This document shows, piece by piece, positions 1 through 64,000 of a stretch of DNA of 64,000 nucleotides (position 1 is the stretch's first letter; the number at the start of each line of letters is the position of its first letter). The stretch covers positions 18,811-82,810 of the forward strand of contig CAVIDY010000002.1 of assembly GCA_963641885.1 (NCBI GenBank), given 5' to 3'. A program made the position numbers and the translations under genes. Source of the stretch: Bacteroidaceae bacterium. Lineage in GTDB: Bacteria; Pseudomonadota; Alphaproteobacteria; RF32; CAG-239. The notes under the pieces were generated by a model that had not been told where the DNA came from, did not search any database, and saw only the letters and a program-made list of their open reading frames with translations.

Positions 1-286
1 ACAACTACTTGAAAGTTGCAAAAATGCTTTAAAAATCAACGGCATTTTGGTTTACAGCACATGCTCTATTGCTAAAGATGAAGGCGAAAAACAAATAAAT
101 TCGTTTATCAGTGAACAGAAAAATTTTGAAATTGTACCTTTAAACCTTTCGGATATATCAGCGTTCGGCGAATGGAATGACCAGCTTGTCACGCCGCAGG
201 GATTTATCCGCACGCTGCCTTTTTATATGTCTGACAAAAACGGTATGGATTCATTTTTTATTTGCAAATTGAAAAGAATAATTTAA
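1..286 (+). CDS. C-terminal fragment of a NOL1/NOP2/Sun-family rRNA cytosine-C5 methyltransferase (RsmB-like); the 5' end lies outside the window
   Basis: The frame is open from the window edge. The translation ...LKINGILVYSTCSIAKDEGE...GFIRTLPFYMSDKNGMDSFFICKL matches the RsmB/Sun C-terminus (LVYSTCS, DGFF.AKL). Confidence 0.6.
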   Translation, partial: QLLESCKNALKINGILVYSTCSIAKDEGEKQINSFISEQKNFEIVPLNLSDISAFGEWNDQLVTPQGFIRTLPFYMSDKNGMDSFFICKLKRII

Positions 287-328
287 CAAATTACGTTTAT
301 ACTAGCTCTAAATTTATGGAGATTTTAA

Positions 329-1468
329 ATGTTGAGTGCTGGTATATTTATATTTGTGTTATTGGTTATTGCTGGTTTAGCTGCTATGCTGCTTGTTTTT
401 ACGCCAATTGCCAATAAATATATGCAAACGCTGACTGTGACTCCGTCAATGCTGCCGTTCAGCTATATTTTAGGATTTTATGCCGTTGGGGCAACTTTAA
501 TTTATTATTTCTTACCGCTTAATGATTTTATAGAGCCATTGACAGCAAGCCGTTTTTTTATCCCCATGCTTTTAGCAGCTGTAATATTTATTTCTTCCAT
601 GTTTTTTGACAATTTAATTTTTATACCGATTGTGATATGCTGTGTGGCAATTACGGTTTTTCTGCAGCCTTTGGGCGACGGATTTCCTTATGCATTTTTT
701 CCGCTGTGGGTGTCACGCCTTTTGCTTATTATATTTTTTTCAGTTTTTTGCATTTTTTACGGTGTGTTGAATTTTTTACCGCACACCATGGTAATTTCAA
801 CAATCCTAACCTTATTAGGAATTTCTTTACTGCCATTTTTTTCTGCCGCTCCGTTTTACTTTTTATTCTGCTCGGCTTTGCTGATTGGCGCGCTTGCTGG
901 TTATTTATGCGTCAACTTAAACACGGTAAAAGTTCCTTTTGACAACGGCTCTTGCTGTGCCTTGGCTTATTTGTTAAGCAACTTGATGCTGCAAGACAGC
1001 GGAGAATACAGCTTTAGCTCCTGCGTTATTTTTACTGCATTTTTTTGGAGCGAGTTTGCTTTTGCGCTTTGGAATAAATTTGTGATTGTCAAAGCCGGAG
1101 CATTATATGAAAACACAAACTGCGCATTAGCCGCCCAAAAATATAATTTACGCTTTTTATCGGTCAGCGTTGCCAAAATTTGCGGAGTAAGTCTGTTAAT
1201 CGGCTGTTTCCAGCTTTTTGCCGTAAACCAATATTCGCTGATAATAATCTGCTTTATCATAACCGGCTGGCTGAGTCATTCTATGCTGCACCCGTTTAAC
1301 TCTAGTTTTAAAGAAATCAATGCCGAATTTGTAGCAGATTTTAAACAAAATATTGCCGATATTCATAATGACTTGAAATCTTTGCAACAGCCGGATTTGC
1401 CGCCAAAAACAAAACAACAGTCAAAAACCAAACATTGCAAATCAGCACGCACCAAGCGCGAGGACTAA
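329..1468 (+). CDS. Hypothetical polytopic inner-membrane protein (379 aa) with a Lys-rich C-terminal tail
   Basis: Long ORF with at least 9 hydrophobic helices and no recognisable family motif. Confidence 0.5.
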   Translation: MLSAGIFIFVLLVIAGLAAMLLVFTPIANKYMQTLTVTPSMLPFSYILGFYAVGATLIYYFLPLNDFIEPLTASRFFIPMLLAAVIFISSMFFDNLIFIPIVICCVAITVFLQPLGDGFPYAFFPLWVSRLLLIIFFSVFCIFYGVLNFLPHTMVISTILTLLGISLLPFFSAAPFYFLFCSALLIGALAGYLCVNLNTVKVPFDNGSCCALAYLLSNLMLQDSGEYSFSSCVIFTAFFWSEFAFALWNKFVIVKAGALYENTNCALAAQKYNLRFLSVSVAKICGVSLLIGCFQLFAVNQYSLIIICFIITGWLSHSMLHPFNSSFKEINAEFVADFKQNIADIHNDLKSLQQPDLPPKTKQQSKTKHCKSARTKRED

Positions 1469-1473
1469 TAAAT

Positions 1474-2811
1474 ATGTCATTTTCACCGAATTTATTAAAT
1501 ATCCGCAGCCTGCTCGGCTCTGAGAAAAAGCCTGACAAAAACAGCTTATTTCGAGTTACTGTCGTTGCGTTTGAAGACAAGTGCAATTTAAACTGCGGTC
1601 TGCGTTTTGCCGAACTTTTGAAAAAAAGCAATTTATTTGACATAACATTTTTTAACGAACCGTTTGCCAAAGGCTTTTTAAATTTACAAAGCCGCAACTT
1701 TTTTGATTTTATCGACCGCGGCAATAAAATTTTGAGTTCGACTCAAGCTGATATTGTGATTTGGGGATATGAAGATGAAGGTAAAATCCGCCTTAATTTT
1801 CAGACAGCTAATCAATATGCCATCCCCGACAGCCTGTCTTTTTCACTTTTAGACAGCTTATTTATTCCTTTAAGCTATTTAACAGACACTGCGAATTTTT
1901 CCGAATCTCTGCTGCTTTTAATATACGGAATAATTGTGGCGGCAATAAATCCGGTTAGCAACGCACAAAAACAAAAGCGTCCGCAGATATTGCAAGAGCT
2001 CATCACGCTTTTATCCGCTGACAGAACCCCAAAAGACATATCCAAGGAATTTATGCCGTATATTATGAACTTATTGGGAAAAATATATTTGTGCAATGCC
2101 CGCAACAGTTTGACCGAAAAAGATATTGAAATTATCCATAACCTGTTTGAGCTGGCGCTGAAAAATAAACAATATATCCGCCTGCCTATTTATTACGGCT
2201 GCATTTACAATAATTTCGGTCAGCTATATGAAACAGCGTTTCGGCAAAGTAGACAAGGCAATCTCTATTATTTGAAACAAGCCATCTCCAACTATCAAGC
2301 GGCGCAGAAAAATTTGAACCGAAACTATCCTTATGATTTTGGGCTAATTGCCTATCATTTGGCTTTGCTTTATTTTGAATATTGGAAGCACACCGCCGAT
2401 TTGCAGGCTTTACGTGATGCCGTATCCAAGCTCCGCGAGGCTGAAAAAGTTTATTCTTTGGCGCAATTTCCGGAATCTTGGTGCCAAATTGAGGGGCTTT
2501 TAGGCAATTATATCACTTCTCTCGGAATGCAGACCAAAAGCAACGAGCTTATGCAGTTAGCAATCGAATCCTACAAAAATCAGCAAAAAATTTATACGCA
2601 GAACAACGCTCCGGCAGTTTGGGCGGAAATTCAAGAAAAAATCGGCAATATTTTTTATTTGCTCGGCAAACAAAATGACGATGACCAACTAATGGAAGAA
2701 GCGCGCAATTATTTTAATTCGGCGCAGGAAATATATTGTGAATTAAATCTGAAACAAGACATAAAAAGCGTGGATCGAGCCTTGCTGAAAGTCAGAAATT
2801 ATTTGGGTTGA
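1474..2811 (+). CDS. Hypothetical protein with a TPR-like helical repeat C-terminal half
   Basis: The ORF-track start at 1435 overlaps the upstream gene. ATG 1474 has an AGGAC Shine-Dalgarno 8 nt upstream and sits just after the upstream stop. The C-terminal region shows repeated helical A/Y/L patterns typical of TPR. Confidence 0.5.
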   Translation: MSFSPNLLNIRSLLGSEKKPDKNSLFRVTVVAFEDKCNLNCGLRFAELLKKSNLFDITFFNEPFAKGFLNLQSRNFFDFIDRGNKILSSTQADIVIWGYEDEGKIRLNFQTANQYAIPDSLSFSLLDSLFIPLSYLTDTANFSESLLLLIYGIIVAAINPVSNAQKQKRPQILQELITLLSADRTPKDISKEFMPYIMNLLGKIYLCNARNSLTEKDIEIIHNLFELALKNKQYIRLPIYYGCIYNNFGQLYETAFRQSRQGNLYYLKQAISNYQAAQKNLNRNYPYDFGLIAYHLALLYFEYWKHTADLQALRDAVSKLREAEKVYSLAQFPESWCQIEGLLGNYITSLGMQTKSNELMQLAIESYKNQQKIYTQNNAPAVWAEIQEKIGNIFYLLGKQNDDDQLMEEARNYFNSAQEIYCELNLKQDIKSVDRALLKVRNYLG

Positions 2812-2863
2812 TCTTGATTTTTGACGGACAGAGTTTATCTCCTGACTTGGAAGGAGATTTAGA

Positions 2864-3466
2864 ATGACACATTGTATAGAACAAGACAGCTTAACCCGCC
2901 GCCGCTCCGTTTATGCGCTTGGACACACGCGGGTTGTCACGGATTTTTGTTTGGAAGACACCTTAAAGGACTGCTTAAAAAATTGCCCGACGCCGTTTAA
3001 TGCACAGTCGGCGCGGCTTGTGCTTTTACTCAATAAAAAACATTTAGACTTTTGGAATTTGGTTCTGCAAAAAGTTTTGGAAGTTACTCCGCTGGGCAAA
3101 AAAAGCAGCGCAGAACAAAAAATAAATTCATTTGCGGCAGCCTATGGCACAATTCTATATTTTGAAGACACCAATATTTTAGCACAGCTGCAAAAAGATT
3201 TTCCTCTCTATCAAAAAAATATGCACGACTGGACTTTTGAAGCCAATGGAATGCTGCAATATATGGTTTGGCAGGCTTTGGCAGAAAATGAAATAGGTGC
3301 CTCGCTGCAACATTATAATGAGCTGATTGAGGAAGATGTCAAAAAAATGCTGGACTTGCCGGACAGCTGGAAAATCTTGTCGCAAATGCCATTCGGCAGC
3401 ATAGAAAAAACACCGGCGGAAAAAACATTTTTGCCGTTGGAAAACCGCTTCAAAATTTTTAAGTAA
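2864..3466 (+). CDS. Nitroreductase-family protein (RutE/YdjA-like NAD(P)H nitroreductase fold)
   Basis: AAGGAG Shine-Dalgarno. TRRRSVYALG...PTPFNAQSARLVLL resembles the TRRS.R.F / PSAxNxQPWRF nitroreductase signature. Confidence 0.55.
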   Translation: MTHCIEQDSLTRRRSVYALGHTRVVTDFCLEDTLKDCLKNCPTPFNAQSARLVLLLNKKHLDFWNLVLQKVLEVTPLGKKSSAEQKINSFAAAYGTILYFEDTNILAQLQKDFPLYQKNMHDWTFEANGMLQYMVWQALAENEIGASLQHYNELIEEDVKKMLDLPDSWKILSQMPFGSIEKTPAEKTFLPLENRFKIFK

Positions 3467-3468
3467 AG

Positions 3469-4050
3469 TTATTTATGATTAAGTTTCATACCGAGCTGGT
3501 TAGAAAATTCGGCAATGCCTTTTTTGAAAAGCACTCCGATTAAATCGGCAACCAAGTCGATATTGGCTTCCAAATTTGCTTTATCAGCTTTAGAAAAGCC
3601 GGAAAGAACGTGATTGACAATGCTGTCGGCATCGCGGTTTTGCGGGTGTCCGATACCAATGCGAATCCGATTATAATTAGGAGTAATGCAGGAATCTATG
3701 CTTTTTAAACCATTGTGCCCGCCAGCACCGCCGCCGAGTTTGGCTTTTATTTTATCAGTTGGTAAATCCATATCATCATGAATAACCACAATATTCTGCG
3801 GCAAAATTTTGTAAAAGTTAGCCGCCTTGACAACGCTGTTGCCGGAAAGATTCATAAATGTTTGCGGTTTCAGCAAATAAACTTTCTCGCCATCAATATT
3901 TCCCTCGGCAATCAGACCGTCAAATTTAGAGCGGAACGGCGAAAAATTATAGCGGCGATGAAGTTCATCAGCCGCCATAAATCCAACATTATGGCGGGTA
4001 GCCGCATATTCCGTTCCCGGATTACCTAAACCAACCACCAAAAACATCAT
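3469..4050 (-). CDS. pth: Peptidyl-tRNA hydrolase
   Basis: MMFLVVGLGNPGTEYAATRHNVGF...HNGLKS are canonical Pth motifs. Confidence 0.92.
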   Translation of the reverse strand: MMFLVVGLGNPGTEYAATRHNVGFMAADELHRRYNFSPFRSKFDGLIAEGNIDGEKVYLLKPQTFMNLSGNSVVKAANFYKILPQNIVVIHDDMDLPTDKIKAKLGGGAGGHNGLKSIDSCITPNYNRIRIGIGHPQNRDADSIVNHVLSGFSKADKANLEANIDLVADLIGVLFKKGIAEFSNQLGMKLNHK

Positions 4051-4056
4051 TACACC

Positions 4057-4347
4057 TTATTTACGCATAAAATCAACGTGAATAGGCTTGTCAGAAACTG
4101 GATGGAATTGAACGTCTTGGCAAACAGTTTTAACTTTTTTGCCTTCAACATCAACAACAATTTCAGATTTGTAAAAATCTCTCAAATCAAGAGCTTTTTC
4201 CAATTCCACAGGGTCAAGACTGATTAAAACAGCATCTTTTTTACCACCATAAATAACGGCAGGAATGCGACCCTCACGACGACATGCACGAGCTGCCCCC
4301 TTACCTGCTTTTTCACGCTTTTTTGCATTAAAAGTAATTTCTGTCAT
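4057..4347 (-). CDS. rplY: 50S ribosomal protein L25 (short form)
   Basis: A 96-aa protein KKREKAGKGAARACRREGRIPAVIYGG typical of L25. It is adjacent to pth, the conserved pairing. Confidence 0.85.
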   Translation of the reverse strand: MTEITFNAKKREKAGKGAARACRREGRIPAVIYGGKKDAVLISLDPVELEKALDLRDFYKSEIVVDVEGKKVKTVCQDVQFHPVSDKPIHVDFMRK

Positions 4348-4503
4348 TTTTGTATCCTTATATTTAAATTAACACTCGACGACCTCCAGGGGTGTCGCCG
4401 ATAACGGCTTTGTACAACAAAAAAGCCAAAAATTCAAGCCTTTTTAATAAAATTTTATGATTTTTTTGTTATATTCCGCTCAAGTAAATTTACGGAGGTT
4501 TCT

Positions 4504-5217
4504 ATGTTATACATTTTAGCGGGCTTTGTGTTTGGCTGTTTGATTCCCTATTTAGCGCGCCGCCTTGGCAAATTGATGCCAGCGACCATGGGTTATATTC
4601 TGCTCAAAATTTTTATTCCGCAGCATTATATGCCGTGGAGCAAACTGAAAAATGACTTTGAATATATGGAATTATTTAAAAGATATATGATGAGAAGCTT
4701 GGGCTGGGGAATTTTCTGCGCCGCCGCCACCTATTTGTTTGCCGTAAATTTTGACCCGTATTACACTGGCTGGTACATTGCCTTTTTATGGATTATGCTG
4801 CTGCTGGTGGAAATCGACAAGCGCTTTATGCTGCTGCCGGATATTTTGACCCTGCCGCTGCTGGTTTTGGGCTTCGGCTATGCGGCAGTCAACGGCGTAT
4901 GGCTGGATACGATTGACCCGCAGCTTATCAGTAATGCGCAAAACAGCTTTATGGGCGCTTGTGTCGGCTATTTGATGCCGGTTGTCGCCAGTATGTTTTT
5001 GGTTTGGAAATATCCGGACGCGTTCGGCGGCGGCGACATTAAGCTTTTGGCGGCTATCGGCGCTTGGGTTGGCTTAGAGCCTGTTTCATACATTTTGCTC
5101 GGATCCTGCATTTTGTTTGCCTTGGGCTGTGCCATAAAAAAACAGAGAGTCGGTCCATTTGGTCCGTCGATTGTCTACGCCACTCTGCTGGTTTGTATTT
5201 TCTTGTTTGGAATTTAG
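4504..5217 (+). CDS. A24-family prepilin (type IV leader) peptidase, lacking the N-terminal Cys-tetrad/methyltransferase region
   Basis: The conserved catalytic-Asp motifs are present: VEIDKRFMLLPD and FGGGDIKLLAAIGAWVG. It is a multi-TM protein. Confidence 0.85.
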   Translation: MLYILAGFVFGCLIPYLARRLGKLMPATMGYILLKIFIPQHYMPWSKLKNDFEYMELFKRYMMRSLGWGIFCAAATYLFAVNFDPYYTGWYIAFLWIMLLLVEIDKRFMLLPDILTLPLLVLGFGYAAVNGVWLDTIDPQLISNAQNSFMGACVGYLMPVVASMFLVWKYPDAFGGGDIKLLAAIGAWVGLEPVSYILLGSCILFALGCAIKKQRVGPFGPSIVYATLLVCIFLFGI

Positions 5218-5310
5218 CAAAAAAAATTCACTGGCTTCTTGACATCGCATTTTGTGAACACTAACTAAACAAGTAGTGAATTATAAAACTATTTGTTTAG
5301 GAGTATTAAA

Positions 5311-5598
5311 ATGAACATCAAACCTTTACACGATAAAGTTTTAATCAAACGTGTAGATGAAGAAACAAAAACCGCTGGCGGTATCATTATTCCGGACACA
5401 GCCAAAGAAAAACCGTCTGAAGGCGTGGTTGAGGCTGTGGGCAACGGTCGTGTTGCTCCAGACGGCAAAATTATCGCTTTGTCTGTTAAAGCCGGCGACC
5501 GCGTGCTGTTTGGCAAATGGGCGGGCACAGAAATTAAAGTTAACGGCGAATCCCGCTTGATTGTTAACGAATCTGATATTTTAGCAATTATAGAATAA
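5311..5598 (+). CDS. groES: Co-chaperonin GroES
   Basis: [14 protein letters not shown]...; AGGAG Shine-Dalgarno at 5298-5302. The ORF-track start at 5293 is TTG and has no Shine-Dalgarno. Confidence 0.95.
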
Positions 5599-5612
5599 TC
5601 TGCGAAAGGTGA

Positions 5613-7259
<1,647 letters not shown>

Positions 7260-7278
7260 TAATCCTCCAGATTATGAA

Positions 7279-7316
7279 ACTCCCTGCTTTGCTCTCAAGG
7301 CAGGGAGTTTTTTTTG
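7279..7316 (+). terminator. Rho-independent terminator after groEL
   Basis: Hairpin actccctgc...gcagggagt followed by T8. Confidence 0.7.
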
Positions 7317-7330
7317 ATTGATTAGTAATT

Positions 7331-7511
7331 GTCATTCTTGGCTTTGAGCGCCAGCTCATTCGCCGAGAATCCAGAACAATACATCAATAACGTTGAGGGC
7401 GTAGGCGTTAAAGAAACAAAGCAAGGAGCATAAACACACCACTGGTCATTCTTGGCTTTGAGCGATAGCTCATTCGCCGAGAATCCAGAACAATACATCA
7501 ATAACGTTGAG
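7331..7511 (-). repeat. Two direct copies (7331-7398 and 7444-7511) of a roughly 68-bp imperfect-palindromic repeat element, in reverse orientation relative to the copies at 7881-8115
   Basis: gtcattcttggctttgagcg[c/a][c/t]agctcattcgccgagaatccagaacaatacatcaataacgttgagggcg is present twice. Confidence 0.85.
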
Positions 7512-7571
7512 GGCGCTAAGCGAATAATAGACATCTTGACTTTTACTGATACAATATGCTAATTTTCTCAT

Positions 7572-7862
7572 ATGAAAACAATGTATGTATATCTTATAGC
7601 AAGTAAACGAAACGGCACCCTATATTCCGGTGTTACAAATAATTTAGTACGTCGTATTTATGAACATAGAAATGAATTGATAGAAGGTTTCTCTAAACGA
7701 TACCATATACATATGCTTGTTTATTATGAAATTTATGAGGATACTTTAACAGCTATTGAACGTGAGAAAAAAGTCAAACACGCAAGCCGTAAGTATAAAA
7801 TATCTTTGATAGAAAACATGAATCCGGAATGGAAAGATTTATATGAAGATATATGCAAATAA
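7572..7862 (+). CDS. Small stand-alone GIY-YIG nuclease-family protein (UPF0213/COG2827-like)
   Basis: YVYLIASKRNGTLYSGVTNNLVRRIYEH...KVKHASRKYKISLIE carries the GIY-(x10)-YIG pattern and the family C-terminal motif. Confidence 0.8.
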   Translation: MKTMYVYLIASKRNGTLYSGVTNNLVRRIYEHRNELIEGFSKRYHIHMLVYYEIYEDTLTAIEREKKVKHASRKYKISLIENMNPEWKDLYEDICK

Positions 7863-7880
7863 TATCAGATTATTTTTATA

Positions 7881-8115
7881 AAGCGGATATACCATACTGG
7901 ATTCTCGGCGAATGAGCTGACGCTCAAAGCCAAGAATGACAAGCACAGGTTCTTATTTTGCATCTTTAACGCCTCCACCTTCAACGTCATGCTTGAGCGT
8001 GAGCTTTAGCGAACTGCCTCGAGCATCCAGAAATAATGAGTCCTTATTTTTTAAGCAGACATACCATACTGGATTCTCGGCGAATGAGCTATCGCTCAAA
8101 GCCAAGAATGACAAG
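7881..8115 (+). repeat. Two forward-orientation copies (7881-7944 and 8054-8115) of the same palindromic element
   Basis: ataccatactggattctcggcgaatgagct[ga/at]cgctcaaagccaagaatgacaag is the reverse complement of the left-side copies, so it acts as terminal inverted repeats around the GIY-YIG gene. Confidence 0.85.
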
Positions 8116-8340
8116 TAATACTATTTTCTGGCTTAATGCTCATTCGCCAAGAATGACAAGTAATACTATTTTCTGGCTTAATGCTCATTCGCCAAGAATG
8201 ACAAGTAATACTATTTTCTGGCTTAATGCTCATTCGCCAAGAATGACAAGTAATACTATTTTCTGGCTTAATGCTCATTCGCCAAGAATGACAAGTAATA
8301 CTATTTTCTGGCTTAATGCTCATTCGCCAAGAATGACAGT
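8116..8340 (+). repeat. Five perfect tandem copies of a 45-bp unit derived from the palindromic element
   Basis: taatactattttctggcttaatgctcattcgccaagaatgacaag occurs five times. Each unit contains the tcattc-gccaa-gaatga mini-hairpin. The array abuts the stop codon of the 1133-aa gene at 8400-8402. Confidence 0.9.
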
Positions 8341-8399
8341 GTTAGGGACGATGGCTGTCGCTCAAAGCCAAGAATGACAGTGTTAGGAGTTAAAGTTGA

Positions 8400-11300
8400 T
8401 TACCATGCTTCGTTATATTTCAACGTTGGGTCATTCAACCTATTTAAATATTTACCATTAGTCGAATCAACCTTTTCATAATCAATTGCACCTGTCATAT
8501 CCTGCATATATTTATAGCCATCTACAAAGTAATCTTTTTCTGCACTATCTTCATAGCCATGAAATAGGTTTGTTCTATCAAAGTAGCAATATACCGTTGC
8601 ATATCCTTCTATTGATCCTCTCAATACCGGAAATACATTCCAATAGTAACTTTCTATTTTATTGTTACTTGGGGTAGTGCCTATAAATGCATCATACTTA
8701 GATTTAGGATACAAAAATCCAATAATTGCTGACCAACCTTGATAAATACCTTTTTCACTCTTTAATTTAGTCGTCAGAGCTTTTAATCTTGTGCTTTGTT
8801 GGAACATCAACGGCGCAGATGGTTGATAAGAAGCATTAGATTGTAGAACATAAGTACTTGTTTTTACGTTACTGATATCAGCAGTGCCTTTTTCAGCACC
8901 TACAGTTACAGGTATTGTAGTAGCAGTAGTACTATCTTTATCAACCACCATACCGACTTTACTAAATGACGGTCTATCCGCTGGAGTTGCTACTGCAGTT
9001 ACTTGTTCTTTGCTTGGAGTGTCTGGTAATATAAAATATCTATCATATGTTTTGTCACTAGCTTGAGTACCTGCCCCATGTACTGAGCCTGCTTGCGCCA
9101 TTTCCCAGCTTGCCGGAGTCAAGGTTATCACACGACCATATCCAGGAGGACATTGCGGCGCTGGCACAACCCCCATAAACGGCGATGCCCAACTGTCTTC
9201 TTTGCTCATATCCAATGTCTCATCAGGATCTATATCTTGATTCTTTTTTTGGGCTTCTGAATACAACTCATCATCTGCACTAAAATCCCAATTTCCTACT
9301 TTTGTTTCAGAAATGGTATTGTTAACCACGTAAATACCTTTATTGATAAAGTCAGGTAAAATATCACTCAGACGGGCTCCGCCGCGAGTGGTTAATTTGA
9401 TATCGTGCATAACTGAAGTATACGCCGGATTTACCATATAGGTATCATAAGCAACGTCATGGTTAGATCCATTATAATTACTAAAGTCCTTTGTAGCAAG
9501 TATAGGAAATTCAGCGCCGTATGTTTTATTCGTAACAGCATTACCATTGCTACCATAAGCCAAATTGTTTGCGACAAAGCGGGAGGCGGCAACTACACCT
9601 TTACCCTCTAACGCGCCGGTTGTTGTAGCAGGTTTACTATTTTCTCCGCGGACTTCCATATATCCCTTACGGATATATACAGTACCAGGTTCAGTATCAC
9701 TATAATTATTGGTGGTGCTAGTAGCGCCTTGGTCGATATAAACAAGGTTGGAATAATCACCCGCTGTGCTATTCGGCACGATGTTTACACCGGCTCTTAC
9801 ATTATATTGACCGATAGAAACATGATATTTTCCATTCTCTACACTTTCTGTTCCGCGTCCAACTTGACCGGATTTGGAGTCACCAATAAGAACGTTGCCA
9901 TGCATAGCAATATCATACGGCTGCAGATATCCTGCTTGGTTACTGCCTGCAGAGGTGAACATATCTTGAAAAGCATAGGAGTTTGGATTAGAATTTGCGC
10001 GAACACTAAACACATACCGTCTATCGGCAGTTGCATCATGATAATATAATCCGCCTACACCGATATTAAAGTTAGCGTCAGCCAAATCTACCGAACCTTG
10101 ATTAAACAAAGTTCTTGTCTCGTTTTCTGCTCCCTCAATGGTTAATGTTTTATTTTCCATTATAGATCTAATACCGCCACCGTACAGCACCGAAACAGCT
10201 GGTGCGGCAGAATCCGCTGTTTTATTACCGTGAAGCAAAAATAAGCCCGCAGCTTCATCATTTGCATCAGCTCCACCGGTTGCCAACATAATTTGATTCT
10301 CTCGAAATTCAGCTCCAGTTATGTTGTCATCGCCAGTATTTTGAATTGTGACGCCATCTTCATTGGCGGTCAGCCATTTTTCGCTGTCGTCGATATTTTT
10401 TGAGCCAACTGAAAGCGTTGCCGCACGTATTTTTTGCGTATCCAACTGACGAGTTGCCAACAAACCATCTATTTTAGTGTTTGCACCAACTCTAACCTGG
10501 AATAGCGGACTATTGTTATACGTTATTTCATCTAAATTTGCCCCAGGATATGTAGCACTTTTTATTCCATTTTCTAAGATGACAACTCTATCCTTTATGT
10601 TTGCCTCATTATTTTCAAAAGTATAATATGGCTTCAACTGCATAACATTTCCCATAAAATTCATATCTTCTTTTGTTGCTTTTATGGCATAAGTTCCATC
10701 TGCTCGTCCATCAATATACCCGATTTTCACATCATTCCAGACGTCCACATTTGAAGCTAAATTCACATCTCCCAAGTTTGTCAGCGAGCCGTCGGCTGTG
10801 GCGTTGCCGTTGGTGTCAACCTTAAAGTGGAAGTCTTCAGTTGTTGTGTCGCCCTCTGTAATCAGATTACGTCCAAAGCCCAAACGATTTGCATCGGCTT
10901 TAAATTGTTCTCCCGCCGCAATCAAATTGCCTTGAATAAAGGCGTCCGGTTTGCCGAAACCGTCAGCGATATAAAGTCCATAAGTAGAGTTCTCAATATT
11001 GTCGTTCTCTGCACCAACAATCAAGCTTTTAATATTGCGGATACTAAATGTTTTTTGATGATTTTCATTATTATACACATCGTAGGTATTATCAACACCG
11101 CCCATGTATAAATCCGTGCGCATACTGTTTTTCCACAATGTGTTAGGATCGTTACCGGCATCGCGTCCGCGCTGCAGGTATTTATCCATATCAATTTCGT
11201 TGCCAGTCGCGGCACTGATGGTGTCCGCCGACGCCGTCACAATGGAATATTGAGCCGCATCATCTCCATCGGGAAACACTTCGCTATATTCATCGCCTTC

Positions 11301-11801
11301 AAGTTTCCAAATACCGCCGATACCGCGGGCTTTTTTCTCGCCAGTCACATAACCGCCGCTAGAACCAATCAGCGAGGCAATGCGCGAAGTACGCTCTTGT
11401 CCAATATCGGTGTTGGTTTTAAACAGCGCAAACGTGGTCAGGTTATTTCCCTGTTTGGCAATAGCGATTTCAGGCTTGCCGTAATTATACAGCGCCTTGT
11501 CAATTTTAAAGCCATACGGCAGATACGAATCAATTAACGGTAGATCCAATTTACGGATTTTCTGTGTTTCACCCATATCTGCAATAATGGTGGAGTAGTT
11601 TGCGCCCACATAGTCGTTTGCCGCGTTCATAATAGTGCGAATGGTGGACGCAGTGTTGATGTCTTCTACCTCCATGGTTCTTTCCGCCGACTTTTTATAC
11701 ATGGTCGGGGTAACAACGGCGATAAGTCCCAGCATAGCCAGGGCTTCAATCATCAAACCACCCCTCTGCGCTATAGATTTTGAGATATTACGACGTTTCA
11801 T
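8400..11801 (-). CDS. Giant (1133 aa) secreted protein with a type IV prepilin-like (class III) N-terminal signal; candidate pilus-associated adhesin
   Basis: Strong AAGGAG Shine-Dalgarno 8 nt upstream. The N-terminus MKRRNISKSIAQRG|GLMIEALAMLGLIAVV has a basic leader, a G before the cleavage site, Glu at +5 and a 20-aa hydrophobic segment. The remainder is Gly/Asn/Thr/Asp-rich and adhesin-like. Confidence 0.6.
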   Translation of the reverse strand: MKRRNISKSIAQRGGLMIEALAMLGLIAVVTPTMYKKSAERTMEVEDINTASTIRTIMNAANDYVGANYSTIIADMGETQKIRKLDLPLIDSYLPYGFKIDKALYNYGKPEIAIAKQGNNLTTFALFKTNTDIGQERTSRIASLIGSSGGYVTGEKKARGIGGIWKLEGDEYSEVFPDGDDAAQYSIVTASADTISAATGNEIDMDKYLQRGRDAGNDPNTLWKNSMRTDLYMGGVDNTYDVYNNENHQKTFSIRNIKSLIVGAENDNIENSTYGLYIADGFGKPDAFIQGNLIAAGEQFKADANRLGFGRNLITEGDTTTEDFHFKVDTNGNATADGSLTNLGDVNLASNVDVWNDVKIGYIDGRADGTYAIKATKEDMNFMGNVMQLKPYYTFENNEANIKDRVVILENGIKSATYPGANLDEITYNNSPLFQVRVGANTKIDGLLATRQLDTQKIRAATLSVGSKNIDDSEKWLTANEDGVTIQNTGDDNITGAEFRENQIMLATGGADANDEAAGLFLLHGNKTADSAAPAVSVLYGGGIRSIMENKTLTIEGAENETRTLFNQGSVDLADANFNIGVGGLYYHDATADRRYVFSVRANSNPNSYAFQDMFTSAGSNQAGYLQPYDIAMHGNVLIGDSKSGQVGRGTESVENGKYHVSIGQYNVRAGVNIVPNSTAGDYSNLVYIDQGATSTTNNYSDTEPGTVYIRKGYMEVRGENSKPATTTGALEGKGVVAASRFVANNLAYGSNGNAVTNKTYGAEFPILATKDFSNYNGSNHDVAYDTYMVNPAYTSVMHDIKLTTRGGARLSDILPDFINKGIYVVNNTISETKVGNWDFSADDELYSEAQKKNQDIDPDETLDMSKEDSWASPFMGVVPAPQCPPGYGRVITLTPASWEMAQAGSVHGAGTQASDKTYDRYFILPDTPSKEQVTAVATPADRPSFSKVGMVVDKDSTTATTIPVTVGAEKGTADISNVKTSTYVLQSNASYQPSAPLMFQQSTRLKALTTKLKSEKGIYQGWSAIIGFLYPKSKYDAFIGTTPSNNKIESYYWNVFPVLRGSIEGYATVYCYFDRTNLFHGYEDSAEKDYFVDGYKYMQDMTGAIDYEKVDSTNGKYLNRLNDPTLKYNEAW

Positions 11802-11830
11802 CTTCGTTCTCCTTATTCTCCACTATTATC

Positions 11831-12646
11831 CTACTGCTGAACATGGCAGTGTCCGCCGCTATCGGCGTTTCGGTATTTGTCAAATGCAAACAAGCAAGGC
11901 TTGCCCTGCATACACTTTTCTTGAAATGCTTTAGAGGCGTCATCTGATCCAATATAAAAAACCTTCGGAAACACAAAGTTTATATACTTAGCAATTGAAC
12001 CTTTCGCATTTTGCGAATTCTTTTCATACATAATTTGAATTGCCGTACGCCCCACCAAATGGCATTTAGCGGTTGAGCCGGTGCCTTCGCACCACGTCCA
12101 GCCCATATTTTTAACTCCGGAAAGCTCTTTTGCCAAATAGTTGGTAAAATTCGGGGTCGGCGCAACCATTTTTACTTTGCGTGAAGATTCGCCTTCGGTG
12201 ATAGTAACTTCGGTCTCGGTTTTGGAATACCAGCGTTCCGGTATTTTGGCAAAAGAAATGGCATATTTGTTTTTGCTGCCTTCATCGCTGCTGCAACGCT
12301 TTACGTTTGCTCCGTTTTGTATGTTGTCGTCAAAGCAATAAATGGCGTGCGTGGATTCCGTAACGATGTTGTTCATATCATAACCCAAAGGCAGGTTGTC
12401 TTCCATTTTGCTCAGGCAGTTATTTTCTTCTGTGCATTTAAACGGAATGTCATAATTTCCACTTTGCCCGTTATAAATCATTTCGCACTCGGTGCCGCGA
12501 TAAAACGCAAGGTGTTCCGCCCGAAAACGGTTTACTACCGTGGCGGCTTTTATCTCAGTGAATACGCCGGCTTTGTCCTCGCGCGGAGAGGTGTTGAGAA
12601 AACTCAGCGCCACCATTATCGTTGCAAGTAAAATCCAAATATACAT
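11831..12646 (-). CDS. Hypothetical secreted or membrane-anchored Cys-containing protein (271 aa), first gene of the operon with the giant pilin-like protein
   Basis: N-terminal hydrophobic signal MYIWILLATIMVALSFL and AGG Shine-Dalgarno. There is a 30-bp gap to the downstream gene. A promoter-like TTGTGA...TATAAC lies upstream. Confidence 0.55.
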   Translation of the reverse strand: MYIWILLATIMVALSFLNTSPREDKAGVFTEIKAATVVNRFRAEHLAFYRGTECEMIYNGQSGNYDIPFKCTEENNCLSKMEDNLPLGYDMNNIVTESTHAIYCFDDNIQNGANVKRCSSDEGSKNKYAISFAKIPERWYSKTETEVTITEGESSRKVKMVAPTPNFTNYLAKELSGVKNMGWTWCEGTGSTAKCHLVGRTAIQIMYEKNSQNAKGSIAKYINFVFPKVFYIGSDDASKAFQEKCMQGKPCLFAFDKYRNADSGGHCHVQQ

Positions 12647-12782
12647 AACCCTACCTCAAAATGCGGTTTTATCTAGTTATAATTTACCATAAAAAAACGC
12701 CTATAACCAGCATATTTTGCGAAAGCAGACGATTCTTCACAATTTTGTAACATTATTTAGCATTAAGGCAGTAAATTTTTGG

Positions 12783-13199
12783 TTAAATATCGTTTATTCC
12801 TGATTCTTGCAAGGCGGCGATGATTGGCTTGTCCGCAGGCGCAAAGTCATATTGAACCAGCTCGCCCGCAGGCACCCAGCGATATTGTTCATGCTCGTTC
12901 AACTCGGGAATTTGCTCCTGCGTGCAAACCGCTTTGTAACAATGCAGCTCCACCCTGCCAAAATCATAATCATAAGCGGTGTCCATAAAATGCTTGCCAA
13001 CCACAATGGGCAGATTCATTTCTTCCAGCAATTCACGTGCCAAGCACTGCTCATAGGTTTCGCCCTGCTCCAACTTGCCGCCAGGGAACTCCCATTTATA
13101 TTCCAAATCTTTGCCGTGTTTGCGCTGCGCTATTAGAATATGCCCTTTGCAGACGATAATTCCCGCAGCTACTTTGATGATTTTTTTGACTTTTTCCAT
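12783..13199 (-). CDS. mutT: NUDIX hydrolase, MutT-like 8-oxo-dGTP diphosphatase
   Basis: The Nudix box GGKLEQGETYEQCLARELLEEMNL is present. Start is taken at MEKVKKIIKVAAGII. Confidence 0.75.
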   Translation of the reverse strand: MEKVKKIIKVAAGIIVCKGHILIAQRKHGKDLEYKWEFPGGKLEQGETYEQCLARELLEEMNLPIVVGKHFMDTAYDYDFGRVELHCYKAVCTQEQIPELNEHEQYRWVPAGELVQYDFAPADKPIIAALQESGINDI

Positions 13200-13458
13200 T
13201 TTAATTTTCCTTGTTTTAACCACCTGTTATCATAATATTGTTCGGAGGAAATGTAAATTTTTATTTTTAATTAGAGGGGAACGGCTTAATGCGCAGCCTT
13301 TAATCAGCCTTTCCGCAAATTATGCGGAGATTAGCGTGCATTTTCTCCGCAAACACAAGATAAAAATGCGTTGACTGAGTTATTCAAGCCCTATCGGGGT
13401 TCGATTCACTCCATATTATTCTGCTCCAAACATAAAGCCCCGACAAGCGGGGCTATGT

Positions 13459-13477
13459 TGGAGCAGATGAGGGGAAA
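13459..13477 (-). repeat. Direct repeat of the tRNA-Gly 3' end, 17 nt exact (tggagcagatgagggga), 172 bp from the tRNA
   Basis: It is identical to 13649-13665. It is flanked by a hairpin and by an opposite-strand degenerate copy at 13390-13429 (cggggttcgattcactcc...ctgctcca). Confidence 0.8.
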
Positions 13478-13615
13478 ACTTGATTGCTACAAATCGCTGC
13501 CCTTCGCTAACGCTCGTTTGCTCTTTGGCAATCTGCGCCTTTCGGCAAAAATCTATCCACTGGATAGATTTTTTTCTCAAGCCCTCTCAGGGTTCGATTC
13601 CCCTCTATATAAAAA

Positions 13616-13648
13616 ACAAAAAGCACCCTAATGGGTGCCTTTGTTTTT
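13616..13648. terminator. Bidirectional rho-independent terminator adjacent to the tRNA-Gly 3' end
   Basis: gcaccctaatgggtgc hairpin flanked by T-runs on both strands. An inverted T-arm copy (cagggttcgattcccctc) lies at 13583-13605. Confidence 0.6.
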
Positions 13649-13722
13649 TGGAGCAGATGAGGGGAATCGAACCCCCGTTATAAGCTTGGGAAGCTTCTAT
13701 TCTACCATTGAATTACATCTGC
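13649..13722 (-). tRNA. tRNA-Gly (anticodon CCC)
   Basis: The reverse complement GCAGATG-TA-ATTC-AATGGTA-GAAT-A-GAAGC-TTCCCAA-GCTTA-TAAC-GGGGG-TTCGATT-CCCCT-CATCTGC-T-CCA folds as a cloverleaf. The acceptor stem is perfect and the T-loop is TTCGATT. Confidence 0.8.
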
Positions 13723-13777
13723 AAAATCAATGCTTGCATTAAAGCGTAAAACCACGCCCTTTGCAAGCATTTTTTTA

Positions 13778-14596
13778 TTATTCTGCACTTTCATGCATCG
13801 GTACATCTGGAGTTTCCACTTCGGCAGATGTTTCTGGCTGAGCTACTGCTTCAGATTTTACCGGCTTTTGAGTTTCAATATCAGCATTAGAATCTGCATC
13901 TGCTGTAACATCAGATGTTTTGTTAGAAATAGTATTCGCTGCACTTGTATTCTGAACAGTAGCATCTTGCTGATCGCTATCTTTATCCAACGCAACAGAA
14001 ATAGCACTAAGCACAATGCTTATGATAAAATATAAAATAATATAAATATTGGCCTGTTTATTATATTTTGGACTTTCTTCAACCGGTTTTCCATATCTGT
14101 TTTCTTCCGCTTGGCCTTTACGCAAATATAAAATTAACAGCCATATCATAACACCAAAAACCACAACACCGGAAGCCCCCATCAAGCCAATACCGATATA
14201 TTTCATATGCGGTGTCAGCATAGTTCCAAATATTATACCTACTCCAAATATTAAAGGCAGCCATAAAAGCTGACCGCTATGGTTTGTATCATGCAATCGG
14301 CGTACGGACAAAGCCAATACAGCAATGGTTTCAAGCAGTGAATACACATAGTATAAAACCGTACCGACAATCATCATTGTTTTTATAGGAAGTAACAGTG
14401 ACATAGCTAATAGCGATATAACCATTCCCCAACCAAATATAACAAGGCTAAATAGAAAATTGGCAAAAACAAATCCCCAATAATCATATTTGCTGGCGCG
14501 GGTTTTGAAGTTAAACATATTTTTGAAACCTGCCACAAATGCGGTCAGCAGATTTTTTTCATTTTCAGTTTTTTCAACTGTTTCTGTCATTGTCAT
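13778..14596 (-). CDS. DUF805-family inner-membrane protein (YhaH-like) with an acidic Ser/Thr/Asp-rich C-terminal tail
   Basis: FKTRASKYDYWGF and VRRLHDTNHSG motifs. Start is taken at MTMTETVEK, which has an AGGAA Shine-Dalgarno and overlaps the comEC 3' end by 23 nt. Confidence 0.7.
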   Translation of the reverse strand: MTMTETVEKTENEKNLLTAFVAGFKNMFNFKTRASKYDYWGFVFANFLFSLVIFGWGMVISLLAMSLLLPIKTMMIVGTVLYYVYSLLETIAVLALSVRRLHDTNHSGQLLWLPLIFGVGIIFGTMLTPHMKYIGIGLMGASGVVVFGVMIWLLILYLRKGQAEENRYGKPVEESPKYNKQANIYIILYFIISIVLSAISVALDKDSDQQDATVQNTSAANTISNKTSDVTADADSNADIETQKPVKSEAVAQPETSAEVETPDVPMHESAE

Positions 14597-16625
14597 TCCT
14601 TTCTTGTTTAATGCAACTGCGCCATGGCCGGCAAACGCCCTGCGGCTGCAGCGGCACAACTTTTGTTTTATTTTGCTTAAAGATATACCCTCCGGCGCTA
14701 TTGTCAATATTTTTTCCATTTATTTTGATATCGCCTTGCTTAGAAAATTCAATCGAATCCAGATAAGCGCATTTTTCCGCACTGCATTTTAATTCAATAT
14801 TTTCCAAGTTTGTTTTGCTGCCGGCAAAAATTTCTTTCAACTCCTCTTTTTGCTCTTTATTCAAATCTTTCAGACGCAGATTTTCACGCCAAACCGAAAC
14901 TGTCCAGCTATCTGTTTTCATTGGCAGAAGCAGCATTTCCCCTGCCTTATCGCGCAAAGCTATCCCCTCGCCTTTGGGAGCAAAAACCATATCCGGCTGC
15001 GCACCGAAAAACATTGAGCTTACACCAATCAAAACCGGCAGCACGCCCCATAAACGCCATTTTCTTTGCCATACGCACAGCCACCAGCCGCCGCAGACAA
15101 TAAGTGCGAATCCCCCAAACGGCAGCGAATCCACATACGCCACACTATGCGGCAAACTTGAGACAAACTCCGTTATTTGGTTGAGCCAACTCACACCATA
15201 GCCCAGAGCTTTTAGCGGATACAGAGCCAATCCCAACGGCAGAGCGACTAAACAAAGCAAAATCAGAGGCATCAAAACCAAACCTATTAACGGACCGGCA
15301 AGCAGGTTAGCCAGGCTTGTATAAACCGAAATCCTGTGGAAATGATAAATTGCAAACGGCATTGTCGCCAGACTCGCTACAAAATCGCAAATCACAATTC
15401 CCGCTAAATAGAAAAAAATCTTGCTGAAAATCCCCCGATTTACTGACCATAAAGCAATCTTTTGCGCATATCTTTCATAAAAAGCGATTAAGGCAACCAC
15501 CGCCGCAAACGACATCTGAAAGCTGATAGATATCAAAGCCTGCGGTGAAATTATCAGCAAAATTAAACCCGCAAAACAAACCATTCGCATAGAAATCGCC
15601 TGCCGATTAAAAATAACCCCGAGCAACACCACGGCGGTCATGATAAACGCACGTTCCGCAGGCACCGCCATTCCCGAAACCGACAAATAGAGCGCGCTGA
15701 AAAGAATTGCTCCGAGCGCGGCAAGTTTTTTGACATCATAGCGCAAAGCTACAGCTGGAAACAGCGCCAGCAAAAAACGCAGCACAAAAAACATCAAGCC
15801 GGCAATCGCGCCCATGTGCAAACCGGAAACCGACAGAAAATGCGCCAATCCCGAATCGCGGTAATTATTAACGATTTGCTTCGGAGTGCGGCTCTGCTCG
15901 CCAATCAGCACCGCGTCAACAATTCCGGCCTCGTTCGGCGGCAGAATCGCTGCCACATCATTAGTAATCCGCTGACGGATTTTGTTAAGGCGAATCCGAA
16001 AAAACGAGGTTTGTTTCTGCTCACAATCAATCACAAATATTGAACTATTTGCATAACCGATACCGCTGATTTCCTCGTAAAAATATTTTCTATCCAGCTG
16101 AAAGCCATTCAGTACCGGCACTGGCGACGGCGGAAAAAATGTACCTACCAACTCCACACACTGCCCGACTTCCAGTTCAGTATTTCCGCTGTTCATCATG
16201 GTGACGCGGTATTTACCTTTAAGCGGTTCGTCAAAATTTTCAACATTCTGCAAAAGCAGCCGCTTGCGTCCTTTTTCATTATATGAAACCGCGCTGATTT
16301 GCCCTTTAATATAATCTGTAATTTCCGGCGTAAACATAACTTTGCGGCTTTTTAATAGAGTTTGCAGCTGGATATCCATAAAACCGAATTCGCATATAAG
16401 AATCGCCGTAAAAAGCAGATGCAGCCCCTTATTACGCAATAAATAAAACAACAGCAAAGTCGCTTCAAAAACGCCCAGACTATACCAATAATTCGGCTCA
16501 AACGGCAAAGCAAAGTATACGGCTATTCCCAAACCAAATAAAAACGGCACCCAAGCCAGCCACCTGCTCTGTTCAGCAAAAAAATTTTCGGAGACATAAG
16601 CTCTTATCTTGCGGAAAATTCTCAT
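14574..16625 (-). CDS. comEC: DNA internalisation/competence protein ComEC/Rec2
   Basis: A 683-aa polytopic protein with the ComEC competence domain (DSGLAHFLSVSGLHMG...). Its start overlaps the lpxB stop by ATGA. Confidence 0.85.
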   Translation of the reverse strand: MRIFRKIRAYVSENFFAEQSRWLAWVPFLFGLGIAVYFALPFEPNYWYSLGVFEATLLLFYLLRNKGLHLLFTAILICEFGFMDIQLQTLLKSRKVMFTPEITDYIKGQISAVSYNEKGRKRLLLQNVENFDEPLKGKYRVTMMNSGNTELEVGQCVELVGTFFPPSPVPVLNGFQLDRKYFYEEISGIGYANSSIFVIDCEQKQTSFFRIRLNKIRQRITNDVAAILPPNEAGIVDAVLIGEQSRTPKQIVNNYRDSGLAHFLSVSGLHMGAIAGLMFFVLRFLLALFPAVALRYDVKKLAALGAILFSALYLSVSGMAVPAERAFIMTAVVLLGVIFNRQAISMRMVCFAGLILLIISPQALISISFQMSFAAVVALIAFYERYAQKIALWSVNRGIFSKIFFYLAGIVICDFVASLATMPFAIYHFHRISVYTSLANLLAGPLIGLVLMPLILLCLVALPLGLALYPLKALGYGVSWLNQITEFVSSLPHSVAYVDSLPFGGFALIVCGGWWLCVWQRKWRLWGVLPVLIGVSSMFFGAQPDMVFAPKGEGIALRDKAGEMLLLPMKTDSWTVSVWRENLRLKDLNKEQKEELKEIFAGSKTNLENIELKCSAEKCAYLDSIEFSKQGDIKINGKNIDNSAGGYIFKQNKTKVVPLQPQGVCRPWRSCIKQERNDNDRNS

Positions 16626-17776
16626 TTTTTATAGGTTTTTATCGCCTTTATAATAGCTGCGGCGGCATTATCACTTGGCGTTTGCTGTCCCATACCCAAC
16701 AGTTTGCGCACTTTTTCAAAACCTTCCATCTGCCGATTATAAACTGGCTTATGTTTCATAAACTGCTCAACATAGTACATTATTTTTTCAACGGTGCAGT
16801 CCTGTTGCAGCAATTCCGGCACAATCTCTTTGCCCAGCAAAATATTGCTCAAGTTCACAAACTGAATATGAATGAAGTGACGCGCCAGCCATTCGGTCAG
16901 CTTTGGAACTTTGTAGGCGATGATGTGCGGGACATCGACAATCGCCAATTCCAGCGCCACCGTGCCGGACGCGGCAATCGCCACATCGCCGCTCTTAAAG
17001 GCGTCATGGCGTTCTTTGGTTCCCTCAACAATTTCTATCGGCAAACCCGACTGTTTAACCATCTCCTTGACCTGCGCGGCAACTGTGCCGACTGTCGGAA
17101 TCACAAAAGAAAAATCATTATAGCGTTCATGCAACTGCTTTACCACTTCCAAAAACGTCGGCAGCAAGCGTTCAACTTCATTATGGCGCGACCCTGGGAG
17201 CACTAACAGCAAGCGGTTTTCTTCCGGAATATGATGGCGTTTTTTGAAATCGCCCTTCACGCCGTTAACAACTTCGCTTTCAATTACTGGGTGCCCGACA
17301 AATTCGGCTGGCAAATTATACGGAGTAAAATATTTCGGCTCTTGCGGAAATAAAGTCAGCAGCAAATCAATATATTTATACATAGTGCGGGCACGTTTCT
17401 TTTTCCAAGCCCAAACCTGCGGCGCCACATAGTGCACCTGCGGAATATTTAATTTAAGCTGGCGCAGTTTTTTATGCACGCGGGCGGAAAAACTCCAACT
17501 GTCTATGGTGACAACAACGTCCGGCTTTACTTTTTGAATATCGGCAACCGTTTCATTGATGCGACGCAGCACACGCGGAATGCTTGGAATAACCTCTGCC
17601 AGCCCCATAACCGCCAAATCGCTGATATTGAATAAAGACTGCACGCCTTCTGCCTGCATACTTTCTCCGCCGACTCCATAAAATTCAGCATTTTTATCTT
17701 TACGGCGCAAAGCCTGAATTAAACGCGCACCAAGCGAATCTCCCGACGGTTCTCCGGCAATCAGATAATATTTCAT
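16622..17776 (-). CDS. lpxB: Lipid-A-disaccharide synthase
   Basis: MKYYLIAGEPSGDSLGARLIQAL... is the canonical LpxB N-terminus, and the protein is full length. Confidence 0.92.
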   Translation of the reverse strand: MKYYLIAGEPSGDSLGARLIQALRRKDKNAEFYGVGGESMQAEGVQSLFNISDLAVMGLAEVIPSIPRVLRRINETVADIQKVKPDVVVTIDSWSFSARVHKKLRQLKLNIPQVHYVAPQVWAWKKKRARTMYKYIDLLLTLFPQEPKYFTPYNLPAEFVGHPVIESEVVNGVKGDFKKRHHIPEENRLLLVLPGSRHNEVERLLPTFLEVVKQLHERYNDFSFVIPTVGTVAAQVKEMVKQSGLPIEIVEGTKERHDAFKSGDVAIAASGTVALELAIVDVPHIIAYKVPKLTEWLARHFIHIQFVNLSNILLGKEIVPELLQQDCTVEKIMYYVEQFMKHKPVYNRQMEGFEKVRKLLGMGQQTPSDNAAAAIIKAIKTYKK

Positions 17777-18660
17777 TATTTTTTCTCCTCTGGGACAATT
17801 CCCTTTATAAACATTCCATATTTATCAGCTAATTTTATAACCTCTTCGGCGTCAACCATAAGCGCATTGCCGGCATGCACCGCCAAACCGCGGAAACCTG
17901 CATTATGCAGATTTTCAATTGTCCGCGTACCAATAGCCGGCAAATCTATGCGCAAATCCTGCTGCGGCTTACGCAATTTAACCAAAATTCCAGCAGCTCC
18001 TTTGCGCTGATAAGTACCGCAGCGGCGCACCAGTTCATCGGTTCCTTCAATACCTTCAACACCAAGGACCAATCCTTGCTGCACAATAACCGACTGTCCG
18101 ACATCCAGCCTGCCGAGCGCCAAACCGACTTCTACGCCGCGCTCAATATCGGCTTCGGCTTGCTTATCCGGCTTATGCTTGGTTAAAACGCCCTCTTGCG
18201 CCAGCAGTTCCGGCATAACTTCATGAATGCCGACCACGCGCATATTTTCGGCCTCTATCTCTTTAATAAGGGCGCGTAAAATTCCGTCATCGCCCAAAGC
18301 TTTCATACCAATTTTAGCAAAAAATGCAGCTGTGCGCAAATCTGGTACCAACTCAGACAAGGTCGGACGGTGAATCGTGCCAATCATCACAACTTCTTCA
18401 ACACCTTCATCGGCAAAAGTCTTAAAACCAGTTCCAGCCTGCCCGATGCGAATCCATTTATGCGGAATCAGCGGAGTAAAAGCAGCTTTATCGGCATTGC
18501 CTTCTATTGCCAACACATAAAACTCACGACCGGTATCAAGGCAATGATCTATCAGCATTTTCGGCAGTCCGGTGCCGCCGGCTATAATTCCTAATTTTTT
18601 TTGTGTTTTTTCCATTTTAACAGCTCTGTTATTGATATTTGCTGCAATATTAGCAGACAT
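17776..18660 (-). CDS. lpxI: UDP-2,3-diacylglucosamine hydrolase LpxI (DUF1009)
   Basis: LGIIAGGTGLP..., DVGQSVIVQQGLVLGVEGIEGTD and RIDLPAIG match LpxI. The stop overlaps the lpxB start by 1 nt. The start could instead be the internal Met at 18615. Confidence 0.8.
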   Translation of the reverse strand: MSANIAANINNRAVKMEKTQKKLGIIAGGTGLPKMLIDHCLDTGREFYVLAIEGNADKAAFTPLIPHKWIRIGQAGTGFKTFADEGVEEVVMIGTIHRPTLSELVPDLRTAAFFAKIGMKALGDDGILRALIKEIEAENMRVVGIHEVMPELLAQEGVLTKHKPDKQAEADIERGVEVGLALGRLDVGQSVIVQQGLVLGVEGIEGTDELVRRCGTYQRKGAAGILVKLRKPQQDLRIDLPAIGTRTIENLHNAGFRGLAVHAGNALMVDAEEVIKLADKYGMFIKGIVPEEKK

Positions 18661-18703
18661 CGCCGTAAATACAACATTTTTTTAGAAAGTTAATGAATCG
18701 GTG

Positions 18704-18732
18704 TTGACAAAAATATATAAAAATGATATAAG
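18704..18732 (+). promoter_or_regulatory. Sigma70-like promoter (TTGACA-17-TATAAG) for the 18784 small gene
   Basis: Perfect -35 hexamer with 17-bp spacing to a TATAAG/TATAAT -10. Confidence 0.55.
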
Positions 18733-18783
18733 TATAATTGTAGTAAATATCATTATGTTTAATTTTTTTAAAGCTTTGTATAT

Positions 18784-19104
18784 ATGAATAATATGTATAA
18801 TATCGTTTCTGTAGAGTCTGCTAACAACGTATTGAACAACCTCAAGTCTTTGGCTCGCCCACTGACTACTGCTGAGAAACTTGCTGGTCGTAAGGCTGCA
18901 CTTGTTCAGGCTGATGTTCGTCATTCACAGGCTCTTGCTTCTGCAGCCAGTCTCCGTGAAACCGAAATCAAGTTCTACATGGGACAGGGCTACACATTGA
19001 AAGAGGCACGCGAGCAGCTTCGTCTTGAAGACTTTGCTCACGCAGAGTCTATCGGTCTCGGCATTTCAAAAAAATGCCGTTTCCGCAAGCGCAAGGCATG
19101 CTAA
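18784..19104 (+). CDS. Hypothetical small protein (about 100 aa) with a basic C-terminus (KKCRFRKRKAC); codon usage is atypical for this genome
   Basis: ORF with its own promoter and terminator (19112-19150). It prefers CGT/CTT/GCT/TCT codons, unlike neighbouring genes. No clear Shine-Dalgarno, so the start is uncertain between 18784 and 18793. Confidence 0.45.
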   Translation: MNNMYNIVSVESANNVLNNLKSLARPLTTAEKLAGRKAALVQADVRHSQALASAASLRETEIKFYMGQGYTLKEAREQLRLEDFAHAESIGLGISKKCRFRKRKAC

Positions 19105-19240
19105 AGAAACAATTAACCGCTATTTTTTGTAAAAAAAATGGCGGTTTCTTTTTGCCTGAAATGTTTTTCATAAAGAAAGTTGACAAAATATCTAAAAAAT
19201 GTTATTTTGTATTCAGAACAAATATTTTAGGAGAAATAAC

Positions 19241-19447
19241 ATGACCAATTTAACAAAACGTATCTTAGAAAAAAAGGCTCAGGTAGAAGCTAAGAGAAAT
19301 ATTCATGACGTAGCCGCTGCAACTGTTGATAATGAAAGAAAAATCGCTGAAAAACAAAACAGAGAATATTCACGCGAAGAAGCTAACCGCGACAGAATGA
19401 ATGCTTTGTTGGCAATGCAAGGCATTAACCGCGAAGATTATAACTAA
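19241..19447 (+). CDS. Hypothetical small charged coiled-coil protein (68 aa)
   Basis: AGGAG Shine-Dalgarno at 19229-19233. A TTGACA promoter lies at 19181 and a terminator hairpin cttccgatatttttcggaag+T8 at 19468-19497. Confidence 0.5.
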   Translation: MTNLTKRILEKKAQVEAKRNIHDVAAATVDNERKIAEKQNREYSREEANRDRMNALLAMQGINREDYN

Positions 19448-19597
19448 ATTTTATCAATTAAATTTTATCAACTTCCGATATTTTTCGGAAGTTTTTTTTA
19501 ATTTTCGGTTAAAAAAGTTATTGACAAAAAGCACAAAAAATAGTATATAGTAAGCACAATTTGATTATTTGAATATTTTTATGTTTTACTAAATACG

Positions 19598-19960
19598 ATG
19601 CATATGAATGGTTATAATGTTTTGGACAAGGATTGCGGGGTTGTTTCTTTAATAAAGTTACCAATTGGTTTATCTTTGTTAGAGAGGCCACAATTGTTGG
19701 ATTATACTCATCCGGCAATCCGAAAAATCATCCCTTGCATCAAGCAAGGTGACAAGTTTACCGATTTGCGTACAAACAAGAGTGTCAAAGTAACGAGAGA
19801 CATTTTGGTTTGGCCTGTTTCTGTCGGAACAGTATTCAATTATCCCGACGGTGAAAGTTTCTTGCTTTCAAGAAGATTTGCAGACGGAAAACTGCTGGTG
19901 CTTAATAAAAATAATTTTACGTTTAATCAGCTGTCTATGGTTGGTTATACCGTAAAGTAA
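19598..19960 (+). CDS. Hypothetical protein (120 aa)
   Basis: ORF preceded by a TTGACA-17-TATATA promoter (19521-19549) and followed by a terminator at 19970-19999. No family recognised. Confidence 0.45.
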   Translation: MHMNGYNVLDKDCGVVSLIKLPIGLSLLERPQLLDYTHPAIRKIIPCIKQGDKFTDLRTNKSVKVTRDILVWPVSVGTVFNYPDGESFLLSRRFADGKLLVLNKNNFTFNQLSMVGYTVK

Positions 19961-19996
19961 ACAAATAAAAAAGTCGTTCTTTTTAGAACGGCTTTT

Positions 19997-20761
19997 TTAT
20001 TTTACAGAATTTAGAGCTTTCCACTCAAACCACTTAGCAATTTTCAAAAAGCGAAAATAAGCGTATGTTGTTGCCATCCAAAATCCGCAAGTTCCATACA
20101 AAAAATAACGCTTTTTAAAATAATATACCAAAAACTGACGCGGAAATTCCGTATACAGGCGCAGACGTGTGTAATTGCGCCCTTCTTTGACGGCAGTTTT
20201 AACCAGCTCATCGGTATACATATTCAGTTTAAACCAAGTTTGAGTTAGAGAAACGTAAGAATAATGAAAAACTTTTGCCTCCATCTGTTCCACAACAGCA
20301 CCTTCGCCAACCACAACTCTATCATGCGTTAAATCATCCGGCATATTGCTTTTTTTACGGTTATACAAACGCACCTGATTATAGGTTTTAGCCAGCCAAC
20401 GCGGCTTTTTATCCCCCGGAAGCATATCGCAGATTTTCATCTTATAAGCGTCCGCAGTCGGATTTTTCATTTTTTCTTTAATCTCGGCAATCAGCTCCGG
20501 CGATAAAACTTCATCAGCATCTAAAGATAACACCCAATCGTTATGGCAAAGCTCTTGTCCATAATGCTTTTGCGCGGAAATATTTTTCCATTTATGAAAC
20601 AAAAACTTAGCCCCGTATTTTTCGGCAATTTTCTGGGTTTTATCTGTGCTTCCGCTGTCTATCACAAAAATTTCATCTGCAACTTTTTTCAGAGCCTGCA
20701 AAGTCTTGCCTAAGCGTTTTTCTTCATTTAATGTAACAATATATGCCGAGATTTTAACCAT
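19997..20761 (-). CDS. Family-2 glycosyltransferase (LPS core biosynthesis type, KdtX/WaaE-like)
   Basis: VTLNEEKRLGKTLQAL...VIDSGSTDKT...LSLDADE are the GT2 DxD motifs. Confidence 0.75.
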   Translation of the reverse strand: MVKISAYIVTLNEEKRLGKTLQALKKVADEIFVIDSGSTDKTQKIAEKYGAKFLFHKWKNISAQKHYGQELCHNDWVLSLDADEVLSPELIAEIKEKMKNPTADAYKMKICDMLPGDKKPRWLAKTYNQVRLYNRKKSNMPDDLTHDRVVVGEGAVVEQMEAKVFHYSYVSLTQTWFKLNMYTDELVKTAVKEGRNYTRLRLYTEFPRQFLVYYFKKRYFLYGTCGFWMATTYAYFRFLKIAKWFEWKALNSVK

Positions 20762-20814
20762 TTATTCTTAACCTTTCGCTTTGCAGATTAGGATATTTTT
20801 GCGTTTCTTGCAAT

Positions 20815-20855
20815 AAAAAAAGCCCCCAACCGCAAAAATTGGGGACTTTTTTGCT
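20815..20855. terminator. Bidirectional terminator downstream of fabI; member of a repeated terminator module also found at 44441-44476
   Basis: gcccccaaccgcaaaaattggggac followed by T6, and T-rich on the other strand too. The element at 44441-44476 shares 30+ nt (cccaaccgcaa...ttgRgga.tttttt.gctga). Confidence 0.6.
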
Positions 20856-20868
20856 GATATATGGCAGT

Positions 20869-21693
20869 TTAAAATTCTTTAAGAACATCTGCGCTTTCAG
20901 CAGCGTTATCAATATTTACCATTGCAATGGTGTTATATCCGCAATCAACGTGCAAAACTTCACCGGTTACGGCAGAGCCCAAATCAGACAACAAACTCAA
21001 AGCCATATTGCCAACTTCGGTCTGATGAACATTGCGCTGCAGCGGAGCGTTTAATTCATTCCAACGCAAAATTGTGCGGAAATCGCCAATTCCGGCAGCG
21101 GCCAAAGTTTTAATCGGGCCAGAAGAAATAGCGTTTACACGAACACCTTGTTTTCCCATATCCACAGCGGCATAGCGAACAGAAGCTTCCAAAGCAGCCT
21201 TAGCCACACCCATAATATTATAGTTTGGCAATACGCGTTCTGAACCCAAGTAAGTCAAAGTCACAATTGAACCGCCTTCATTCATAATTGGAGATGCACA
21301 GCGGCAAGCTTCTAAGAATGAGTAGCAAGAAATATGCATTGTCATTGTAAAGTTATCTAATGTGGTGTCGATTGTGCGACCGCGCAGTTGATCTTTATCC
21401 GAAAAAGCAATAGCGTGAACAACAAAGTCTATTTTTCCCCATTTTTCGCCCAATTCTTTAAAGCAAGCTTCAACTGAAGCAGAATCGGAAACATCGCATT
21501 TAATCAAAAGAGGATTGTTCAGCTGTTCTGCCAAAGGTTTAACTCTTTTTTCCAGCATTTCATTTTGATATGAAATTGCAAGCTGCGCACCATGCGCATT
21601 CAAAGCCTGAGCAATACCCCAAGCAATAGATTTGTCATTGGCAAGACCCATAATCAGACCTTTTTTACCGGTCATAAGTTGTTCAATAGCCAT
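20869..21693 (-). CDS. fabI: Enoyl-[acyl-carrier-protein] reductase (NADH), FabI
   Basis: GKKGLIMGLANDKSIAWGIA...; the Y-x6-K catalytic region and an SDR fold of FabI length. Confidence 0.9.
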   Translation of the reverse strand: MAIEQLMTGKKGLIMGLANDKSIAWGIAQALNAHGAQLAISYQNEMLEKRVKPLAEQLNNPLLIKCDVSDSASVEACFKELGEKWGKIDFVVHAIAFSDKDQLRGRTIDTTLDNFTMTMHISCYSFLEACRCASPIMNEGGSIVTLTYLGSERVLPNYNIMGVAKAALEASVRYAAVDMGKQGVRVNAISSGPIKTLAAAGIGDFRTILRWNELNAPLQRNVHQTEVGNMALSLLSDLGSAVTGEVLHVDCGYNTIAMVNIDNAAESADVLKEF

Positions 21694-21809
21694 TTTCTAG
21701 TTCCTTCATAAATTTTGTTCTAGACTACTCCCCTTTTTGGAAGTAAGTTACTGTAGAGATACTTATACAAATTTATCCGTTTTGTAAACATTTTTTTGAA
21801 AGTTGTAAA

Positions 21810-22661
21810 ATGGCGAAGCAATTTGACACTGCAAAATTTGGCAAACTCTGCCGATTATTTTTTAAATATCTGCGCTGGCGCACTAAAGACGCCATGGTTC
21901 TGCGCGTTGCCGCCTCGCTCAGCTACACCACATTGATTGCCGTGGTGCCGCTGATTGCCGTCGCATTGGCGATTTTTGCCGCTTTTCCGGTGTTTGAAGA
22001 CGTGCGGGCGCAGGTGCAAGACTCGCTTATTCAATATTTTGTACCCAACATCGAACAAAACATTCAAAATTATATAATGCAATTTGTTTCCGCCTCCAGC
22101 AAACTCACCACCATCGGCGTTTTAGGTATTGCCATCACGGCGATTTTGCTGCTGTTTACCATTGAAAACAGTTTTAATTTTATTTTTAAGGTCAAAAAAC
22201 ACCGCCGCTTAGCCACCAAAATCACACTCTATTGGACAATCATCACGCTTTGCCCGCTTTTGGTCGGCACGGCTCTTTCGCTTAAAGGCTATTTGCTGAC
22301 GCTTAAATATTTTCACCCCGAGCACTTTTTAGGCTATAACTTTTTTGTAACTTTTATTGTGCCAAACTCTATAACTTTTGTTTTTTTATGGCTTTCGTAT
22401 GTGATTGTTCCAAATAAAAAAATACGTCTTTCCAGCGCATTTGCCGGCGCTTGCGTAACTTTGATTTTAACCCTGCTATTACGCTTTGGCTTTGGCTATT
22501 TTTTGGTGCTGAACGTTACCTACCGCACGCTTTACGGCGCGCTTGCCACCGTTCCTATTTTGCTGGTTTGGATGTATTCATGGTGGACAATTGTTTTGTT
22601 CGGTGCTGTGGTTACCGCCACCATTGAAGAGTTCCGCAACCGTAAAAAACTATGGAAATAG
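21810..22661 (+). CDS. YihY/BrkB-family inner-membrane protein
   Basis: LAASLSYTTLIAVVPLIAVALAIFAAFP is the typical family N-terminus, with 6 TM helices. Confidence 0.8.
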   Translation: MAKQFDTAKFGKLCRLFFKYLRWRTKDAMVLRVAASLSYTTLIAVVPLIAVALAIFAAFPVFEDVRAQVQDSLIQYFVPNIEQNIQNYIMQFVSASSKLTTIGVLGIAITAILLLFTIENSFNFIFKVKKHRRLATKITLYWTIITLCPLLVGTALSLKGYLLTLKYFHPEHFLGYNFFVTFIVPNSITFVFLWLSYVIVPNKKIRLSSAFAGACVTLILTLLLRFGFGYFLVLNVTYRTLYGALATVPILLVWMYSWWTIVLFGAVVTATIEEFRNRKKLWK

Positions 22662-22663
22662 AC

Positions 22664-23482
22664 TTAACGCAGATATTGATGATTTTGCAAGAAATCAGCG
22701 AATCGGCTTAGAAACTGCGTTTTAAACTGTTCATCAACACACAGCCACTTAAACAAATCCAGCAGACGCGGTGTAACATTCAATTTTGCACAAAAATCAA
22801 TAGCATATTGATAGTTTATATCATAATACCATGTCAGATAGCCGACAATTCGGTCGGCGACAGTTTCTTCAACTCCGCGCGGCAAAGTAGCATATTGGTC
22901 AATCAAATTCCAAACAGACTTAGAAATATGCCCGTCAATTTCCGGTTCTACATCTTTTTTGCCATAAAACAAATAGCGCATCTGCGGCTCAAAAGCAAAC
23001 ATACGCAAATTAGCGATTTTATCAGCGTCGCGGATAATAAAGCAAATGCGTGCAACTTCTTGTTTAAGCTCTGCAGCGGCAATATTTTTATATTCGTCGT
23101 CAGCATACAAAGCTTCTATCAAATGCCCGTGATGTTTTATCGGCAGCCAAATACGAATATCCGAAAACTCCGGCACAGTGCGCAAAAATTCACCGCCAGC
23201 GATTCCGTGATCTATCTGTCGATTATGCAGACATCTTTCCTCTATCTCGGCGAATCGGCAAATATCATGCAAAAGCACTGCAGATTTTACCATATCCACA
23301 TAGGCAGAATCTTTGCTTTTCAGCCATTCCACGCGCGGAACAATGTAGTTGCCCGCCCCCATAACCTGATAGGAATGACGGATTTTTTCTTTGGTATAGC
23401 CCACAAAAAATTCGTCGTGAGCCACTTTTTGCAAACATTCTTCCGATTTTTCTTTCAGCAGCTGATAAGCATCTTCCAACAT
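22664..23482 (-). CDS. HD-domain phosphohydrolase-family protein
   Basis: H...LLHDICR motif. The start is moved to MLEDAYQ (GGAGA Shine-Dalgarno). The ORF-track N-terminal extension would run across the recA promoter. Confidence 0.65.
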   Translation of the reverse strand: MLEDAYQLLKEKSEECLQKVAHDEFFVGYTKEKIRHSYQVMGAGNYIVPRVEWLKSKDSAYVDMVKSAVLLHDICRFAEIEERCLHNRQIDHGIAGGEFLRTVPEFSDIRIWLPIKHHGHLIEALYADDEYKNIAAAELKQEVARICFIIRDADKIANLRMFAFEPQMRYLFYGKKDVEPEIDGHISKSVWNLIDQYATLPRGVEETVADRIVGYLTWYYDINYQYAIDFCAKLNVTPRLLDLFKWLCVDEQFKTQFLSRFADFLQNHQYLR

Positions 23483-23578
23483 GGTATTTCTCCTTTGCTT
23501 TTTACTTAGCACTTTTTTCCGGTGCAGTATAATTTTTAAATAATTATTCACAAATTTATAATAAAGTGCTTGCCATAA

Positions 23579-23593
23579 GAACAAAATTAGAAC
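23579..23593. promoter_or_regulatory. Candidate alphaproteobacterial-type LexA (SOS) box GAAC-N7-GAAC upstream of recA
   Basis: gaacaaaattagaac lies 95 bp upstream of the recA ATG and ahead of a TTGAGT-17-GATAAA promoter. It matches the GTTC-N7-GTTC direct-repeat SOS box of Alphaproteobacteria. Confidence 0.5.
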
Positions 23594-23688
23594 AATATAC
23601 ATTTCAGCGGATAAATTCAGACTCGTGTTGAGTTTTTGCTGAAAATGCGGGATAAAGAATTTAGGATAATTTTTTAAGGATAACAAAC

Positions 23689-24714
23689 ATGGAAAAAGAT
23701 AAAGCGTTAGACGCCGCCCTAAGCCAAATTGAACGCGCGTTCGGCAAAGGTTCTATTATGCGCCTCGGGCAGAATACCAACATTGATATCGAGGCGATTC
23801 CTACCGGTTCGTTGGGCATTGATATTGCTTTGGGAATCGGTGGTTTGCCAAAGGGTCGTATTATTGAAATATATGGTCCGGAGAGCTCCGGTAAAACCAC
23901 ATTGGCTTTAAGCGTAATCGCCCAAGCGCAAAAACGCAACGGCACTTGCGCTTTTATCGATGCAGAGCACGCTCTTGACCCGTCATATGCTAAAAAAATC
24001 GGCGTGGATATTGAGAACTTGCTGGTTTCACAGCCGGATTCCGGCGAACAGGCTTTGGAAATCGCCGACACTTTGGTGCGTTCCGGCGCAATTGATGTGA
24101 TGGTTGTCGACTCGGTTGCCGCTTTGGTACCAAAGGCAGAATTGGAAGGCGAAATGGGCGATGCGCACATGGGCTTGCAGGCTCGCTTGATGAGTCAGGC
24201 TTTGCGTAAACTGACCGCCACGGTTGCCCGCTCCAACACTTTGATTATCTTCATTAACCAAATTCGTATGAAACTGGGCGTTATGTTCGGCAATCCGGAA
24301 ACCACAACTGGCGGTAACGCCTTAAAATTCTACGCTTCTGTGCGTATGGACATTCGCCGCGTGGGCGCAATTAAAGATAAAGATGAAGTTATCGGTTCGC
24401 AAACCCGCGTGAAGATTGTGAAAAACAAAGTCGCTCCTCCGTTTAAGACTGTGGACTTTGACATTATGTACGGCGAAGGAATTTCCAAAACCGGCGAACT
24501 AATTGATTTGGGTGTAAAATCCGGAATTATTGAAAAAGCCGGCGCGTGGTTCTCGTATAACGGCGACAAAATCGGTCAAGGACGTGAAAACGCCAAAAGA
24601 TATTTAATGGAGAATCCAGCTATTGCCGAAGAAATCGAAAACAAAATCCGTGCTGATGCCGGTCACCTGACAACAGAAATGATTGGCGAAGACGAGCCGG
24701 AAACCGAAGACTGA
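23689..24714 (+). CDS. recA: Recombinase RecA
   Basis: GPESSGKTT Walker A and full-length canonical RecA. Confidence 0.98.
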
Positions 24715-24743
24715 TTTTGTTTTATAACTATCTCCAATGTTTT

Positions 24744-24772
24744 AAGCCCTGCTTTTCAGCAGGGCTTTTTTA
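24744..24772 (+). terminator. Terminator after recA
   Basis: aagccctgcttttcagcagggctt followed by T6. Confidence 0.7.
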
Positions 24773-24787
24773 TTGCTTACTTCATTG

Positions 24788-24811
24788 CGAATCGGAGATG
24801 CGGAAATCTAA
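24788..24811 (+). repeat. Copy 1 of an approximately 23-bp direct repeat, CGAATCGGAGATGCGGAAATCTA
   Basis: Related copies lie at 26127-26150 (cgaatcaggaatgcggaaattta) and 26610-26626 (cgaatcggaga-aattca, with a 6-bp deletion). Confidence 0.7.
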
Positions 24812-25095
24812 CTAAAAAACAGGCCTTTTCCCTCAGGTCTGCAAACAGCCTTCTCACAGACTCAAAATCCAGGCAGTTTACACACAGCTATCCTTGCGCT
24901 ACTTGTAATTCTTTGAATGTAGTGATAACATTATAAAAAAATTTAGTAAATTGAAATCTGACGAAGTATTGCAATGACATTTCAAGACTTATTCAACAAA
25001 TTCTTCTCAAAGGGCAAGCCCTATTGATATTTCTTTCATAATCCAAAAATCAATCACTAAATGAATAACTAAAATGGACGAAAGGAATAACTAAA

Positions 25096-25950
25096 ATGAA
25101 ATATGTGACCCTTAATAACGGTATCCAGATGCCGATGGTAGGCTACGGAGTCTTTGAAATCCCTGCGGAGCAGACCGCAGGATGTGTGTTTGATGCGCTG
25201 GAAACTGGCTATCGCCTGATTGACACCGCACAGGCATACTACAACGAAAAAGAAGTTGGTGACGGTATCCAGCGCGCCATAAAGGAACATGGTATTTGCC
25301 GGGAAGATATTTTCCTTACCACCAAAGTCTGGGTGACGGAGTTCGGCTATGAAAAGGCTAAGACTTCTGTTGAAAAATCCCTCCGAAAGCTCCAGACTGA
25401 TTATCTCGACCTTGTGCTGATTCATCAATGCTTGTCTGACTATTATGGCGCTTACCGAGCACTGGAGGACTTATATGATGAAGGCAAGATCAGAGCCATC
25501 GGTATCTCTAATTTCAGCGCAGAGCGCATGGCAGATATTGCAACCTTTAACCGTGTTGTCCCGGCAGTCAATCAGGTAGAAACACACCTATTCTGGCAGC
25601 AATATGATCTGCATGAGTGGATGGTAAAGTACAATATTCAGCATGAGGCGTGGGGGCCTCTTGCTCAGCATAGACTGAAAGAAATTCTCGAAAGCCCCAT
25701 TGTAAAGCAAATTGCAGATACCCACGGAAAAACGTCTGCACAGGTCGCTCTCCGGCAGCACATTCAGCGTGGCATTGTCGTAATCCCCAAGAGCGTGCAT
25801 AAGGAGCGCATGAAACAGAATCTGGATATTTTTGATTTTGAACTGACTACCGATGAAATGGAACAGCTAAAAGCGCTGGATGAAAACAAATCCATGTGGG
25901 CCGAATATGATGATCCAATGATCGTCCAGTTCGCAATGATGGATGAATAA
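25096..25950 (+). CDS. Aldo/keto reductase (2,5-diketo-D-gluconate reductase-like, AKR superfamily)
   Basis: GYGVFEIP...LIDTAQAYYNEKEVG...IGISNF are AKR catalytic-tetrad motifs. AAGGA Shine-Dalgarno. Confidence 0.85.
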   Translation: MKYVTLNNGIQMPMVGYGVFEIPAEQTAGCVFDALETGYRLIDTAQAYYNEKEVGDGIQRAIKEHGICREDIFLTTKVWVTEFGYEKAKTSVEKSLRKLQTDYLDLVLIHQCLSDYYGAYRALEDLYDEGKIRAIGISNFSAERMADIATFNRVVPAVNQVETHLFWQQYDLHEWMVKYNIQHEAWGPLAQHRLKEILESPIVKQIADTHGKTSAQVALRQHIQRGIVVIPKSVHKERMKQNLDIFDFELTTDEMEQLKALDENKSMWAEYDDPMIVQFAMMDE

Positions 25951-26146
25951 ATTCCGATTTATCTAATAGTTTGCAAAAGCCAAAAGCAGGAGTACAGCCA
26001 ACCGGACAAACTGAAAAACTGTGCTCCCGTTTTGCATATTCATGAGCTTTTTCCAGCTCTTCACCGTGTCTGCCAATAATGTCTGATTTTAAATTAAAAA
26101 CGACCACTAAAAGTCAAGTCTAAAAACGAATCAGGAATGCGGAAAT

Positions 26147-26536
26147 TTATGACTGTTTCTTAAAATTTTTATAAATCGCATAAACTAAAGAAATGATTAG
26201 CAAGATACTTGTGCCATAATCAAAAATTGAAAGTACTTTCTCTATGGCCTCATCTTGATAATCAATAAAATAACCTGAAGCGATAAAACCGGCTGTAAAA
26301 ATTATAAAAATGTAGGGATACCAGCCAATAGAACTTAAACAACTTGAGATTTTAGGATAACCGGCAATAATACGTTCTAGAAATCTAAGTTTTTTCTTAA
26401 AGCACAGCATTATTGCTAAGCCTATAAACAGCAACAGCAAAATTCCGCTGATTGTTTCATTTAAATAAGTGAAAGGAATAGCTAAAACAGTATATAATCC
26501 GCCTAAAAGCATAGCTTCTTTAGAATACAATTTCAT
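26147..26536 (-). CDS. Hypothetical small membrane protein (129 aa, 4 TM)
   Basis: AAGGAG Shine-Dalgarno before MKLYSKEAML. Its 3' end abuts direct-repeat copy 2. Confidence 0.5.
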   Translation of the reverse strand: MKLYSKEAMLLGGLYTVLAIPFTYLNETISGILLLLFIGLAIMLCFKKKLRFLERIIAGYPKISSCLSSIGWYPYIFIIFTAGFIASGYFIDYQDEAIEKVLSIFDYGTSILLIISLVYAIYKNFKKQS

Positions 26537-26737
26537 TTTTACTCCTTTCACTTTTTAGTTATATTATTACAAAAACATCACATTATGCAATTATTTTATT
26601 AGCACAAAACGAATCGGAGAAATTCAATAAAACTTTAAGCCAACATTGCAAGTTGCTTCATTGCCGCAATCGCACCACTCTACTGCGGTTGTTTTTGATA
26701 AAAGAAAAAGCCTTGGCTAAAACCAAGGCTTTTGAAG

Positions 26738-26813
26738 TGGTGGTCGGGGACGGTTTCGAACCGCCGACACAAGGATTTTCAGTCCTTTGCTCTACCAGCT
26801 GAGCTACCCGACC
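26738..26813 (-). tRNA. tRNA-Phe (anticodon GAA)
   Basis: The reverse complement GGTCGGG-TA-GCTC-AGCTGGTA-GAGC-A-AAGGA-CTGAAAA-TCCTT-GTGTC-GGCGG-TTCGAAA-CCGTC-CCCGACC-A-CCA folds as a cloverleaf. A terminator hairpin lies at 26708-26735. Confidence 0.85.
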
Positions 26814-26918
26814 ATCGTTTACGAGACACTTTATAAAATAGTTTTTTCCAAAAGTCTACATATTTTTTTATAAATGTGCATTTTTTTTATATCTTTAGGT
26901 CGGAAGCGCCATTTTTTT

Positions 26919-27107
26919 CTAGTTCAACACTCGTTTTTCCAGCGCGTCTACTCTTGCTGCAATACCACCGCGGAACACTGTCTGAATTTCTGTAGCCATT
27001 TTATATTCATTAAAATAACCATGACTGCGGAAATAGTTTTTCACTTCTTCAAGATTATCTTCTATGTCATAAATTGCATTGATGTAAGCAAATTGTTTTT
27101 GATTCAT
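26919..27107 (-). CDS. Hypothetical small protein (62 aa)
   Basis: AGGAG Shine-Dalgarno 8 nt upstream. Co-oriented with the next small gene and divergent from the LysR gene. Confidence 0.5.
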   Translation of the reverse strand: MNQKQFAYINAIYDIEDNLEEVKNYFRSHGYFNEYKMATEIQTVFRGGIAARVDALEKRVLN

Positions 27108-27127
27108 TTTTCGGTTCTCCTAAAAAA

Positions 27128-27289
27128 TCAGCGACAGCTATTACGGCAAACATCAAATTCGCAATTCAAAATGCGCAGTTTGTTAAGTTCGTTTTCGTGA
27201 TTAAATTTCAAAAAGCTGGCTTCCAGCATTTGCAATGATTGATAAATGCGGTTAGGCATTATAGCTGTTCGGTTCTTTTCTAAATTCAT
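27128..27289 (-). CDS. Hypothetical small protein (53 aa)
   Basis: GGAGG Shine-Dalgarno immediately upstream of MNLEKN. The ORF-track N-terminal extension lacks a Shine-Dalgarno. Confidence 0.4.
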   Translation of the reverse strand: MNLEKNRTAIMPNRIYQSLQMLEASFLKFNHENELNKLRILNCEFDVCRNSCR

Positions 27290-27467
27290 AATATCCTCCT
27301 TCATTTTTCTGTGGATAAAATAAGAATAATAAATTTTCCACAAAACAGAAGACCAAAAAAATATATGTCTGAATTATAAAAAGGGGCTATTGACTCTGTT
27401 TATAAGAGTAATTATTATATAAGTATAGAGTTTAATTCTAGGAATAATTGTGAGCGAGGATAACTAA

Positions 27468-28430
27468 GTGTCTGTTAGAAGCGACATTTTATTATTTAAG
27501 CTGTTATCTCATTATGAACTGGTAGTTGAACACGGTCAGCTTAAAAGCGCCGCTGAAGAATTAGGTTTGAAACAATCTAATCTATCAAAAGAAATGAAGC
27601 TACTGGAAGAGATGTTGGGAACCGAGCTTTTAGTGCGCACCAGTCATGGTGTGCGTTTAACGCTGACCGGAGAACAAGTATTTACCCTTGCTAAAGATTG
27701 CACCAGCCGTGTGGCAGAATTAGCCAACCGTTTCCACGGCGAAATTCAAAACGCCTGCATCACCCTGCAAGCCACATCGGCAACCATGGTGTCTTTTCAT
27801 AAATATCTTGATTTGTTTAAACAAATTTACCCTTCCGTCACCTGTAATTTTTATGACGGAGTTATATCTATTCCCAGCATGCTGAAAAGCGTGGACGTCT
27901 GCGCTACCTATTTGCAAAACAAATGGCAGAATGTTGATGTTATATGCGAAGGCAAAATAGTTTTCTCGCTTATCACCACGCAAAAATATTTGGACATATA
28001 TGGTTATCCCCGTGACTTAGACGACTTACGGCAAAACCACCATCTTTGCCTGTGTGAAGAATATTCGCGCTATAATCCGCAATATGACGACCTAATGGCA
28101 AACTGCCGACACTTGGATTTTCAGGTTTCAAACTTTGACATGATGCTTTCAATGATACGGCGCAAATGTCTGATTGGCGAAATGCCGGCGTATATGACCC
28201 GCGTTTTTCCAGAGCTTATAAAAATAGACGTACCGGGGTGGCAACTGAAAATGCCTATACAAATTATTACCGCCAGCGGCAGAAGCAAAATACCTTATGT
28301 CCACACTATGTGCAGCTTTATGATTGAATTATACCGTGAAGTGGTACGCGCCGGCGGTATTGAAGATTTGGTCATTTATCCGTCATATACCAAGAATAAA
28401 AATTTAATTCCGTTAAAACTTGAAAAATAG
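27468..28430 (+). CDS. LysR-family transcriptional regulator
   Basis: N-terminal HTH (YELVVEHGQLKSAAEELGLKQSNLSKEMKLLEEMLGTELLVR) and a LysR substrate-binding-length C-terminus. GTG start. Confidence 0.8.
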   Translation: MSVRSDILLFKLLSHYELVVEHGQLKSAAEELGLKQSNLSKEMKLLEEMLGTELLVRTSHGVRLTLTGEQVFTLAKDCTSRVAELANRFHGEIQNACITLQATSATMVSFHKYLDLFKQIYPSVTCNFYDGVISIPSMLKSVDVCATYLQNKWQNVDVICEGKIVFSLITTQKYLDIYGYPRDLDDLRQNHHLCLCEEYSRYNPQYDDLMANCRHLDFQVSNFDMMLSMIRRKCLIGEMPAYMTRVFPELIKIDVPGWQLKMPIQIITASGRSKIPYVHTMCSFMIELYREVVRAGGIEDLVIYPSYTKNKNLIPLKLEK

Positions 28431-28553
28431 CAATTTTTGCCTGTTTTTACACAATTTTTGTATAAAAATGAGCGAAAATTGCATATTTTTGTTGTTTTTT
28501 ATGCAAAATCAGAATATAGGAATAGCAGGTTAATTTTTAGAAAAGGAATAAAT

Positions 28554-29021
28554 ATGTCAAATCCTATTGATACCAAAGTTATTAGCAAATTGGCTGAAAT
28601 TTTGGATAAAAATCAATTAACTACCTTAAATTACGAAGATGAAAGCTGCAAAATTTCTTTGGTTAGAGAAGTAAGCGGCGGTGTTGTTCCAACATACGTT
28701 CCTGCTCCTCAACCTGTTACCACTCCGGTTGCGGCTGCTCCGGCAGAAGAAGAAACGAAAGAAACTGTTGTAGATTATAGCAATAATCCAAACGCTATTA
28801 AATCTCCGATGGTCGGCGTGGTATATCTTTCCAGCAATCCAAACTCTCCGAACTATGTTAAAGTCGGCGATTCGGTTAATGAAGGCGACACCTTATGCCT
28901 GATTGAAGCTATGAAGACATTTAATCCGGTAAAAGCTCCGCGCGCAGGCAAAGTTGCTAAAATTTTGGTAGAAACTGGCGACCCGATTGAATACGGTGAA
29001 CCATTGATTGTGATTGAATAA
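28554..29021 (+). CDS. accB: Biotin carboxyl carrier protein of acetyl-CoA carboxylase
   Basis: EAMKTFNPVKAP biotinyl-Lys motif and a Pro/Ala linker. Start at MSNPID. Confidence 0.9.
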   Translation: MSNPIDTKVISKLAEILDKNQLTTLNYEDESCKISLVREVSGGVVPTYVPAPQPVTTPVAAAPAEEETKETVVDYSNNPNAIKSPMVGVVYLSSNPNSPNYVKVGDSVNEGDTLCLIEAMKTFNPVKAPRAGKVAKILVETGDPIEYGEPLIVIE

Positions 29022-29035
29022 AACAAAGGATTGCT

Positions 29036-30382
29036 ATGTTTGAAAAAGTTTTGATAGCCAACCGCGGTGAAATTGCCTTGAGAATACATCGGGCGTGCCG
29101 AGAAATGGGAATCCGCACTGTGGCTGTACACTCAGAGGCTGACGCCAACGCCATGCACGTGCGTTTAGCCGATGAAGCTGTGTGTATCGGTCCGGCGCGT
29201 TCTGTTGATTCATATTTGAATAAACCGGCAATTATTTCTGCCGCCATTATTACCGGTGCTGACGCAATTCACCCAGGGTATGGTTTTCTTTCGGAAAACG
29301 CAGATTTTGCCGAAATGGTGGAAAAGCACGGGATTACTTTTATTGGTCCAACCGTGGCGCAAATGCGTTTGATGGGAGATAAAATTACCGCCCGTAAAGC
29401 TGCAAAAGAGGCTGGATTACCGATTACCGAAGGTTCCCCTGCTTTGGAATCTATTGAAGATGCCAAGCATTGGGCTAATGAAATCGGTTATCCGGTAATC
29501 ATTAAAGCCAAAGACGGCGGCGGTGGTAAAGGTATGAAAATTGCTTTTAACGATGAGGAAATCGGTGAAGCGTTTACAATGGCAAAAGCCGAAGCTAAAG
29601 CCGCGTTTCCAAGTGATGTTGTTTATATGGAAAAATATTTGCAGCATCCGCGCCATATAGAAATGCAGATTTTAGCTGATAAATACGGCAATGTTGTGCA
29701 TTTGGGCGAACGCGACTGCTCTATTCAGCGCAACAATCAAAAAGTGATTGAGGAATGCCCGTCTCCTGCTCTGAATCAAGAACAACGCAAAGAAATCGGC
29801 GATATTGTTCGCAATGCCATTGCAAAAATCGGCTACTGCAACGCCGGAACATTGGAATTTTTGTATGAGAACGGCAAGTTCTACTTTATGGAAATGAACA
29901 CCCGTCTGCAAGTGGAACACCCGATTACCGAAGCCGTTACCGGTATTGATATTGTTAAAGAGCAAATCCGCATTGCGGCAGGCGCTCAGCTGGGCTATAC
30001 GCAAGATGATATCAAATTCAACGGTCACGCCATTGAATGCCGCATTAACGCAGAAGATCCGGAAACTTTTGTTCCTTGCGCCGGTAAAATTGAAGAATGG
30101 CATGCTCCAGGGGGCTTGGGAGTACGCGTGGACTCGGAAATTTATTCCGGCTACACAATTCCACCGTATTATGACAGTATGATTGCCAAACTGATTGTGC
30201 ATGCAGGCACCCGCAACGCCGCTTTAATGCGTTTGCGCCGCGCCTTGGAAGAATTTGTGATTATGGGTGTGAAAACCACCATTCCGCTGCATCAAGAAAT
30301 TATTTCGCAGCCGGAGTATTTGGATGCTCAATACGACATTCACTGGTTGGAACATTTTATGAAGAATCGCAAAAAACAATAA
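29036..30382 (+). CDS. accC: Biotin carboxylase subunit of acetyl-CoA carboxylase
   Basis: Full-length ATP-grasp biotin carboxylase (MFEKVLIANRGEIALRIHRAC...). Confidence 0.96.
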   Translation: MFEKVLIANRGEIALRIHRACREMGIRTVAVHSEADANAMHVRLADEAVCIGPARSVDSYLNKPAIISAAIITGADAIHPGYGFLSENADFAEMVEKHGITFIGPTVAQMRLMGDKITARKAAKEAGLPITEGSPALESIEDAKHWANEIGYPVIIKAKDGGGGKGMKIAFNDEEIGEAFTMAKAEAKAAFPSDVVYMEKYLQHPRHIEMQILADKYGNVVHLGERDCSIQRNNQKVIEECPSPALNQEQRKEIGDIVRNAIAKIGYCNAGTLEFLYENGKFYFMEMNTRLQVEHPITEAVTGIDIVKEQIRIAAGAQLGYTQDDIKFNGHAIECRINAEDPETFVPCAGKIEEWHAPGGLGVRVDSEIYSGYTIPPYYDSMIAKLIVHAGTRNAALMRLRRALEEFVIMGVKTTIPLHQEIISQPEYLDAQYDIHWLEHFMKNRKKQ

Positions 30383-30566
30383 GCGCTTATTTATATAGAA
30401 AATCCTAAACATTGGTTTAGGATTTTTTTATGCGACCTATTAAAATGATTTGCCGATTTTATTGGCAGAGTAGCCAACGACATACAAAAACGAAATATCA
30501 TTTTTAGCCAAATCTTAACATCTGTTTTTTATGCTAAAGAAAAATGAAAATTAAAGGAGAAAAAAT

Positions 30567-31115
30567 ATGAAAAAATTTTTATCACTATTATTGGCTGCTT
30601 TTGCCTTTTCGGCAACAGCTTCGGCTGCTGAAGTAAAAGACCCTGAAAATACTTTGGTTATGCAGCTTAAAGACGGCACTGTTTTGATTGAAATGTATCC
30701 TGATGCAGCACCAAACCATGTGGCAAGAATTAAAGAATTAACACGTCAGGGCTTTTACGACGGCTTAAAATTCCACCGCGTGATTGAGGGATTTATGGCG
30801 CAAACTGGCGATCCACGCGGCAACGGCACCGGCGGCAGCGGTAAAAACTTAAAGGCTGAATTTAACCACAAACATCATGGACGCGGCACTGTTTCTATGG
30901 CAAGAGCCGCCTCGCCAGATTCGGCAGACAGCCAATTTTTTATCTGCTTTGCCGACGCCGGATTTTTAGACGGTCAATACACTGTGTGGGGACAGGTTAT
31001 CTCCGGCATGGAATATGTTGACCACATCAAAAAAGGCGATAGCGCTGACAATGGTACAGTTATAAATCCTGATAAAATAATTTCGCTTAAAGTATTGGCT
31101 GACACTCAAAAATAA
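30567..31115 (+). CDS. Periplasmic cyclophilin-type peptidyl-prolyl cis-trans isomerase
   Basis: Signal peptide followed by FHRVIEGFMAQTGDP...GNGTGG cyclophilin motifs. Confidence 0.9.
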   Translation: MKKFLSLLLAAFAFSATASAAEVKDPENTLVMQLKDGTVLIEMYPDAAPNHVARIKELTRQGFYDGLKFHRVIEGFMAQTGDPRGNGTGGSGKNLKAEFNHKHHGRGTVSMARAASPDSADSQFFICFADAGFLDGQYTVWGQVISGMEYVDHIKKGDSADNGTVINPDKIISLKVLADTQK

Positions 31116-31571
31116 AATCAGCAAGTTTATGTAATTTGCCGCTTATCTCAAGATAGGCGGCTTTTATTTTTTATAGATAGATACAGAAAGCCCCCTAAAA
31201 ATATCCAAAGATACTTTTAAAGGGGGCGCTGAGAACGAGATGTTAAACAGCTGCAGAGCTTGTTACCGGCGATGGTCGAGGAGTCTTGCGCTTCTTGCGT
31301 TTGAATTCGTCGCGGGTCTTTTGGTACTCTGTCTTAGTTGTTTTACTCTTTTTATAGTCACCTTTTGCTTTTTTACCGTTAGCAGAGGTGTGATAAGCTT
31401 TCTGTGCCATAATTTAAAAAATTTAGCAGGTTAAAAAATATGTTAATAATCTCAAAGTACGTATGGTTATATACTCTTTCATTTTTCTGTCAACATATTT
31501 TTTTATAAATTTAGGTAAAAACAAAACCGCCTCGAAAGGCGGCTTTATTTTTTAGACAGAATATATTATTT

Positions 31572-32021
31572 TTAATCAATAATCATCGCCGTTAAATCGG
31601 CTTCTGACACAACTTGGTCATCAACCATGCCAACACCGTGAAACACAAAAATGTTACGGCGTTCTTTAACTTTTTCAACGTGCATTCTCAGCTGGTCGCC
31701 TGGGCGAACCGGCTTGCGGAATTTCACGCCGTCTACAGCCATAAACAATACACTACGTTTTTTATTGGCATAATCCGGATCGGCACTCATAACCACACAG
31801 CCCGCCGACTGCGCCATAGCTTCAATTTGCAGCACCCCCGGCATAATTGGATTACCAGGGAAATGACCTTGGAAAAATTCTTCATTCATAGTCAAGTTTT
31901 TAATGCCAACGCCTTTAACCCCTGGTTCTTCAACCTCGAGTCTGTCTACCAACAAAAACGGATAGCGGTGCGGCAGCATTTTCATTACTTCATCAATATT
32001 ATAAATCTTCTTCTCAGACAT
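31572..32021 (-). CDS. fabZ: 3-hydroxyacyl-ACP dehydratase FabZ
   Basis: HFPGNPIMPGVLQIEAMAQ hot-dog motif. Confidence 0.93.
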   Translation of the reverse strand: MSEKKIYNIDEVMKMLPHRYPFLLVDRLEVEEPGVKGVGIKNLTMNEEFFQGHFPGNPIMPGVLQIEAMAQSAGCVVMSADPDYANKKRSVLFMAVDGVKFRKPVRPGDQLRMHVEKVKERRNIFVFHGVGMVDDQVVSEADLTAMIID

Positions 32022-32033
32022 TTTTTCCTCACT

Positions 32034-33047
32034 TTATTTTTTAGAATTCTTTTGCAAAAAAGCAACCTGACGCATAAAGTCTTTGAACGGAACACACGGA
32101 CTTCCCATCATCACGGCTCCGTCTTCAATATCGCGCATTACACCAGACTGGGCGGCAATTTGCACGCCGCTGCCGATATGCAAATGGTCAGCCAAACCGA
32201 CCTGACCGCCGCAAACGACATAGTCGCCTAAAGTACAGCTACCAGCGATACCAACCTGTGAAACAATCACACAGCCGCGACCCAATTTGTCGTTATGGGC
32301 AATCTGCACTAAATTATCAATGCGGCAGCCGTCGCCGATAACTGTATCATCTAAAGCGCCGCGGTCAATACAAGCATTTGCTCCGATTTCCACATCATTA
32401 CCGATAATAACGCGTCCCAATTGCGGAATCCGGTGATGATGACCGTTCATCAACTGAAAACCAAATCCGTCTTGTCCGATGCGCGCACCAGTATAAATAT
32501 AGCAATTATTGCCAATCAGTGCATAAGCTATTGAGGCGCCGGCGCCGATACGGCAATCCCGACCGATTTTGCAGTCATGAGCAATTACAACATTGGCTTC
32601 TATACGGCAATTATCGCCGATTACAACATTATCTTCAATAACCACATTAGCGCCAATATAGCAGCCGCTACCGACACTGGCAAACATAGATATTTTAGCG
32701 CTCGGGTCAATTTCTGTTTCAGGCTTTTTTTCGGAGTACATATATTCGTTTAAGCGGATAAATGCTTCTTTAGGGTTTTCGCACACCAAAGCCACAACGT
32801 CAGCCGGCAGAAATTGCTGCAAGCCCTCGGTTGTCACACAGGCTTTAGCCTTAATTCCCGCAGCAGCCTCTTTGCTTTTGCGGTCATAGAAAAAACAAAT
32901 TTCGTCAGTTTGAGCAGATTTCATGGTAGCGATGCCTTTAATTTTTTCACCAGCTTTTGCCGAATCCGTCAAATTTGCTCCGGTAACCTTAGCCACATCG
33001 GCTAAGGTTACGTTTTCTTTTATATTATAAAAATTTTTATCTACCAT
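32034..33047 (-). CDS. lpxD: UDP-3-O-acylglucosamine N-acyltransferase
   Basis: Left-handed beta-helix hexapeptide repeats and the LpxD N-terminal domain. Confidence 0.93.
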
Positions 33048-33056
33048 TATATTCTC

Positions 33057-35318
33057 CTAGAGGCTTGTACCAAAGTTCAAGCGGAATACTTCGGTTTTAT
33101 CATAATCGGTCTTACTGATAGGGAAACCAAAGTCAATATCAATTTTACCCATCGGAGACATCCAATCAAAACCAAAGCCGACAGAGCTGCGGATTTTTGA
33201 TGAATAGTCAATCTTTTGCGAATCGAAATTATCAGGTTTACCCAGCATACCGATATCCCAGAAAGTACGACCTTTAATACCAAGTTCGTCCAAACCAATC
33301 GGGAAGGTCATTTCTGCACCGGAATACATCATCCAGTTACCGCCCAAAGCATCGTCTGTGCGTTTATCGCGCGCACCAATACCAGCAAATTCGAAACCGC
33401 GCAAAGTCTGTCCGCCTAAATAGTAGCGGTCGGACAAGCGAACCTTTTCTCCGCTGTAGCCGGCAATATAGCCGCCGGTTGCGAACAGCTTAAAGGTATA
33501 GTAGTCGGCAAGAGTATAGAATTTATAGGCTTTAGCGTCAAATTTATTATATTTATCATCTCCGCCAACACCGGCAAAATCGTTACCAAATGACAGATAG
33601 TAGCCTTCTTTGGTATTGATAGCATTATCGCGTTTATCATATACAAAAGTTTGACCGATTACGGAAGCAGTACTGCTGCCTTCTTCGGCTTTTACAAATT
33701 CAGAAGCATAAGATTTTACGTGATTTACTTCATTCTTACTCAAAGTATAGCGAGCGTAATGATAAAAGTCATCGGTATAATTCCAGCCAAAACGAACACG
33801 TCCGCCTTTGGAGCTTGTATCATAAGATGCTTCATCTTCATAGTCTTGCTCTGTCATAAACAAGTCAGCACCGGCACTCAGGCGGCGTCCCATAAAATAT
33901 GGTTCGGTAAAGCTGATGTCATAATCTTTGGTACGCTGAGAAATACCAATATTAAAGCCCAATTCCTGACCGCGACCGCGGAAGTTGTTTTCGGTTACGC
34001 CAGCTCGCAGCAAAGCACCGTTGGTGGTTGAATAACCAATGCCAACATTAAAGTAACCAGTTGATTTTTCTTCGACATTAACATTTAAATCAGCCTTATT
34101 CGGACCTGTTGGTTCGGTTTGAATATCGACCTTGCTAAAGTAGTTCAAATTTTCAACATTACGGCGGGAATCGCGCAGTTTAGAAACATTCAAAGCATCT
34201 CCTTCGTCCAAGCGAAACTCTCGGCGGATTACCTCATCTAATGTCCGGTCGTTGCCTGTAATGTTAATTCTATCTACAAATACACGCTGACTTTCGGTTA
34301 TATTAAATGTCAAATCGACAGTGCCAGCGGCGTTGTTACGCACCAGCTCCGAATCCACATCAACAAAAGCAAAACCCTTTTTACCCAAAGTTTCGGTCAT
34401 AGCACTAATTGATTTATCAATCAAATCCGCGTTGTACCAATCGCCTGTATCCAATTCCACATCGTCATACAGCGGAGCGGCGTCCACATCTTTAACCTCG
34501 GACTTTATGCTGATTTTGCCGATTTTATAACGCATACCTTCATTCAGCGTAAAGGTCAAAATAAATGACTTTTTATCGGCACTGAGCTCGGCGATGGCTG
34601 ATTCAACTTTAAAATCTGCATAACCGCGGTTTGTATAAAAACGGCGCAGCAGCTCTTTATCATAGTTCATTTTTTCGGCATCATAAGTTTCAGATGAGGT
34701 AAAAATGCGATACCAGCGGCTTTCCTTACTCATAATTTCATCTTGCAAATCAGAGTTGGAATAGTGCGTGTTGCCCAAAAAGTTAATTTTATCAATTTTA
34801 GCAGCTGAACCTTCATCAATTTCATAAATCAAATCAACGCGGCTGTCATCACGTTTAATGATTTTTGGTTCAACTGAAACGGTATAGCGTCCAGTTTTGC
34901 GGTATACGTCCAAAATTCTCTGTACGTCTTGCTGCACTTTAGCCTTGTCATAAATGGAACGAGGACCTAACTGCACTTCGCTTTCCAAAATTTTATCATC
35001 TATTTTATCATTGCCGTCAAACGCGCGTTTGCCTATAACTGGATTTTCTTTTACGTTGATGATTAAAGTGTCGTTTTTTGATGTGTCAAAGTTTACATCG
35101 CTGAACAGCCCTGTGTCATACAAGCGCTTAAACGAACTATCTAACTTGTCTTGCGAAACCGTGGAATTTTGCTTGATATTCAAATATGAAAGCACTGTCG
35201 CTTTTTCCACACGCTGAAGACCGTTAACTTCTATTTTTTTAACCAGCATATCTGAAGCCATTGCTTCAAATGCAAATAAGCTGGTTGCCATTATACCGGC
35301 AAAAAGTTCTTTTTTCAT
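33057..35318 (-). CDS. bamA: Outer-membrane protein assembly factor BamA
   Basis: Signal peptide, POTRA repeats and a C-terminal Omp85 barrel ending ...FGTSL. Confidence 0.93.
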   Translation of the reverse strand: MKKELFAGIMATSLFAFEAMASDMLVKKIEVNGLQRVEKATVLSYLNIKQNSTVSQDKLDSSFKRLYDTGLFSDVNFDTSKNDTLIINVKENPVIGKRAFDGNDKIDDKILESEVQLGPRSIYDKAKVQQDVQRILDVYRKTGRYTVSVEPKIIKRDDSRVDLIYEIDEGSAAKIDKINFLGNTHYSNSDLQDEIMSKESRWYRIFTSSETYDAEKMNYDKELLRRFYTNRGYADFKVESAIAELSADKKSFILTFTLNEGMRYKIGKISIKSEVKDVDAAPLYDDVELDTGDWYNADLIDKSISAMTETLGKKGFAFVDVDSELVRNNAAGTVDLTFNITESQRVFVDRINITGNDRTLDEVIRREFRLDEGDALNVSKLRDSRRNVENLNYFSKVDIQTEPTGPNKADLNVNVEEKSTGYFNVGIGYSTTNGALLRAGVTENNFRGRGQELGFNIGISQRTKDYDISFTEPYFMGRRLSAGADLFMTEQDYEDEASYDTSSKGGRVRFGWNYTDDFYHYARYTLSKNEVNHVKSYASEFVKAEEGSSTASVIGQTFVYDKRDNAINTKEGYYLSFGNDFAGVGGDDKYNKFDAKAYKFYTLADYYTFKLFATGGYIAGYSGEKVRLSDRYYLGGQTLRGFEFAGIGARDKRTDDALGGNWMMYSGAEMTFPIGLDELGIKGRTFWDIGMLGKPDNFDSQKIDYSSKIRSSVGFGFDWMSPMGKIDIDFGFPISKTDYDKTEVFRLNFGTSL

Positions 35319-35333
35319 TTTTTGTTTTACTCC

Positions 35334-36773
35334 TTAGTCAAACCACCGGTTAATTAAGTGCATAACGTCATTCCACGTTGCCAAAACCATAATGGCTAAA
35401 ATTAACAAAAGTCCAAATTTAAAAATATAATCCTTTACTTGAGGCTTTAATTCGCGGCGGGTAATCATTTCACACAAATAAATCACCACGTGACCGCCGT
35501 CCAAAACCGGAACCGGCAAAATGTTAATCAGTCCCAAATTTACGGACAACAGCGCCATAAAATAGATGAATCCGATTAAACCGCCTGTTTTGCTGACATC
35601 ACCGGACATTTCGGCGATGCGGATAATACCTCCGACATCTTTGCCGCCGCGTTGTCCAGTAATCATTTGCCCCACGGCGCGCAAGGTAGTTACAGTCAGG
35701 TCATACGCCTCATAGAAACCTGATTTTACAGCATTGCCGAAAGTCATATTGTCATCGCTCAAAACAATCCCTGGTGTGGATTGAATCCCCAACATTCTGC
35801 GCTTAGTCGGTTTGCTGCCGTCGCCAGCATCAAAAGCGGTTTCTTTCAACACAGCGGTAACTTTCAACGGACGGCGCACTTTTAGTTCAATTTCATCTTC
35901 GGTATGCGCTGCAACATAGTCTTTCAGCTGAATAAAATCTTTAAGCTCAACTCCATTTACGCTGTCGAGCAAATCACCGCTCTGCAAACCAGCTTCCGCG
36001 GCTGGACTGCCAACAACCACATTGCCGACTTCCGCTGGAGAAGGTAAAAGTTCGCCAGTTTTTTTGTCAACCGGAGCAGGCAGAGACATTAAACCTAAAA
36101 TACGTTCTTTTTTAGGCTCTGCCGTGCAGCATGGCACTTCAATTTCTTTTGTAAACAATTTATAAGTCTGCGGTCGTTCAATTTCGACAACCACTTCATC
36201 TGTTGTCGCCAAAGAAATTTCATTGCTGATAGATTGAAAATCCGGAGTTTTGCTGCCGTTTATACTGATGATTCTATCGCCCGCTTTAATTCCCGCTAAA
36301 TCAGCGGCTTCGCCTTCAACCACCGCGCCGACAACCGACGGATAAACTATTTTGCCATAGCAGTAAAAAATACCTATAAACACAACAATCGCAAACAAAT
36401 AGTTAAACGCCGGACCTGCAACCACGATTGCCAATTTTTTCCAGCTTTTTTGATATGGGAAAGCATGTTTTTTATCTTCTTCCGACAGTTCAGCCGTTTT
36501 TTCATCAGAGGTTGAAGAAGAGGCATCGGCATCACCTAAAAACTGGCAATATCCACCTAAAGGAATCGCACAAATCTTCCACTTTGTACAATGTTTATCG
36601 GTGCGGCTCCACAGCTCTTTGCCAAAGCCTATAGAAAAATCGGAAACGGCAACGCCTAAACTGCGGGCAATGATAAAATGTCCAAACTCATGAACAAACA
36701 CCAGCACACCAAGCAGGATAATAAACGGCACAATATAATAAATAATATTTTGCAAAATTTCCATTTTTATCAC
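35334..36773 (-). CDS. rseP: RIP zinc metalloprotease RseP (site-2 protease)
   Basis: HEFGHF motif, PDZ domains and a C-terminal LDGG motif. Confidence 0.9.
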   Translation of the reverse strand: MIKMEILQNIIYYIVPFIILLGVLVFVHEFGHFIIARSLGVAVSDFSIGFGKELWSRTDKHCTKWKICAIPLGGYCQFLGDADASSSTSDEKTAELSEEDKKHAFPYQKSWKKLAIVVAGPAFNYLFAIVVFIGIFYCYGKIVYPSVVGAVVEGEAADLAGIKAGDRIISINGSKTPDFQSISNEISLATTDEVVVEIERPQTYKLFTKEIEVPCCTAEPKKERILGLMSLPAPVDKKTGELLPSPAEVGNVVVGSPAAEAGLQSGDLLDSVNGVELKDFIQLKDYVAAHTEDEIELKVRRPLKVTAVLKETAFDAGDGSKPTKRRMLGIQSTPGIVLSDDNMTFGNAVKSGFYEAYDLTVTTLRAVGQMITGQRGGKDVGGIIRIAEMSGDVSKTGGLIGFIYFMALLSVNLGLINILPVPVLDGGHVVIYLCEMITRRELKPQVKDYIFKFGLLLILAIMVLATWNDVMHLINRWFD

Positions 36774-36774
36774 C

Positions 36775-37680
36775 TTATCTCATAATATATATAAAAAACA
36801 GATACACAAACGGAGCCGAGAAAATCAAACCATCAACACGGTCAAACACTCCTCCGTGCCCCGGAATAAGCTTGCTGGAATCTTTCACGCCGACTTTACG
36901 CTTGATGGCAGATTCAATCAAATCGCCAATTTGCGCCAACACGGCAATCAGCGCGGCAACAAACGCATACATCATTTGGTCGTTAATATTCCAAACATAA
37001 CGCAGGTTCAACGGCGAATAAGTAAATGAAATATGGTTGAAACTATTTGTATAGAAAGGAATATCCATAACTTCGGTGCAAATATACATAAAGATTATGC
37101 TAACGGATATAGAAAGCAAAATACCGCCGAACAATCCCGACCAAGTTTTGTTTGGGCTGATTTTCGGAGCCAGTTTCGGACCGCGCAAATTGCAGCCGAC
37201 GACCAAACCGCCGATATCCATGCTCCAAACCATCAGGAAGAACCACAATGTCATCATAAAACTGTAATTATATTGCGGGTCATAATAACCTTCACTCGGG
37301 TCGAAGCAGCGATACATCCAAATCAACGAGCCAATGCCGATAGAGATATACGGTACGCCGAGCACCACTAGCGAGCGATGTTTTTCTTTTTCGGCTATAA
37401 ACCAAACAACCAGCGAAGTTACGGCAATCATGGTAAGCAACACTGCAAAATTATAGCTCCACAAAGAAACAGCCAAACTCATCACATAGGCCGCAACATA
37501 CGCCGATGCCTTTTGCGTCGACAGCAGGTTAGCCCATTCCCAAGCCAACAAACCACCGACGACGACAGCCAAAACTTCAACATACGGGCTGCCGATGTAC
37601 AATACTTCAACCGCCACCGGAATCATGACAATCGCTGCCAAAATTCTTTTGGTTATCGCACCTAATTTACGACTTACCAT
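36775..37680 (-). CDS. cdsA: Phosphatidate cytidylyltransferase
   Basis: The C-terminus carries the CDS signature (GHGGVFDRVDG). Start is chosen at MVSRKLG, overlapping uppS by 14 nt. The ORF-track start at 37713 would overlap by 47 nt. Confidence 0.85.
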   Translation of the reverse strand: MVSRKLGAITKRILAAIVMIPVAVEVLYIGSPYVEVLAVVVGGLLAWEWANLLSTQKASAYVAAYVMSLAVSLWSYNFAVLLTMIAVTSLVVWFIAEKEKHRSLVVLGVPYISIGIGSLIWMYRCFDPSEGYYDPQYNYSFMMTLWFFLMVWSMDIGGLVVGCNLRGPKLAPKISPNKTWSGLFGGILLSISVSIIFMYICTEVMDIPFYTNSFNHISFTYSPLNLRYVWNINDQMMYAFVAALIAVLAQIGDLIESAIKRKVGVKDSSKLIPGHGGVFDRVDGLIFSAPFVYLFFIYIMR

Positions 37681-38371
37681 ATCTTCTCTCCCTACTATTA
37701 AATTCTTTAACAATCTCTTCTAATTCCGCCTTTGAAAAATCCGGCCACAGCGTCGGCGAAAAATACATTTCGCTATACGCCAGCTGCCACAGCAAATAGT
37801 TGCTTATTCTTTGCTCACCGCTGGTGCGTATCAGCAAATCAGGCTCAGGCATTCCCGCCGTGTACAGCTGCGATGAAAAAACGCCGCAATCAACGTCTTC
37901 CAGCTGCAAGCTGCCGTTTTGTACCAATCGGGCAATTTTTTTTGCCGCCGCAACAATTTCCTGTCTTCCGCCATAGCTTAAAGCCACACATAAAGTCAAA
38001 CCATCATTATCAGCAGTTCTTTCTTCTATCTCTGCCATTTTTGCAACAATATCTGCCGCCAGCATATAACGTTCGCCAATAAAAACTATCTGAACATTAT
38101 TTTCTTCCAGCTCCTTAAAGCTGTTATCTAAATAATTGCGCAGCAAATTCATCAGTCCATCGACTTCAGACTTTTCTCGCTGCCAATTTTCGGTAGAAAA
38201 CGCATAAACAGTCATATATTTGACACCGAGACTTTTCACAGCCTTTGCCGTATCTATCAGAGTTTCAGCGCCTTTTTTATGTCCCATAGCCACAGGAAGA
38301 CCGCGCTTTTTTGCCCAACGGCGGTTTCCGTCCATAATAAATGCTATATGTTGCAAATTTTCAACAGTCAC
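37667..38371 (-). CDS. uppS: Undecaprenyl diphosphate synthase
   Basis: HIAFIMDGNRRWA motif. Confidence 0.92.
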   Translation of the reverse strand: MTVENLQHIAFIMDGNRRWAKKRGLPVAMGHKKGAETLIDTAKAVKSLGVKYMTVYAFSTENWQREKSEVDGLMNLLRNYLDNSFKELEENNVQIVFIGERYMLAADIVAKMAEIEERTADNDGLTLCVALSYGGRQEIVAAAKKIARLVQNGSLQLEDVDCGVFSSQLYTAGMPEPDLLIRTSGEQRISNYLLWQLAYSEMYFSPTLWPDFSKAELEEIVKEFNSRERRYGKS

Positions 38372-38382
38372 AGCTACTTATC

Positions 38383-38946
38383 CTATACCTGCATAATGTC
38401 TTTTTCTTTTAGCGCAACCTGCTCATCCACTTTGCGAATGGCGTCATCAGTCCATTTCTGAATATCATTAGTATATTTCTTTTCTTCATCTTCAGAAATA
38501 AGCGAATCCTTTTTCAGTTTTTTAACTTCATCCATAGCGTCACGACGGATATTGCGAACCGCAACTTTGCATTGCTCGGCATATTTGCCGCAAATTTTCA
38601 CCAATTCTTTACGACGCTCTTCACTCAACGGAGGAATAGGTATGCGAATCAGCTGACCGTCAGACATCGGATTCAAACCTAAATCGCTTTCACGCAAAGC
38701 TTTTTCCACAGCCTTAGCCAAACCTTTATCCCAAACGCTTACCGACAAAGTGCGCGCATCAGGCACTCCCACCGTACCGACTTGACTAATCGGCGTCATG
38801 CTGCCATAAGCTTCAACCAACACACCATCAAGCAGGCTGGCATGAGCACGCCCGGCACGAAGTCCTGCAAAATCTGTTTTCAGAGCCTCCAAACTTTTTT
38901 CCATACGGCTCAAGGTTTCAGTTTTAATTTTTTCAAAATCAGACAT
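38383..38946 (-). CDS. frr: Ribosome recycling factor
   Basis: Canonical 187-aa RRF. Confidence 0.94.
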   Translation of the reverse strand: MSDFEKIKTETLSRMEKSLEALKTDFAGLRAGRAHASLLDGVLVEAYGSMTPISQVGTVGVPDARTLSVSVWDKGLAKAVEKALRESDLGLNPMSDGQLIRIPIPPLSEERRKELVKICGKYAEQCKVAVRNIRRDAMDEVKKLKKDSLISEDEEKKYTNDIQKWTDDAIRKVDEQVALKEKDIMQV

Positions 38947-38961
38947 TTTTACCTCTTTACT

Positions 38962-39672
38962 TTATTTAATTATAGTACATTTTGCCAGACCGCAGACAGC
39001 CTCGACAATTGAATTTTTCCCTTTTTGAGCAAACACCATAATCGGAATATTATTTTCCGCAGCCATGGTAATCGCTGTCATATCCATAACTTTAAGTTTT
39101 TTCTCTTCAACTTCGGCAAAACTTACGGTTTCATAGCGTTTGGCATTTGAATTTTCTCGCGGGTCAGAATCATATACTCCGTCAACCTGAGTTGCCTTCA
39201 TTATCACATCGCAGTGCAATTCAGCAGCACGCAGAGCAGCGCCTGAATCTGTGGTAAAATATGGATTTCCCGTACCTGCAGCAAAAATAACAACTTTACC
39301 TTTTGCCAAAGATTTCATTGCCTCACGAAAACTATAGGTTTCGCACACTTGAGGCATTACCAAGCCGGAATAAATTTCTGCCAAACAGCCCGCGCGCTCA
39401 ATCGCCGTTTTCATAACAAGCGCGTTCATCAGTGTTGCCATCATACCAACTTGGTCGGCAACGCTTCTATCCATTCCTTCGCTGGCATTTTTAGCGCCAC
39501 GGAAAAAGTTTCCTCCGCCGATTACCAAACAAATCTGCACTCCCAGCTCACGCACTTTTGCAATTTCTTCGGCAAGTGCGGCTGCAATACCAGCGTCAAC
39601 GCCAAAGCCTTTGTTTCCCATCAAGCCTTCACCGGAAAGCTTGAGCAAAATTCTTTTATAAACAGGTTTCAT
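38962..39672 (-). CDS. pyrH: UMP kinase
   Basis: ILLKLSGE...GGGN motifs. Confidence 0.94.
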   Translation of the reverse strand: MKPVYKRILLKLSGEGLMGNKGFGVDAGIAAALAEEIAKVRELGVQICLVIGGGNFFRGAKNASEGMDRSVADQVGMMATLMNALVMKTAIERAGCLAEIYSGLVMPQVCETYSFREAMKSLAKGKVVIFAAGTGNPYFTTDSGAALRAAELHCDVIMKATQVDGVYDSDPRENSNAKRYETVSFAEVEEKKLKVMDMTAITMAAENNIPIMVFAQKGKNSIVEAVCGLAKCTIIK

Positions 39673-39834
39673 TTTCCCACCTTATACTAATCTGATTGTA
39701 TGTTACGCATTTTGCCGCTGTTGTCATCAATATTTTACACGTTTTCAGCAGAATTTTTTTAAACAATAAAATAGGGTTGAAAATTTTGCGTTTTCTGTTA
39801 ATGATAGAAAAAATTTCATAAAGGAGAAATGAAG

Positions 39835-40473
39835 ATGATTTTAGATTTGTTCTTATGCGCAATCGGCGGCTATTTTGCTGGTTCAATCCCGTTCGGCTTG
39901 GTTTTGTGCTTTATTGCAGGCTACGGCGACATACGAAAAATCGGCTCCGGCAATATCGGCGCCACCAATGTTTTGCGCACCGGCAACAAAACCTTAGCTT
40001 TGCTAACCGTGCTGCTTGACGCATTTAAAGCTGGTTTAGCGGCTTATGCGGCTTATCATCTTTTGCCGGAAACGCCGTTTTCTTTTGCGGGCGCAGACAC
40101 AACATTAAATGTGTTCGGCTCTTTGCTTGCTGGTTCGTTCGGCGTTATCGGACATAACTTTCCGGTTTGGCTCAAATTCAAAGGCGGAAAAGGCGTGGCA
40201 TCGGCGTTTGGTTTTATTTTAATGACGCAATGGCAAGTTGCCTTAATTGCATTGGCTGTTTGGCTGGCAATGGCGTTTATTTTCCGCTATTCATCACTTG
40301 CGGCTTTGACGGCGGCTGTTTCTATGCCGGTGGTAGCATTTTTTATGTGTCCTCCGGTTTATGCCGCTTTTTACACACTTATCGCCTTGCTGGTGATTGT
40401 ACGCCATCACGCTAACATTGCACGTTTGTTAAATGGTACTGAAAGCAAAATCAGCTTAAAGAAAAAGGCTTAA
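39835..40473 (+). CDS. plsY: Glycerol-3-phosphate acyltransferase PlsY
   Basis: GSGNIGATNVLRTGNK motif. AAGGAG Shine-Dalgarno favours the second ATG. Confidence 0.88.
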   Translation: MILDLFLCAIGGYFAGSIPFGLVLCFIAGYGDIRKIGSGNIGATNVLRTGNKTLALLTVLLDAFKAGLAAYAAYHLLPETPFSFAGADTTLNVFGSLLAGSFGVIGHNFPVWLKFKGGKGVASAFGFILMTQWQVALIALAVWLAMAFIFRYSSLAALTAAVSMPVVAFFMCPPVYAAFYTLIALLVIVRHHANIARLLNGTESKISLKKKA

Positions 40474-40476
40474 AAC

Positions 40477-41598
40477 GTGGCTGACAACAGACTCTTAAAT
40501 ATTTTGCGTTTGATGATGACCGAAGGAATCGGTCCAGTTACATTTTATAAATATATGCAGACCTATAATAGTTTGGATAAAGTTTTAGATGCCGCTGCGC
40601 AAAAGAAAAAAATCTGTCCGGCAGCAGAGGCTGAAAAAGAGCTTGAACGAGCAGACGCACTCGGCGTTAAGCTGATTGCTTATACAGATGCAGATTATCC
40701 CGAATCCTTAAAACAATTAAACGACGCTCCACCGATTTTATATGCTTTAGGCAATGCGGATTTGCTGAATTATCCGCTGAGCATGGCGATTGTTGGCGCA
40801 AGAAACGCCTCTATCAACGGGCGGAAAATTGCCTCGCGAATCGCCTATGATTTGACCGAAAACGACGTTTTAGTAGTTTCAGGCATGGCGCGAGGAATTG
40901 ACAGCGCCGCCCACAAAGGAGCATTATATGCTAAAAACAAACAAGGACCGACCATAGCGGTTTTAGGTACCGGCGTTGACGTTGTCTATCCGCCTGAAAA
41001 CAATGATTTATATAAAACCCTTGCCGAGCAGGGCTTGATAATTTCTGAACTGCCGTTCGGCACCGCGGCGCAGATTTCCACTTTTCCCCGCCGGAATCGG
41101 ATTATTTCCGCGCTTTCTGCCGGTACACTGGTGGTGGAAGCCAGCATGCATTCCGGCTCTTTAATTACAGCTAAATGCGCTTTGGAACAAGGCAAAGATA
41201 TTTTTGCCGTTCCTGGTTCTCCTTTAGAAAATCGTTCGCAAGCGCCGAATCATTTAATTAAAGAAGGAGCGGTTTTAACAGAAAATGCCGATGACATACT
41301 TAATATATTAAGTATAAATCAAAATCGGCAAATAAAAAACGCGCAGCTAAGTTTGAAGCCTCTTGACAAAGCAGAAAATCGTGTAAATATTTCTGACATT
41401 AAAGTTGCTGAACCGCAGCCCAAAAAAGAAGACAAAGTTTCTTTAATTGAGCTTATCACTTTTGAGGGTGTGGATATAGATGAGCTGCTGCGTTCCAGCG
41501 GTTTGACGCAAGCCGACTTTTTCACTCAGCTCTTAGACTTGGAGTTTAGCGGAAAAATAGAACGGCAGGCGGGCAACCGTGTGGCGCGCTTAAAATAA
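40477..41598 (+). CDS. dprA: DNA processing protein DprA (Smf)
   Basis: Rossmann-fold DprA domain (VVSGMARGIDSAAH...) and a C-terminal winged-helix. GTG start. Confidence 0.85.
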   Translation: MADNRLLNILRLMMTEGIGPVTFYKYMQTYNSLDKVLDAAAQKKKICPAAEAEKELERADALGVKLIAYTDADYPESLKQLNDAPPILYALGNADLLNYPLSMAIVGARNASINGRKIASRIAYDLTENDVLVVSGMARGIDSAAHKGALYAKNKQGPTIAVLGTGVDVVYPPENNDLYKTLAEQGLIISELPFGTAAQISTFPRRNRIISALSAGTLVVEASMHSGSLITAKCALEQGKDIFAVPGSPLENRSQAPNHLIKEGAVLTENADDILNILSINQNRQIKNAQLSLKPLDKAENRVNISDIKVAEPQPKKEDKVSLIELITFEGVDIDELLRSSGLTQADFFTQLLDLEFSGKIERQAGNRVARLK

Positions 41599-41611
41599 GG
41601 TGTATGATAAA

Positions 41612-44074
41612 ATGAAGTTAGTTGTTGTAGAATCTCCGGCAAAAGCCAAAACCATCAACAAATATTTGGGTTCCGATTATAAAGTGCTGGCAAGCTACGG
41701 ACATATCCGCGATTTGCCAAGCAAAGACGGTTCTGTTGACCCTGACAATGATTTTGCCATGACATGGGAATTTAGTCCGGTTGGCAAAAAGCACCTTAAT
41801 GACATTATTGCCGCACTCAAAGACTGCGACACGCTTATTCTCGCATCCGACCCGGATAGAGAAGGAGAAGCCATTGCTTGGCATATTTTAGAAGAACTTA
41901 AAGAAAAGAAAAAACTTAACGGCAAAAAAATTGAGCGCGTGGTATTCCACGAAATCACAAAATCCGCAGTTAAAGAAGGTATTGAAAATCCGCGCGAAAT
42001 AGACCAAGACTTAGTCAGCGCCTATATGGCACGCCGCGCTTTGGACTATTTGGTAGGATTTAACCTGTCGCCGATTTTGTGGCGCAAGCTTCCGGGGTCT
42101 AAATCGGCAGGACGCGTGCAATCAGTAGCCTTGCGCTTGATTTGCGACCGTGAAAATGAAATAGATAAATTTAAGCCGGAAGAATATTGGACCATTGATG
42201 TTAATGTTTTAACCGCGCAAAAAGCGGAAATGTTAACCCATTTAATCAATTTAGACGGCAAAAAATTAGATAAGTTTACCATTAACACTGAAGAAAAAGC
42301 TCTTGCCGCCAAAGCCAAAATAGAGGCTCAGGATTTTGCAATTTCCAATGTAGAGCGTAAAAAAGCCAGCCGCTACCCTGCTCCGCCGTTTACAACCTCT
42401 ACTTTGCAGCAAGAGGCAGCGCGTAAGCTGCGTTTTTCGGCTAAAAAAACCATGCAGGTTGCGCAAAAGCTTTATGAAGCCGGTATTATCACCTATATGC
42501 GTACCGATGCAGTAAACCTTTCTAAAGAAGCCATAAAAGCCTGCCGTGAAGCTATTGAAAAATATTTTGGCGCAAGTTATTTGCCGAAAACTGCTAAAGA
42601 ATATAAAAACAAGACCAAAAACGCCCAAGAAGCGCACGAGGCTATTCGTCCGTCCGATGTGATGAACACGCCGAAAAAAATGGAAATAAAACTGGATAGC
42701 GACGCCTATAAGCTTTATGAGCTGATTTGGAAACGCACGGTTGCCTGCCAAATGAATCCAGCAATTTTAGACCGCGTTGTGGTTGACGCAAAGTCTGCCG
42801 ACGGCAAAATTTTGCTGCGCGCCAATGGTCAAGTGATTCAATTTGACGGCTTTTTGAAACTTTATCAAGAAAGCAAAGACGACTCCGACGATGACGATGA
42901 AAACGCAATTCTACCGAATGTAGAAACTGGCGAAGCTGTTGAGAAAAAAGAAATTAAACCAGCGCAGCACTTTACCACGCCTCCGCCGAGATTTACGGAA
43001 GCTAGTTTGGTGAAAAAGCTGGAAGAGCTCGGTATCGGACGTCCGTCTACCTATGCCAATATTATTGCGGTTTTGCAGGAGCGCAAATATGTAAAAGTGG
43101 AAAAACTGCGTTTTATTCCGGAAGACCGCGGGCGTATCGTGACCGTATTTTTGGAAAACTTCTTCAAAAAATATGTGGAATATGACTTTACGGCGCAAAT
43201 GGAAGAATTCCTAGATGATGTTTCCGCCGGCGCTATGCAGTGGAAAAAACTGCTTGCAGGATTTTGGGCTAAGTTCATTAAAAACATTGATGAAGTCAAA
43301 CCTTTGCAGCTGACAGAAGTTATAAATAAAATTGACGAAGCGCTTTCTGCCCACCTGTTTCCGCCGCGCGAAGATGGTTCCGACCCAAGAATTTGTCCGA
43401 AATGCGGTAAAGGTCGCCTAAGCATAAAATTCGGCAAGTTTGGAGCGTTTTTAGGCTGTTCTAACTATCCGGAATGCTCATATACAAAGCCTTTGACAGA
43501 CACCAAGGAAGAAGAGGAAGAAGCAGCCAACGCCAGCGCGCAAAAACTTGCCAGCGGCGAAGATAAAATTTTGTGCAAAATAAACGAACAAAATGTTTAT
43601 TTACGCAAAGGACCTTACGGCTATTACGTTCAGCTTGGAGACGCAACAGGTAACACTGAAAAGCCTAAGCGCTGCTCGCTGCCTAAGTTTGTAAAGCCGG
43701 AAGAATTAACTGCCGAGCAAGCGCAAATTCTGCTTTCACTGCCGCGTGATTTAGGAAACGGCATAGAGGTGAATATCGGCAAATTCGGGCAATATATCAA
43801 ACAAGGCACAAAGTCTAAGTCGCTGAGCGGCGAGGACAATATTTTCAATATCACGGCAGAGCGCGCCGAAGAGCTTTTGAAAAACGCTGTCGCTAAGCCT
43901 GAACCGCAAGTTTTGGCTCAGCACCCGACCACAAAAGAAAATATTACCTTAAATAAAGGGCGCTACGGCATGTATTTGAAATGCGGCAAAAATAATTACG
44001 CTATTCCAAAAGGTTATGCGCCAAGTTCATTGACCGCGGAAGAAGCAATTCAGATTGTCACAGCAAAAAAATAG
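41612..44074 (+). CDS. topA: DNA topoisomerase I
   Basis: MKLVVVESPAKAKTI TOPRIM N-terminus and C-terminal Zn-ribbon-like repeats. The ORF-track GTG at 41600 adds 4 aa. Confidence 0.93.
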   Translation: MKLVVVESPAKAKTINKYLGSDYKVLASYGHIRDLPSKDGSVDPDNDFAMTWEFSPVGKKHLNDIIAALKDCDTLILASDPDREGEAIAWHILEELKEKKKLNGKKIERVVFHEITKSAVKEGIENPREIDQDLVSAYMARRALDYLVGFNLSPILWRKLPGSKSAGRVQSVALRLICDRENEIDKFKPEEYWTIDVNVLTAQKAEMLTHLINLDGKKLDKFTINTEEKALAAKAKIEAQDFAISNVERKKASRYPAPPFTTSTLQQEAARKLRFSAKKTMQVAQKLYEAGIITYMRTDAVNLSKEAIKACREAIEKYFGASYLPKTAKEYKNKTKNAQEAHEAIRPSDVMNTPKKMEIKLDSDAYKLYELIWKRTVACQMNPAILDRVVVDAKSADGKILLRANGQVIQFDGFLKLYQESKDDSDDDDENAILPNVETGEAVEKKEIKPAQHFTTPPPRFTEASLVKKLEELGIGRPSTYANIIAVLQERKYVKVEKLRFIPEDRGRIVTVFLENFFKKYVEYDFTAQMEEFLDDVSAGAMQWKKLLAGFWAKFIKNIDEVKPLQLTEVINKIDEALSAHLFPPREDGSDPRICPKCGKGRLSIKFGKFGAFLGCSNYPECSYTKPLTDTKEEEEEAANASAQKLASGEDKILCKINEQNVYLRKGPYGYYVQLGDATGNTEKPKRCSLPKFVKPEELTAEQAQILLSLPRDLGNGIEVNIGKFGQYIKQGTKSKSLSGEDNIFNITAERAEELLKNAVAKPEPQVLAQHPTTKENITLNKGRYGMYLKCGKNNYAIPKGYAPSSLTAEEAIQIVTAKK

Positions 44075-44166
44075 CGTATTTTTAGAGGATTGCTGACAAA
44101 ATTACTTGCAAAATTGATTATAAACAGTTATACCTTTGACAAATATTGAAAAAAAATGAGGTTTTA

Positions 44167-44388
44167 ATGAGTAAAGAAGAATTGTTGGAATTAACCGGTG
44201 AAGTTATTGAAAAACTGCCAAACGCTATGTTTCGCGTTCGTTTGGAAAATGGTGTGGAAATTTTAGCGCACACCGCCGGTAAAATGCGTAAGTTCCGTAT
44301 CCGCGTGATGGTCGGCGACAAAGTCGATATTGAAATGACGCCGTATGACCTGACAAAAGGACGCATTACTTTCCGCCATAAAGATTAA
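44167..44388 (+). CDS. infA: Translation initiation factor IF-1
   Basis: [29 protein letters not shown]... is canonical IF-1. A terminator lies at 44395-44417. Confidence 0.93.
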
Positions 44389-44491
44389 AAAAATGAGCCT
44401 CTGTGGCTCTTTTTTTATGACCTAAAATTAACAGCCACCAAAAAATCCCCAACCGCAAGATTGAGGATTTTTTTGCTGAAAGTGAAAAAAC

Positions 44492-47400
44492 TTACCACTT
44501 GTAGCGGATATTTCCGCCAACGCCCCATGCGTTGTAGCTTGAACCAAAGGTATAGTTACCAAACGCACCAAGCGAGAAGTTTTTAATAATTTCCGCATCG
44601 GCGCCGACTTCAATACGTCCCAAAGTTTCATTTTCAACAGTCTTGTCAAAAGTTGTGTCATTAACTTTGACATTACCGCCATTAGCAATGGTTTGAACTA
44701 CCGATGGTTTGATATAGCCTGTGGTCGGCAACTGGCGTTCATTGTTGAACTGATATTCATATTTGATGCCAGCTTCCAATTCTATATCGTGGATAGTGTC
44801 AAAGCTTACCTCTTTGCCGGTTGAATCTTTGATGTCGTCAAATTTGATATAGTCGTAAGTAGCCTTAATTGACGGCGTCAAAACAGAACGCTGCGAGGTT
44901 TTAACATCATAGCCGACTTCAACCTGTGCGCCTAAATTCAGTCCGTCGGTTGAAGCACTGACTCCATTGTCAGCCTTTATATCAGCACTTTGCACGCCGC
45001 CGTAAACCGCGCCGCTCATAAACAAGTCGCCGAAATATTTACGATAGTAAGCGCCGCCTAAAATGCTGGTAATATCCAATTCACTGCCGTAGTTAGAAAG
45101 AATTTCTCCTTCGCCTTTACCGCTGTTGTCATAGGTGCCGTCGCGGTAAGAGCCAAAGATTCCAAACTGACTGGAAATACTGAATTGATGGTCATATCCA
45201 AAGTCAACTCCGTACATTTTAACATCGGTTTCAATCGGTTTATCAAACGTGCCGGAACGATATACCGGAGTAGCCCAAACACGGTCTTTGCCGCCTAGGT
45301 CTTTAAAGTTGCAGACTCGGTAATTGCATTCATCGCTGTAGCAATTGCAACTGCCTTTATCCAAACGCTCAACGTTAAACAGCAAAGAACGGCTTTGCTC
45401 AATTGCTGAACGAGGCAAATCAATATAAGCAACAACTTCCGGACTCAAGAACTTAGTACGGTAGAAATACCAATCGTTAACCGTGCCGTTTTCATCGTGT
45501 CCGATACCGATTTCATAAATATTGCTGCTGGCTTTAGAAACAAACTTATAGTCATCTAAAGACTGCTCGGATTGAGTTTGCGCAAAATAGATGCGATCGT
45601 CAAGCTCCAGTTTTAAGTTTGTTGCATTGTCAAACGCAATATTAGTGGTGCCGTAAATTTTGTCGTTCACAATAATGCGGTCGGCTTTCAAGTTTGGATT
45701 ATCAACATCAATGCGGATAGTGCCGTTTTCACTTTGCACCGTGTTAATGTTAAAATCTGTCAGCACACCGTCGCTCAAATTCAGCAATCCGGAGTTTTTG
45801 ATAGTATTTGCCAAATCCTTATTTGCCGTGCCGTCATTTGCCTTATAGCTAATTGTCGAACTGGCGGCAATATCAAAGTTATTGTTAGTCAGGCTGTCGC
45901 CGTCATCTAAATTCAAATAAGAACCGGAGCTCAATTTAACTGCCGTATTTTCTAAATTAAGCGTCGGCTCATAGTCTATATATCCGGTTGTACCAATATT
46001 TAACTGCGTGTTGGCAATGTTATAGGTACCAGTGCCGCCAAAGGTTGAGTTAAGAACAATCTGCGTTTGCGGCTGGTCAGGAGTATCGCCAGTTATGCTG
46101 ATTGTACCAAGGTTATAGACATCGTCTGACGCAGTGTTGAACACCAGCTTTGCCGTGTCAGATAAAGTGAAATTCATATTGCCTGCGGTTTCGTTATAAA
46201 TAGCGCCGCCCAAACCGCCGGTGGCGCTGTTGCCATCAAAAGTCAAAGACGAGCCTTTTTTCAGACCGGCGTTGAATATAGCGTGACCGGAATTATATAC
46301 CGCTCCGCCTTTTTCCGCTTTGTTGGCGCTGAAATTTATGCTTGCCGCATTGGTTACGTCGTCGGTTTGCAAAGTGATTTTACCTAAGTTATAAATCGCT
46401 CCGCCGTTTTCTCCGGCTGTGTTGCGGACAAATTGCACGGTTCCGTTATTACCGACCGCCAATTCAATGTTGCCGAGCTCATAAGTTCCGGTGGTTTGGT
46501 CTAAGTTACCGGCGTTTGCCCAAGCGCCGCCGTCAACTCCGGCCGAGTTATCGCTGAAAGAAAGCTCATAGCCGTCCGAAACCTTAAAAATCATACCGTC
46601 TTCATCGGCATAGTTATACATTACACCGCCGTATTTATTTGCTTTGTTAGCAGTAAAAGCAATGTTTCCTCCGGTCGCGTTCACGGTTAAGCGGGCAATT
46701 TCTCCGTCTGGGTTGTTAGTGCCAGTTCCGCTTGCCGAGTTTGCCAAAGCTCCACCATAGTCGGCTTCATTTTGTTTGAACAATATGGTATGACCATTTT
46801 CGGTAACAATATCCAGCTGCCCCAAGTTGTCATTAGTGATGGCGCCGCCAATACCTTCTCCCGTAGCGGACAAAGCTTTGTTGCCGGATAATTCAACATC
46901 GGAATCACGGGCAATCAGCCGCAAGCGGCTTAAATGTCCTGAATTATTTGCACCTTGAGCTCGGTTATAAATGGCACCGCCTTCAGCGCCGCCGGCAGCG
47001 CTGATAACCTGATTGTTTTTAAAAGAACTGTCAATAATACTGCTAATTGGAGAGGTATTTTCACCCTCTGCCGTGGAATTTGCAAAGGCGCCGCCATACG
47101 CTATTTCTTCTTGATACGTTGAACGCGCATAGTTATTTTCAAACACAGAACCGATGATGGTTATTTGTCCCTCGTTATATACAGCTCCGCCCAAAACGTA
47201 ATTTTTGTTATTTACAGCATAGTTATTGCTAAAAGTCGCGCCTTTAATTTCGGCAACGCCTGTTAAACCATTCCCCAAGGCTCCGCCTTTAACGCCGACG
47301 CTGCCGTTAACGTGGTTGCCGTCAAAGACCAATCCGCCGTCGGTCGCCGTTAAAGTGCCGTCATTATAAAAAGCACCGCCATACACACCGGTATTGGTTG

Positions 47401-48709
47401 TTGTGCCGACGCCTTGCAGGCTGTTGCCGGAAAACAAAGTGTTGCCGGTAAGGGTATATGTTCCGCCCTGCGCGTTATAAACGGCGCCGCCGAATGCAGT
47501 TGCGGCTTCGGCATAGTTATTGCTGAAATTATTTTCATTGGCGGTATAAGTGCCGCTGTTGGAAACAGCGCCACCTTTTGCCGTGGTGGTCGCTTTGCTG
47601 TAATTGTTTGCGAAAACACTGCCGGAAACGAAAATTACACCATTGTTATAAACAGCACCGCCCTCTCCCAGCTCATCGCCGACCACATAGTTGCCGCTAA
47701 AATTGGTGCCGCCGTTGTTGGTTATGGTCAAATTACCGGTAACGCCGTTTTCGATACCATTATAAACCGCGCCGCCCTGAGCCGTTGTTCCTTTGGCAAA
47801 GTTAGATGTAAACGTATCATTTTCCGAAACAAAAGTGCCGCTGTTATAAACCGCGCCGCCCATGGCTTTTTCAGTGGTTTTACCCACAAACTGCGTTAAC
47901 AAAGTGTTGGTCGAAGAAGTTTCATTTGCCGCATAGTTGCCGGTATATTGGTTATTCTGAGACAACAAATAGCCTTTATCCGTATCATCCAAGGCAAAGT
48001 TAGAAACCGCACCGCCGGAAATTGTTTTTTCACCCATTACATAGTTGCCGGTAAATTTGCTGTTGCTGATAACATTGTCCTGGTTATTGCTGTAATTGGC
48101 AATCGCACCGGCCGTAACCATTCCGGTCGGGTTATTGGCGCTGGCACTGTTATTTTCGAAGGTAGTATTTACAATTTTTATCAGCGGCTGCGTCCCGATT
48201 TCATCTTCATCGCCAACCACAAAAACACCGCCGCCGACCTGATTCATTAAAGCGCGGGTATTGTGTTTGTTAGAAATGATAACACCGCCGGTTACTTCCG
48301 AGATTTGTCCGGTGGAAGAATCATATTTGTAGCCGGTGTAGACATTACCGTTATCAAATATCCAGGCACCGACCTTAAATTGAGTTGGGTCAGAACCTTC
48401 CGAAAAAAGCTCCTGCGTGTAGTTTTGGTCAATAAACAAAGTGCCGATAGACTGCTTGTTGTCTCCGGTATCGGTACTGATTGTGGTTCCCATATAGTCT
48501 TTGAGATAGCCAACAGTCAGTTGACCTTTAGCATCCAAATTCCCTGTATTGCTGGTGTTGGCTGTTTGATTAGAATTCCAATCATCTGCAGCCACCGGAA
48601 ACGCCGCAAGCAAAGAGGCGGCAACCAAATTCAGCATAAAGCATTTTTTCAAAACACTGCGATATTGCGCGTTTAACAAACCTAAAGTGTGGCTATGAGC
48701 TTTCATCAT
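44492..48709 (-). CDS. Autotransporter with a Pmp-type (polymorphic membrane protein) repeat passenger: about 18 GGA[ILV] and 15 FxxN motifs, an extended signal peptide and a C-terminal beta-barrel
   Basis: GGGAGA Shine-Dalgarno. Extended signal MMKAHSHTLGLLNAQYRSVLKKCFMLNLVAASLLAAFPVAA. Recurrent GGAVYN / FSNNYA units. C-terminal about 280 aa has alternating amphipathic strands ending ...NIRYKW. Confidence 0.75.
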   Translation of the reverse strand: MMKAHSHTLGLLNAQYRSVLKKCFMLNLVAASLLAAFPVAADDWNSNQTANTSNTGNLDAKGQLTVGYLKDYMGTTISTDTGDNKQSIGTLFIDQNYTQELFSEGSDPTQFKVGAWIFDNGNVYTGYKYDSSTGQISEVTGGVIISNKHNTRALMNQVGGGVFVVGDEDEIGTQPLIKIVNTTFENNSASANNPTGMVTAGAIANYSNNQDNVISNSKFTGNYVMGEKTISGGAVSNFALDDTDKGYLLSQNNQYTGNYAANETSSTNTLLTQFVGKTTEKAMGGAVYNSGTFVSENDTFTSNFAKGTTAQGGAVYNGIENGVTGNLTITNNGGTNFSGNYVVGDELGEGGAVYNNGVIFVSGSVFANNYSKATTTAKGGAVSNSGTYTANENNFSNNYAEAATAFGGAVYNAQGGTYTLTGNTLFSGNSLQGVGTTTNTGVYGGAFYNDGTLTATDGGLVFDGNHVNGSVGVKGGALGNGLTGVAEIKGATFSNNYAVNNKNYVLGGAVYNEGQITIIGSVFENNYARSTYQEEIAYGGAFANSTAEGENTSPISSIIDSSFKNNQVISAAGGAEGGAIYNRAQGANNSGHLSRLRLIARDSDVELSGNKALSATGEGIGGAITNDNLGQLDIVTENGHTILFKQNEADYGGALANSASGTGTNNPDGEIARLTVNATGGNIAFTANKANKYGGVMYNYADEDGMIFKVSDGYELSFSDNSAGVDGGAWANAGNLDQTTGTYELGNIELAVGNNGTVQFVRNTAGENGGAIYNLGKITLQTDDVTNAASINFSANKAEKGGAVYNSGHAIFNAGLKKGSSLTFDGNSATGGLGGAIYNETAGNMNFTLSDTAKLVFNTASDDVYNLGTISITGDTPDQPQTQIVLNSTFGGTGTYNIANTQLNIGTTGYIDYEPTLNLENTAVKLSSGSYLNLDDGDSLTNNNFDIAASSTISYKANDGTANKDLANTIKNSGLLNLSDGVLTDFNINTVQSENGTIRIDVDNPNLKADRIIVNDKIYGTTNIAFDNATNLKLELDDRIYFAQTQSEQSLDDYKFVSKASSNIYEIGIGHDENGTVNDWYFYRTKFLSPEVVAYIDLPRSAIEQSRSLLFNVERLDKGSCNCYSDECNYRVCNFKDLGGKDRVWATPVYRSGTFDKPIETDVKMYGVDFGYDHQFSISSQFGIFGSYRDGTYDNSGKGEGEILSNYGSELDITSILGGAYYRKYFGDLFMSGAVYGGVQSADIKADNGVSASTDGLNLGAQVEVGYDVKTSQRSVLTPSIKATYDYIKFDDIKDSTGKEVSFDTIHDIELEAGIKYEYQFNNERQLPTTGYIKPSVVQTIANGGNVKVNDTTFDKTVENETLGRIEVGADAEIIKNFSLGAFGNYTFGSSYNAWGVGGNIRYKW

Positions 48710-48784
48710 AAAACATCTCCCATAAATTTGCCTTATGCTAACGCAAATTTATTAAGAAATATCTAAAAGCAGCGTCAATTTTTG

Positions 48785-49843
48785 CTAATTGGCAATATAT
48801 ACGACCTGATTAAACACATTTTCTAAAAAGAACAGGCTGATAAAGCAAATCGCCATGGAAATTACCGGAGCGGCAACCCAGCCGACCATAATCTTTCCGA
48901 CAATCGTCCAGTTTATACCGCGTCCGCCCTTCAAAAGCCCCAAGCCGACAATCGCACCGATAACCGCTTGCGTGCTGGAAACCGGCACCAATGGTAAAGA
49001 CGGCAGCGCATGGCTTTCCAGCCAATTATGCAAAGTTACTGATGAAAACAGCAACAAAACAATAGCTTGCGACAGCACCACAATCCACGCCATAATCGGC
49101 GTCATTTTCATCAGGTTGTTGCCAACCGTCATAATGATTTTTTTAGAATATGTCAAAATACCGACGCTGACCGCCACCGCACCTAAAAAGAAAAGCACCT
49201 GTTCCGGAGTAAACGTAGCAAAACTGCCGATTTTCAGCGGCTTAAACGGACACGATTCTACAAACATTCCCACTGCGTTGGCAATATTGTTAGCGCCCAA
49301 AGCATAGGCGCTGATGGCAGCTGTCACCACCAAGCCGATACGGGTGATTTGGTCTTGCATCAACAGATGAACGTGCGAATATTTTAAGATGCGCTTGAAG
49401 ATAAAATATAAAATTACCGCAACCACACCGGAAAGCATAGGGCACACTGTCCACGTGGAACAAATGCGAGCCAATGTTTGCAAATCCGTGGTTTTACCAG
49501 CGTATAAGTTCCAGCCGATAATGGCTCCAACCACCGCCTGCGACGAAGAAACGCTTAAACCAGTGCGCGCCATTGAATAAACCGCCAAAGCCGCCGACAG
49601 CGCCACCATAAAAGCTCCAGCCAAAGCATTTACCGCACCCAAACTACCCAAGGTTTTGCTAGTGCCAGCGCCGCCGTACACCGCTCCCAAAATCACGAAA
49701 AAGCAGGAAATTAAAGCTATGGTCGTAAAGCGAACCATTTTGGAGCCGACCGCCGTTCCAAAAATGTTTGAAGCGTCATTTGCCCCCAAAGACCAGCCCA
49801 AAAACAAGCCGCTGCTTAAATAAAATAAATAGCTGATGTCCAT
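48785..49843 (-). CDS. PiT-family inorganic phosphate transporter
   Basis: GANDASNIFGTAVGS and a second GANNIANAVG PHO4 repeat. Confidence 0.85.
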   Translation of the reverse strand: MDISYLFYLSSGLFLGWSLGANDASNIFGTAVGSKMVRFTTIALISCFFVILGAVYGGAGTSKTLGSLGAVNALAGAFMVALSAALAVYSMARTGLSVSSSQAVVGAIIGWNLYAGKTTDLQTLARICSTWTVCPMLSGVVAVILYFIFKRILKYSHVHLLMQDQITRIGLVVTAAISAYALGANNIANAVGMFVESCPFKPLKIGSFATFTPEQVLFFLGAVAVSVGILTYSKKIIMTVGNNLMKMTPIMAWIVVLSQAIVLLLFSSVTLHNWLESHALPSLPLVPVSSTQAVIGAIVGLGLLKGGRGINWTIVGKIMVGWVAAPVISMAICFISLFFLENVFNQVVYIAN

Positions 49844-50502
49844 TAGATATCTCGCTTAATGGTGAAAATCAACAACGCGTCTATGCAGTCTTCGGCTTTA
49901 TCTGCCACATCGGCGACTTCGCCAATCAGCATATTCAGCTGAATTTTATGCGCCAATTCCATGTTGGAAGCAAACACGTTTTCCTTTAAACGAGCGCTGG
50001 TTTTGTCGCTTTCATGCTCCAAAAAATATACCTTTTGCGCATAGTCGCGCACCGTTACAAAGTCGCGGAAAAAAGCACGCGATGAAATCGCCATATTTTC
50101 AGCACAATCCGAAACCTGCTTAACCAACAGCTTAAAGTCATCTTGATATTGTTCGGGAATATCCGGCTGTTCAATATAAAACTTGTGCGCTACTTCATCA
50201 AATTCATTGATAACTTTATCAATATTTTCAACCATTTGCAACACATCGGCGCGCAAATCTGGAATCAGGTTCTGCGCATAGAGGCTGCTTTCGATTTCGC
50301 GGCGCAAATCGTCTGCCTGAGCTTCAATGTTTTTAATTTTTTTGCTGGCACGGCGATAGGACAAGCTGCGTTTTTCTTTCAAAAATATAGCAAACGCTTC
50401 CTTAAAAAACATGGCACACTCAATCACTTTGTCGTGCATTAAATCTATTTTATGCTCCAGCTCTCTGGTGCCGGAAAATAATGAAATTTTAACATTGAAC
50501 AT
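49843..50502 (-). CDS. DUF47 / PhoU-like accessory protein, paired with the PiT transporter
   Basis: Conserved DUF47 architecture and the typical position immediately upstream of pit. Confidence 0.7.
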   Translation of the reverse strand: MFNVKISLFSGTRELEHKIDLMHDKVIECAMFFKEAFAIFLKEKRSLSYRRASKKIKNIEAQADDLRREIESSLYAQNLIPDLRADVLQMVENIDKVINEFDEVAHKFYIEQPDIPEQYQDDFKLLVKQVSDCAENMAISSRAFFRDFVTVRDYAQKVYFLEHESDKTSARLKENVFASNMELAHKIQLNMLIGEVADVADKAEDCIDALLIFTIKRDI

Positions 50503-50665
50503 TTTTATCTCCCTTTAATATAATTTTTCTTTGTACTAATAAAAAGCAAGCTTGTCCACTCTTATTTTTTGTTTGCAAAACTATTTTTTACCCTTGCAAA
50601 TTTCAGAAATCTCAGCTATTTTTGAAAGTGATTTGAACGTTAATTATTTATAAGGACATATCTAG

Positions 50666-51397
50666 ATGAAAAATTTTTCAATAATTCTTTCTACTGTCGC
50701 TGTTGTTTTAGCTGCAGCCGCTTTGGTTTGCAGCCTGAAATGCAAAACGACCGGTACAGCTGCTCCGACTGCCAGCGTTGAAGAAGCTCTTAAAGCCAAC
50801 CCTAAAATGGTTGTAGACGCTTTGCAGGCTTACCAAATTCAACAACAAGAAGAACAAAGAAAAGCTGCTGAAGAAGCATTAAGCAAATACGTTCCAGAAA
50901 TCAACTCTTCGGCAAACGCTCCGTTTGTTGGTCCGGAAGACGCTAAAGTAACCGTTGTGGAATTTTTTGACTTTTCTTGCCACTTCTGCAAGAGATTAGC
51001 TCCGGCTTTGGAAGAAGTTATGGCTAAAAACGCCGATGTTAAATTTGTGTTTAAGCCATTGTCTTTTGTTGATCCGGAAAATTCTCACTATCAAGCTCAA
51101 GCTGGTTTAGCAGTTTATAAACAAGGCAAATTCATTGACTTTTACAAAGCTTTGATGGCTGCAGAAGGCAGAGTTACAAAAGACACTGTTGATGGTATTG
51201 CCAGAGGTTTGAACATTGACTTTGACAAATATAAAGCCGATGTAGAATCTGCTGAAGTTAACAGCAACTTGGATGAAATTTTCAGCTTATCTCAAAAAAT
51301 TCAAGTTAACGGCGTTCCGACTGTAATTGTTAACGGCAAACACATTCAAACTATGCGCGCCAAAGATTTACAAGCCGCTATTGACGCTGCAAAATAA
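50666..51397 (+). CDS. DsbA-family thiol:disulfide oxidoreductase
   Basis: Signal/anchor, then VVEFFDFSCHFCKRLAP CxxC active site. Confidence 0.75.
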   Translation: MKNFSIILSTVAVVLAAAALVCSLKCKTTGTAAPTASVEEALKANPKMVVDALQAYQIQQQEEQRKAAEEALSKYVPEINSSANAPFVGPEDAKVTVVEFFDFSCHFCKRLAPALEEVMAKNADVKFVFKPLSFVDPENSHYQAQAGLAVYKQGKFIDFYKALMAAEGRVTKDTVDGIARGLNIDFDKYKADVESAEVNSNLDEIFSLSQKIQVNGVPTVIVNGKHIQTMRAKDLQAAIDAAK

Positions 51398-51549
51398 TTT
51401 GACATTGTCATAAAAGCAAACAGAGAGCAGCCCATATGGGCTGTTCTTTTTTGTATCTGACTTTATATGCTGAGAAAATTTGCTTTAACATTTGACTTCA
51501 TAAAACAAATGGCTTAAATATATGGGTGTGTTGAATTTATGGATTATGA

Positions 51550-52515
51550 TTGATGACCGATACCGCCGCTGTGGCTATTTCTGTGATTATTCCGATTTAT
51601 AACGTGGAAAAGTTTTTACCACGCTGCTTGGATAGTGTTATTCAGCAGTCTTTTTCTAATATAGAAATTATTTGCGTAAACGATGGTTCCACCGACAAAA
51701 GCGGAGAAATTTTAGCTAGATTCGCGGCAAAAGATCGGCGGTTTTTAGTTATTACGCAAGAAAATCAAGGGCTATCGGCTTCCCGCAACAACGGACTGGA
51801 AGTAGCCAGCGGCAACTATGTGTTCTTTTTAGATGCTGACGATTATTTGCATAAACAAGCTTTGGAAATTTTTTATAAAACAGCGCAAAAAGCCGAATGT
51901 CCGATTGTGGTTTCACAAAAATTCTGCCGTATCGGCAAAGATGCGTTAAATACCAAAAACTATGATACGGATAAAGTTAATTTCAAAATTTGCAGCAACC
52001 CGCTGAATGATTTGTATAAATACCGTTTGGTTTCTGCCGTGGTTTGGAACAAATTATATCGTACCAGCGCTTTAAAAAGATTCCGCTTTATTGAGGGAAT
52101 CTATTATGAAGACTGGCCGTTTACCGCCTGCGTTTTTTCTAATATAGAGCGTTTTGCGCTAATCAGCGAAAAGCTATATATGTATAACACTTCTTCCCCT
52201 TCCATTGTCCGCAGTTCGTTTTCCGTGAAAAAAATTCATGACTACATTCGAGGAATCCGCCACGTATATAATTATTTTACGGCAAAAAATAAAATGGAAC
52301 AATGGCAGACTATCCGCAAAAAACGCATCAGCCTTTCTTTGAAAATGGTGCTGTCGAAAATTTCTAAAAGCAAAGAAAATAAAAACGAGCTTGAGGCATA
52401 TTTCAAACAAGAGTATCAAAAGCTGGTGAATGAAGGAATTATCACCTTTTCCGATTTAACGCTGAAAAGCAAAGTCAGACTACTGCGGCTACTGTGGCAT
52501 CAAAGAAACAGCTAA
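51550..52515 (+). CDS. Family-2 glycosyltransferase
   Basis: VIIPIYNVEKFL...NDGSTD...FLDADD motifs. TTG at 51550, or ATG at 51553. Confidence 0.75.
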   Translation: MMTDTAAVAISVIIPIYNVEKFLPRCLDSVIQQSFSNIEIICVNDGSTDKSGEILARFAAKDRRFLVITQENQGLSASRNNGLEVASGNYVFFLDADDYLHKQALEIFYKTAQKAECPIVVSQKFCRIGKDALNTKNYDTDKVNFKICSNPLNDLYKYRLVSAVVWNKLYRTSALKRFRFIEGIYYEDWPFTACVFSNIERFALISEKLYMYNTSSPSIVRSSFSVKKIHDYIRGIRHVYNYFTAKNKMEQWQTIRKKRISLSLKMVLSKISKSKENKNELEAYFKQEYQKLVNEGIITFSDLTLKSKVRLLRLLWHQRNS

Positions 52516-53289
52516 TTAGTGCTTTAAATAAAATAAATCATACATTTTTGCAAAAATAATGTTGGTATAAACAAATATCACCGTGCTTACGGTATAGTGA
52601 AACCACTCCTGCAAATTAAAAATGCGGTCAATCTGCAAACTAAGCGCCTCGGGATAGAGCAGCGCCGCGGAAATGATTACAAAAGCAGTATAATTGCCGC
52701 GGGTCTTGTTGCCAGCTTTACGGAAAGAAGCATTATGCCCCCGCAATGAGGAAATCCACGCCAAATATGGCTTGCAAATCAGATGTGGAGCCAGCAGCGC
52801 CATAACGCCGTAAACCACCAAAACATTAACAAAAGAAGTTCCTATTCCTTTGGCGTCCGACATGTTTTCTATTGCCGACATATAGCGCTCATAATAATCC
52901 AAATAAACATCGTTGAAGCCTAAGAAAAGCGGCAGCATCGGCAAAAGCGCCAATCCCATTATCACCACAAACATCAACACCAAAGCCTTTGACGAAGGAG
53001 CCATACTGCCCAGCAGGGTTTTACTCAAAATATAGGGTTTCAGATGGTAGTAATAACGATAGAAAGCACACCAAAAAATATAGTAAGTAACAGCCCAAAC
53101 CAAGCTAAGCGGATTAGACAAGCCGCCGTCTATGGATTTGAAAGTCAGCATATAAGCCATATTGACCACAAAAACACAAAGCGTAAAAAGCTTGTTATCC
53201 GCAATATAACGGTTGGCGGCACGAAAAATTGCCCCGACATACATTGTGATTTTAGGATTTTCCTTCGGCGTCATTTTAGGCATCGCCAT
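52516..53289 (-). CDS. Hypothetical polytopic membrane protein, last gene of the porin/response-regulator operon
   Basis: Hydrophobic ORF that overlaps the upstream regulator gene by 14 nt. Confidence 0.45.
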   Translation of the reverse strand: MAMPKMTPKENPKITMYVGAIFRAANRYIADNKLFTLCVFVVNMAYMLTFKSIDGGLSNPLSLVWAVTYYIFWCAFYRYYYHLKPYILSKTLLGSMAPSSKALVLMFVVIMGLALLPMLPLFLGFNDVYLDYYERYMSAIENMSDAKGIGTSFVNVLVVYGVMALLAPHLICKPYLAWISSLRGHNASFRKAGNKTRGNYTAFVIISAALLYPEALSLQIDRIFNLQEWFHYTVSTVIFVYTNIIFAKMYDLFYLKH

Positions 53290-53893
53290 CGTCCTGCTGC
53301 AGCATATAGCCGCCGTTATACGTTACAATCAAACGACGTCCGCCATTTTGTTCAACCTTTTGGCGCAGCCGATAAATGTGGGTTTCAATGGTGTGAGTAG
53401 CAACACCTTCGCTATATTTCCAAACGTTCAACTGTAAATCTGTTTTAGAAACATAAGTTCCTTGAGTTTTATACAAATATTTCAGAATACCTATTTCTTT
53501 TTCAGTCAGCTTGGTTACTTTGCCGCTGGGCAAATCGACAATTTCACGCAAATTAGGGCGCAGTTCGTAGCCATTAAAAGTCAAATAACCGTCCTCGGAG
53601 TTGTCTAAATTATTATTCGCCGCGCGCAAAACATCGAGAAAATTCATTAAAGTAAACGGCTTTTTAACATAAATATTCAGCCGATCGTTCTGTTTGCTTT
53701 CCGATGAAAGAAAAATCAGAGGAACCGACGGGTATTTCTGCCGCAAATCATTGCACTGTTCTTCATTTTCATCAACCAGCAACAGGTCGGGAGCTGTTTC
53801 AACAAATGAAAAATCCGGAGCAAAACGTAACACCTGCGCTTTCAAATCCTCGACAAAATCGGCATTATCGGAAACAAACAAAATATGCGACAT
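53276..53893 (-). CDS. OmpR-family response regulator with a partly degenerate receiver domain; no histidine kinase is adjacent
   Basis: C-terminal winged helix (LTEKEIGILKYLYKTQGTYVSKTDL...THTIETHIYRLRQK). Receiver with LLLVDE phospho-Asp and a conserved KP. GGAG Shine-Dalgarno before MSHILF. Confidence 0.7.
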   Translation of the reverse strand: MSHILFVSDNADFVEDLKAQVLRFAPDFSFVETAPDLLLVDENEEQCNDLRQKYPSVPLIFLSSESKQNDRLNIYVKKPFTLMNFLDVLRAANNNLDNSEDGYLTFNGYELRPNLREIVDLPSGKVTKLTEKEIGILKYLYKTQGTYVSKTDLQLNVWKYSEGVATHTIETHIYRLRQKVEQNGGRRLIVTYNGGYMLQQDDGDA

Positions 53894-53897
53894 ACTG

Positions 53898-55007
53898 TTA
53901 AAACTCCACTTCCAAACCGCTGATAAACGCATAGCCACGGTTATTTTCTTCTATGGTCTGTCCGCCAGTGTATTCAGCATAAGCCGCCGCCAAATACAGA
54001 GACACGTATTTATGCACTGCAATTTTATTTGCCCAAGTTACAATTTTATCTTTATTATCAGTTTTATCCGCCGATGAAGCAAAATAGGAAACACCCGTGG
54101 TCAAAGGTCCAAACTCATAGCTAAGTCCCAAATTATAAGCACTGCCTTTACGATAGCCGTCAAAATAATACGGCAAACTGGCAACATCATTCAAGGCATA
54201 GTCGCCTGAAGAAGTAAAAGACTTACGATAAGAGCCACCTAAAGTCCAGCCCTTGCGGTAGACGCTTAATCCGGCAGAAACTTCCTGATTGTTTTTACGA
54301 TTATAAGCATAACCAAGCGAGCTTTCCACTTCCCAAGTTCCCAGCTCCTGATGATTGTATAAGCCAGCTGCATACGATGAACGACTATCATAGCGGCTGT
54401 GTTTGTTAATCAGACCTGCTTGAGAATAACTGTCAGGAGTATATGAAAGAGCCAGCTTGGTGCGGTAAAATTCCGGCGTGGTATAGCTGATTTTCGGCGC
54501 ATCGGCATCTGTGTTTAAATAAGTTGAATTGAGCGTGCGATATGAGGAGGTGCGGCTGTGACGCTGCCAATTCGGATTGGCGATAAAGTCGGTTATCGGT
54601 GAATTATTGGCTTTAAAATACCCTACTTTCGGAGCACCCACCGCCAGCTGATAAGCGGCGTTATAAACTTGTCCCAAACTAAATTCACCATAAGCTGTTT
54701 CCAAAGTTCCGTAAATATTTTCGCCCCATTTGCCCTGATTATAATCTTCTACCTCTTTACCGCCGGCAGCCTGCAAATCAAATCCCAGCTTGAATGAAGT
54801 TTCATCATCAAAGTGATAACCAGCAGACGAATATATTTCAGCGGCAGCCGGAGTATGGTTATGTTTATAGAGCGGGCGATACTTTCCGGCATAATCACTA
54901 TAGCCATAAAAAGAATTACCCACACCGGAAACGTCATAAAAAAATTCTCCGGCGCAAACCGGCGACGCCATCAGTAAAAAAGCAATAACCAACAGATTTT
55001 TTTTCAT
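53898..55007 (-). CDS. Outer-membrane beta-barrel porin-like protein
   Basis: Signal peptide. Alternating aromatic/polar beta-strand pattern, rich in Y/G/S. Ends with ...GLEVEF. Confidence 0.6.
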   Translation of the reverse strand: MKKNLLVIAFLLMASPVCAGEFFYDVSGVGNSFYGYSDYAGKYRPLYKHNHTPAAAEIYSSAGYHFDDETSFKLGFDLQAAGGKEVEDYNQGKWGENIYGTLETAYGEFSLGQVYNAAYQLAVGAPKVGYFKANNSPITDFIANPNWQRHSRTSSYRTLNSTYLNTDADAPKISYTTPEFYRTKLALSYTPDSYSQAGLINKHSRYDSRSSYAAGLYNHQELGTWEVESSLGYAYNRKNNQEVSAGLSVYRKGWTLGGSYRKSFTSSGDYALNDVASLPYYFDGYRKGSAYNLGLSYEFGPLTTGVSYFASSADKTDNKDKIVTWANKIAVHKYVSLYLAAAYAEYTGGQTIEENNRGYAFISGLEVEF

Positions 55008-55192
55008 TTTATATCCTTAATATTTGGTTTTAATTTATGAATACTCACACTTTATGTCAATAAAAAATCATATTTTTATACTTTTTTAAAAATAAGTCTG
55101 TTTATAAATAAAAAAATAGTGCTTTTAAAATTTGTTTTCCTATATATAATAGTGAATAGTTTAAAAGATTTCTGATTTAATGAAAGGATACA

Positions 55193-56725
55193 TTGATGCA
55201 AAGACCGGTTATGTTACTTATTTTGGACGGCTGGGGATACAGAAGCAAAGCAACCAAAGATAACGCTATTGAAATGGGCGAAACTCCAAATTGGCACGAG
55301 CTGTTAAAAACCTGCCCACACTGCTTTGTAGAAACTTCAGGATTAGATGTCGGCTTGCCGACAGGTCAAATGGGCAATTCCGAAGTAGGTCATATGAATT
55401 TGGGTGCCGGACGCGTGGTTATGCAAGACTTGCCGAAAATCGACCAAGCTGTAAAAGAACACACTTTGGAAAAGAATCCGGTGGTGGTTGATTTGATTAA
55501 CACCTTAAAAGCTAATGGAAAAACCTGTCATGTTATGGGCTTGATGTCTCCGGGCGGAGTTCACTCTCATCAGGAACATATTGTCGCTTTGTGCGAAATT
55601 TTGAACCGCAACGGCATTAAAGTTGACGTACACGCATTTTTAGACGGACGCGACACACCTCCGACATCTGCCGAAGGCTTTTTAGCCGATTTCAGTAACT
55701 CTATTAAAGATATGCCGTTGGTTAAATTGGCAACATTAGCTGGTCGTTTTTATGCTATGGACAGAGACAAGCGCTGGGATAGAGTTGAGCTTGCCTATAA
55801 CAATATTGTTTCCGCCAATGGCAAGCGCTATGCTACTGCCGATGAAGCAATCAAAGCTTCTTACACTGCCGGAGTTAACGATGAATTTGTGGTTCCGTGC
55901 GTTATCGGCGATTATCAAGGCGCAAATGACGGCGATGCCTTTTTGATGGCAAACTTCCGCGCCGACCGCGCCCGCGAAATTACATACGCTTTGGGCGATG
56001 ACAAATTTGAAGGCTTTGCCCGCAATAAAATTGTAAAATTCTCTGAGTGCATCGGTATGGCTGAATATTCTGTTGACCACAACCGTTTTATGAAAACTAT
56101 TTTTGCGCCGGAACAGCTCAAGAATATTTACGGTGAAGTAGTTTCTGAACATGGTATGACCCAGCTGCGTATTGCCGAAACCGAAAAATATGCGCACGTT
56201 ACATTTTTCTTTAACGGCGGCGAAGAACGTATGTTTAAAGGCGAAGAGCGCATTTTGATTAACAGTCCGAAAGTTGCCACTTATGACCTGAAACCGGAAA
56301 TGAGCGTATATGAAGTAACTGATGCTTTGGTAAACGCTATTGAAAGCAAAAAGTTTGACACGATTATCTGCAACTTTGCCAACGGCGATATGGTAGGTCA
56401 TACTGGTATCATGTCGGCAGCTCTGCAGGCTGTTGCGGCTGTTGACAAGTCTTTGGGACGCGTGATGAAAGCCATTAAAGACGTTGACGGCGTTTTATTT
56501 GTAACCGCCGACCACGGCAATGTAGAAAAAATGGTTGATGAAAAAACTGGTCAGCCTTACACCGCACACACAGTGGGCAAAGTTCAGGCCGTTTTATATA
56601 ACGCTCCGGCAAATGTAAAAGGCATGGAAGACGGTAGATTGGCTGACGTTTCCCCGACTTTGCTTGATTTATTGGGCTTGGAAAAACCTGCCGATATGAC
56701 TGGTCATTCTTTGCTGAAAAAATAA
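55193..56725 (+). CDS. gpmI: 2,3-bisphosphoglycerate-independent phosphoglycerate mutase
   Basis: MLLILDGWGY...SEVGHMNLGAGR motifs at full length. Confidence 0.94.
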   Translation: MMQRPVMLLILDGWGYRSKATKDNAIEMGETPNWHELLKTCPHCFVETSGLDVGLPTGQMGNSEVGHMNLGAGRVVMQDLPKIDQAVKEHTLEKNPVVVDLINTLKANGKTCHVMGLMSPGGVHSHQEHIVALCEILNRNGIKVDVHAFLDGRDTPPTSAEGFLADFSNSIKDMPLVKLATLAGRFYAMDRDKRWDRVELAYNNIVSANGKRYATADEAIKASYTAGVNDEFVVPCVIGDYQGANDGDAFLMANFRADRAREITYALGDDKFEGFARNKIVKFSECIGMAEYSVDHNRFMKTIFAPEQLKNIYGEVVSEHGMTQLRIAETEKYAHVTFFFNGGEERMFKGEERILINSPKVATYDLKPEMSVYEVTDALVNAIESKKFDTIICNFANGDMVGHTGIMSAALQAVAAVDKSLGRVMKAIKDVDGVLFVTADHGNVEKMVDEKTGQPYTAHTVGKVQAVLYNAPANVKGMEDGRLADVSPTLLDLLGLEKPADMTGHSLLKK

Positions 56726-56744
56726 AAGAACGGACTTTAATATT

Positions 56745-57986
56745 GTGCAGAAAAAATTTTTAATTTTGACTTTAATTTTGTTAGCTGCAGCCGGAGAGTG
56801 CGCAAGCACTGCTTCGGCAGCAGCTGTTTCCGCATCGGAAGTTGCCAAAGTGGAAGCCGAGGCTAAGCGCGTTTCCAAAGAACATATGGAAATGGAGCAA
56901 AAAGCTAATAAACTTAAAGAAGAACTTAAAAATGTTAATCAAAAATTGATTGCCGCCGCAAAAAAAATTCAAAACGGCGAAGATGAAGTGCGCAAAAAGC
57001 AGGAAGAACTTGCCGTTTTGCAAAAAAAACTCAGCGAATCCGAAGAAAAATTTAATTCGGAAAACGATATGCTGATAGAAACCTTGGCGGCGTTGCAAAA
57101 CTTAGCTTTGCGACCTTCCGAAGCCGTATTGGTGCAGCCGCTGTCTCCGGTTGAAGTTATGCGCAGCAGCATTTTACTGCGCGGCAGCGTACATTCTTTG
57201 GAAAACCGCGCCAGCTCCATCCGTAAAAGTATTGAAGACATCAGCAACCAAAAAGAACAAATTGCCCTGCGCCTGCAAGATTTGGAAAAAGACAATAAAA
57301 AACTGGCGCAGCAGCAAGAGGATATGAAAAAATTATCTCAGCAAAAAAATGAGATGTATGGTCAAATTTCCAGCAAAAGCGAAGAGGCAAAAAAGAAAGC
57401 TGATTTGCTGGCAAGCCAAGCGCACAACCTGAGAGATTTGCTGGAAAAATTGGAAAAGCAAAAAGAGATTAACCGCCGCCAAATGGCTGAAAAAGCCCGT
57501 ATAGCCCGCGAACAAGAATTGAAGAGAATCCATAAAGAAAGCCACGGCTTAGAGGCTATTGACGAAATGGAAAACACTTATACCACAGCAACTGCAACCA
57601 CAGATTTCAGCAAGGCAAAGGGGCGTTTGACCCGCCCTGCCCGCGGTCCGATTGTTACGGCGTTTCATTCCGAATTGTCTAAAGGCGTATATTCTAATGG
57701 TATAGACATTAAAACCGCAGCCAAAGCACAAGTTATTGCACCTTATGACGGCAACGTAATTTATGCCGGACCTTTTAAGAACTTTGCCAATTTGGTGATT
57801 ATCGACCACGGCGACGGCTACACATCTTTGCTGAGCGGCTTAGGCGAAACCGACACTGAAGTCGGACAAATGCTGCTTGCCGGCGAGCCGGTCGGGACAA
57901 TGCCTGCTGATGCCGACAGCAAGTTACATATTGAAATTCGCAAAAACAACCATCCTGTTGACCCTGATACATGGATAAAAAAATAA
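56745..57986 (+). CDS. envC: Murein hydrolase activator EnvC-like: coiled-coil domain plus C-terminal LytM/M23 domain
   Basis: Signal peptide, long coiled coil, and M23 motifs (VIIDHGDGYTSLLSGLGE). Confidence 0.8.
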   Translation: MQKKFLILTLILLAAAGECASTASAAAVSASEVAKVEAEAKRVSKEHMEMEQKANKLKEELKNVNQKLIAAAKKIQNGEDEVRKKQEELAVLQKKLSESEEKFNSENDMLIETLAALQNLALRPSEAVLVQPLSPVEVMRSSILLRGSVHSLENRASSIRKSIEDISNQKEQIALRLQDLEKDNKKLAQQQEDMKKLSQQKNEMYGQISSKSEEAKKKADLLASQAHNLRDLLEKLEKQKEINRRQMAEKARIAREQELKRIHKESHGLEAIDEMENTYTTATATTDFSKAKGRLTRPARGPIVTAFHSELSKGVYSNGIDIKTAAKAQVIAPYDGNVIYAGPFKNFANLVIIDHGDGYTSLLSGLGETDTEVGQMLLAGEPVGTMPADADSKLHIEIRKNNHPVDPDTWIKK

Positions 57987-58003
57987 AATAAGAGGAACCA
58001 AAC

Positions 58004-59341
58004 ATGCTAAAAAAATCGTTGATTGTTTACACCTTAATTTTGAGTTTGATTGCCAGCTGTGCAACTGCCAAAAGCAAAACCGAACAAGATGAGCAGGTTA
58101 GCACCTATGAGCTGCTTAATTTGTTCGGAGAAGTAATGGAACGCACTAAAATGACTTATGTTGAAGAAGTCAGCGACAAACAGCTGATTGAAGCGGCAAT
58201 TAACGGCATGTTATCGTCATTGGATCCGCACTCCAGCTATTTAACCGCCAAGGACTATAAATATATGACCGAACAAACTAAAGGAAAATTCGGTGGTTTA
58301 GGCATTCAAATCACCACCGACAACGGCTTAGTCAAGGTTATTTCGCCGATAGACGGAACTCCGGCTGCAAAAGCAGGGATAAAAGCTGGTGATTATATTA
58401 CCGAAGTAAACGGCAAAACTGTGATTGGACAGACTCTTGACGAAGTGGTTGATAAACTGCGCGGCAAAGTAGGATCAAAAGTAAAAGTAACCTTCAAGCG
58501 CGCTAACAAAAAACCGTTCACGGTTACGCTCCGCCGCGCCGAAATTAAAGTAGACGACATTAAAAGCGCCATCAAAAATGACGATATTTTATATATCCGA
58601 ATTTCTACATTTGATGAAGAGCTAAGCAAAAATGTGAAAAAAGAAGTAACCAATGCTCAAAAGAAACTGAAAAACAAACTTGCCGGTATTGTATTAGACG
58701 TGCGCAACAATCCGGGTGGACTGTTGAATCAGGCAGTAGACGTTTCTGATTTGTTTTTAGAGCAAGGAGAAATTGTTTCCACCCGCTCACGCAATGTTGA
58801 AGACACTATAAAATATTCAGCTTCTACCGGAGACATCGCCGAAGGTTTGCCGATTGTGGTGATTATCAATGAAGGAACGGCGTCAGCAGCAGAAATTTTA
58901 GCAGGTGCTTTGCAAGACCACCACCGCGCCGTTATCATTGGTGAAAAATCTTTCGGCAAAGGTTCGGTGCAAACCCTATCGCAGCTTCCTAACGGCGGCG
59001 GTATGCGTTTGACCACAGCCCGCTATTACACACCGTCCGGACGCTCTATTCAGGCTAAAGGAATTGAGCCGGATATTGAAGTAAAATTTGCAAAAGTGGA
59101 AGAAATTGAAGACAACGGCTGGAACATCAGCGAAGCCGACTTAAAAGGTGCCTTGAAGAATGAACAGGCGGACAAGAAAAAAGCCGGCGATAAAAATTCG
59201 GATAAACTTTCTGAAGAAGATAAAAAAGACTACCAGCTTATTAGAGCTCTGGATTTGGTTAAAGCACTGTATCTGTACGGACAATATGACAATACCTATG
59301 TCGGCATTCTACCCAAACTTAATAAAGAAGGCAAAAAATAA
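58004..59341 (+). CDS. ctpA: C-terminal processing protease (S41, with PDZ domain)
   Basis: GGLGIQI PDZ domain, an S41 catalytic region (GTASAAEILAGALQD) and a lipoprotein-like signal. Confidence 0.9.
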   Translation: MLKKSLIVYTLILSLIASCATAKSKTEQDEQVSTYELLNLFGEVMERTKMTYVEEVSDKQLIEAAINGMLSSLDPHSSYLTAKDYKYMTEQTKGKFGGLGIQITTDNGLVKVISPIDGTPAAKAGIKAGDYITEVNGKTVIGQTLDEVVDKLRGKVGSKVKVTFKRANKKPFTVTLRRAEIKVDDIKSAIKNDDILYIRISTFDEELSKNVKKEVTNAQKKLKNKLAGIVLDVRNNPGGLLNQAVDVSDLFLEQGEIVSTRSRNVEDTIKYSASTGDIAEGLPIVVIINEGTASAAEILAGALQDHHRAVIIGEKSFGKGSVQTLSQLPNGGGMRLTTARYYTPSGRSIQAKGIEPDIEVKFAKVEEIEDNGWNISEADLKGALKNEQADKKKAGDKNSDKLSEEDKKDYQLIRALDLVKALYLYGQYDNTYVGILPKLNKEGKK

Positions 59342-59817
59342 TGGCTGAATGGTTTAGACGCAATGCCGGTATAGTGGTTTTCCGCGCCGATAAAAAAGTT
59401 TTGCTCTGTCAGCGCAATGATATGGTTGATTCTTGGCAGTTTCCGCAGGGCGGTATCGAATCCGGCGAAACACCGGAGCAAGCTGCCGCAAGAGAATTAG
59501 AGGAAGAAACTTCATTAAAAGGATTAAAACGAATCGAAACTTTAACAGAAGCGGCGCGCTACCGCTTTCCGCCAGCTGTGATTGCCTCTATGCACAAACG
59601 CGGATTTGACAATGCCGGACAAGATATGTATTGGTCGCTATTTTATTTTGATGGTAAAGATTCCGACATTAACCTGCAAACGGCAGAACCGGAATTTAAG
59701 GCTTTTAAATGGGGAACTTTAGAAGAGGCTGTAAAGCTTGCCGTAGAGTTTAAAAAGCCGGCTTACGAAAAAATGTATCAGGTTTTCAAGCCTTTGATTG
59801 AGCAACATAAAGCTTAA
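59341..59817 (+). CDS. rppH: RNA pyrophosphohydrolase RppH (NUDIX)
   Basis: WQFPQGGIESGETPEQAAARELEEETS Nudix box. The position after ctpA is conserved. Confidence 0.88.
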   Translation: MAEWFRRNAGIVVFRADKKVLLCQRNDMVDSWQFPQGGIESGETPEQAAARELEEETSLKGLKRIETLTEAARYRFPPAVIASMHKRGFDNAGQDMYWSLFYFDGKDSDINLQTAEPEFKAFKWGTLEEAVKLAVEFKKPAYEKMYQVFKPLIEQHKA

Positions 59818-59890
59818 ATACATTTTATATGTTTTTAAAAGAAAACCCTGAGTTCAGTCAGAACTCGGGGTTTTAAATATGAAACACTTA

Positions 59891-60277
59891 TCAGGCAACC
59901 AGCAAATAGATTAGATATGCAACTTGCACAAAAATTGCTGCGTATAAAAAGCCAAGAGCTGCAACTGCCTCAAAATTTTTAAGTTCCGTGCCGCGTTTTT
60001 GCTGCACTTCATACAAACCGACAAAAGACATTACAAAGGCAGGAGCATTGCATGACCAAAACAGCACATCAGCCATTTTATGGTTTTGAGGTTTACCGGA
60101 GAAAAATATCATCCAAGCAAACATTGCCAGCAAAAATAAAGCCGTGCAAATCAAACTACCGTAACGGAGTTTGTTGCAGCGCTTAGGAGCCTCTAAATCT
60201 GGCGACTCGGCACAACCGCTGGCTATAAGCAAAAAATAGACTGACAGTAACGGAACTGTGATAGATAAATCATTCAT
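59891..60277 (-). CDS. Hypothetical small membrane protein
   Basis: ORF with 3-4 TM helices and no recognised family. Confidence 0.45.
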   Translation of the reverse strand: MNDLSITVPLLSVYFLLIASGCAESPDLEAPKRCNKLRYGSLICTALFLLAMFAWMIFFSGKPQNHKMADVLFWSCNAPAFVMSFVGLYEVQQKRGTELKNFEAVAALGFLYAAIFVQVAYLIYLLVA

Positions 60278-60373
60278 AACTAATAATTTTTAATAACTAA
60301 ATAATAGGCTTTATACAAAACAAATTAAGGGAAAATCTAAATTTTGTCAAGTAGCAAAGATAAAAGCAATTTT

Positions 60374-62158
60374 TCAGTTTTTGATAATTTTCTGTAAATT
60401 CCGCAAAACTTCAGGATTGGTCAAATGCAAAACCGTGTTATCGGCAGTACCGCTGTCGATTTTATGCTGCACTTTTTCTTTATCCAAAATATTTTCATCT
60501 TCTTTTAGAACAAGTGCGTGGCGCCATTGATAAACAGCCTCATTTTCACGCCCCACAAACCAATAAGCATCGCCCAAATGGTCGCTGATTACTGCATTTT
60601 CAGGATTGATGTCTGCCGCCTGCTCCAAAAAATATACAGCTTTATCATATTCGCCTGTTCTAAAAAGCGCCCAGCCAAGACTGTCAATAATATGTCCTTC
60701 ATACGGATAATTATGGTAGGCCTCCAAAATCATCTGCACCGCACTGTCAACGTTTTTGTTATTATCCAAATACACATATCCCAAATAATTTAGCACATTC
60801 GGATTCCGGTTGCTAAGCTCAACCGCCTTTTTCAAATATGCAACCGCTTTTTCATATTCGTTTTCCTGATAATACAAAGCACCAAGCGCATAATAAATCG
60901 ACCAGCTGGTTTGGTCAGGGTTCTTTTGAACTTCCAACGCTTGATGATACAATTTCATCGCCTCTTTATTTTGTTTGAGCTCGCGTTCAATATCAGCTAA
61001 ATTACTTAAAAGCATAACATTGTTCGGATATTCTTTTAACATTTCACGCAAATACTTTTCAGCTGTTTTATAATCTTTGAGAGCGTTCAAATTTTCAATA
61101 TTTTTCAAACGAGCTAAATAGTAAGAAGATGAATTTTTATCAATCTGCCCATAAATTCTGTTGGCATCGGCATAGTCACCCATATTTTCATAAACATTCG
61201 CTAGGGCAAATTTTGTAACTTCATAGTCCGGATTCAAATAAACCGAAGCCGCTAAATAAATTTGTGCCACCTCAGGAATATTCTCCATGCGGTACATTGT
61301 GCCAAGATTAAACATTACATCAGCAAAGCCTTTTTGCGGAGTATCTATTATGGCGGGGCTAGAAGAATCCGTATTGTCAATTTTTTGCCGCAGGCTTGTC
61401 AGCAGCAAAGCCATAGCGCCATTTTCTTTGTAATGATTAAAAATCTGCAAAGCCACATCTTTTTGATTATGGCGAATATAAAAATTAAGCATTACGTCAA
61501 GCAAACGATAGTTAATTTCCTCTGAGTATGATTTTAGAAATTTTCTATAAGTTTCATCGGCTTTTCGATAATTGTCTAAATAATCATAAATCATACCGGA
61601 GTGCATCAACTTCAGCGCATCATATCTTTTACCTTTTATTTTATTCAAGGAAGCAACCGCAGCCTTTTCCTGCTGTTCTCCGGCAAAAGTCCAAGCGTCG
61701 AACAGCGGACGAACAACTTTTTTATAGAAAGGATCGCGGTCAAAAGGCAGAATATCTTTACGCACTTTAGCATAATCGCCTTCCTTAAAATCTCTAGACG
61801 CCACAATGATAACCGGCACTAAAGATTTATTGCCGCCTTTAATGCTTTCTTCAGCATAAACAGCTGCCTCGTCAAATTTTCCTAGATACAGCATAATATT
61901 TGAAACCGCATTAGCAACATTTTTGTTTTGCGGAGATTTTTCCAAAACTATTTTATAGTACGCAGCAGCGTCTTCATAGTCATGACGAATATGAGCGACA
62001 TGCGCCGCCAAAACCGCTCCGTATAAGGAATTTGAGTGTTGAATAGTCTCTTTACTCTCCGTATCTGACCTTTGTGATTGTTTTCCAAAATCAAACACAT
62101 TTTGCGAGCATGCCAAAACGGCGGCAGACAATAAAATAACGGCGCAAACAGTCTTTTT
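60374..62158 (-). CDS. TPR-repeat lipoprotein
   Basis: Lipobox LLSAAVLAC|SQ after MKKTVCAV, then multiple TPR units. Confidence 0.7.
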   Translation of the reverse strand, partial: KKTVCAVILLSAAVLACSQNVFDFGKQSQRSDTESKETIQHSNSLYGAVLAAHVAHIRHDYEDAAAYYKIVLEKSPQNKNVANAVSNIMLYLGKFDEAAVYAEESIKGGNKSLVPVIIVASRDFKEGDYAKVRKDILPFDRDPFYKKVVRPLFDAWTFAGEQQEKAAVASLNKIKGKRYDALKLMHSGMIYDYLDNYRKADETYRKFLKSYSEEINYRLLDVMLNFYIRHNQKDVALQIFNHYKENGAMALLLTSLRQKIDNTDSSSPAIIDTPQKGFADVMFNLGTMYRMENIPEVAQIYLAASVYLNPDYEVTKFALANVYENMGDYADANRIYGQIDKNSSSYYLARLKNIENLNALKDYKTAEKYLREMLKEYPNNVMLLSNLADIERELKQNKEAMKLYHQALEVQKNPDQTSWSIYYALGALYYQENEYEKAVAYLKKAVELSNRNPNVLNYLGYVYLDNNKNVDSAVQMILEAYHNYPYEGHIIDSLGWALFRTGEYDKAVYFLEQAADINPENAVISDHLGDAYWFVGRENEAVYQWRHALVLKEDENILDKEKVQHKIDSGTADNTVLHLTNPEVLRNLQKIIKN

Positions 62159-62273
62159 CATAATATCTCTCATAACTTTTTACCTTAATGCACAATCTGT
62201 TTGTATAATATATAAAATTTATTAGCAATGTGTAAAGAGTCTTTATCGTATTGCAAAAAATGTATTTTAGAGT

Positions 62274-63095
62274 ATGATTGGCAGTCAGGGAGAAAAAATG
62301 GAAGATTTGGAAGGAATATTGCGTTGGTATATGCTGGGCGGAGTTGATGAAATTTACGCCGAAAAACCTTTTGACGCTTTGGCAAAACAAACGCCTGACA
62401 CCGCAAAAGCAGCAACACCAGCACCGATGGCTGTTTCGCAAGCATCGGCGCCGCAGCGTCCTGCCACAACTTTGCTGGCGCAAAGCAACAATAGCGCCTG
62501 CATAAACGCGCGGGAAATCTGTGCGTCTGCCCAAACCTTAGACGAATTAAAAATTGCCATGGAAAAATTTGAGGGCTGCTCCTTAAAATTTTCGGCAAAT
62601 TCCACGGTGTTTGGAAGTGGCAATCCGTCAGCACAAGTAATGTTTATCGGTGAAGCTCCTGGGGCTGATGAAGATATGCAAGGCAAGCCGTTTGTCGGGC
62701 GCAGCGGTCAGCTTTTGAGCAAAATGCTGACAGCAATCGCCTTAAAACGCGAAGATTGCTATATTACCAACGTATTGCCGTGGCGTCCTCCCGGAAACCG
62801 TACGCCAACCGACGGAGAAGTGGCGGTCTGCCTGCCTTTTTTACAGCGGCAAATAGAGTTGGTTAAGCCAAAATGCATATTTTTGCTGGGTGCCAGTGCG
62901 GCAAACGCTTTATTGGATAATGCTGACAGCATTTCACATTTGCGCGGAAAAGTATTGGATTATAAAACTTCGAACGGCGAGGTAATTTCAGCTTTATGCA
63001 GCTATCACCCAGCATTTTTGCTGCGCTCTCCGCAGCAAAAATCTAAGTCATGGAGTGATTTGCTGCGCCTGCAAAGAAAATTGCAGGAAAATTGA
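62274..63095 (+). CDS. Family-4 uracil-DNA glycosylase with an N-terminal extension and a Pro/Ala-rich linker
   Basis: The catalytic core carries the GEAPG (GEAPGADEDMQGKPFVGRSG) and HPAFLLR motifs. The N-terminal LRWYMLGGVDEIYAEKPFD domain is typical of alphaproteobacterial UdgX/family-4 proteins. Confidence 0.8.
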   Translation: MIGSQGEKMEDLEGILRWYMLGGVDEIYAEKPFDALAKQTPDTAKAATPAPMAVSQASAPQRPATTLLAQSNNSACINAREICASAQTLDELKIAMEKFEGCSLKFSANSTVFGSGNPSAQVMFIGEAPGADEDMQGKPFVGRSGQLLSKMLTAIALKREDCYITNVLPWRPPGNRTPTDGEVAVCLPFLQRQIELVKPKCIFLLGASAANALLDNADSISHLRGKVLDYKTSNGEVISALCSYHPAFLLRSPQQKSKSWSDLLRLQRKLQEN

Positions 63096-63164
63096 TTTTT
63101 TTGAAAAATTAAGGAAAATTAAACAATAAAGTTATATATATGTTACCATATTTAACCCTTTGGA

Positions 63165-63881
63165 GTGATAAAGATGCGTATGTTTAATAAAATTTTAGTT
63201 TCAGGTATCAGCTTTTTGACATTGTTTGCCTTGATGAATCCGGCAATGGCAGAAGAAAAAAAAGAAGATGAAGCTTCATCTAAGCCGGAAGCAATTTTGT
63301 TTCGTATAGAAAACATAAAACCAATTGCCAATAAAGACGGTTTAATTGATAAATGTAACTTTATGGTTACCGCTTTCAACCGTATGGATAAAGCTGTAAA
63401 AGAAGCTAAATTGAACTTTAAATGGACCGACAATATCTCGGGCAAATACGTGATTGACGGCTCGGACATTAAGGTAAAAAGTGGAAACGATGCGAAAACG
63501 GTTGTTAATACCGACATCACTCTTTCGGATATTGCTCCGCACACGCAAAAAAGCTTTGAAACAAGCGTTGATACAGACAAATGCTTTCTGTTGTTTGATA
63601 ACTTGGAATACACCGTTGAATCCTGCATGAACGAGGGCGACAAGGTAGAAATTAAAAACAGTAAAGTCGTCAGCAAAACAGAAGGCTGCAAAAACAACTT
63701 TGACTATATCGACTCGAAGAATCCAGAGTATTATTCCGAATTTAAAGATGTGCCCGAAAGCGTGATTGCCAAACAGGCTGAAGACGAAAAAAACAATGAA
63801 GTTGCAAAAATTTCAGAAAATTATCAAAATTCAATAAAAGATTTGCAAAAAGCCGTCACAACTCTTGACAGCATCAAATAA
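63165..63881 (+). CDS. Hypothetical secreted protein (signal peptide ...NPAMA|EEKK)
   Basis: ORF with a cleavable signal peptide and a Lys/Glu-rich mature part. Confidence 0.5.
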   Translation: MIKMRMFNKILVSGISFLTLFALMNPAMAEEKKEDEASSKPEAILFRIENIKPIANKDGLIDKCNFMVTAFNRMDKAVKEAKLNFKWTDNISGKYVIDGSDIKVKSGNDAKTVVNTDITLSDIAPHTQKSFETSVDTDKCFLLFDNLEYTVESCMNEGDKVEIKNSKVVSKTEGCKNNFDYIDSKNPEYYSEFKDVPESVIAKQAEDEKNNEVAKISENYQNSIKDLQKAVTTLDSIK

Positions 63882-63909
63882 TTCACCCTCATTTAGCGGA
63901 GAGCTGATA

Positions 63910-64000
63910 TGCTGAAAAAGCTTTGTTTACTGACAATTTTGTTTTTGGGTATAAATACGGCGCAGGCGCAGATGTTTGCTCCTAAGCAAAATGCGCAAAA
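63910..64000 (+). CDS. 5' end of a gene for a signal-peptide protein (MLKKLCLLTILFLGINTAQA|QMF...), truncated by the window edge
   Basis: ATG followed by a classic signal peptide; the frame is open to the window end. Confidence 0.35.

Follow-up and report, generated by a model that had tools for sequence, protein, structure and literature searches.

Our analysis indicates that the 1405-residue product of the gene at 44492–48709, on the minus strand of the 64,000-nucleotide stretch of DNA analysed here (the window), is, as judged by its profile matches and structure models, a classical type Va autotransporter that carries Pmp-type repeats and not a polymorphic membrane protein (Pmp) in the strict chlamydial sense. 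The exposed passenger of this protein has been diversified by homologous recombination between related lineages and not by slipped-strand phase variation, and the barrel and the junction that precedes it evolve at the genome background rate. We consider it probable that the passenger forms a rod of Pmp-repeat beta-helix and that this recombining autotransporter is an adhesin-like, antigenically variable surface protein. The advance is an incremental one, since this class of protein, the way in which it is secreted and the broad occurrence of PF02415 were known before. The protein provides a well-resolved example of Pmp-type rungs, which are not a chlamydial speciality, as a general beta-helix building block on an ordinary proteobacterial translocator. 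Members of this clade of gut Alphaproteobacteria have not been cultured, and very little is known of how they interact with the host; a conserved surface autotransporter diversified by recombination is a candidate adhesin or dominant antigen and a possible strain-typing marker.

Architecture of the autotransporter

The coding sequence, defined from the list of open reading frames and from Pfam and NCBIfam matches, is complete, with an ATG start, a stop codon at 44492–44494 and a GGGAG ribosome-binding site 7 nt 5′ of the ATG; all parts of the gene described below lie on the minus strand. An identical protein (P0001) is present in NCBI assembly GCA_963642415.1, and the alphaproteobacterial context suggested by the original prediction was borne out by record titles. 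Both the Pmp-repeat and the autotransporter models matched above their curated cut-offs: PF03797 at aa 1159–1382 (E = 4.4e-26; 92.6 bits versus a cut-off of 26), PF02415 in four stretches (7.3e-13; 47.7 versus 20.6 bits), TIGR01414 at aa 985–1405, corresponding to profile positions 7–432 of 432 (8.8e-29; 100.8 versus 16 bits), and TIGR01376 (8.3e-6; 25.4 versus 15 bits).

The signal peptide, read directly from the sequence, is predicted to occupy aa 1–41 (48587–48709; MMKAHSHTLGLLNAQYRSVLKKCFMLNLVAASLLAAFPVAA, followed by DD) and has the extended form that had been proposed for it, with a charged N-terminal extension of ~23 residues bearing the motif HxHxxGLLNAQYRSVLKKCF, a 16-residue hydrophobic core and a cleavage-like site between VAA and DD. 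Residues M1, K3, G10, L12, Q15, Y16, R17, L20, K22, C23 and N27 are invariant among 23 orthologues, and the extension is also common to a tandem paralogue found in some related species. Unlike the extension of ESPR-type autotransporters, it gave no match to PF13018 (ESPR) at E ≤ 1 in the Pfam profile search. The passenger begins with a non-repeat N-terminal cap (aa 42–140; 48290–48586), delimited by column identity and the structure model, which is the most variable part of the protein (mean column identity 0.38) and is modelled as a helix with irregular strands.

At the other end of the passenger, a junction of ~230 residues (aa 861–1089; 45443–46129) was delimited from TIGR01414, both structure models and conservation. 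It is a non-Pmp beta-helix with beta strands in both models and a column identity of 0.63, its C-terminal part is included in the TIGR01414 match, and it is probably an autochaperone-like region. A predicted alpha-helical linker follows (aa 1090–1105, PEVVAYIDLPRSAIEQ; 45395–45442; model residues 87–102), and the C-terminal model with this helix aligns to solved translocators having a pore helix. Between the helix and barrel strand 1 lies a Cys-rich hairpin (aa 1119–1133, GSCNCYSDECNYRVC; 45311–45355), modelled as two short strands at lower pLDDT (65–81), in which C1121, C1123 and C1133 never vary among the 23 orthologues and C1128 is the commonest residue at its position. The translocator itself (aa 1141–1405; 44495–45289) was identified by PF03797, AlphaFold2 and Foldseek. 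The C-terminal AlphaFold2 model (pLDDT 89.6, pTM 0.83) predicts this helix and 12 long strands, the latter over aa 1141–1404, and its best Foldseek matches in the PDB are the translocators of AIDA-I (4mee, the best barrel match), EstA (3kvn), EspP (3slj), NalP (1uyn), BrkA (3qq2) and Hbp, with a target-normalised TM-score of 0.77 (rmsd 2.8 Å) for NalP and 0.80 for BrkA. The protein ends in NIRYKW, with W1405 invariant in 23 orthologues, and the model thus agrees with the C-terminal 12-strand barrel ending in Trp that had been foreseen.

In its putative signal peptide, its predicted beta-helical passenger, pore helix and 12-strand barrel, and its aromatic C-terminal residue, the protein resembles AIDA-I, EspP, NalP, BrkA and Hbp, a likeness to type Va autotransporters that is also indicated by the match to TIGR01414 over its full length and by the predicted superposition of the barrel on those of NalP and BrkA. 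It differs from these relatives in that its rungs are built from the GGA and FxxN motifs of PF02415 instead of pertactin-like or AIDA-type repeats, and in having a four-Cys hairpin as an insertion after the pore helix and ahead of strand 1.

The repeat passenger and its relation to chlamydial Pmps

The passenger comprises ~1050 residues that are predicted to form a long beta-helix, the central 720 of which (aa 141–860; 46130–48289; delimited by the motif table, PF02415 and the AlphaFold2 model) make up ~20 rungs stabilised by their buried GGAxxN and FxxN motifs. Every rung has GG[AV]x and most have FxxN. These motifs are real and far above chance: strict GGA[ILV] is present in 14 copies, where 2000 residue shuffles gave 0.35 on average and never more than 4, and FxxN in 19 copies, where the shuffles gave 6.5 ± 2.4 and at most 14. 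GGAx is found 18 times (17 in the passenger and once in the barrel) and GG[AV]x 20 times in aa 141–834; of the FxxN copies, 17 lie in the passenger. The two motifs alternate, as had been noted, with mostly 16–25 residues from GGA to the next FxxN. The full repeat, from GGA to GGA, takes 28–44 residues (median ~33), so that the originally proposed periodicity of 20–25 residues describes the half-repeat and not the rung. Most rungs have the form GGA-16-FxxN-12/13-GGA or GGA-23/24-FxxN-8/10-GGA, and in those of the N-terminal half the start-to-start spacing from FxxN to GGA is 12–16. The description of the passenger as built almost entirely from repeats holds for aa 141–860 and is a mild overstatement for the whole, since aa 42–140 and 861–1089 are non-repeat.

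In the AlphaFold2 model of the passenger (pLDDT 91.5, pTM 0.89) all strands are short, and the prediction is a confident all-beta rod, in keeping with the expected beta-helix. Motif positions are 78% conserved versus 38% for the other positions, which matches a published model in which the motifs form the rungs and the loops are variable (PMC10715098). A Foldseek search of the PDB with the passenger returned nothing at E ≤ 1e-3. The weak matches were all right-handed beta-helices (Ag43, TibA, Hap, Fap2 and PL6 lyases), with Ag43 (7koh, 4kh3) and TibA at the top of the list, and a family profile gave 0 matches to PDB sequences.

PF02415 is mostly non-chlamydial, more than two-thirds of its proteins lying outside the Chlamydiae (PMC11166332, PMC10715098), and analogous beta-helices have been reported for the non-chlamydial members (PMC10715098). 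The present protein is linked to such members (Methanobrevibacter, Phycisphaerae and Trichomonas; >100 species in Pfam) through the distant relatives of its passenger, in which their repeat consensus, GGAIYNxGxIxxIxGxFxxNxAx(5-7)GGA, recurs. Many of these proteins, unlike the one described here, have no barrel: PF03797 was found in 9 of the 34 relatives sampled. With the chlamydial Pmps (PmpA–I, Pmp1–21) the protein shares its autotransporter architecture and polymorphic passenger, the alternation of GGA[ILV] and FxxN motifs predicted to be buried in beta-helix rungs (PMC10715098) and, in some relatives of the gene, a tandem paralogous copy. It differs from them in the absence of the Pmp middle region (PF07548; no match at E ≤ 1 in the Pfam profile search), the place of which, aa 861–1089, belongs to the general TIGR01414 junction instead. 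The motif spacing is also different, chlamydial Pmps having GGA-18/22-FxxN-8/9 (start to start), and the strict chlamydial core, GGA[ILV]-x(14,18)-FxxN with the next GGA after 4–5 residues (PMC11166332), fits only 2 of ~18 rungs. The locus has 1–2 copies, chlamydial Pmps numbering 9–21 per genome, and the host organism is a gut-lumen alphaproteobacterium and not an obligate intracellular chlamydia. The original designation as Chlamydia-Pmp-type therefore stands for the repeat (PF02415, TIGR01376) but does not extend to the middle domain or the motif spacing.

The matches to PF02415 and TIGR01376 and the alternation of GGA and FxxN might suggest a true chlamydial Pmp that was horizontally acquired from Chlamydiae. 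Such an origin is very improbable, and we rejected it because the middle domain is missing, the motifs are differently spaced and the synteny is conserved. The junction and barrel match the general TIGR01414 model end to end, PF07548 is found in none of the 34 distant passenger relatives sampled, and the GC content of the gene (0.41–0.48) is near the window mean. We found orthologues in 31 species-level MAGs from gut and rumen, and the DsbA / PhoU_div-PHO4 synteny is kept in ~20 MAG species of human-gut and rumen Alphaproteobacteria, which indicates that the gene is ancestral in the clade. The tandem paralogue of some related species has 1195 aa; within the window, a tblastn search of all 64 kb for paralogues, as had been suggested, returned only the autotransporter gene itself. 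Our full-text literature search yielded no report of this family of orthologues from gut and rumen Alphaproteobacteria, of its synteny or of its mosaicism, and nothing specific on the autotransporters of the clade.

Recombination in the passenger

Maximum chi-squared analysis, dS and sliding nucleotide identity delimit a mosaic segment at aa 63–830 (46220–48523). The max-chi2 value was 290, whereas none of 200 permutations exceeded 24.8, and nearest-neighbour relations reverse inside the segment. Its dS is 0.54–0.89, versus 0.21–0.30 in the flanking genes and 0.25 in the barrel, so that passenger dS amounts to 2–3 times that of the flanks. The value of omega is ~0.2 in the passenger versus 0.01–0.07 in the flanking genes (the dN/dS value of topA versus L031 was left out as a frame artefact) and, because this passenger average is below 1, it does not demonstrate positive selection. 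Reshuffling of the passenger is what one would expect if selection acts on a surface adhesin or antigen.

Repeat genes of this kind had been described at the outset as often phase-variable or recombinogenic. The latter is supported in the form of an inter-lineage allelic mosaic, but not by way of internal repeats, since the internal DNA repeats are 33-nt stretches only, with 60–76% identity. Phase variation is unsupported because homopolymers of at least 8, simple-sequence repeats and tandem DNA repeats are all absent from the region 44401–49000. The longest homopolymers measure 7, both T7 runs being situated 3′ of the stop codon, and TRF found no tandem repeats at the locus at scores down to 30. 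That the gene is a contingency locus whose phase is switched through slipped-strand mispairing or an invertible element could be argued from the general tendency of repeat-rich surface genes and from the conserved leader hairpin upstream, but we give this reading hardly any credence, as the repeat finder detected no inverted repeats at the flanks of the kind that accompany invertible promoters and all close orthologues have an unbroken reading frame.

Export, function and expression

By analogy with chlamydial Pmps, which carry the PF02415-type repeat and for which adhesion has been shown by experiment (PMC2997323, PMC4287181), we infer an adhesin-like function for the passenger in this uncultured gut alphaproteobacterium. 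The autotransporter would be exported by Sec, and its barrel would be inserted by BamA, which is encoded within the window at 33057–35318. The passenger would be threaded out from C to N, folding on the junction region, and would stay at the cell surface as a rod, where the variable loops between its motifs may contact ligands.

Two other functions have to be weighed against an adhesin. The passenger might be an enzyme such as a polysaccharide lyase, given that the weak Foldseek matches include PL6 alginate lyases and chondroitinase B and that two of the 34 distant sequence relatives sampled match pectate-lyase-like Pfam models; this is improbable, since the fold matches are insignificant (E from 3e-3 to >1, TM-scores <0.3) and generic to beta-helices, no globular insertion domain is present and the most conserved residues are those of the structural motifs. 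The enzyme was rejected on the lack of any catalytic family among the Pfam and NCBIfam matches. Alternatively, the protein might be a self-associating autotransporter of the Ag43, AIDA-I or TibA type, acting in cell-cell aggregation or biofilm formation and not in host binding. The ranking of Ag43 and TibA among the weak passenger matches and of AIDA-I for the barrel would favour such a role, which we nonetheless regard as unlikely: the matches of the passenger lack significance, its sequence does not resemble the repeats of Ag43, AIDA-I or TibA, and extensive allelic diversification would have to stay compatible with a homotypic interaction.

Returning to the adhesin-like, variable surface protein that we favour, we tentatively raise a broader proposal, which we regard as rather doubtful: that this syntenic locus, with 1–2 tandem genes directly 3′ of PhoU_div-PHO4, encodes the clade's principal variable surface adhesin or antigen, that exchange of alleles among species, under pressure from the host (IgA) or from phages, maintains the diversity of the passenger, and that expression is set by a leader hairpin that occludes the ribosome-binding site and possibly couples it to the upstream phosphate-transport genes. 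If so, two accessory features of type Va secretion would be new, namely the family-specific four-Cys hairpin at the foot of the barrel and the signal extension, which is not of the ESPR type. The conserved 5′ leader, which separates PHO4 from the autotransporter gene (48710–48770, minus strand), was recognised by identity and folding energy, ~47 nt of it being identical in L018, L020 and L031 despite a divergence of the flanks of up to 12%. Its predicted hairpin (MFE −20.2 kcal/mol, z = −3.1) would pair UUUCUU with the Shine-Dalgarno sequence; covariation is weak, with compensatory change in 7 of 20 pairs and a covariation term of −0.14. A search of the whole window with Rfam identified two tRNAs only and no match in the leader, and a scan for sigma-70 promoters gave counts equal to the shuffle expectation and no site in the PHO4–autotransporter spacer. 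At the other end of the gene, a consensus scan found, on both strands, a terminator-like GC hairpin with T-runs (44395–44409), which sits between the convergent infA and autotransporter genes.

The autotransporter and its relation to chlamydial Pmps

The autotransporter gene (44492..48709, minus strand) is one ATG-started open reading frame of 1405 aa, preceded by a GGGAG ribosome-binding site 7 nt 5′ of the ATG. A signal peptide of 41 residues, bearing a charged extension, can be read in its N-terminus, MMKAHSHTLGLLNAQYRSVLKKCFMLNLVAASLLAAFPVAA|DD, and its end is ...RYKW, in agreement with the extended autotransporter-style signal and terminal Trp of the original prediction, while the ESPR signal extension (PF13018) was undetected by Pfam, even at E<=1. 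Four families match, all above their curated cut-offs: the two anticipated Pfam models, PF03797 Autotransporter (aa 1159-1382, E 4.4e-26) and PF02415 Chlam_PMP (4 stretches, E 7.3e-13), and NCBIfam TIGR01414 (aa 985-1405, covering profile positions 7-432 of 432, E 8.8e-29) and TIGR01376 POMP_repeat (E 8.3e-6). The predicted GGA and FxxN repeats are present well beyond chance: strict GGA[ILV] occurs 14 times (mean 0.35 and maximum 4 in 2000 residue shuffles), and FxxN 19 times, including 17 in the passenger (6.5 +/- 2.4 and maximum 14 in shuffles). Direct counting gives 18 GGAx and 20 GG[AV]x, the latter all between aa 141 and 834. The two motifs alternate, with mostly 16-25 residues from a GGA to the next FxxN and 28-44 (median ~33) from GGA to GGA; the proposed periodicity of about 20-25 residues holds as a half-period, but the true rung is ~32 residues.

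The description of this protein as Chlamydia-Pmp-type is correct for its PF02415/TIGR01376 repeat but not in the strict sense. Chlamydial Pmps have a core of GGA[ILV]-x(14,18)-FxxN, with the next GGA following after a 4-5-residue gap (PMC11166332), and all share a six-rung 'middle region' (PMC10715098), whereas the window protein lacks the corresponding domain, PF07548, in Pfam searches even at E<=1, and the strict core fits only 2 of its rungs, although a relaxed pattern fits 18. Its rungs are instead of the type GGA-16/19-FxxN-12/16-GGA at aa 284-580 and GGA-23/33-FxxN-8/10-GGA at aa 620-840. An exhaustive phmmer search of 1.84 billion cluster representatives recovered 458 relatives of the passenger at E<=1e-3, only 19 of them at E<=1e-30; among 34 distant matches sampled, PF02415 was found in 20, PF03797 in 9 and PF07548 in none. 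The consensus repeat of these distant relatives, GGAIYNxGxIxxIxGxFxxNxAx(5-7)GGA, is the rung of the N-terminal half of the window protein. Chlamydial proteins make up less than one third of PF02415 (PMC11166332), and similar motif helices are known in Methanobrevibacter, Phycisphaerae and Trichomonas (PMC10715098). The absence of PF07548, the spacing and the sampled relatives therefore lead us to reject a strictly chlamydial Pmp; the protein is a proteobacterial-type autotransporter with a passenger made of the widespread PF02415 rung.

Structural predictions are consistent with this assignment. A model of the C-terminal 402 residues (alignment of 52 sequences; pLDDT 89.6, pTM 0.83) forms a helix (aa 1090-1105) and then 12 long strands (aa 1141-1404), the predicted 12-strand barrel anticipated for the C-terminus. 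Its top Foldseek matches in the PDB are solely classical autotransporter translocators: AIDA-I (4mee), EstA (3kvn), EspP (3slj), NalP (1uyn; target-normalised TM-score 0.77, rmsd 2.8 Å), BrkA (3qq2; 0.80) and Hbp (3aeh). The passenger model (aa 42-1010, alignment of 33 sequences; pLDDT 91.5, pTM 0.89) consists of short strands throughout. Foldseek found no significant solved relative of it in the PDB, the best, weak matches being generic right-handed beta-helices (Ag43, PL6 lyases, Fap2, TibA and Hap), and a family profile gave 0 matches to PDB sequences, in line with the published finding that no solved structure matches the fold of the Pmp repeat (PMC10715098).

A Cys-rich two-strand hairpin, GSCNCYSDECNYRVC (45311-45355, minus strand; aa 1119-1133), is inserted after the predicted pore helix and ahead of the first barrel strand, with lower model confidence. 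Of its four cysteines (C1121, C1123, C1128 and C1133), three do not vary within the family; the protein is otherwise nearly Cys-free, save C23 in the signal peptide. We found no discussion of a comparable Cys insertion for solved translocators.

Mosaic variation of the passenger

Repeat genes of this kind had been described as often phase-variable or recombinogenic. Repeat-tract phase variation is not supported by the sequence: no homopolymer of at least 8 nt, simple-sequence repeat or TRF array occurs at the gene, and T7 runs are found only 3′ of the stop codon. The recombinogenic part of that description is supported for the passenger but not for its internal DNA repeats, 33-nt GGAxYN-coding stretches of only 60-76% identity. 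Relative to its two closest genomes, L018 and L020, the gene is a divergence hot spot, with nucleotide identity of 71-82% at passenger aa 100-500 versus 94-96% at aa 900-1405 and 93-97% in flanking genes. Because dS is also raised (0.54-0.59 in the repeat region, up to 0.89 at aa 301-400, versus 0.25 in the barrel and 0.21-0.30 in flanking genes), this pattern points to imported sequence in the passenger and not just to fast protein evolution; omega is ~0.2 in the passenger, 0.02-0.03 in the barrel and 0.01-0.07 in flanking genes. A three-way comparison with a more distant genome, L031, confirms that the passenger is mosaic: the window sides with L031 at 13-25% of informative sites in flanking genes, but at 66-84% in aa 101-500 and 80% in aa 701-800, and max-chi2 was 290 versus a permutation maximum of 24.8 (0/200), with bounds at aa 63-830. 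In Pmps the GGA and FxxN motifs are buried rung-builders, with variation sitting in the loops (PMC10715098); conservation of 78% at motif and 38% at non-motif positions across 23 orthologues fits such a model of structural motifs and variable loops.

Distribution, locus organization and leader

A protein identical to that of the window occurs in NCBI assembly GCA_963642415.1, and full-length orthologues of 37-87% identity are found in many metagenomes. The alphaproteobacterial context of the original prediction is upheld by a scan of species-representative genomes, which yielded 31 loci. Record titles assign most of them to MAGs of uncultured Alphaproteobacteria or Proteobacteria, sampled from the gut of humans (Hadza, Nepal and others) or the rumen of deer, yak and cattle. 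Three records (L004, L005 and L018; CAVKTH01, CAVGVF01 and CAVEOB01) are titled 'Bacteroidaceae bacterium', 'uncultured Eubacteriales bacterium' and '[Ruminococcus] gnavus'. They are near-identical human-gut bins with the alphaproteobacterial locus and flanking proteins 85-99% identical, and their titles are likely to reflect mislabelling or bin contamination at source.

The gene order DsbA(<-) PhoU_div(->) PHO4(->) autotransporter(->) is kept in ~20 loci, with infA, topA, dprA and plsY coming next in the window as well as in the three relatives closest to it; the DsbA-like gene, a conserved neighbour, lies at 50666-51397. In ten related species (L002-L008, L011, L013 and L017) PHO4 and the orthologue lie ~3.7 kb apart. 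At L002 this interval holds a tandem Pmp-repeat autotransporter of 1195 aa (2388-5975), 34% identical to the window protein and with the same signal extension; such paralogues are ~1181-1195 aa long in the related metagenome group, and in the six of the ten loci checked by sequence the paralogue C-terminus lies 8-30 nt ahead of the orthologue start. No paralogue occurs within the 64-kb window; at this locus its genome has either lost the tandem copy or never acquired it.

Upstream of the gene, in the 75-nt spacer after PHO4, lies a conserved leader (48710-48770, minus strand). A stretch of ~50 nt in it, TTTTAGATATTTCTTAATAAATTTGCG...GCAAATTTAT..GGAG, is identical in L018, L020 and L031, in whose flanks divergence reaches 12%, and recurs 5′ of the tandem paralogue. 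It folds into a stable hairpin (-20.2 kcal/mol, z = -3.1), pairing a UUUCUU anti-SD with the Shine-Dalgarno sequence; covariation across 11 loci is weak (compensatory change in 7 of 20 pairs; covariation term -0.14), and Rfam gave no match. The leader may be an operator, promoter or translational control element. At the other end, a GC hairpin with flanking T-runs (44395-44409) between the convergent infA and autotransporter genes looks like a terminator common to both.

Secretion, probable function and a possible further surface protein

The predicted architecture and secretion route of the protein are firmly type Va. BamA (33057-35318; Omp85, five POTRA domains), which with the adjacent RseP occupies 33057-36773 (minus strand), is the expected machinery for barrel insertion. 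From the fold, the expected surface location, the way the passenger has diversified and the precedent of chlamydial Pmps (PMC2997323, PMC4287181), we infer by analogy a probable role as an adhesin or antigen. Four features are of modest interest: the recombination mosaic, a conserved gene order in which some members of this uncultured gut clade have a tandem copy, the hairpin with its four Cys, and the signal extension peculiar to the family.

Elsewhere in the window, a 1133-aa open reading frame (8400-11801, minus strand) and an adjoining Cys-rich one of 271 aa (11831-12646, minus strand) have no Pfam or NCBIfam match. The N-terminus of the former, MKRRNISKSIAQRGG|LMIEALAMLGLIAVVTP, resembles a class III (prepilin-type) signal together with a pilin helix carrying Glu5. 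The protein could be a type IV pilin-like surface protein of giant size.
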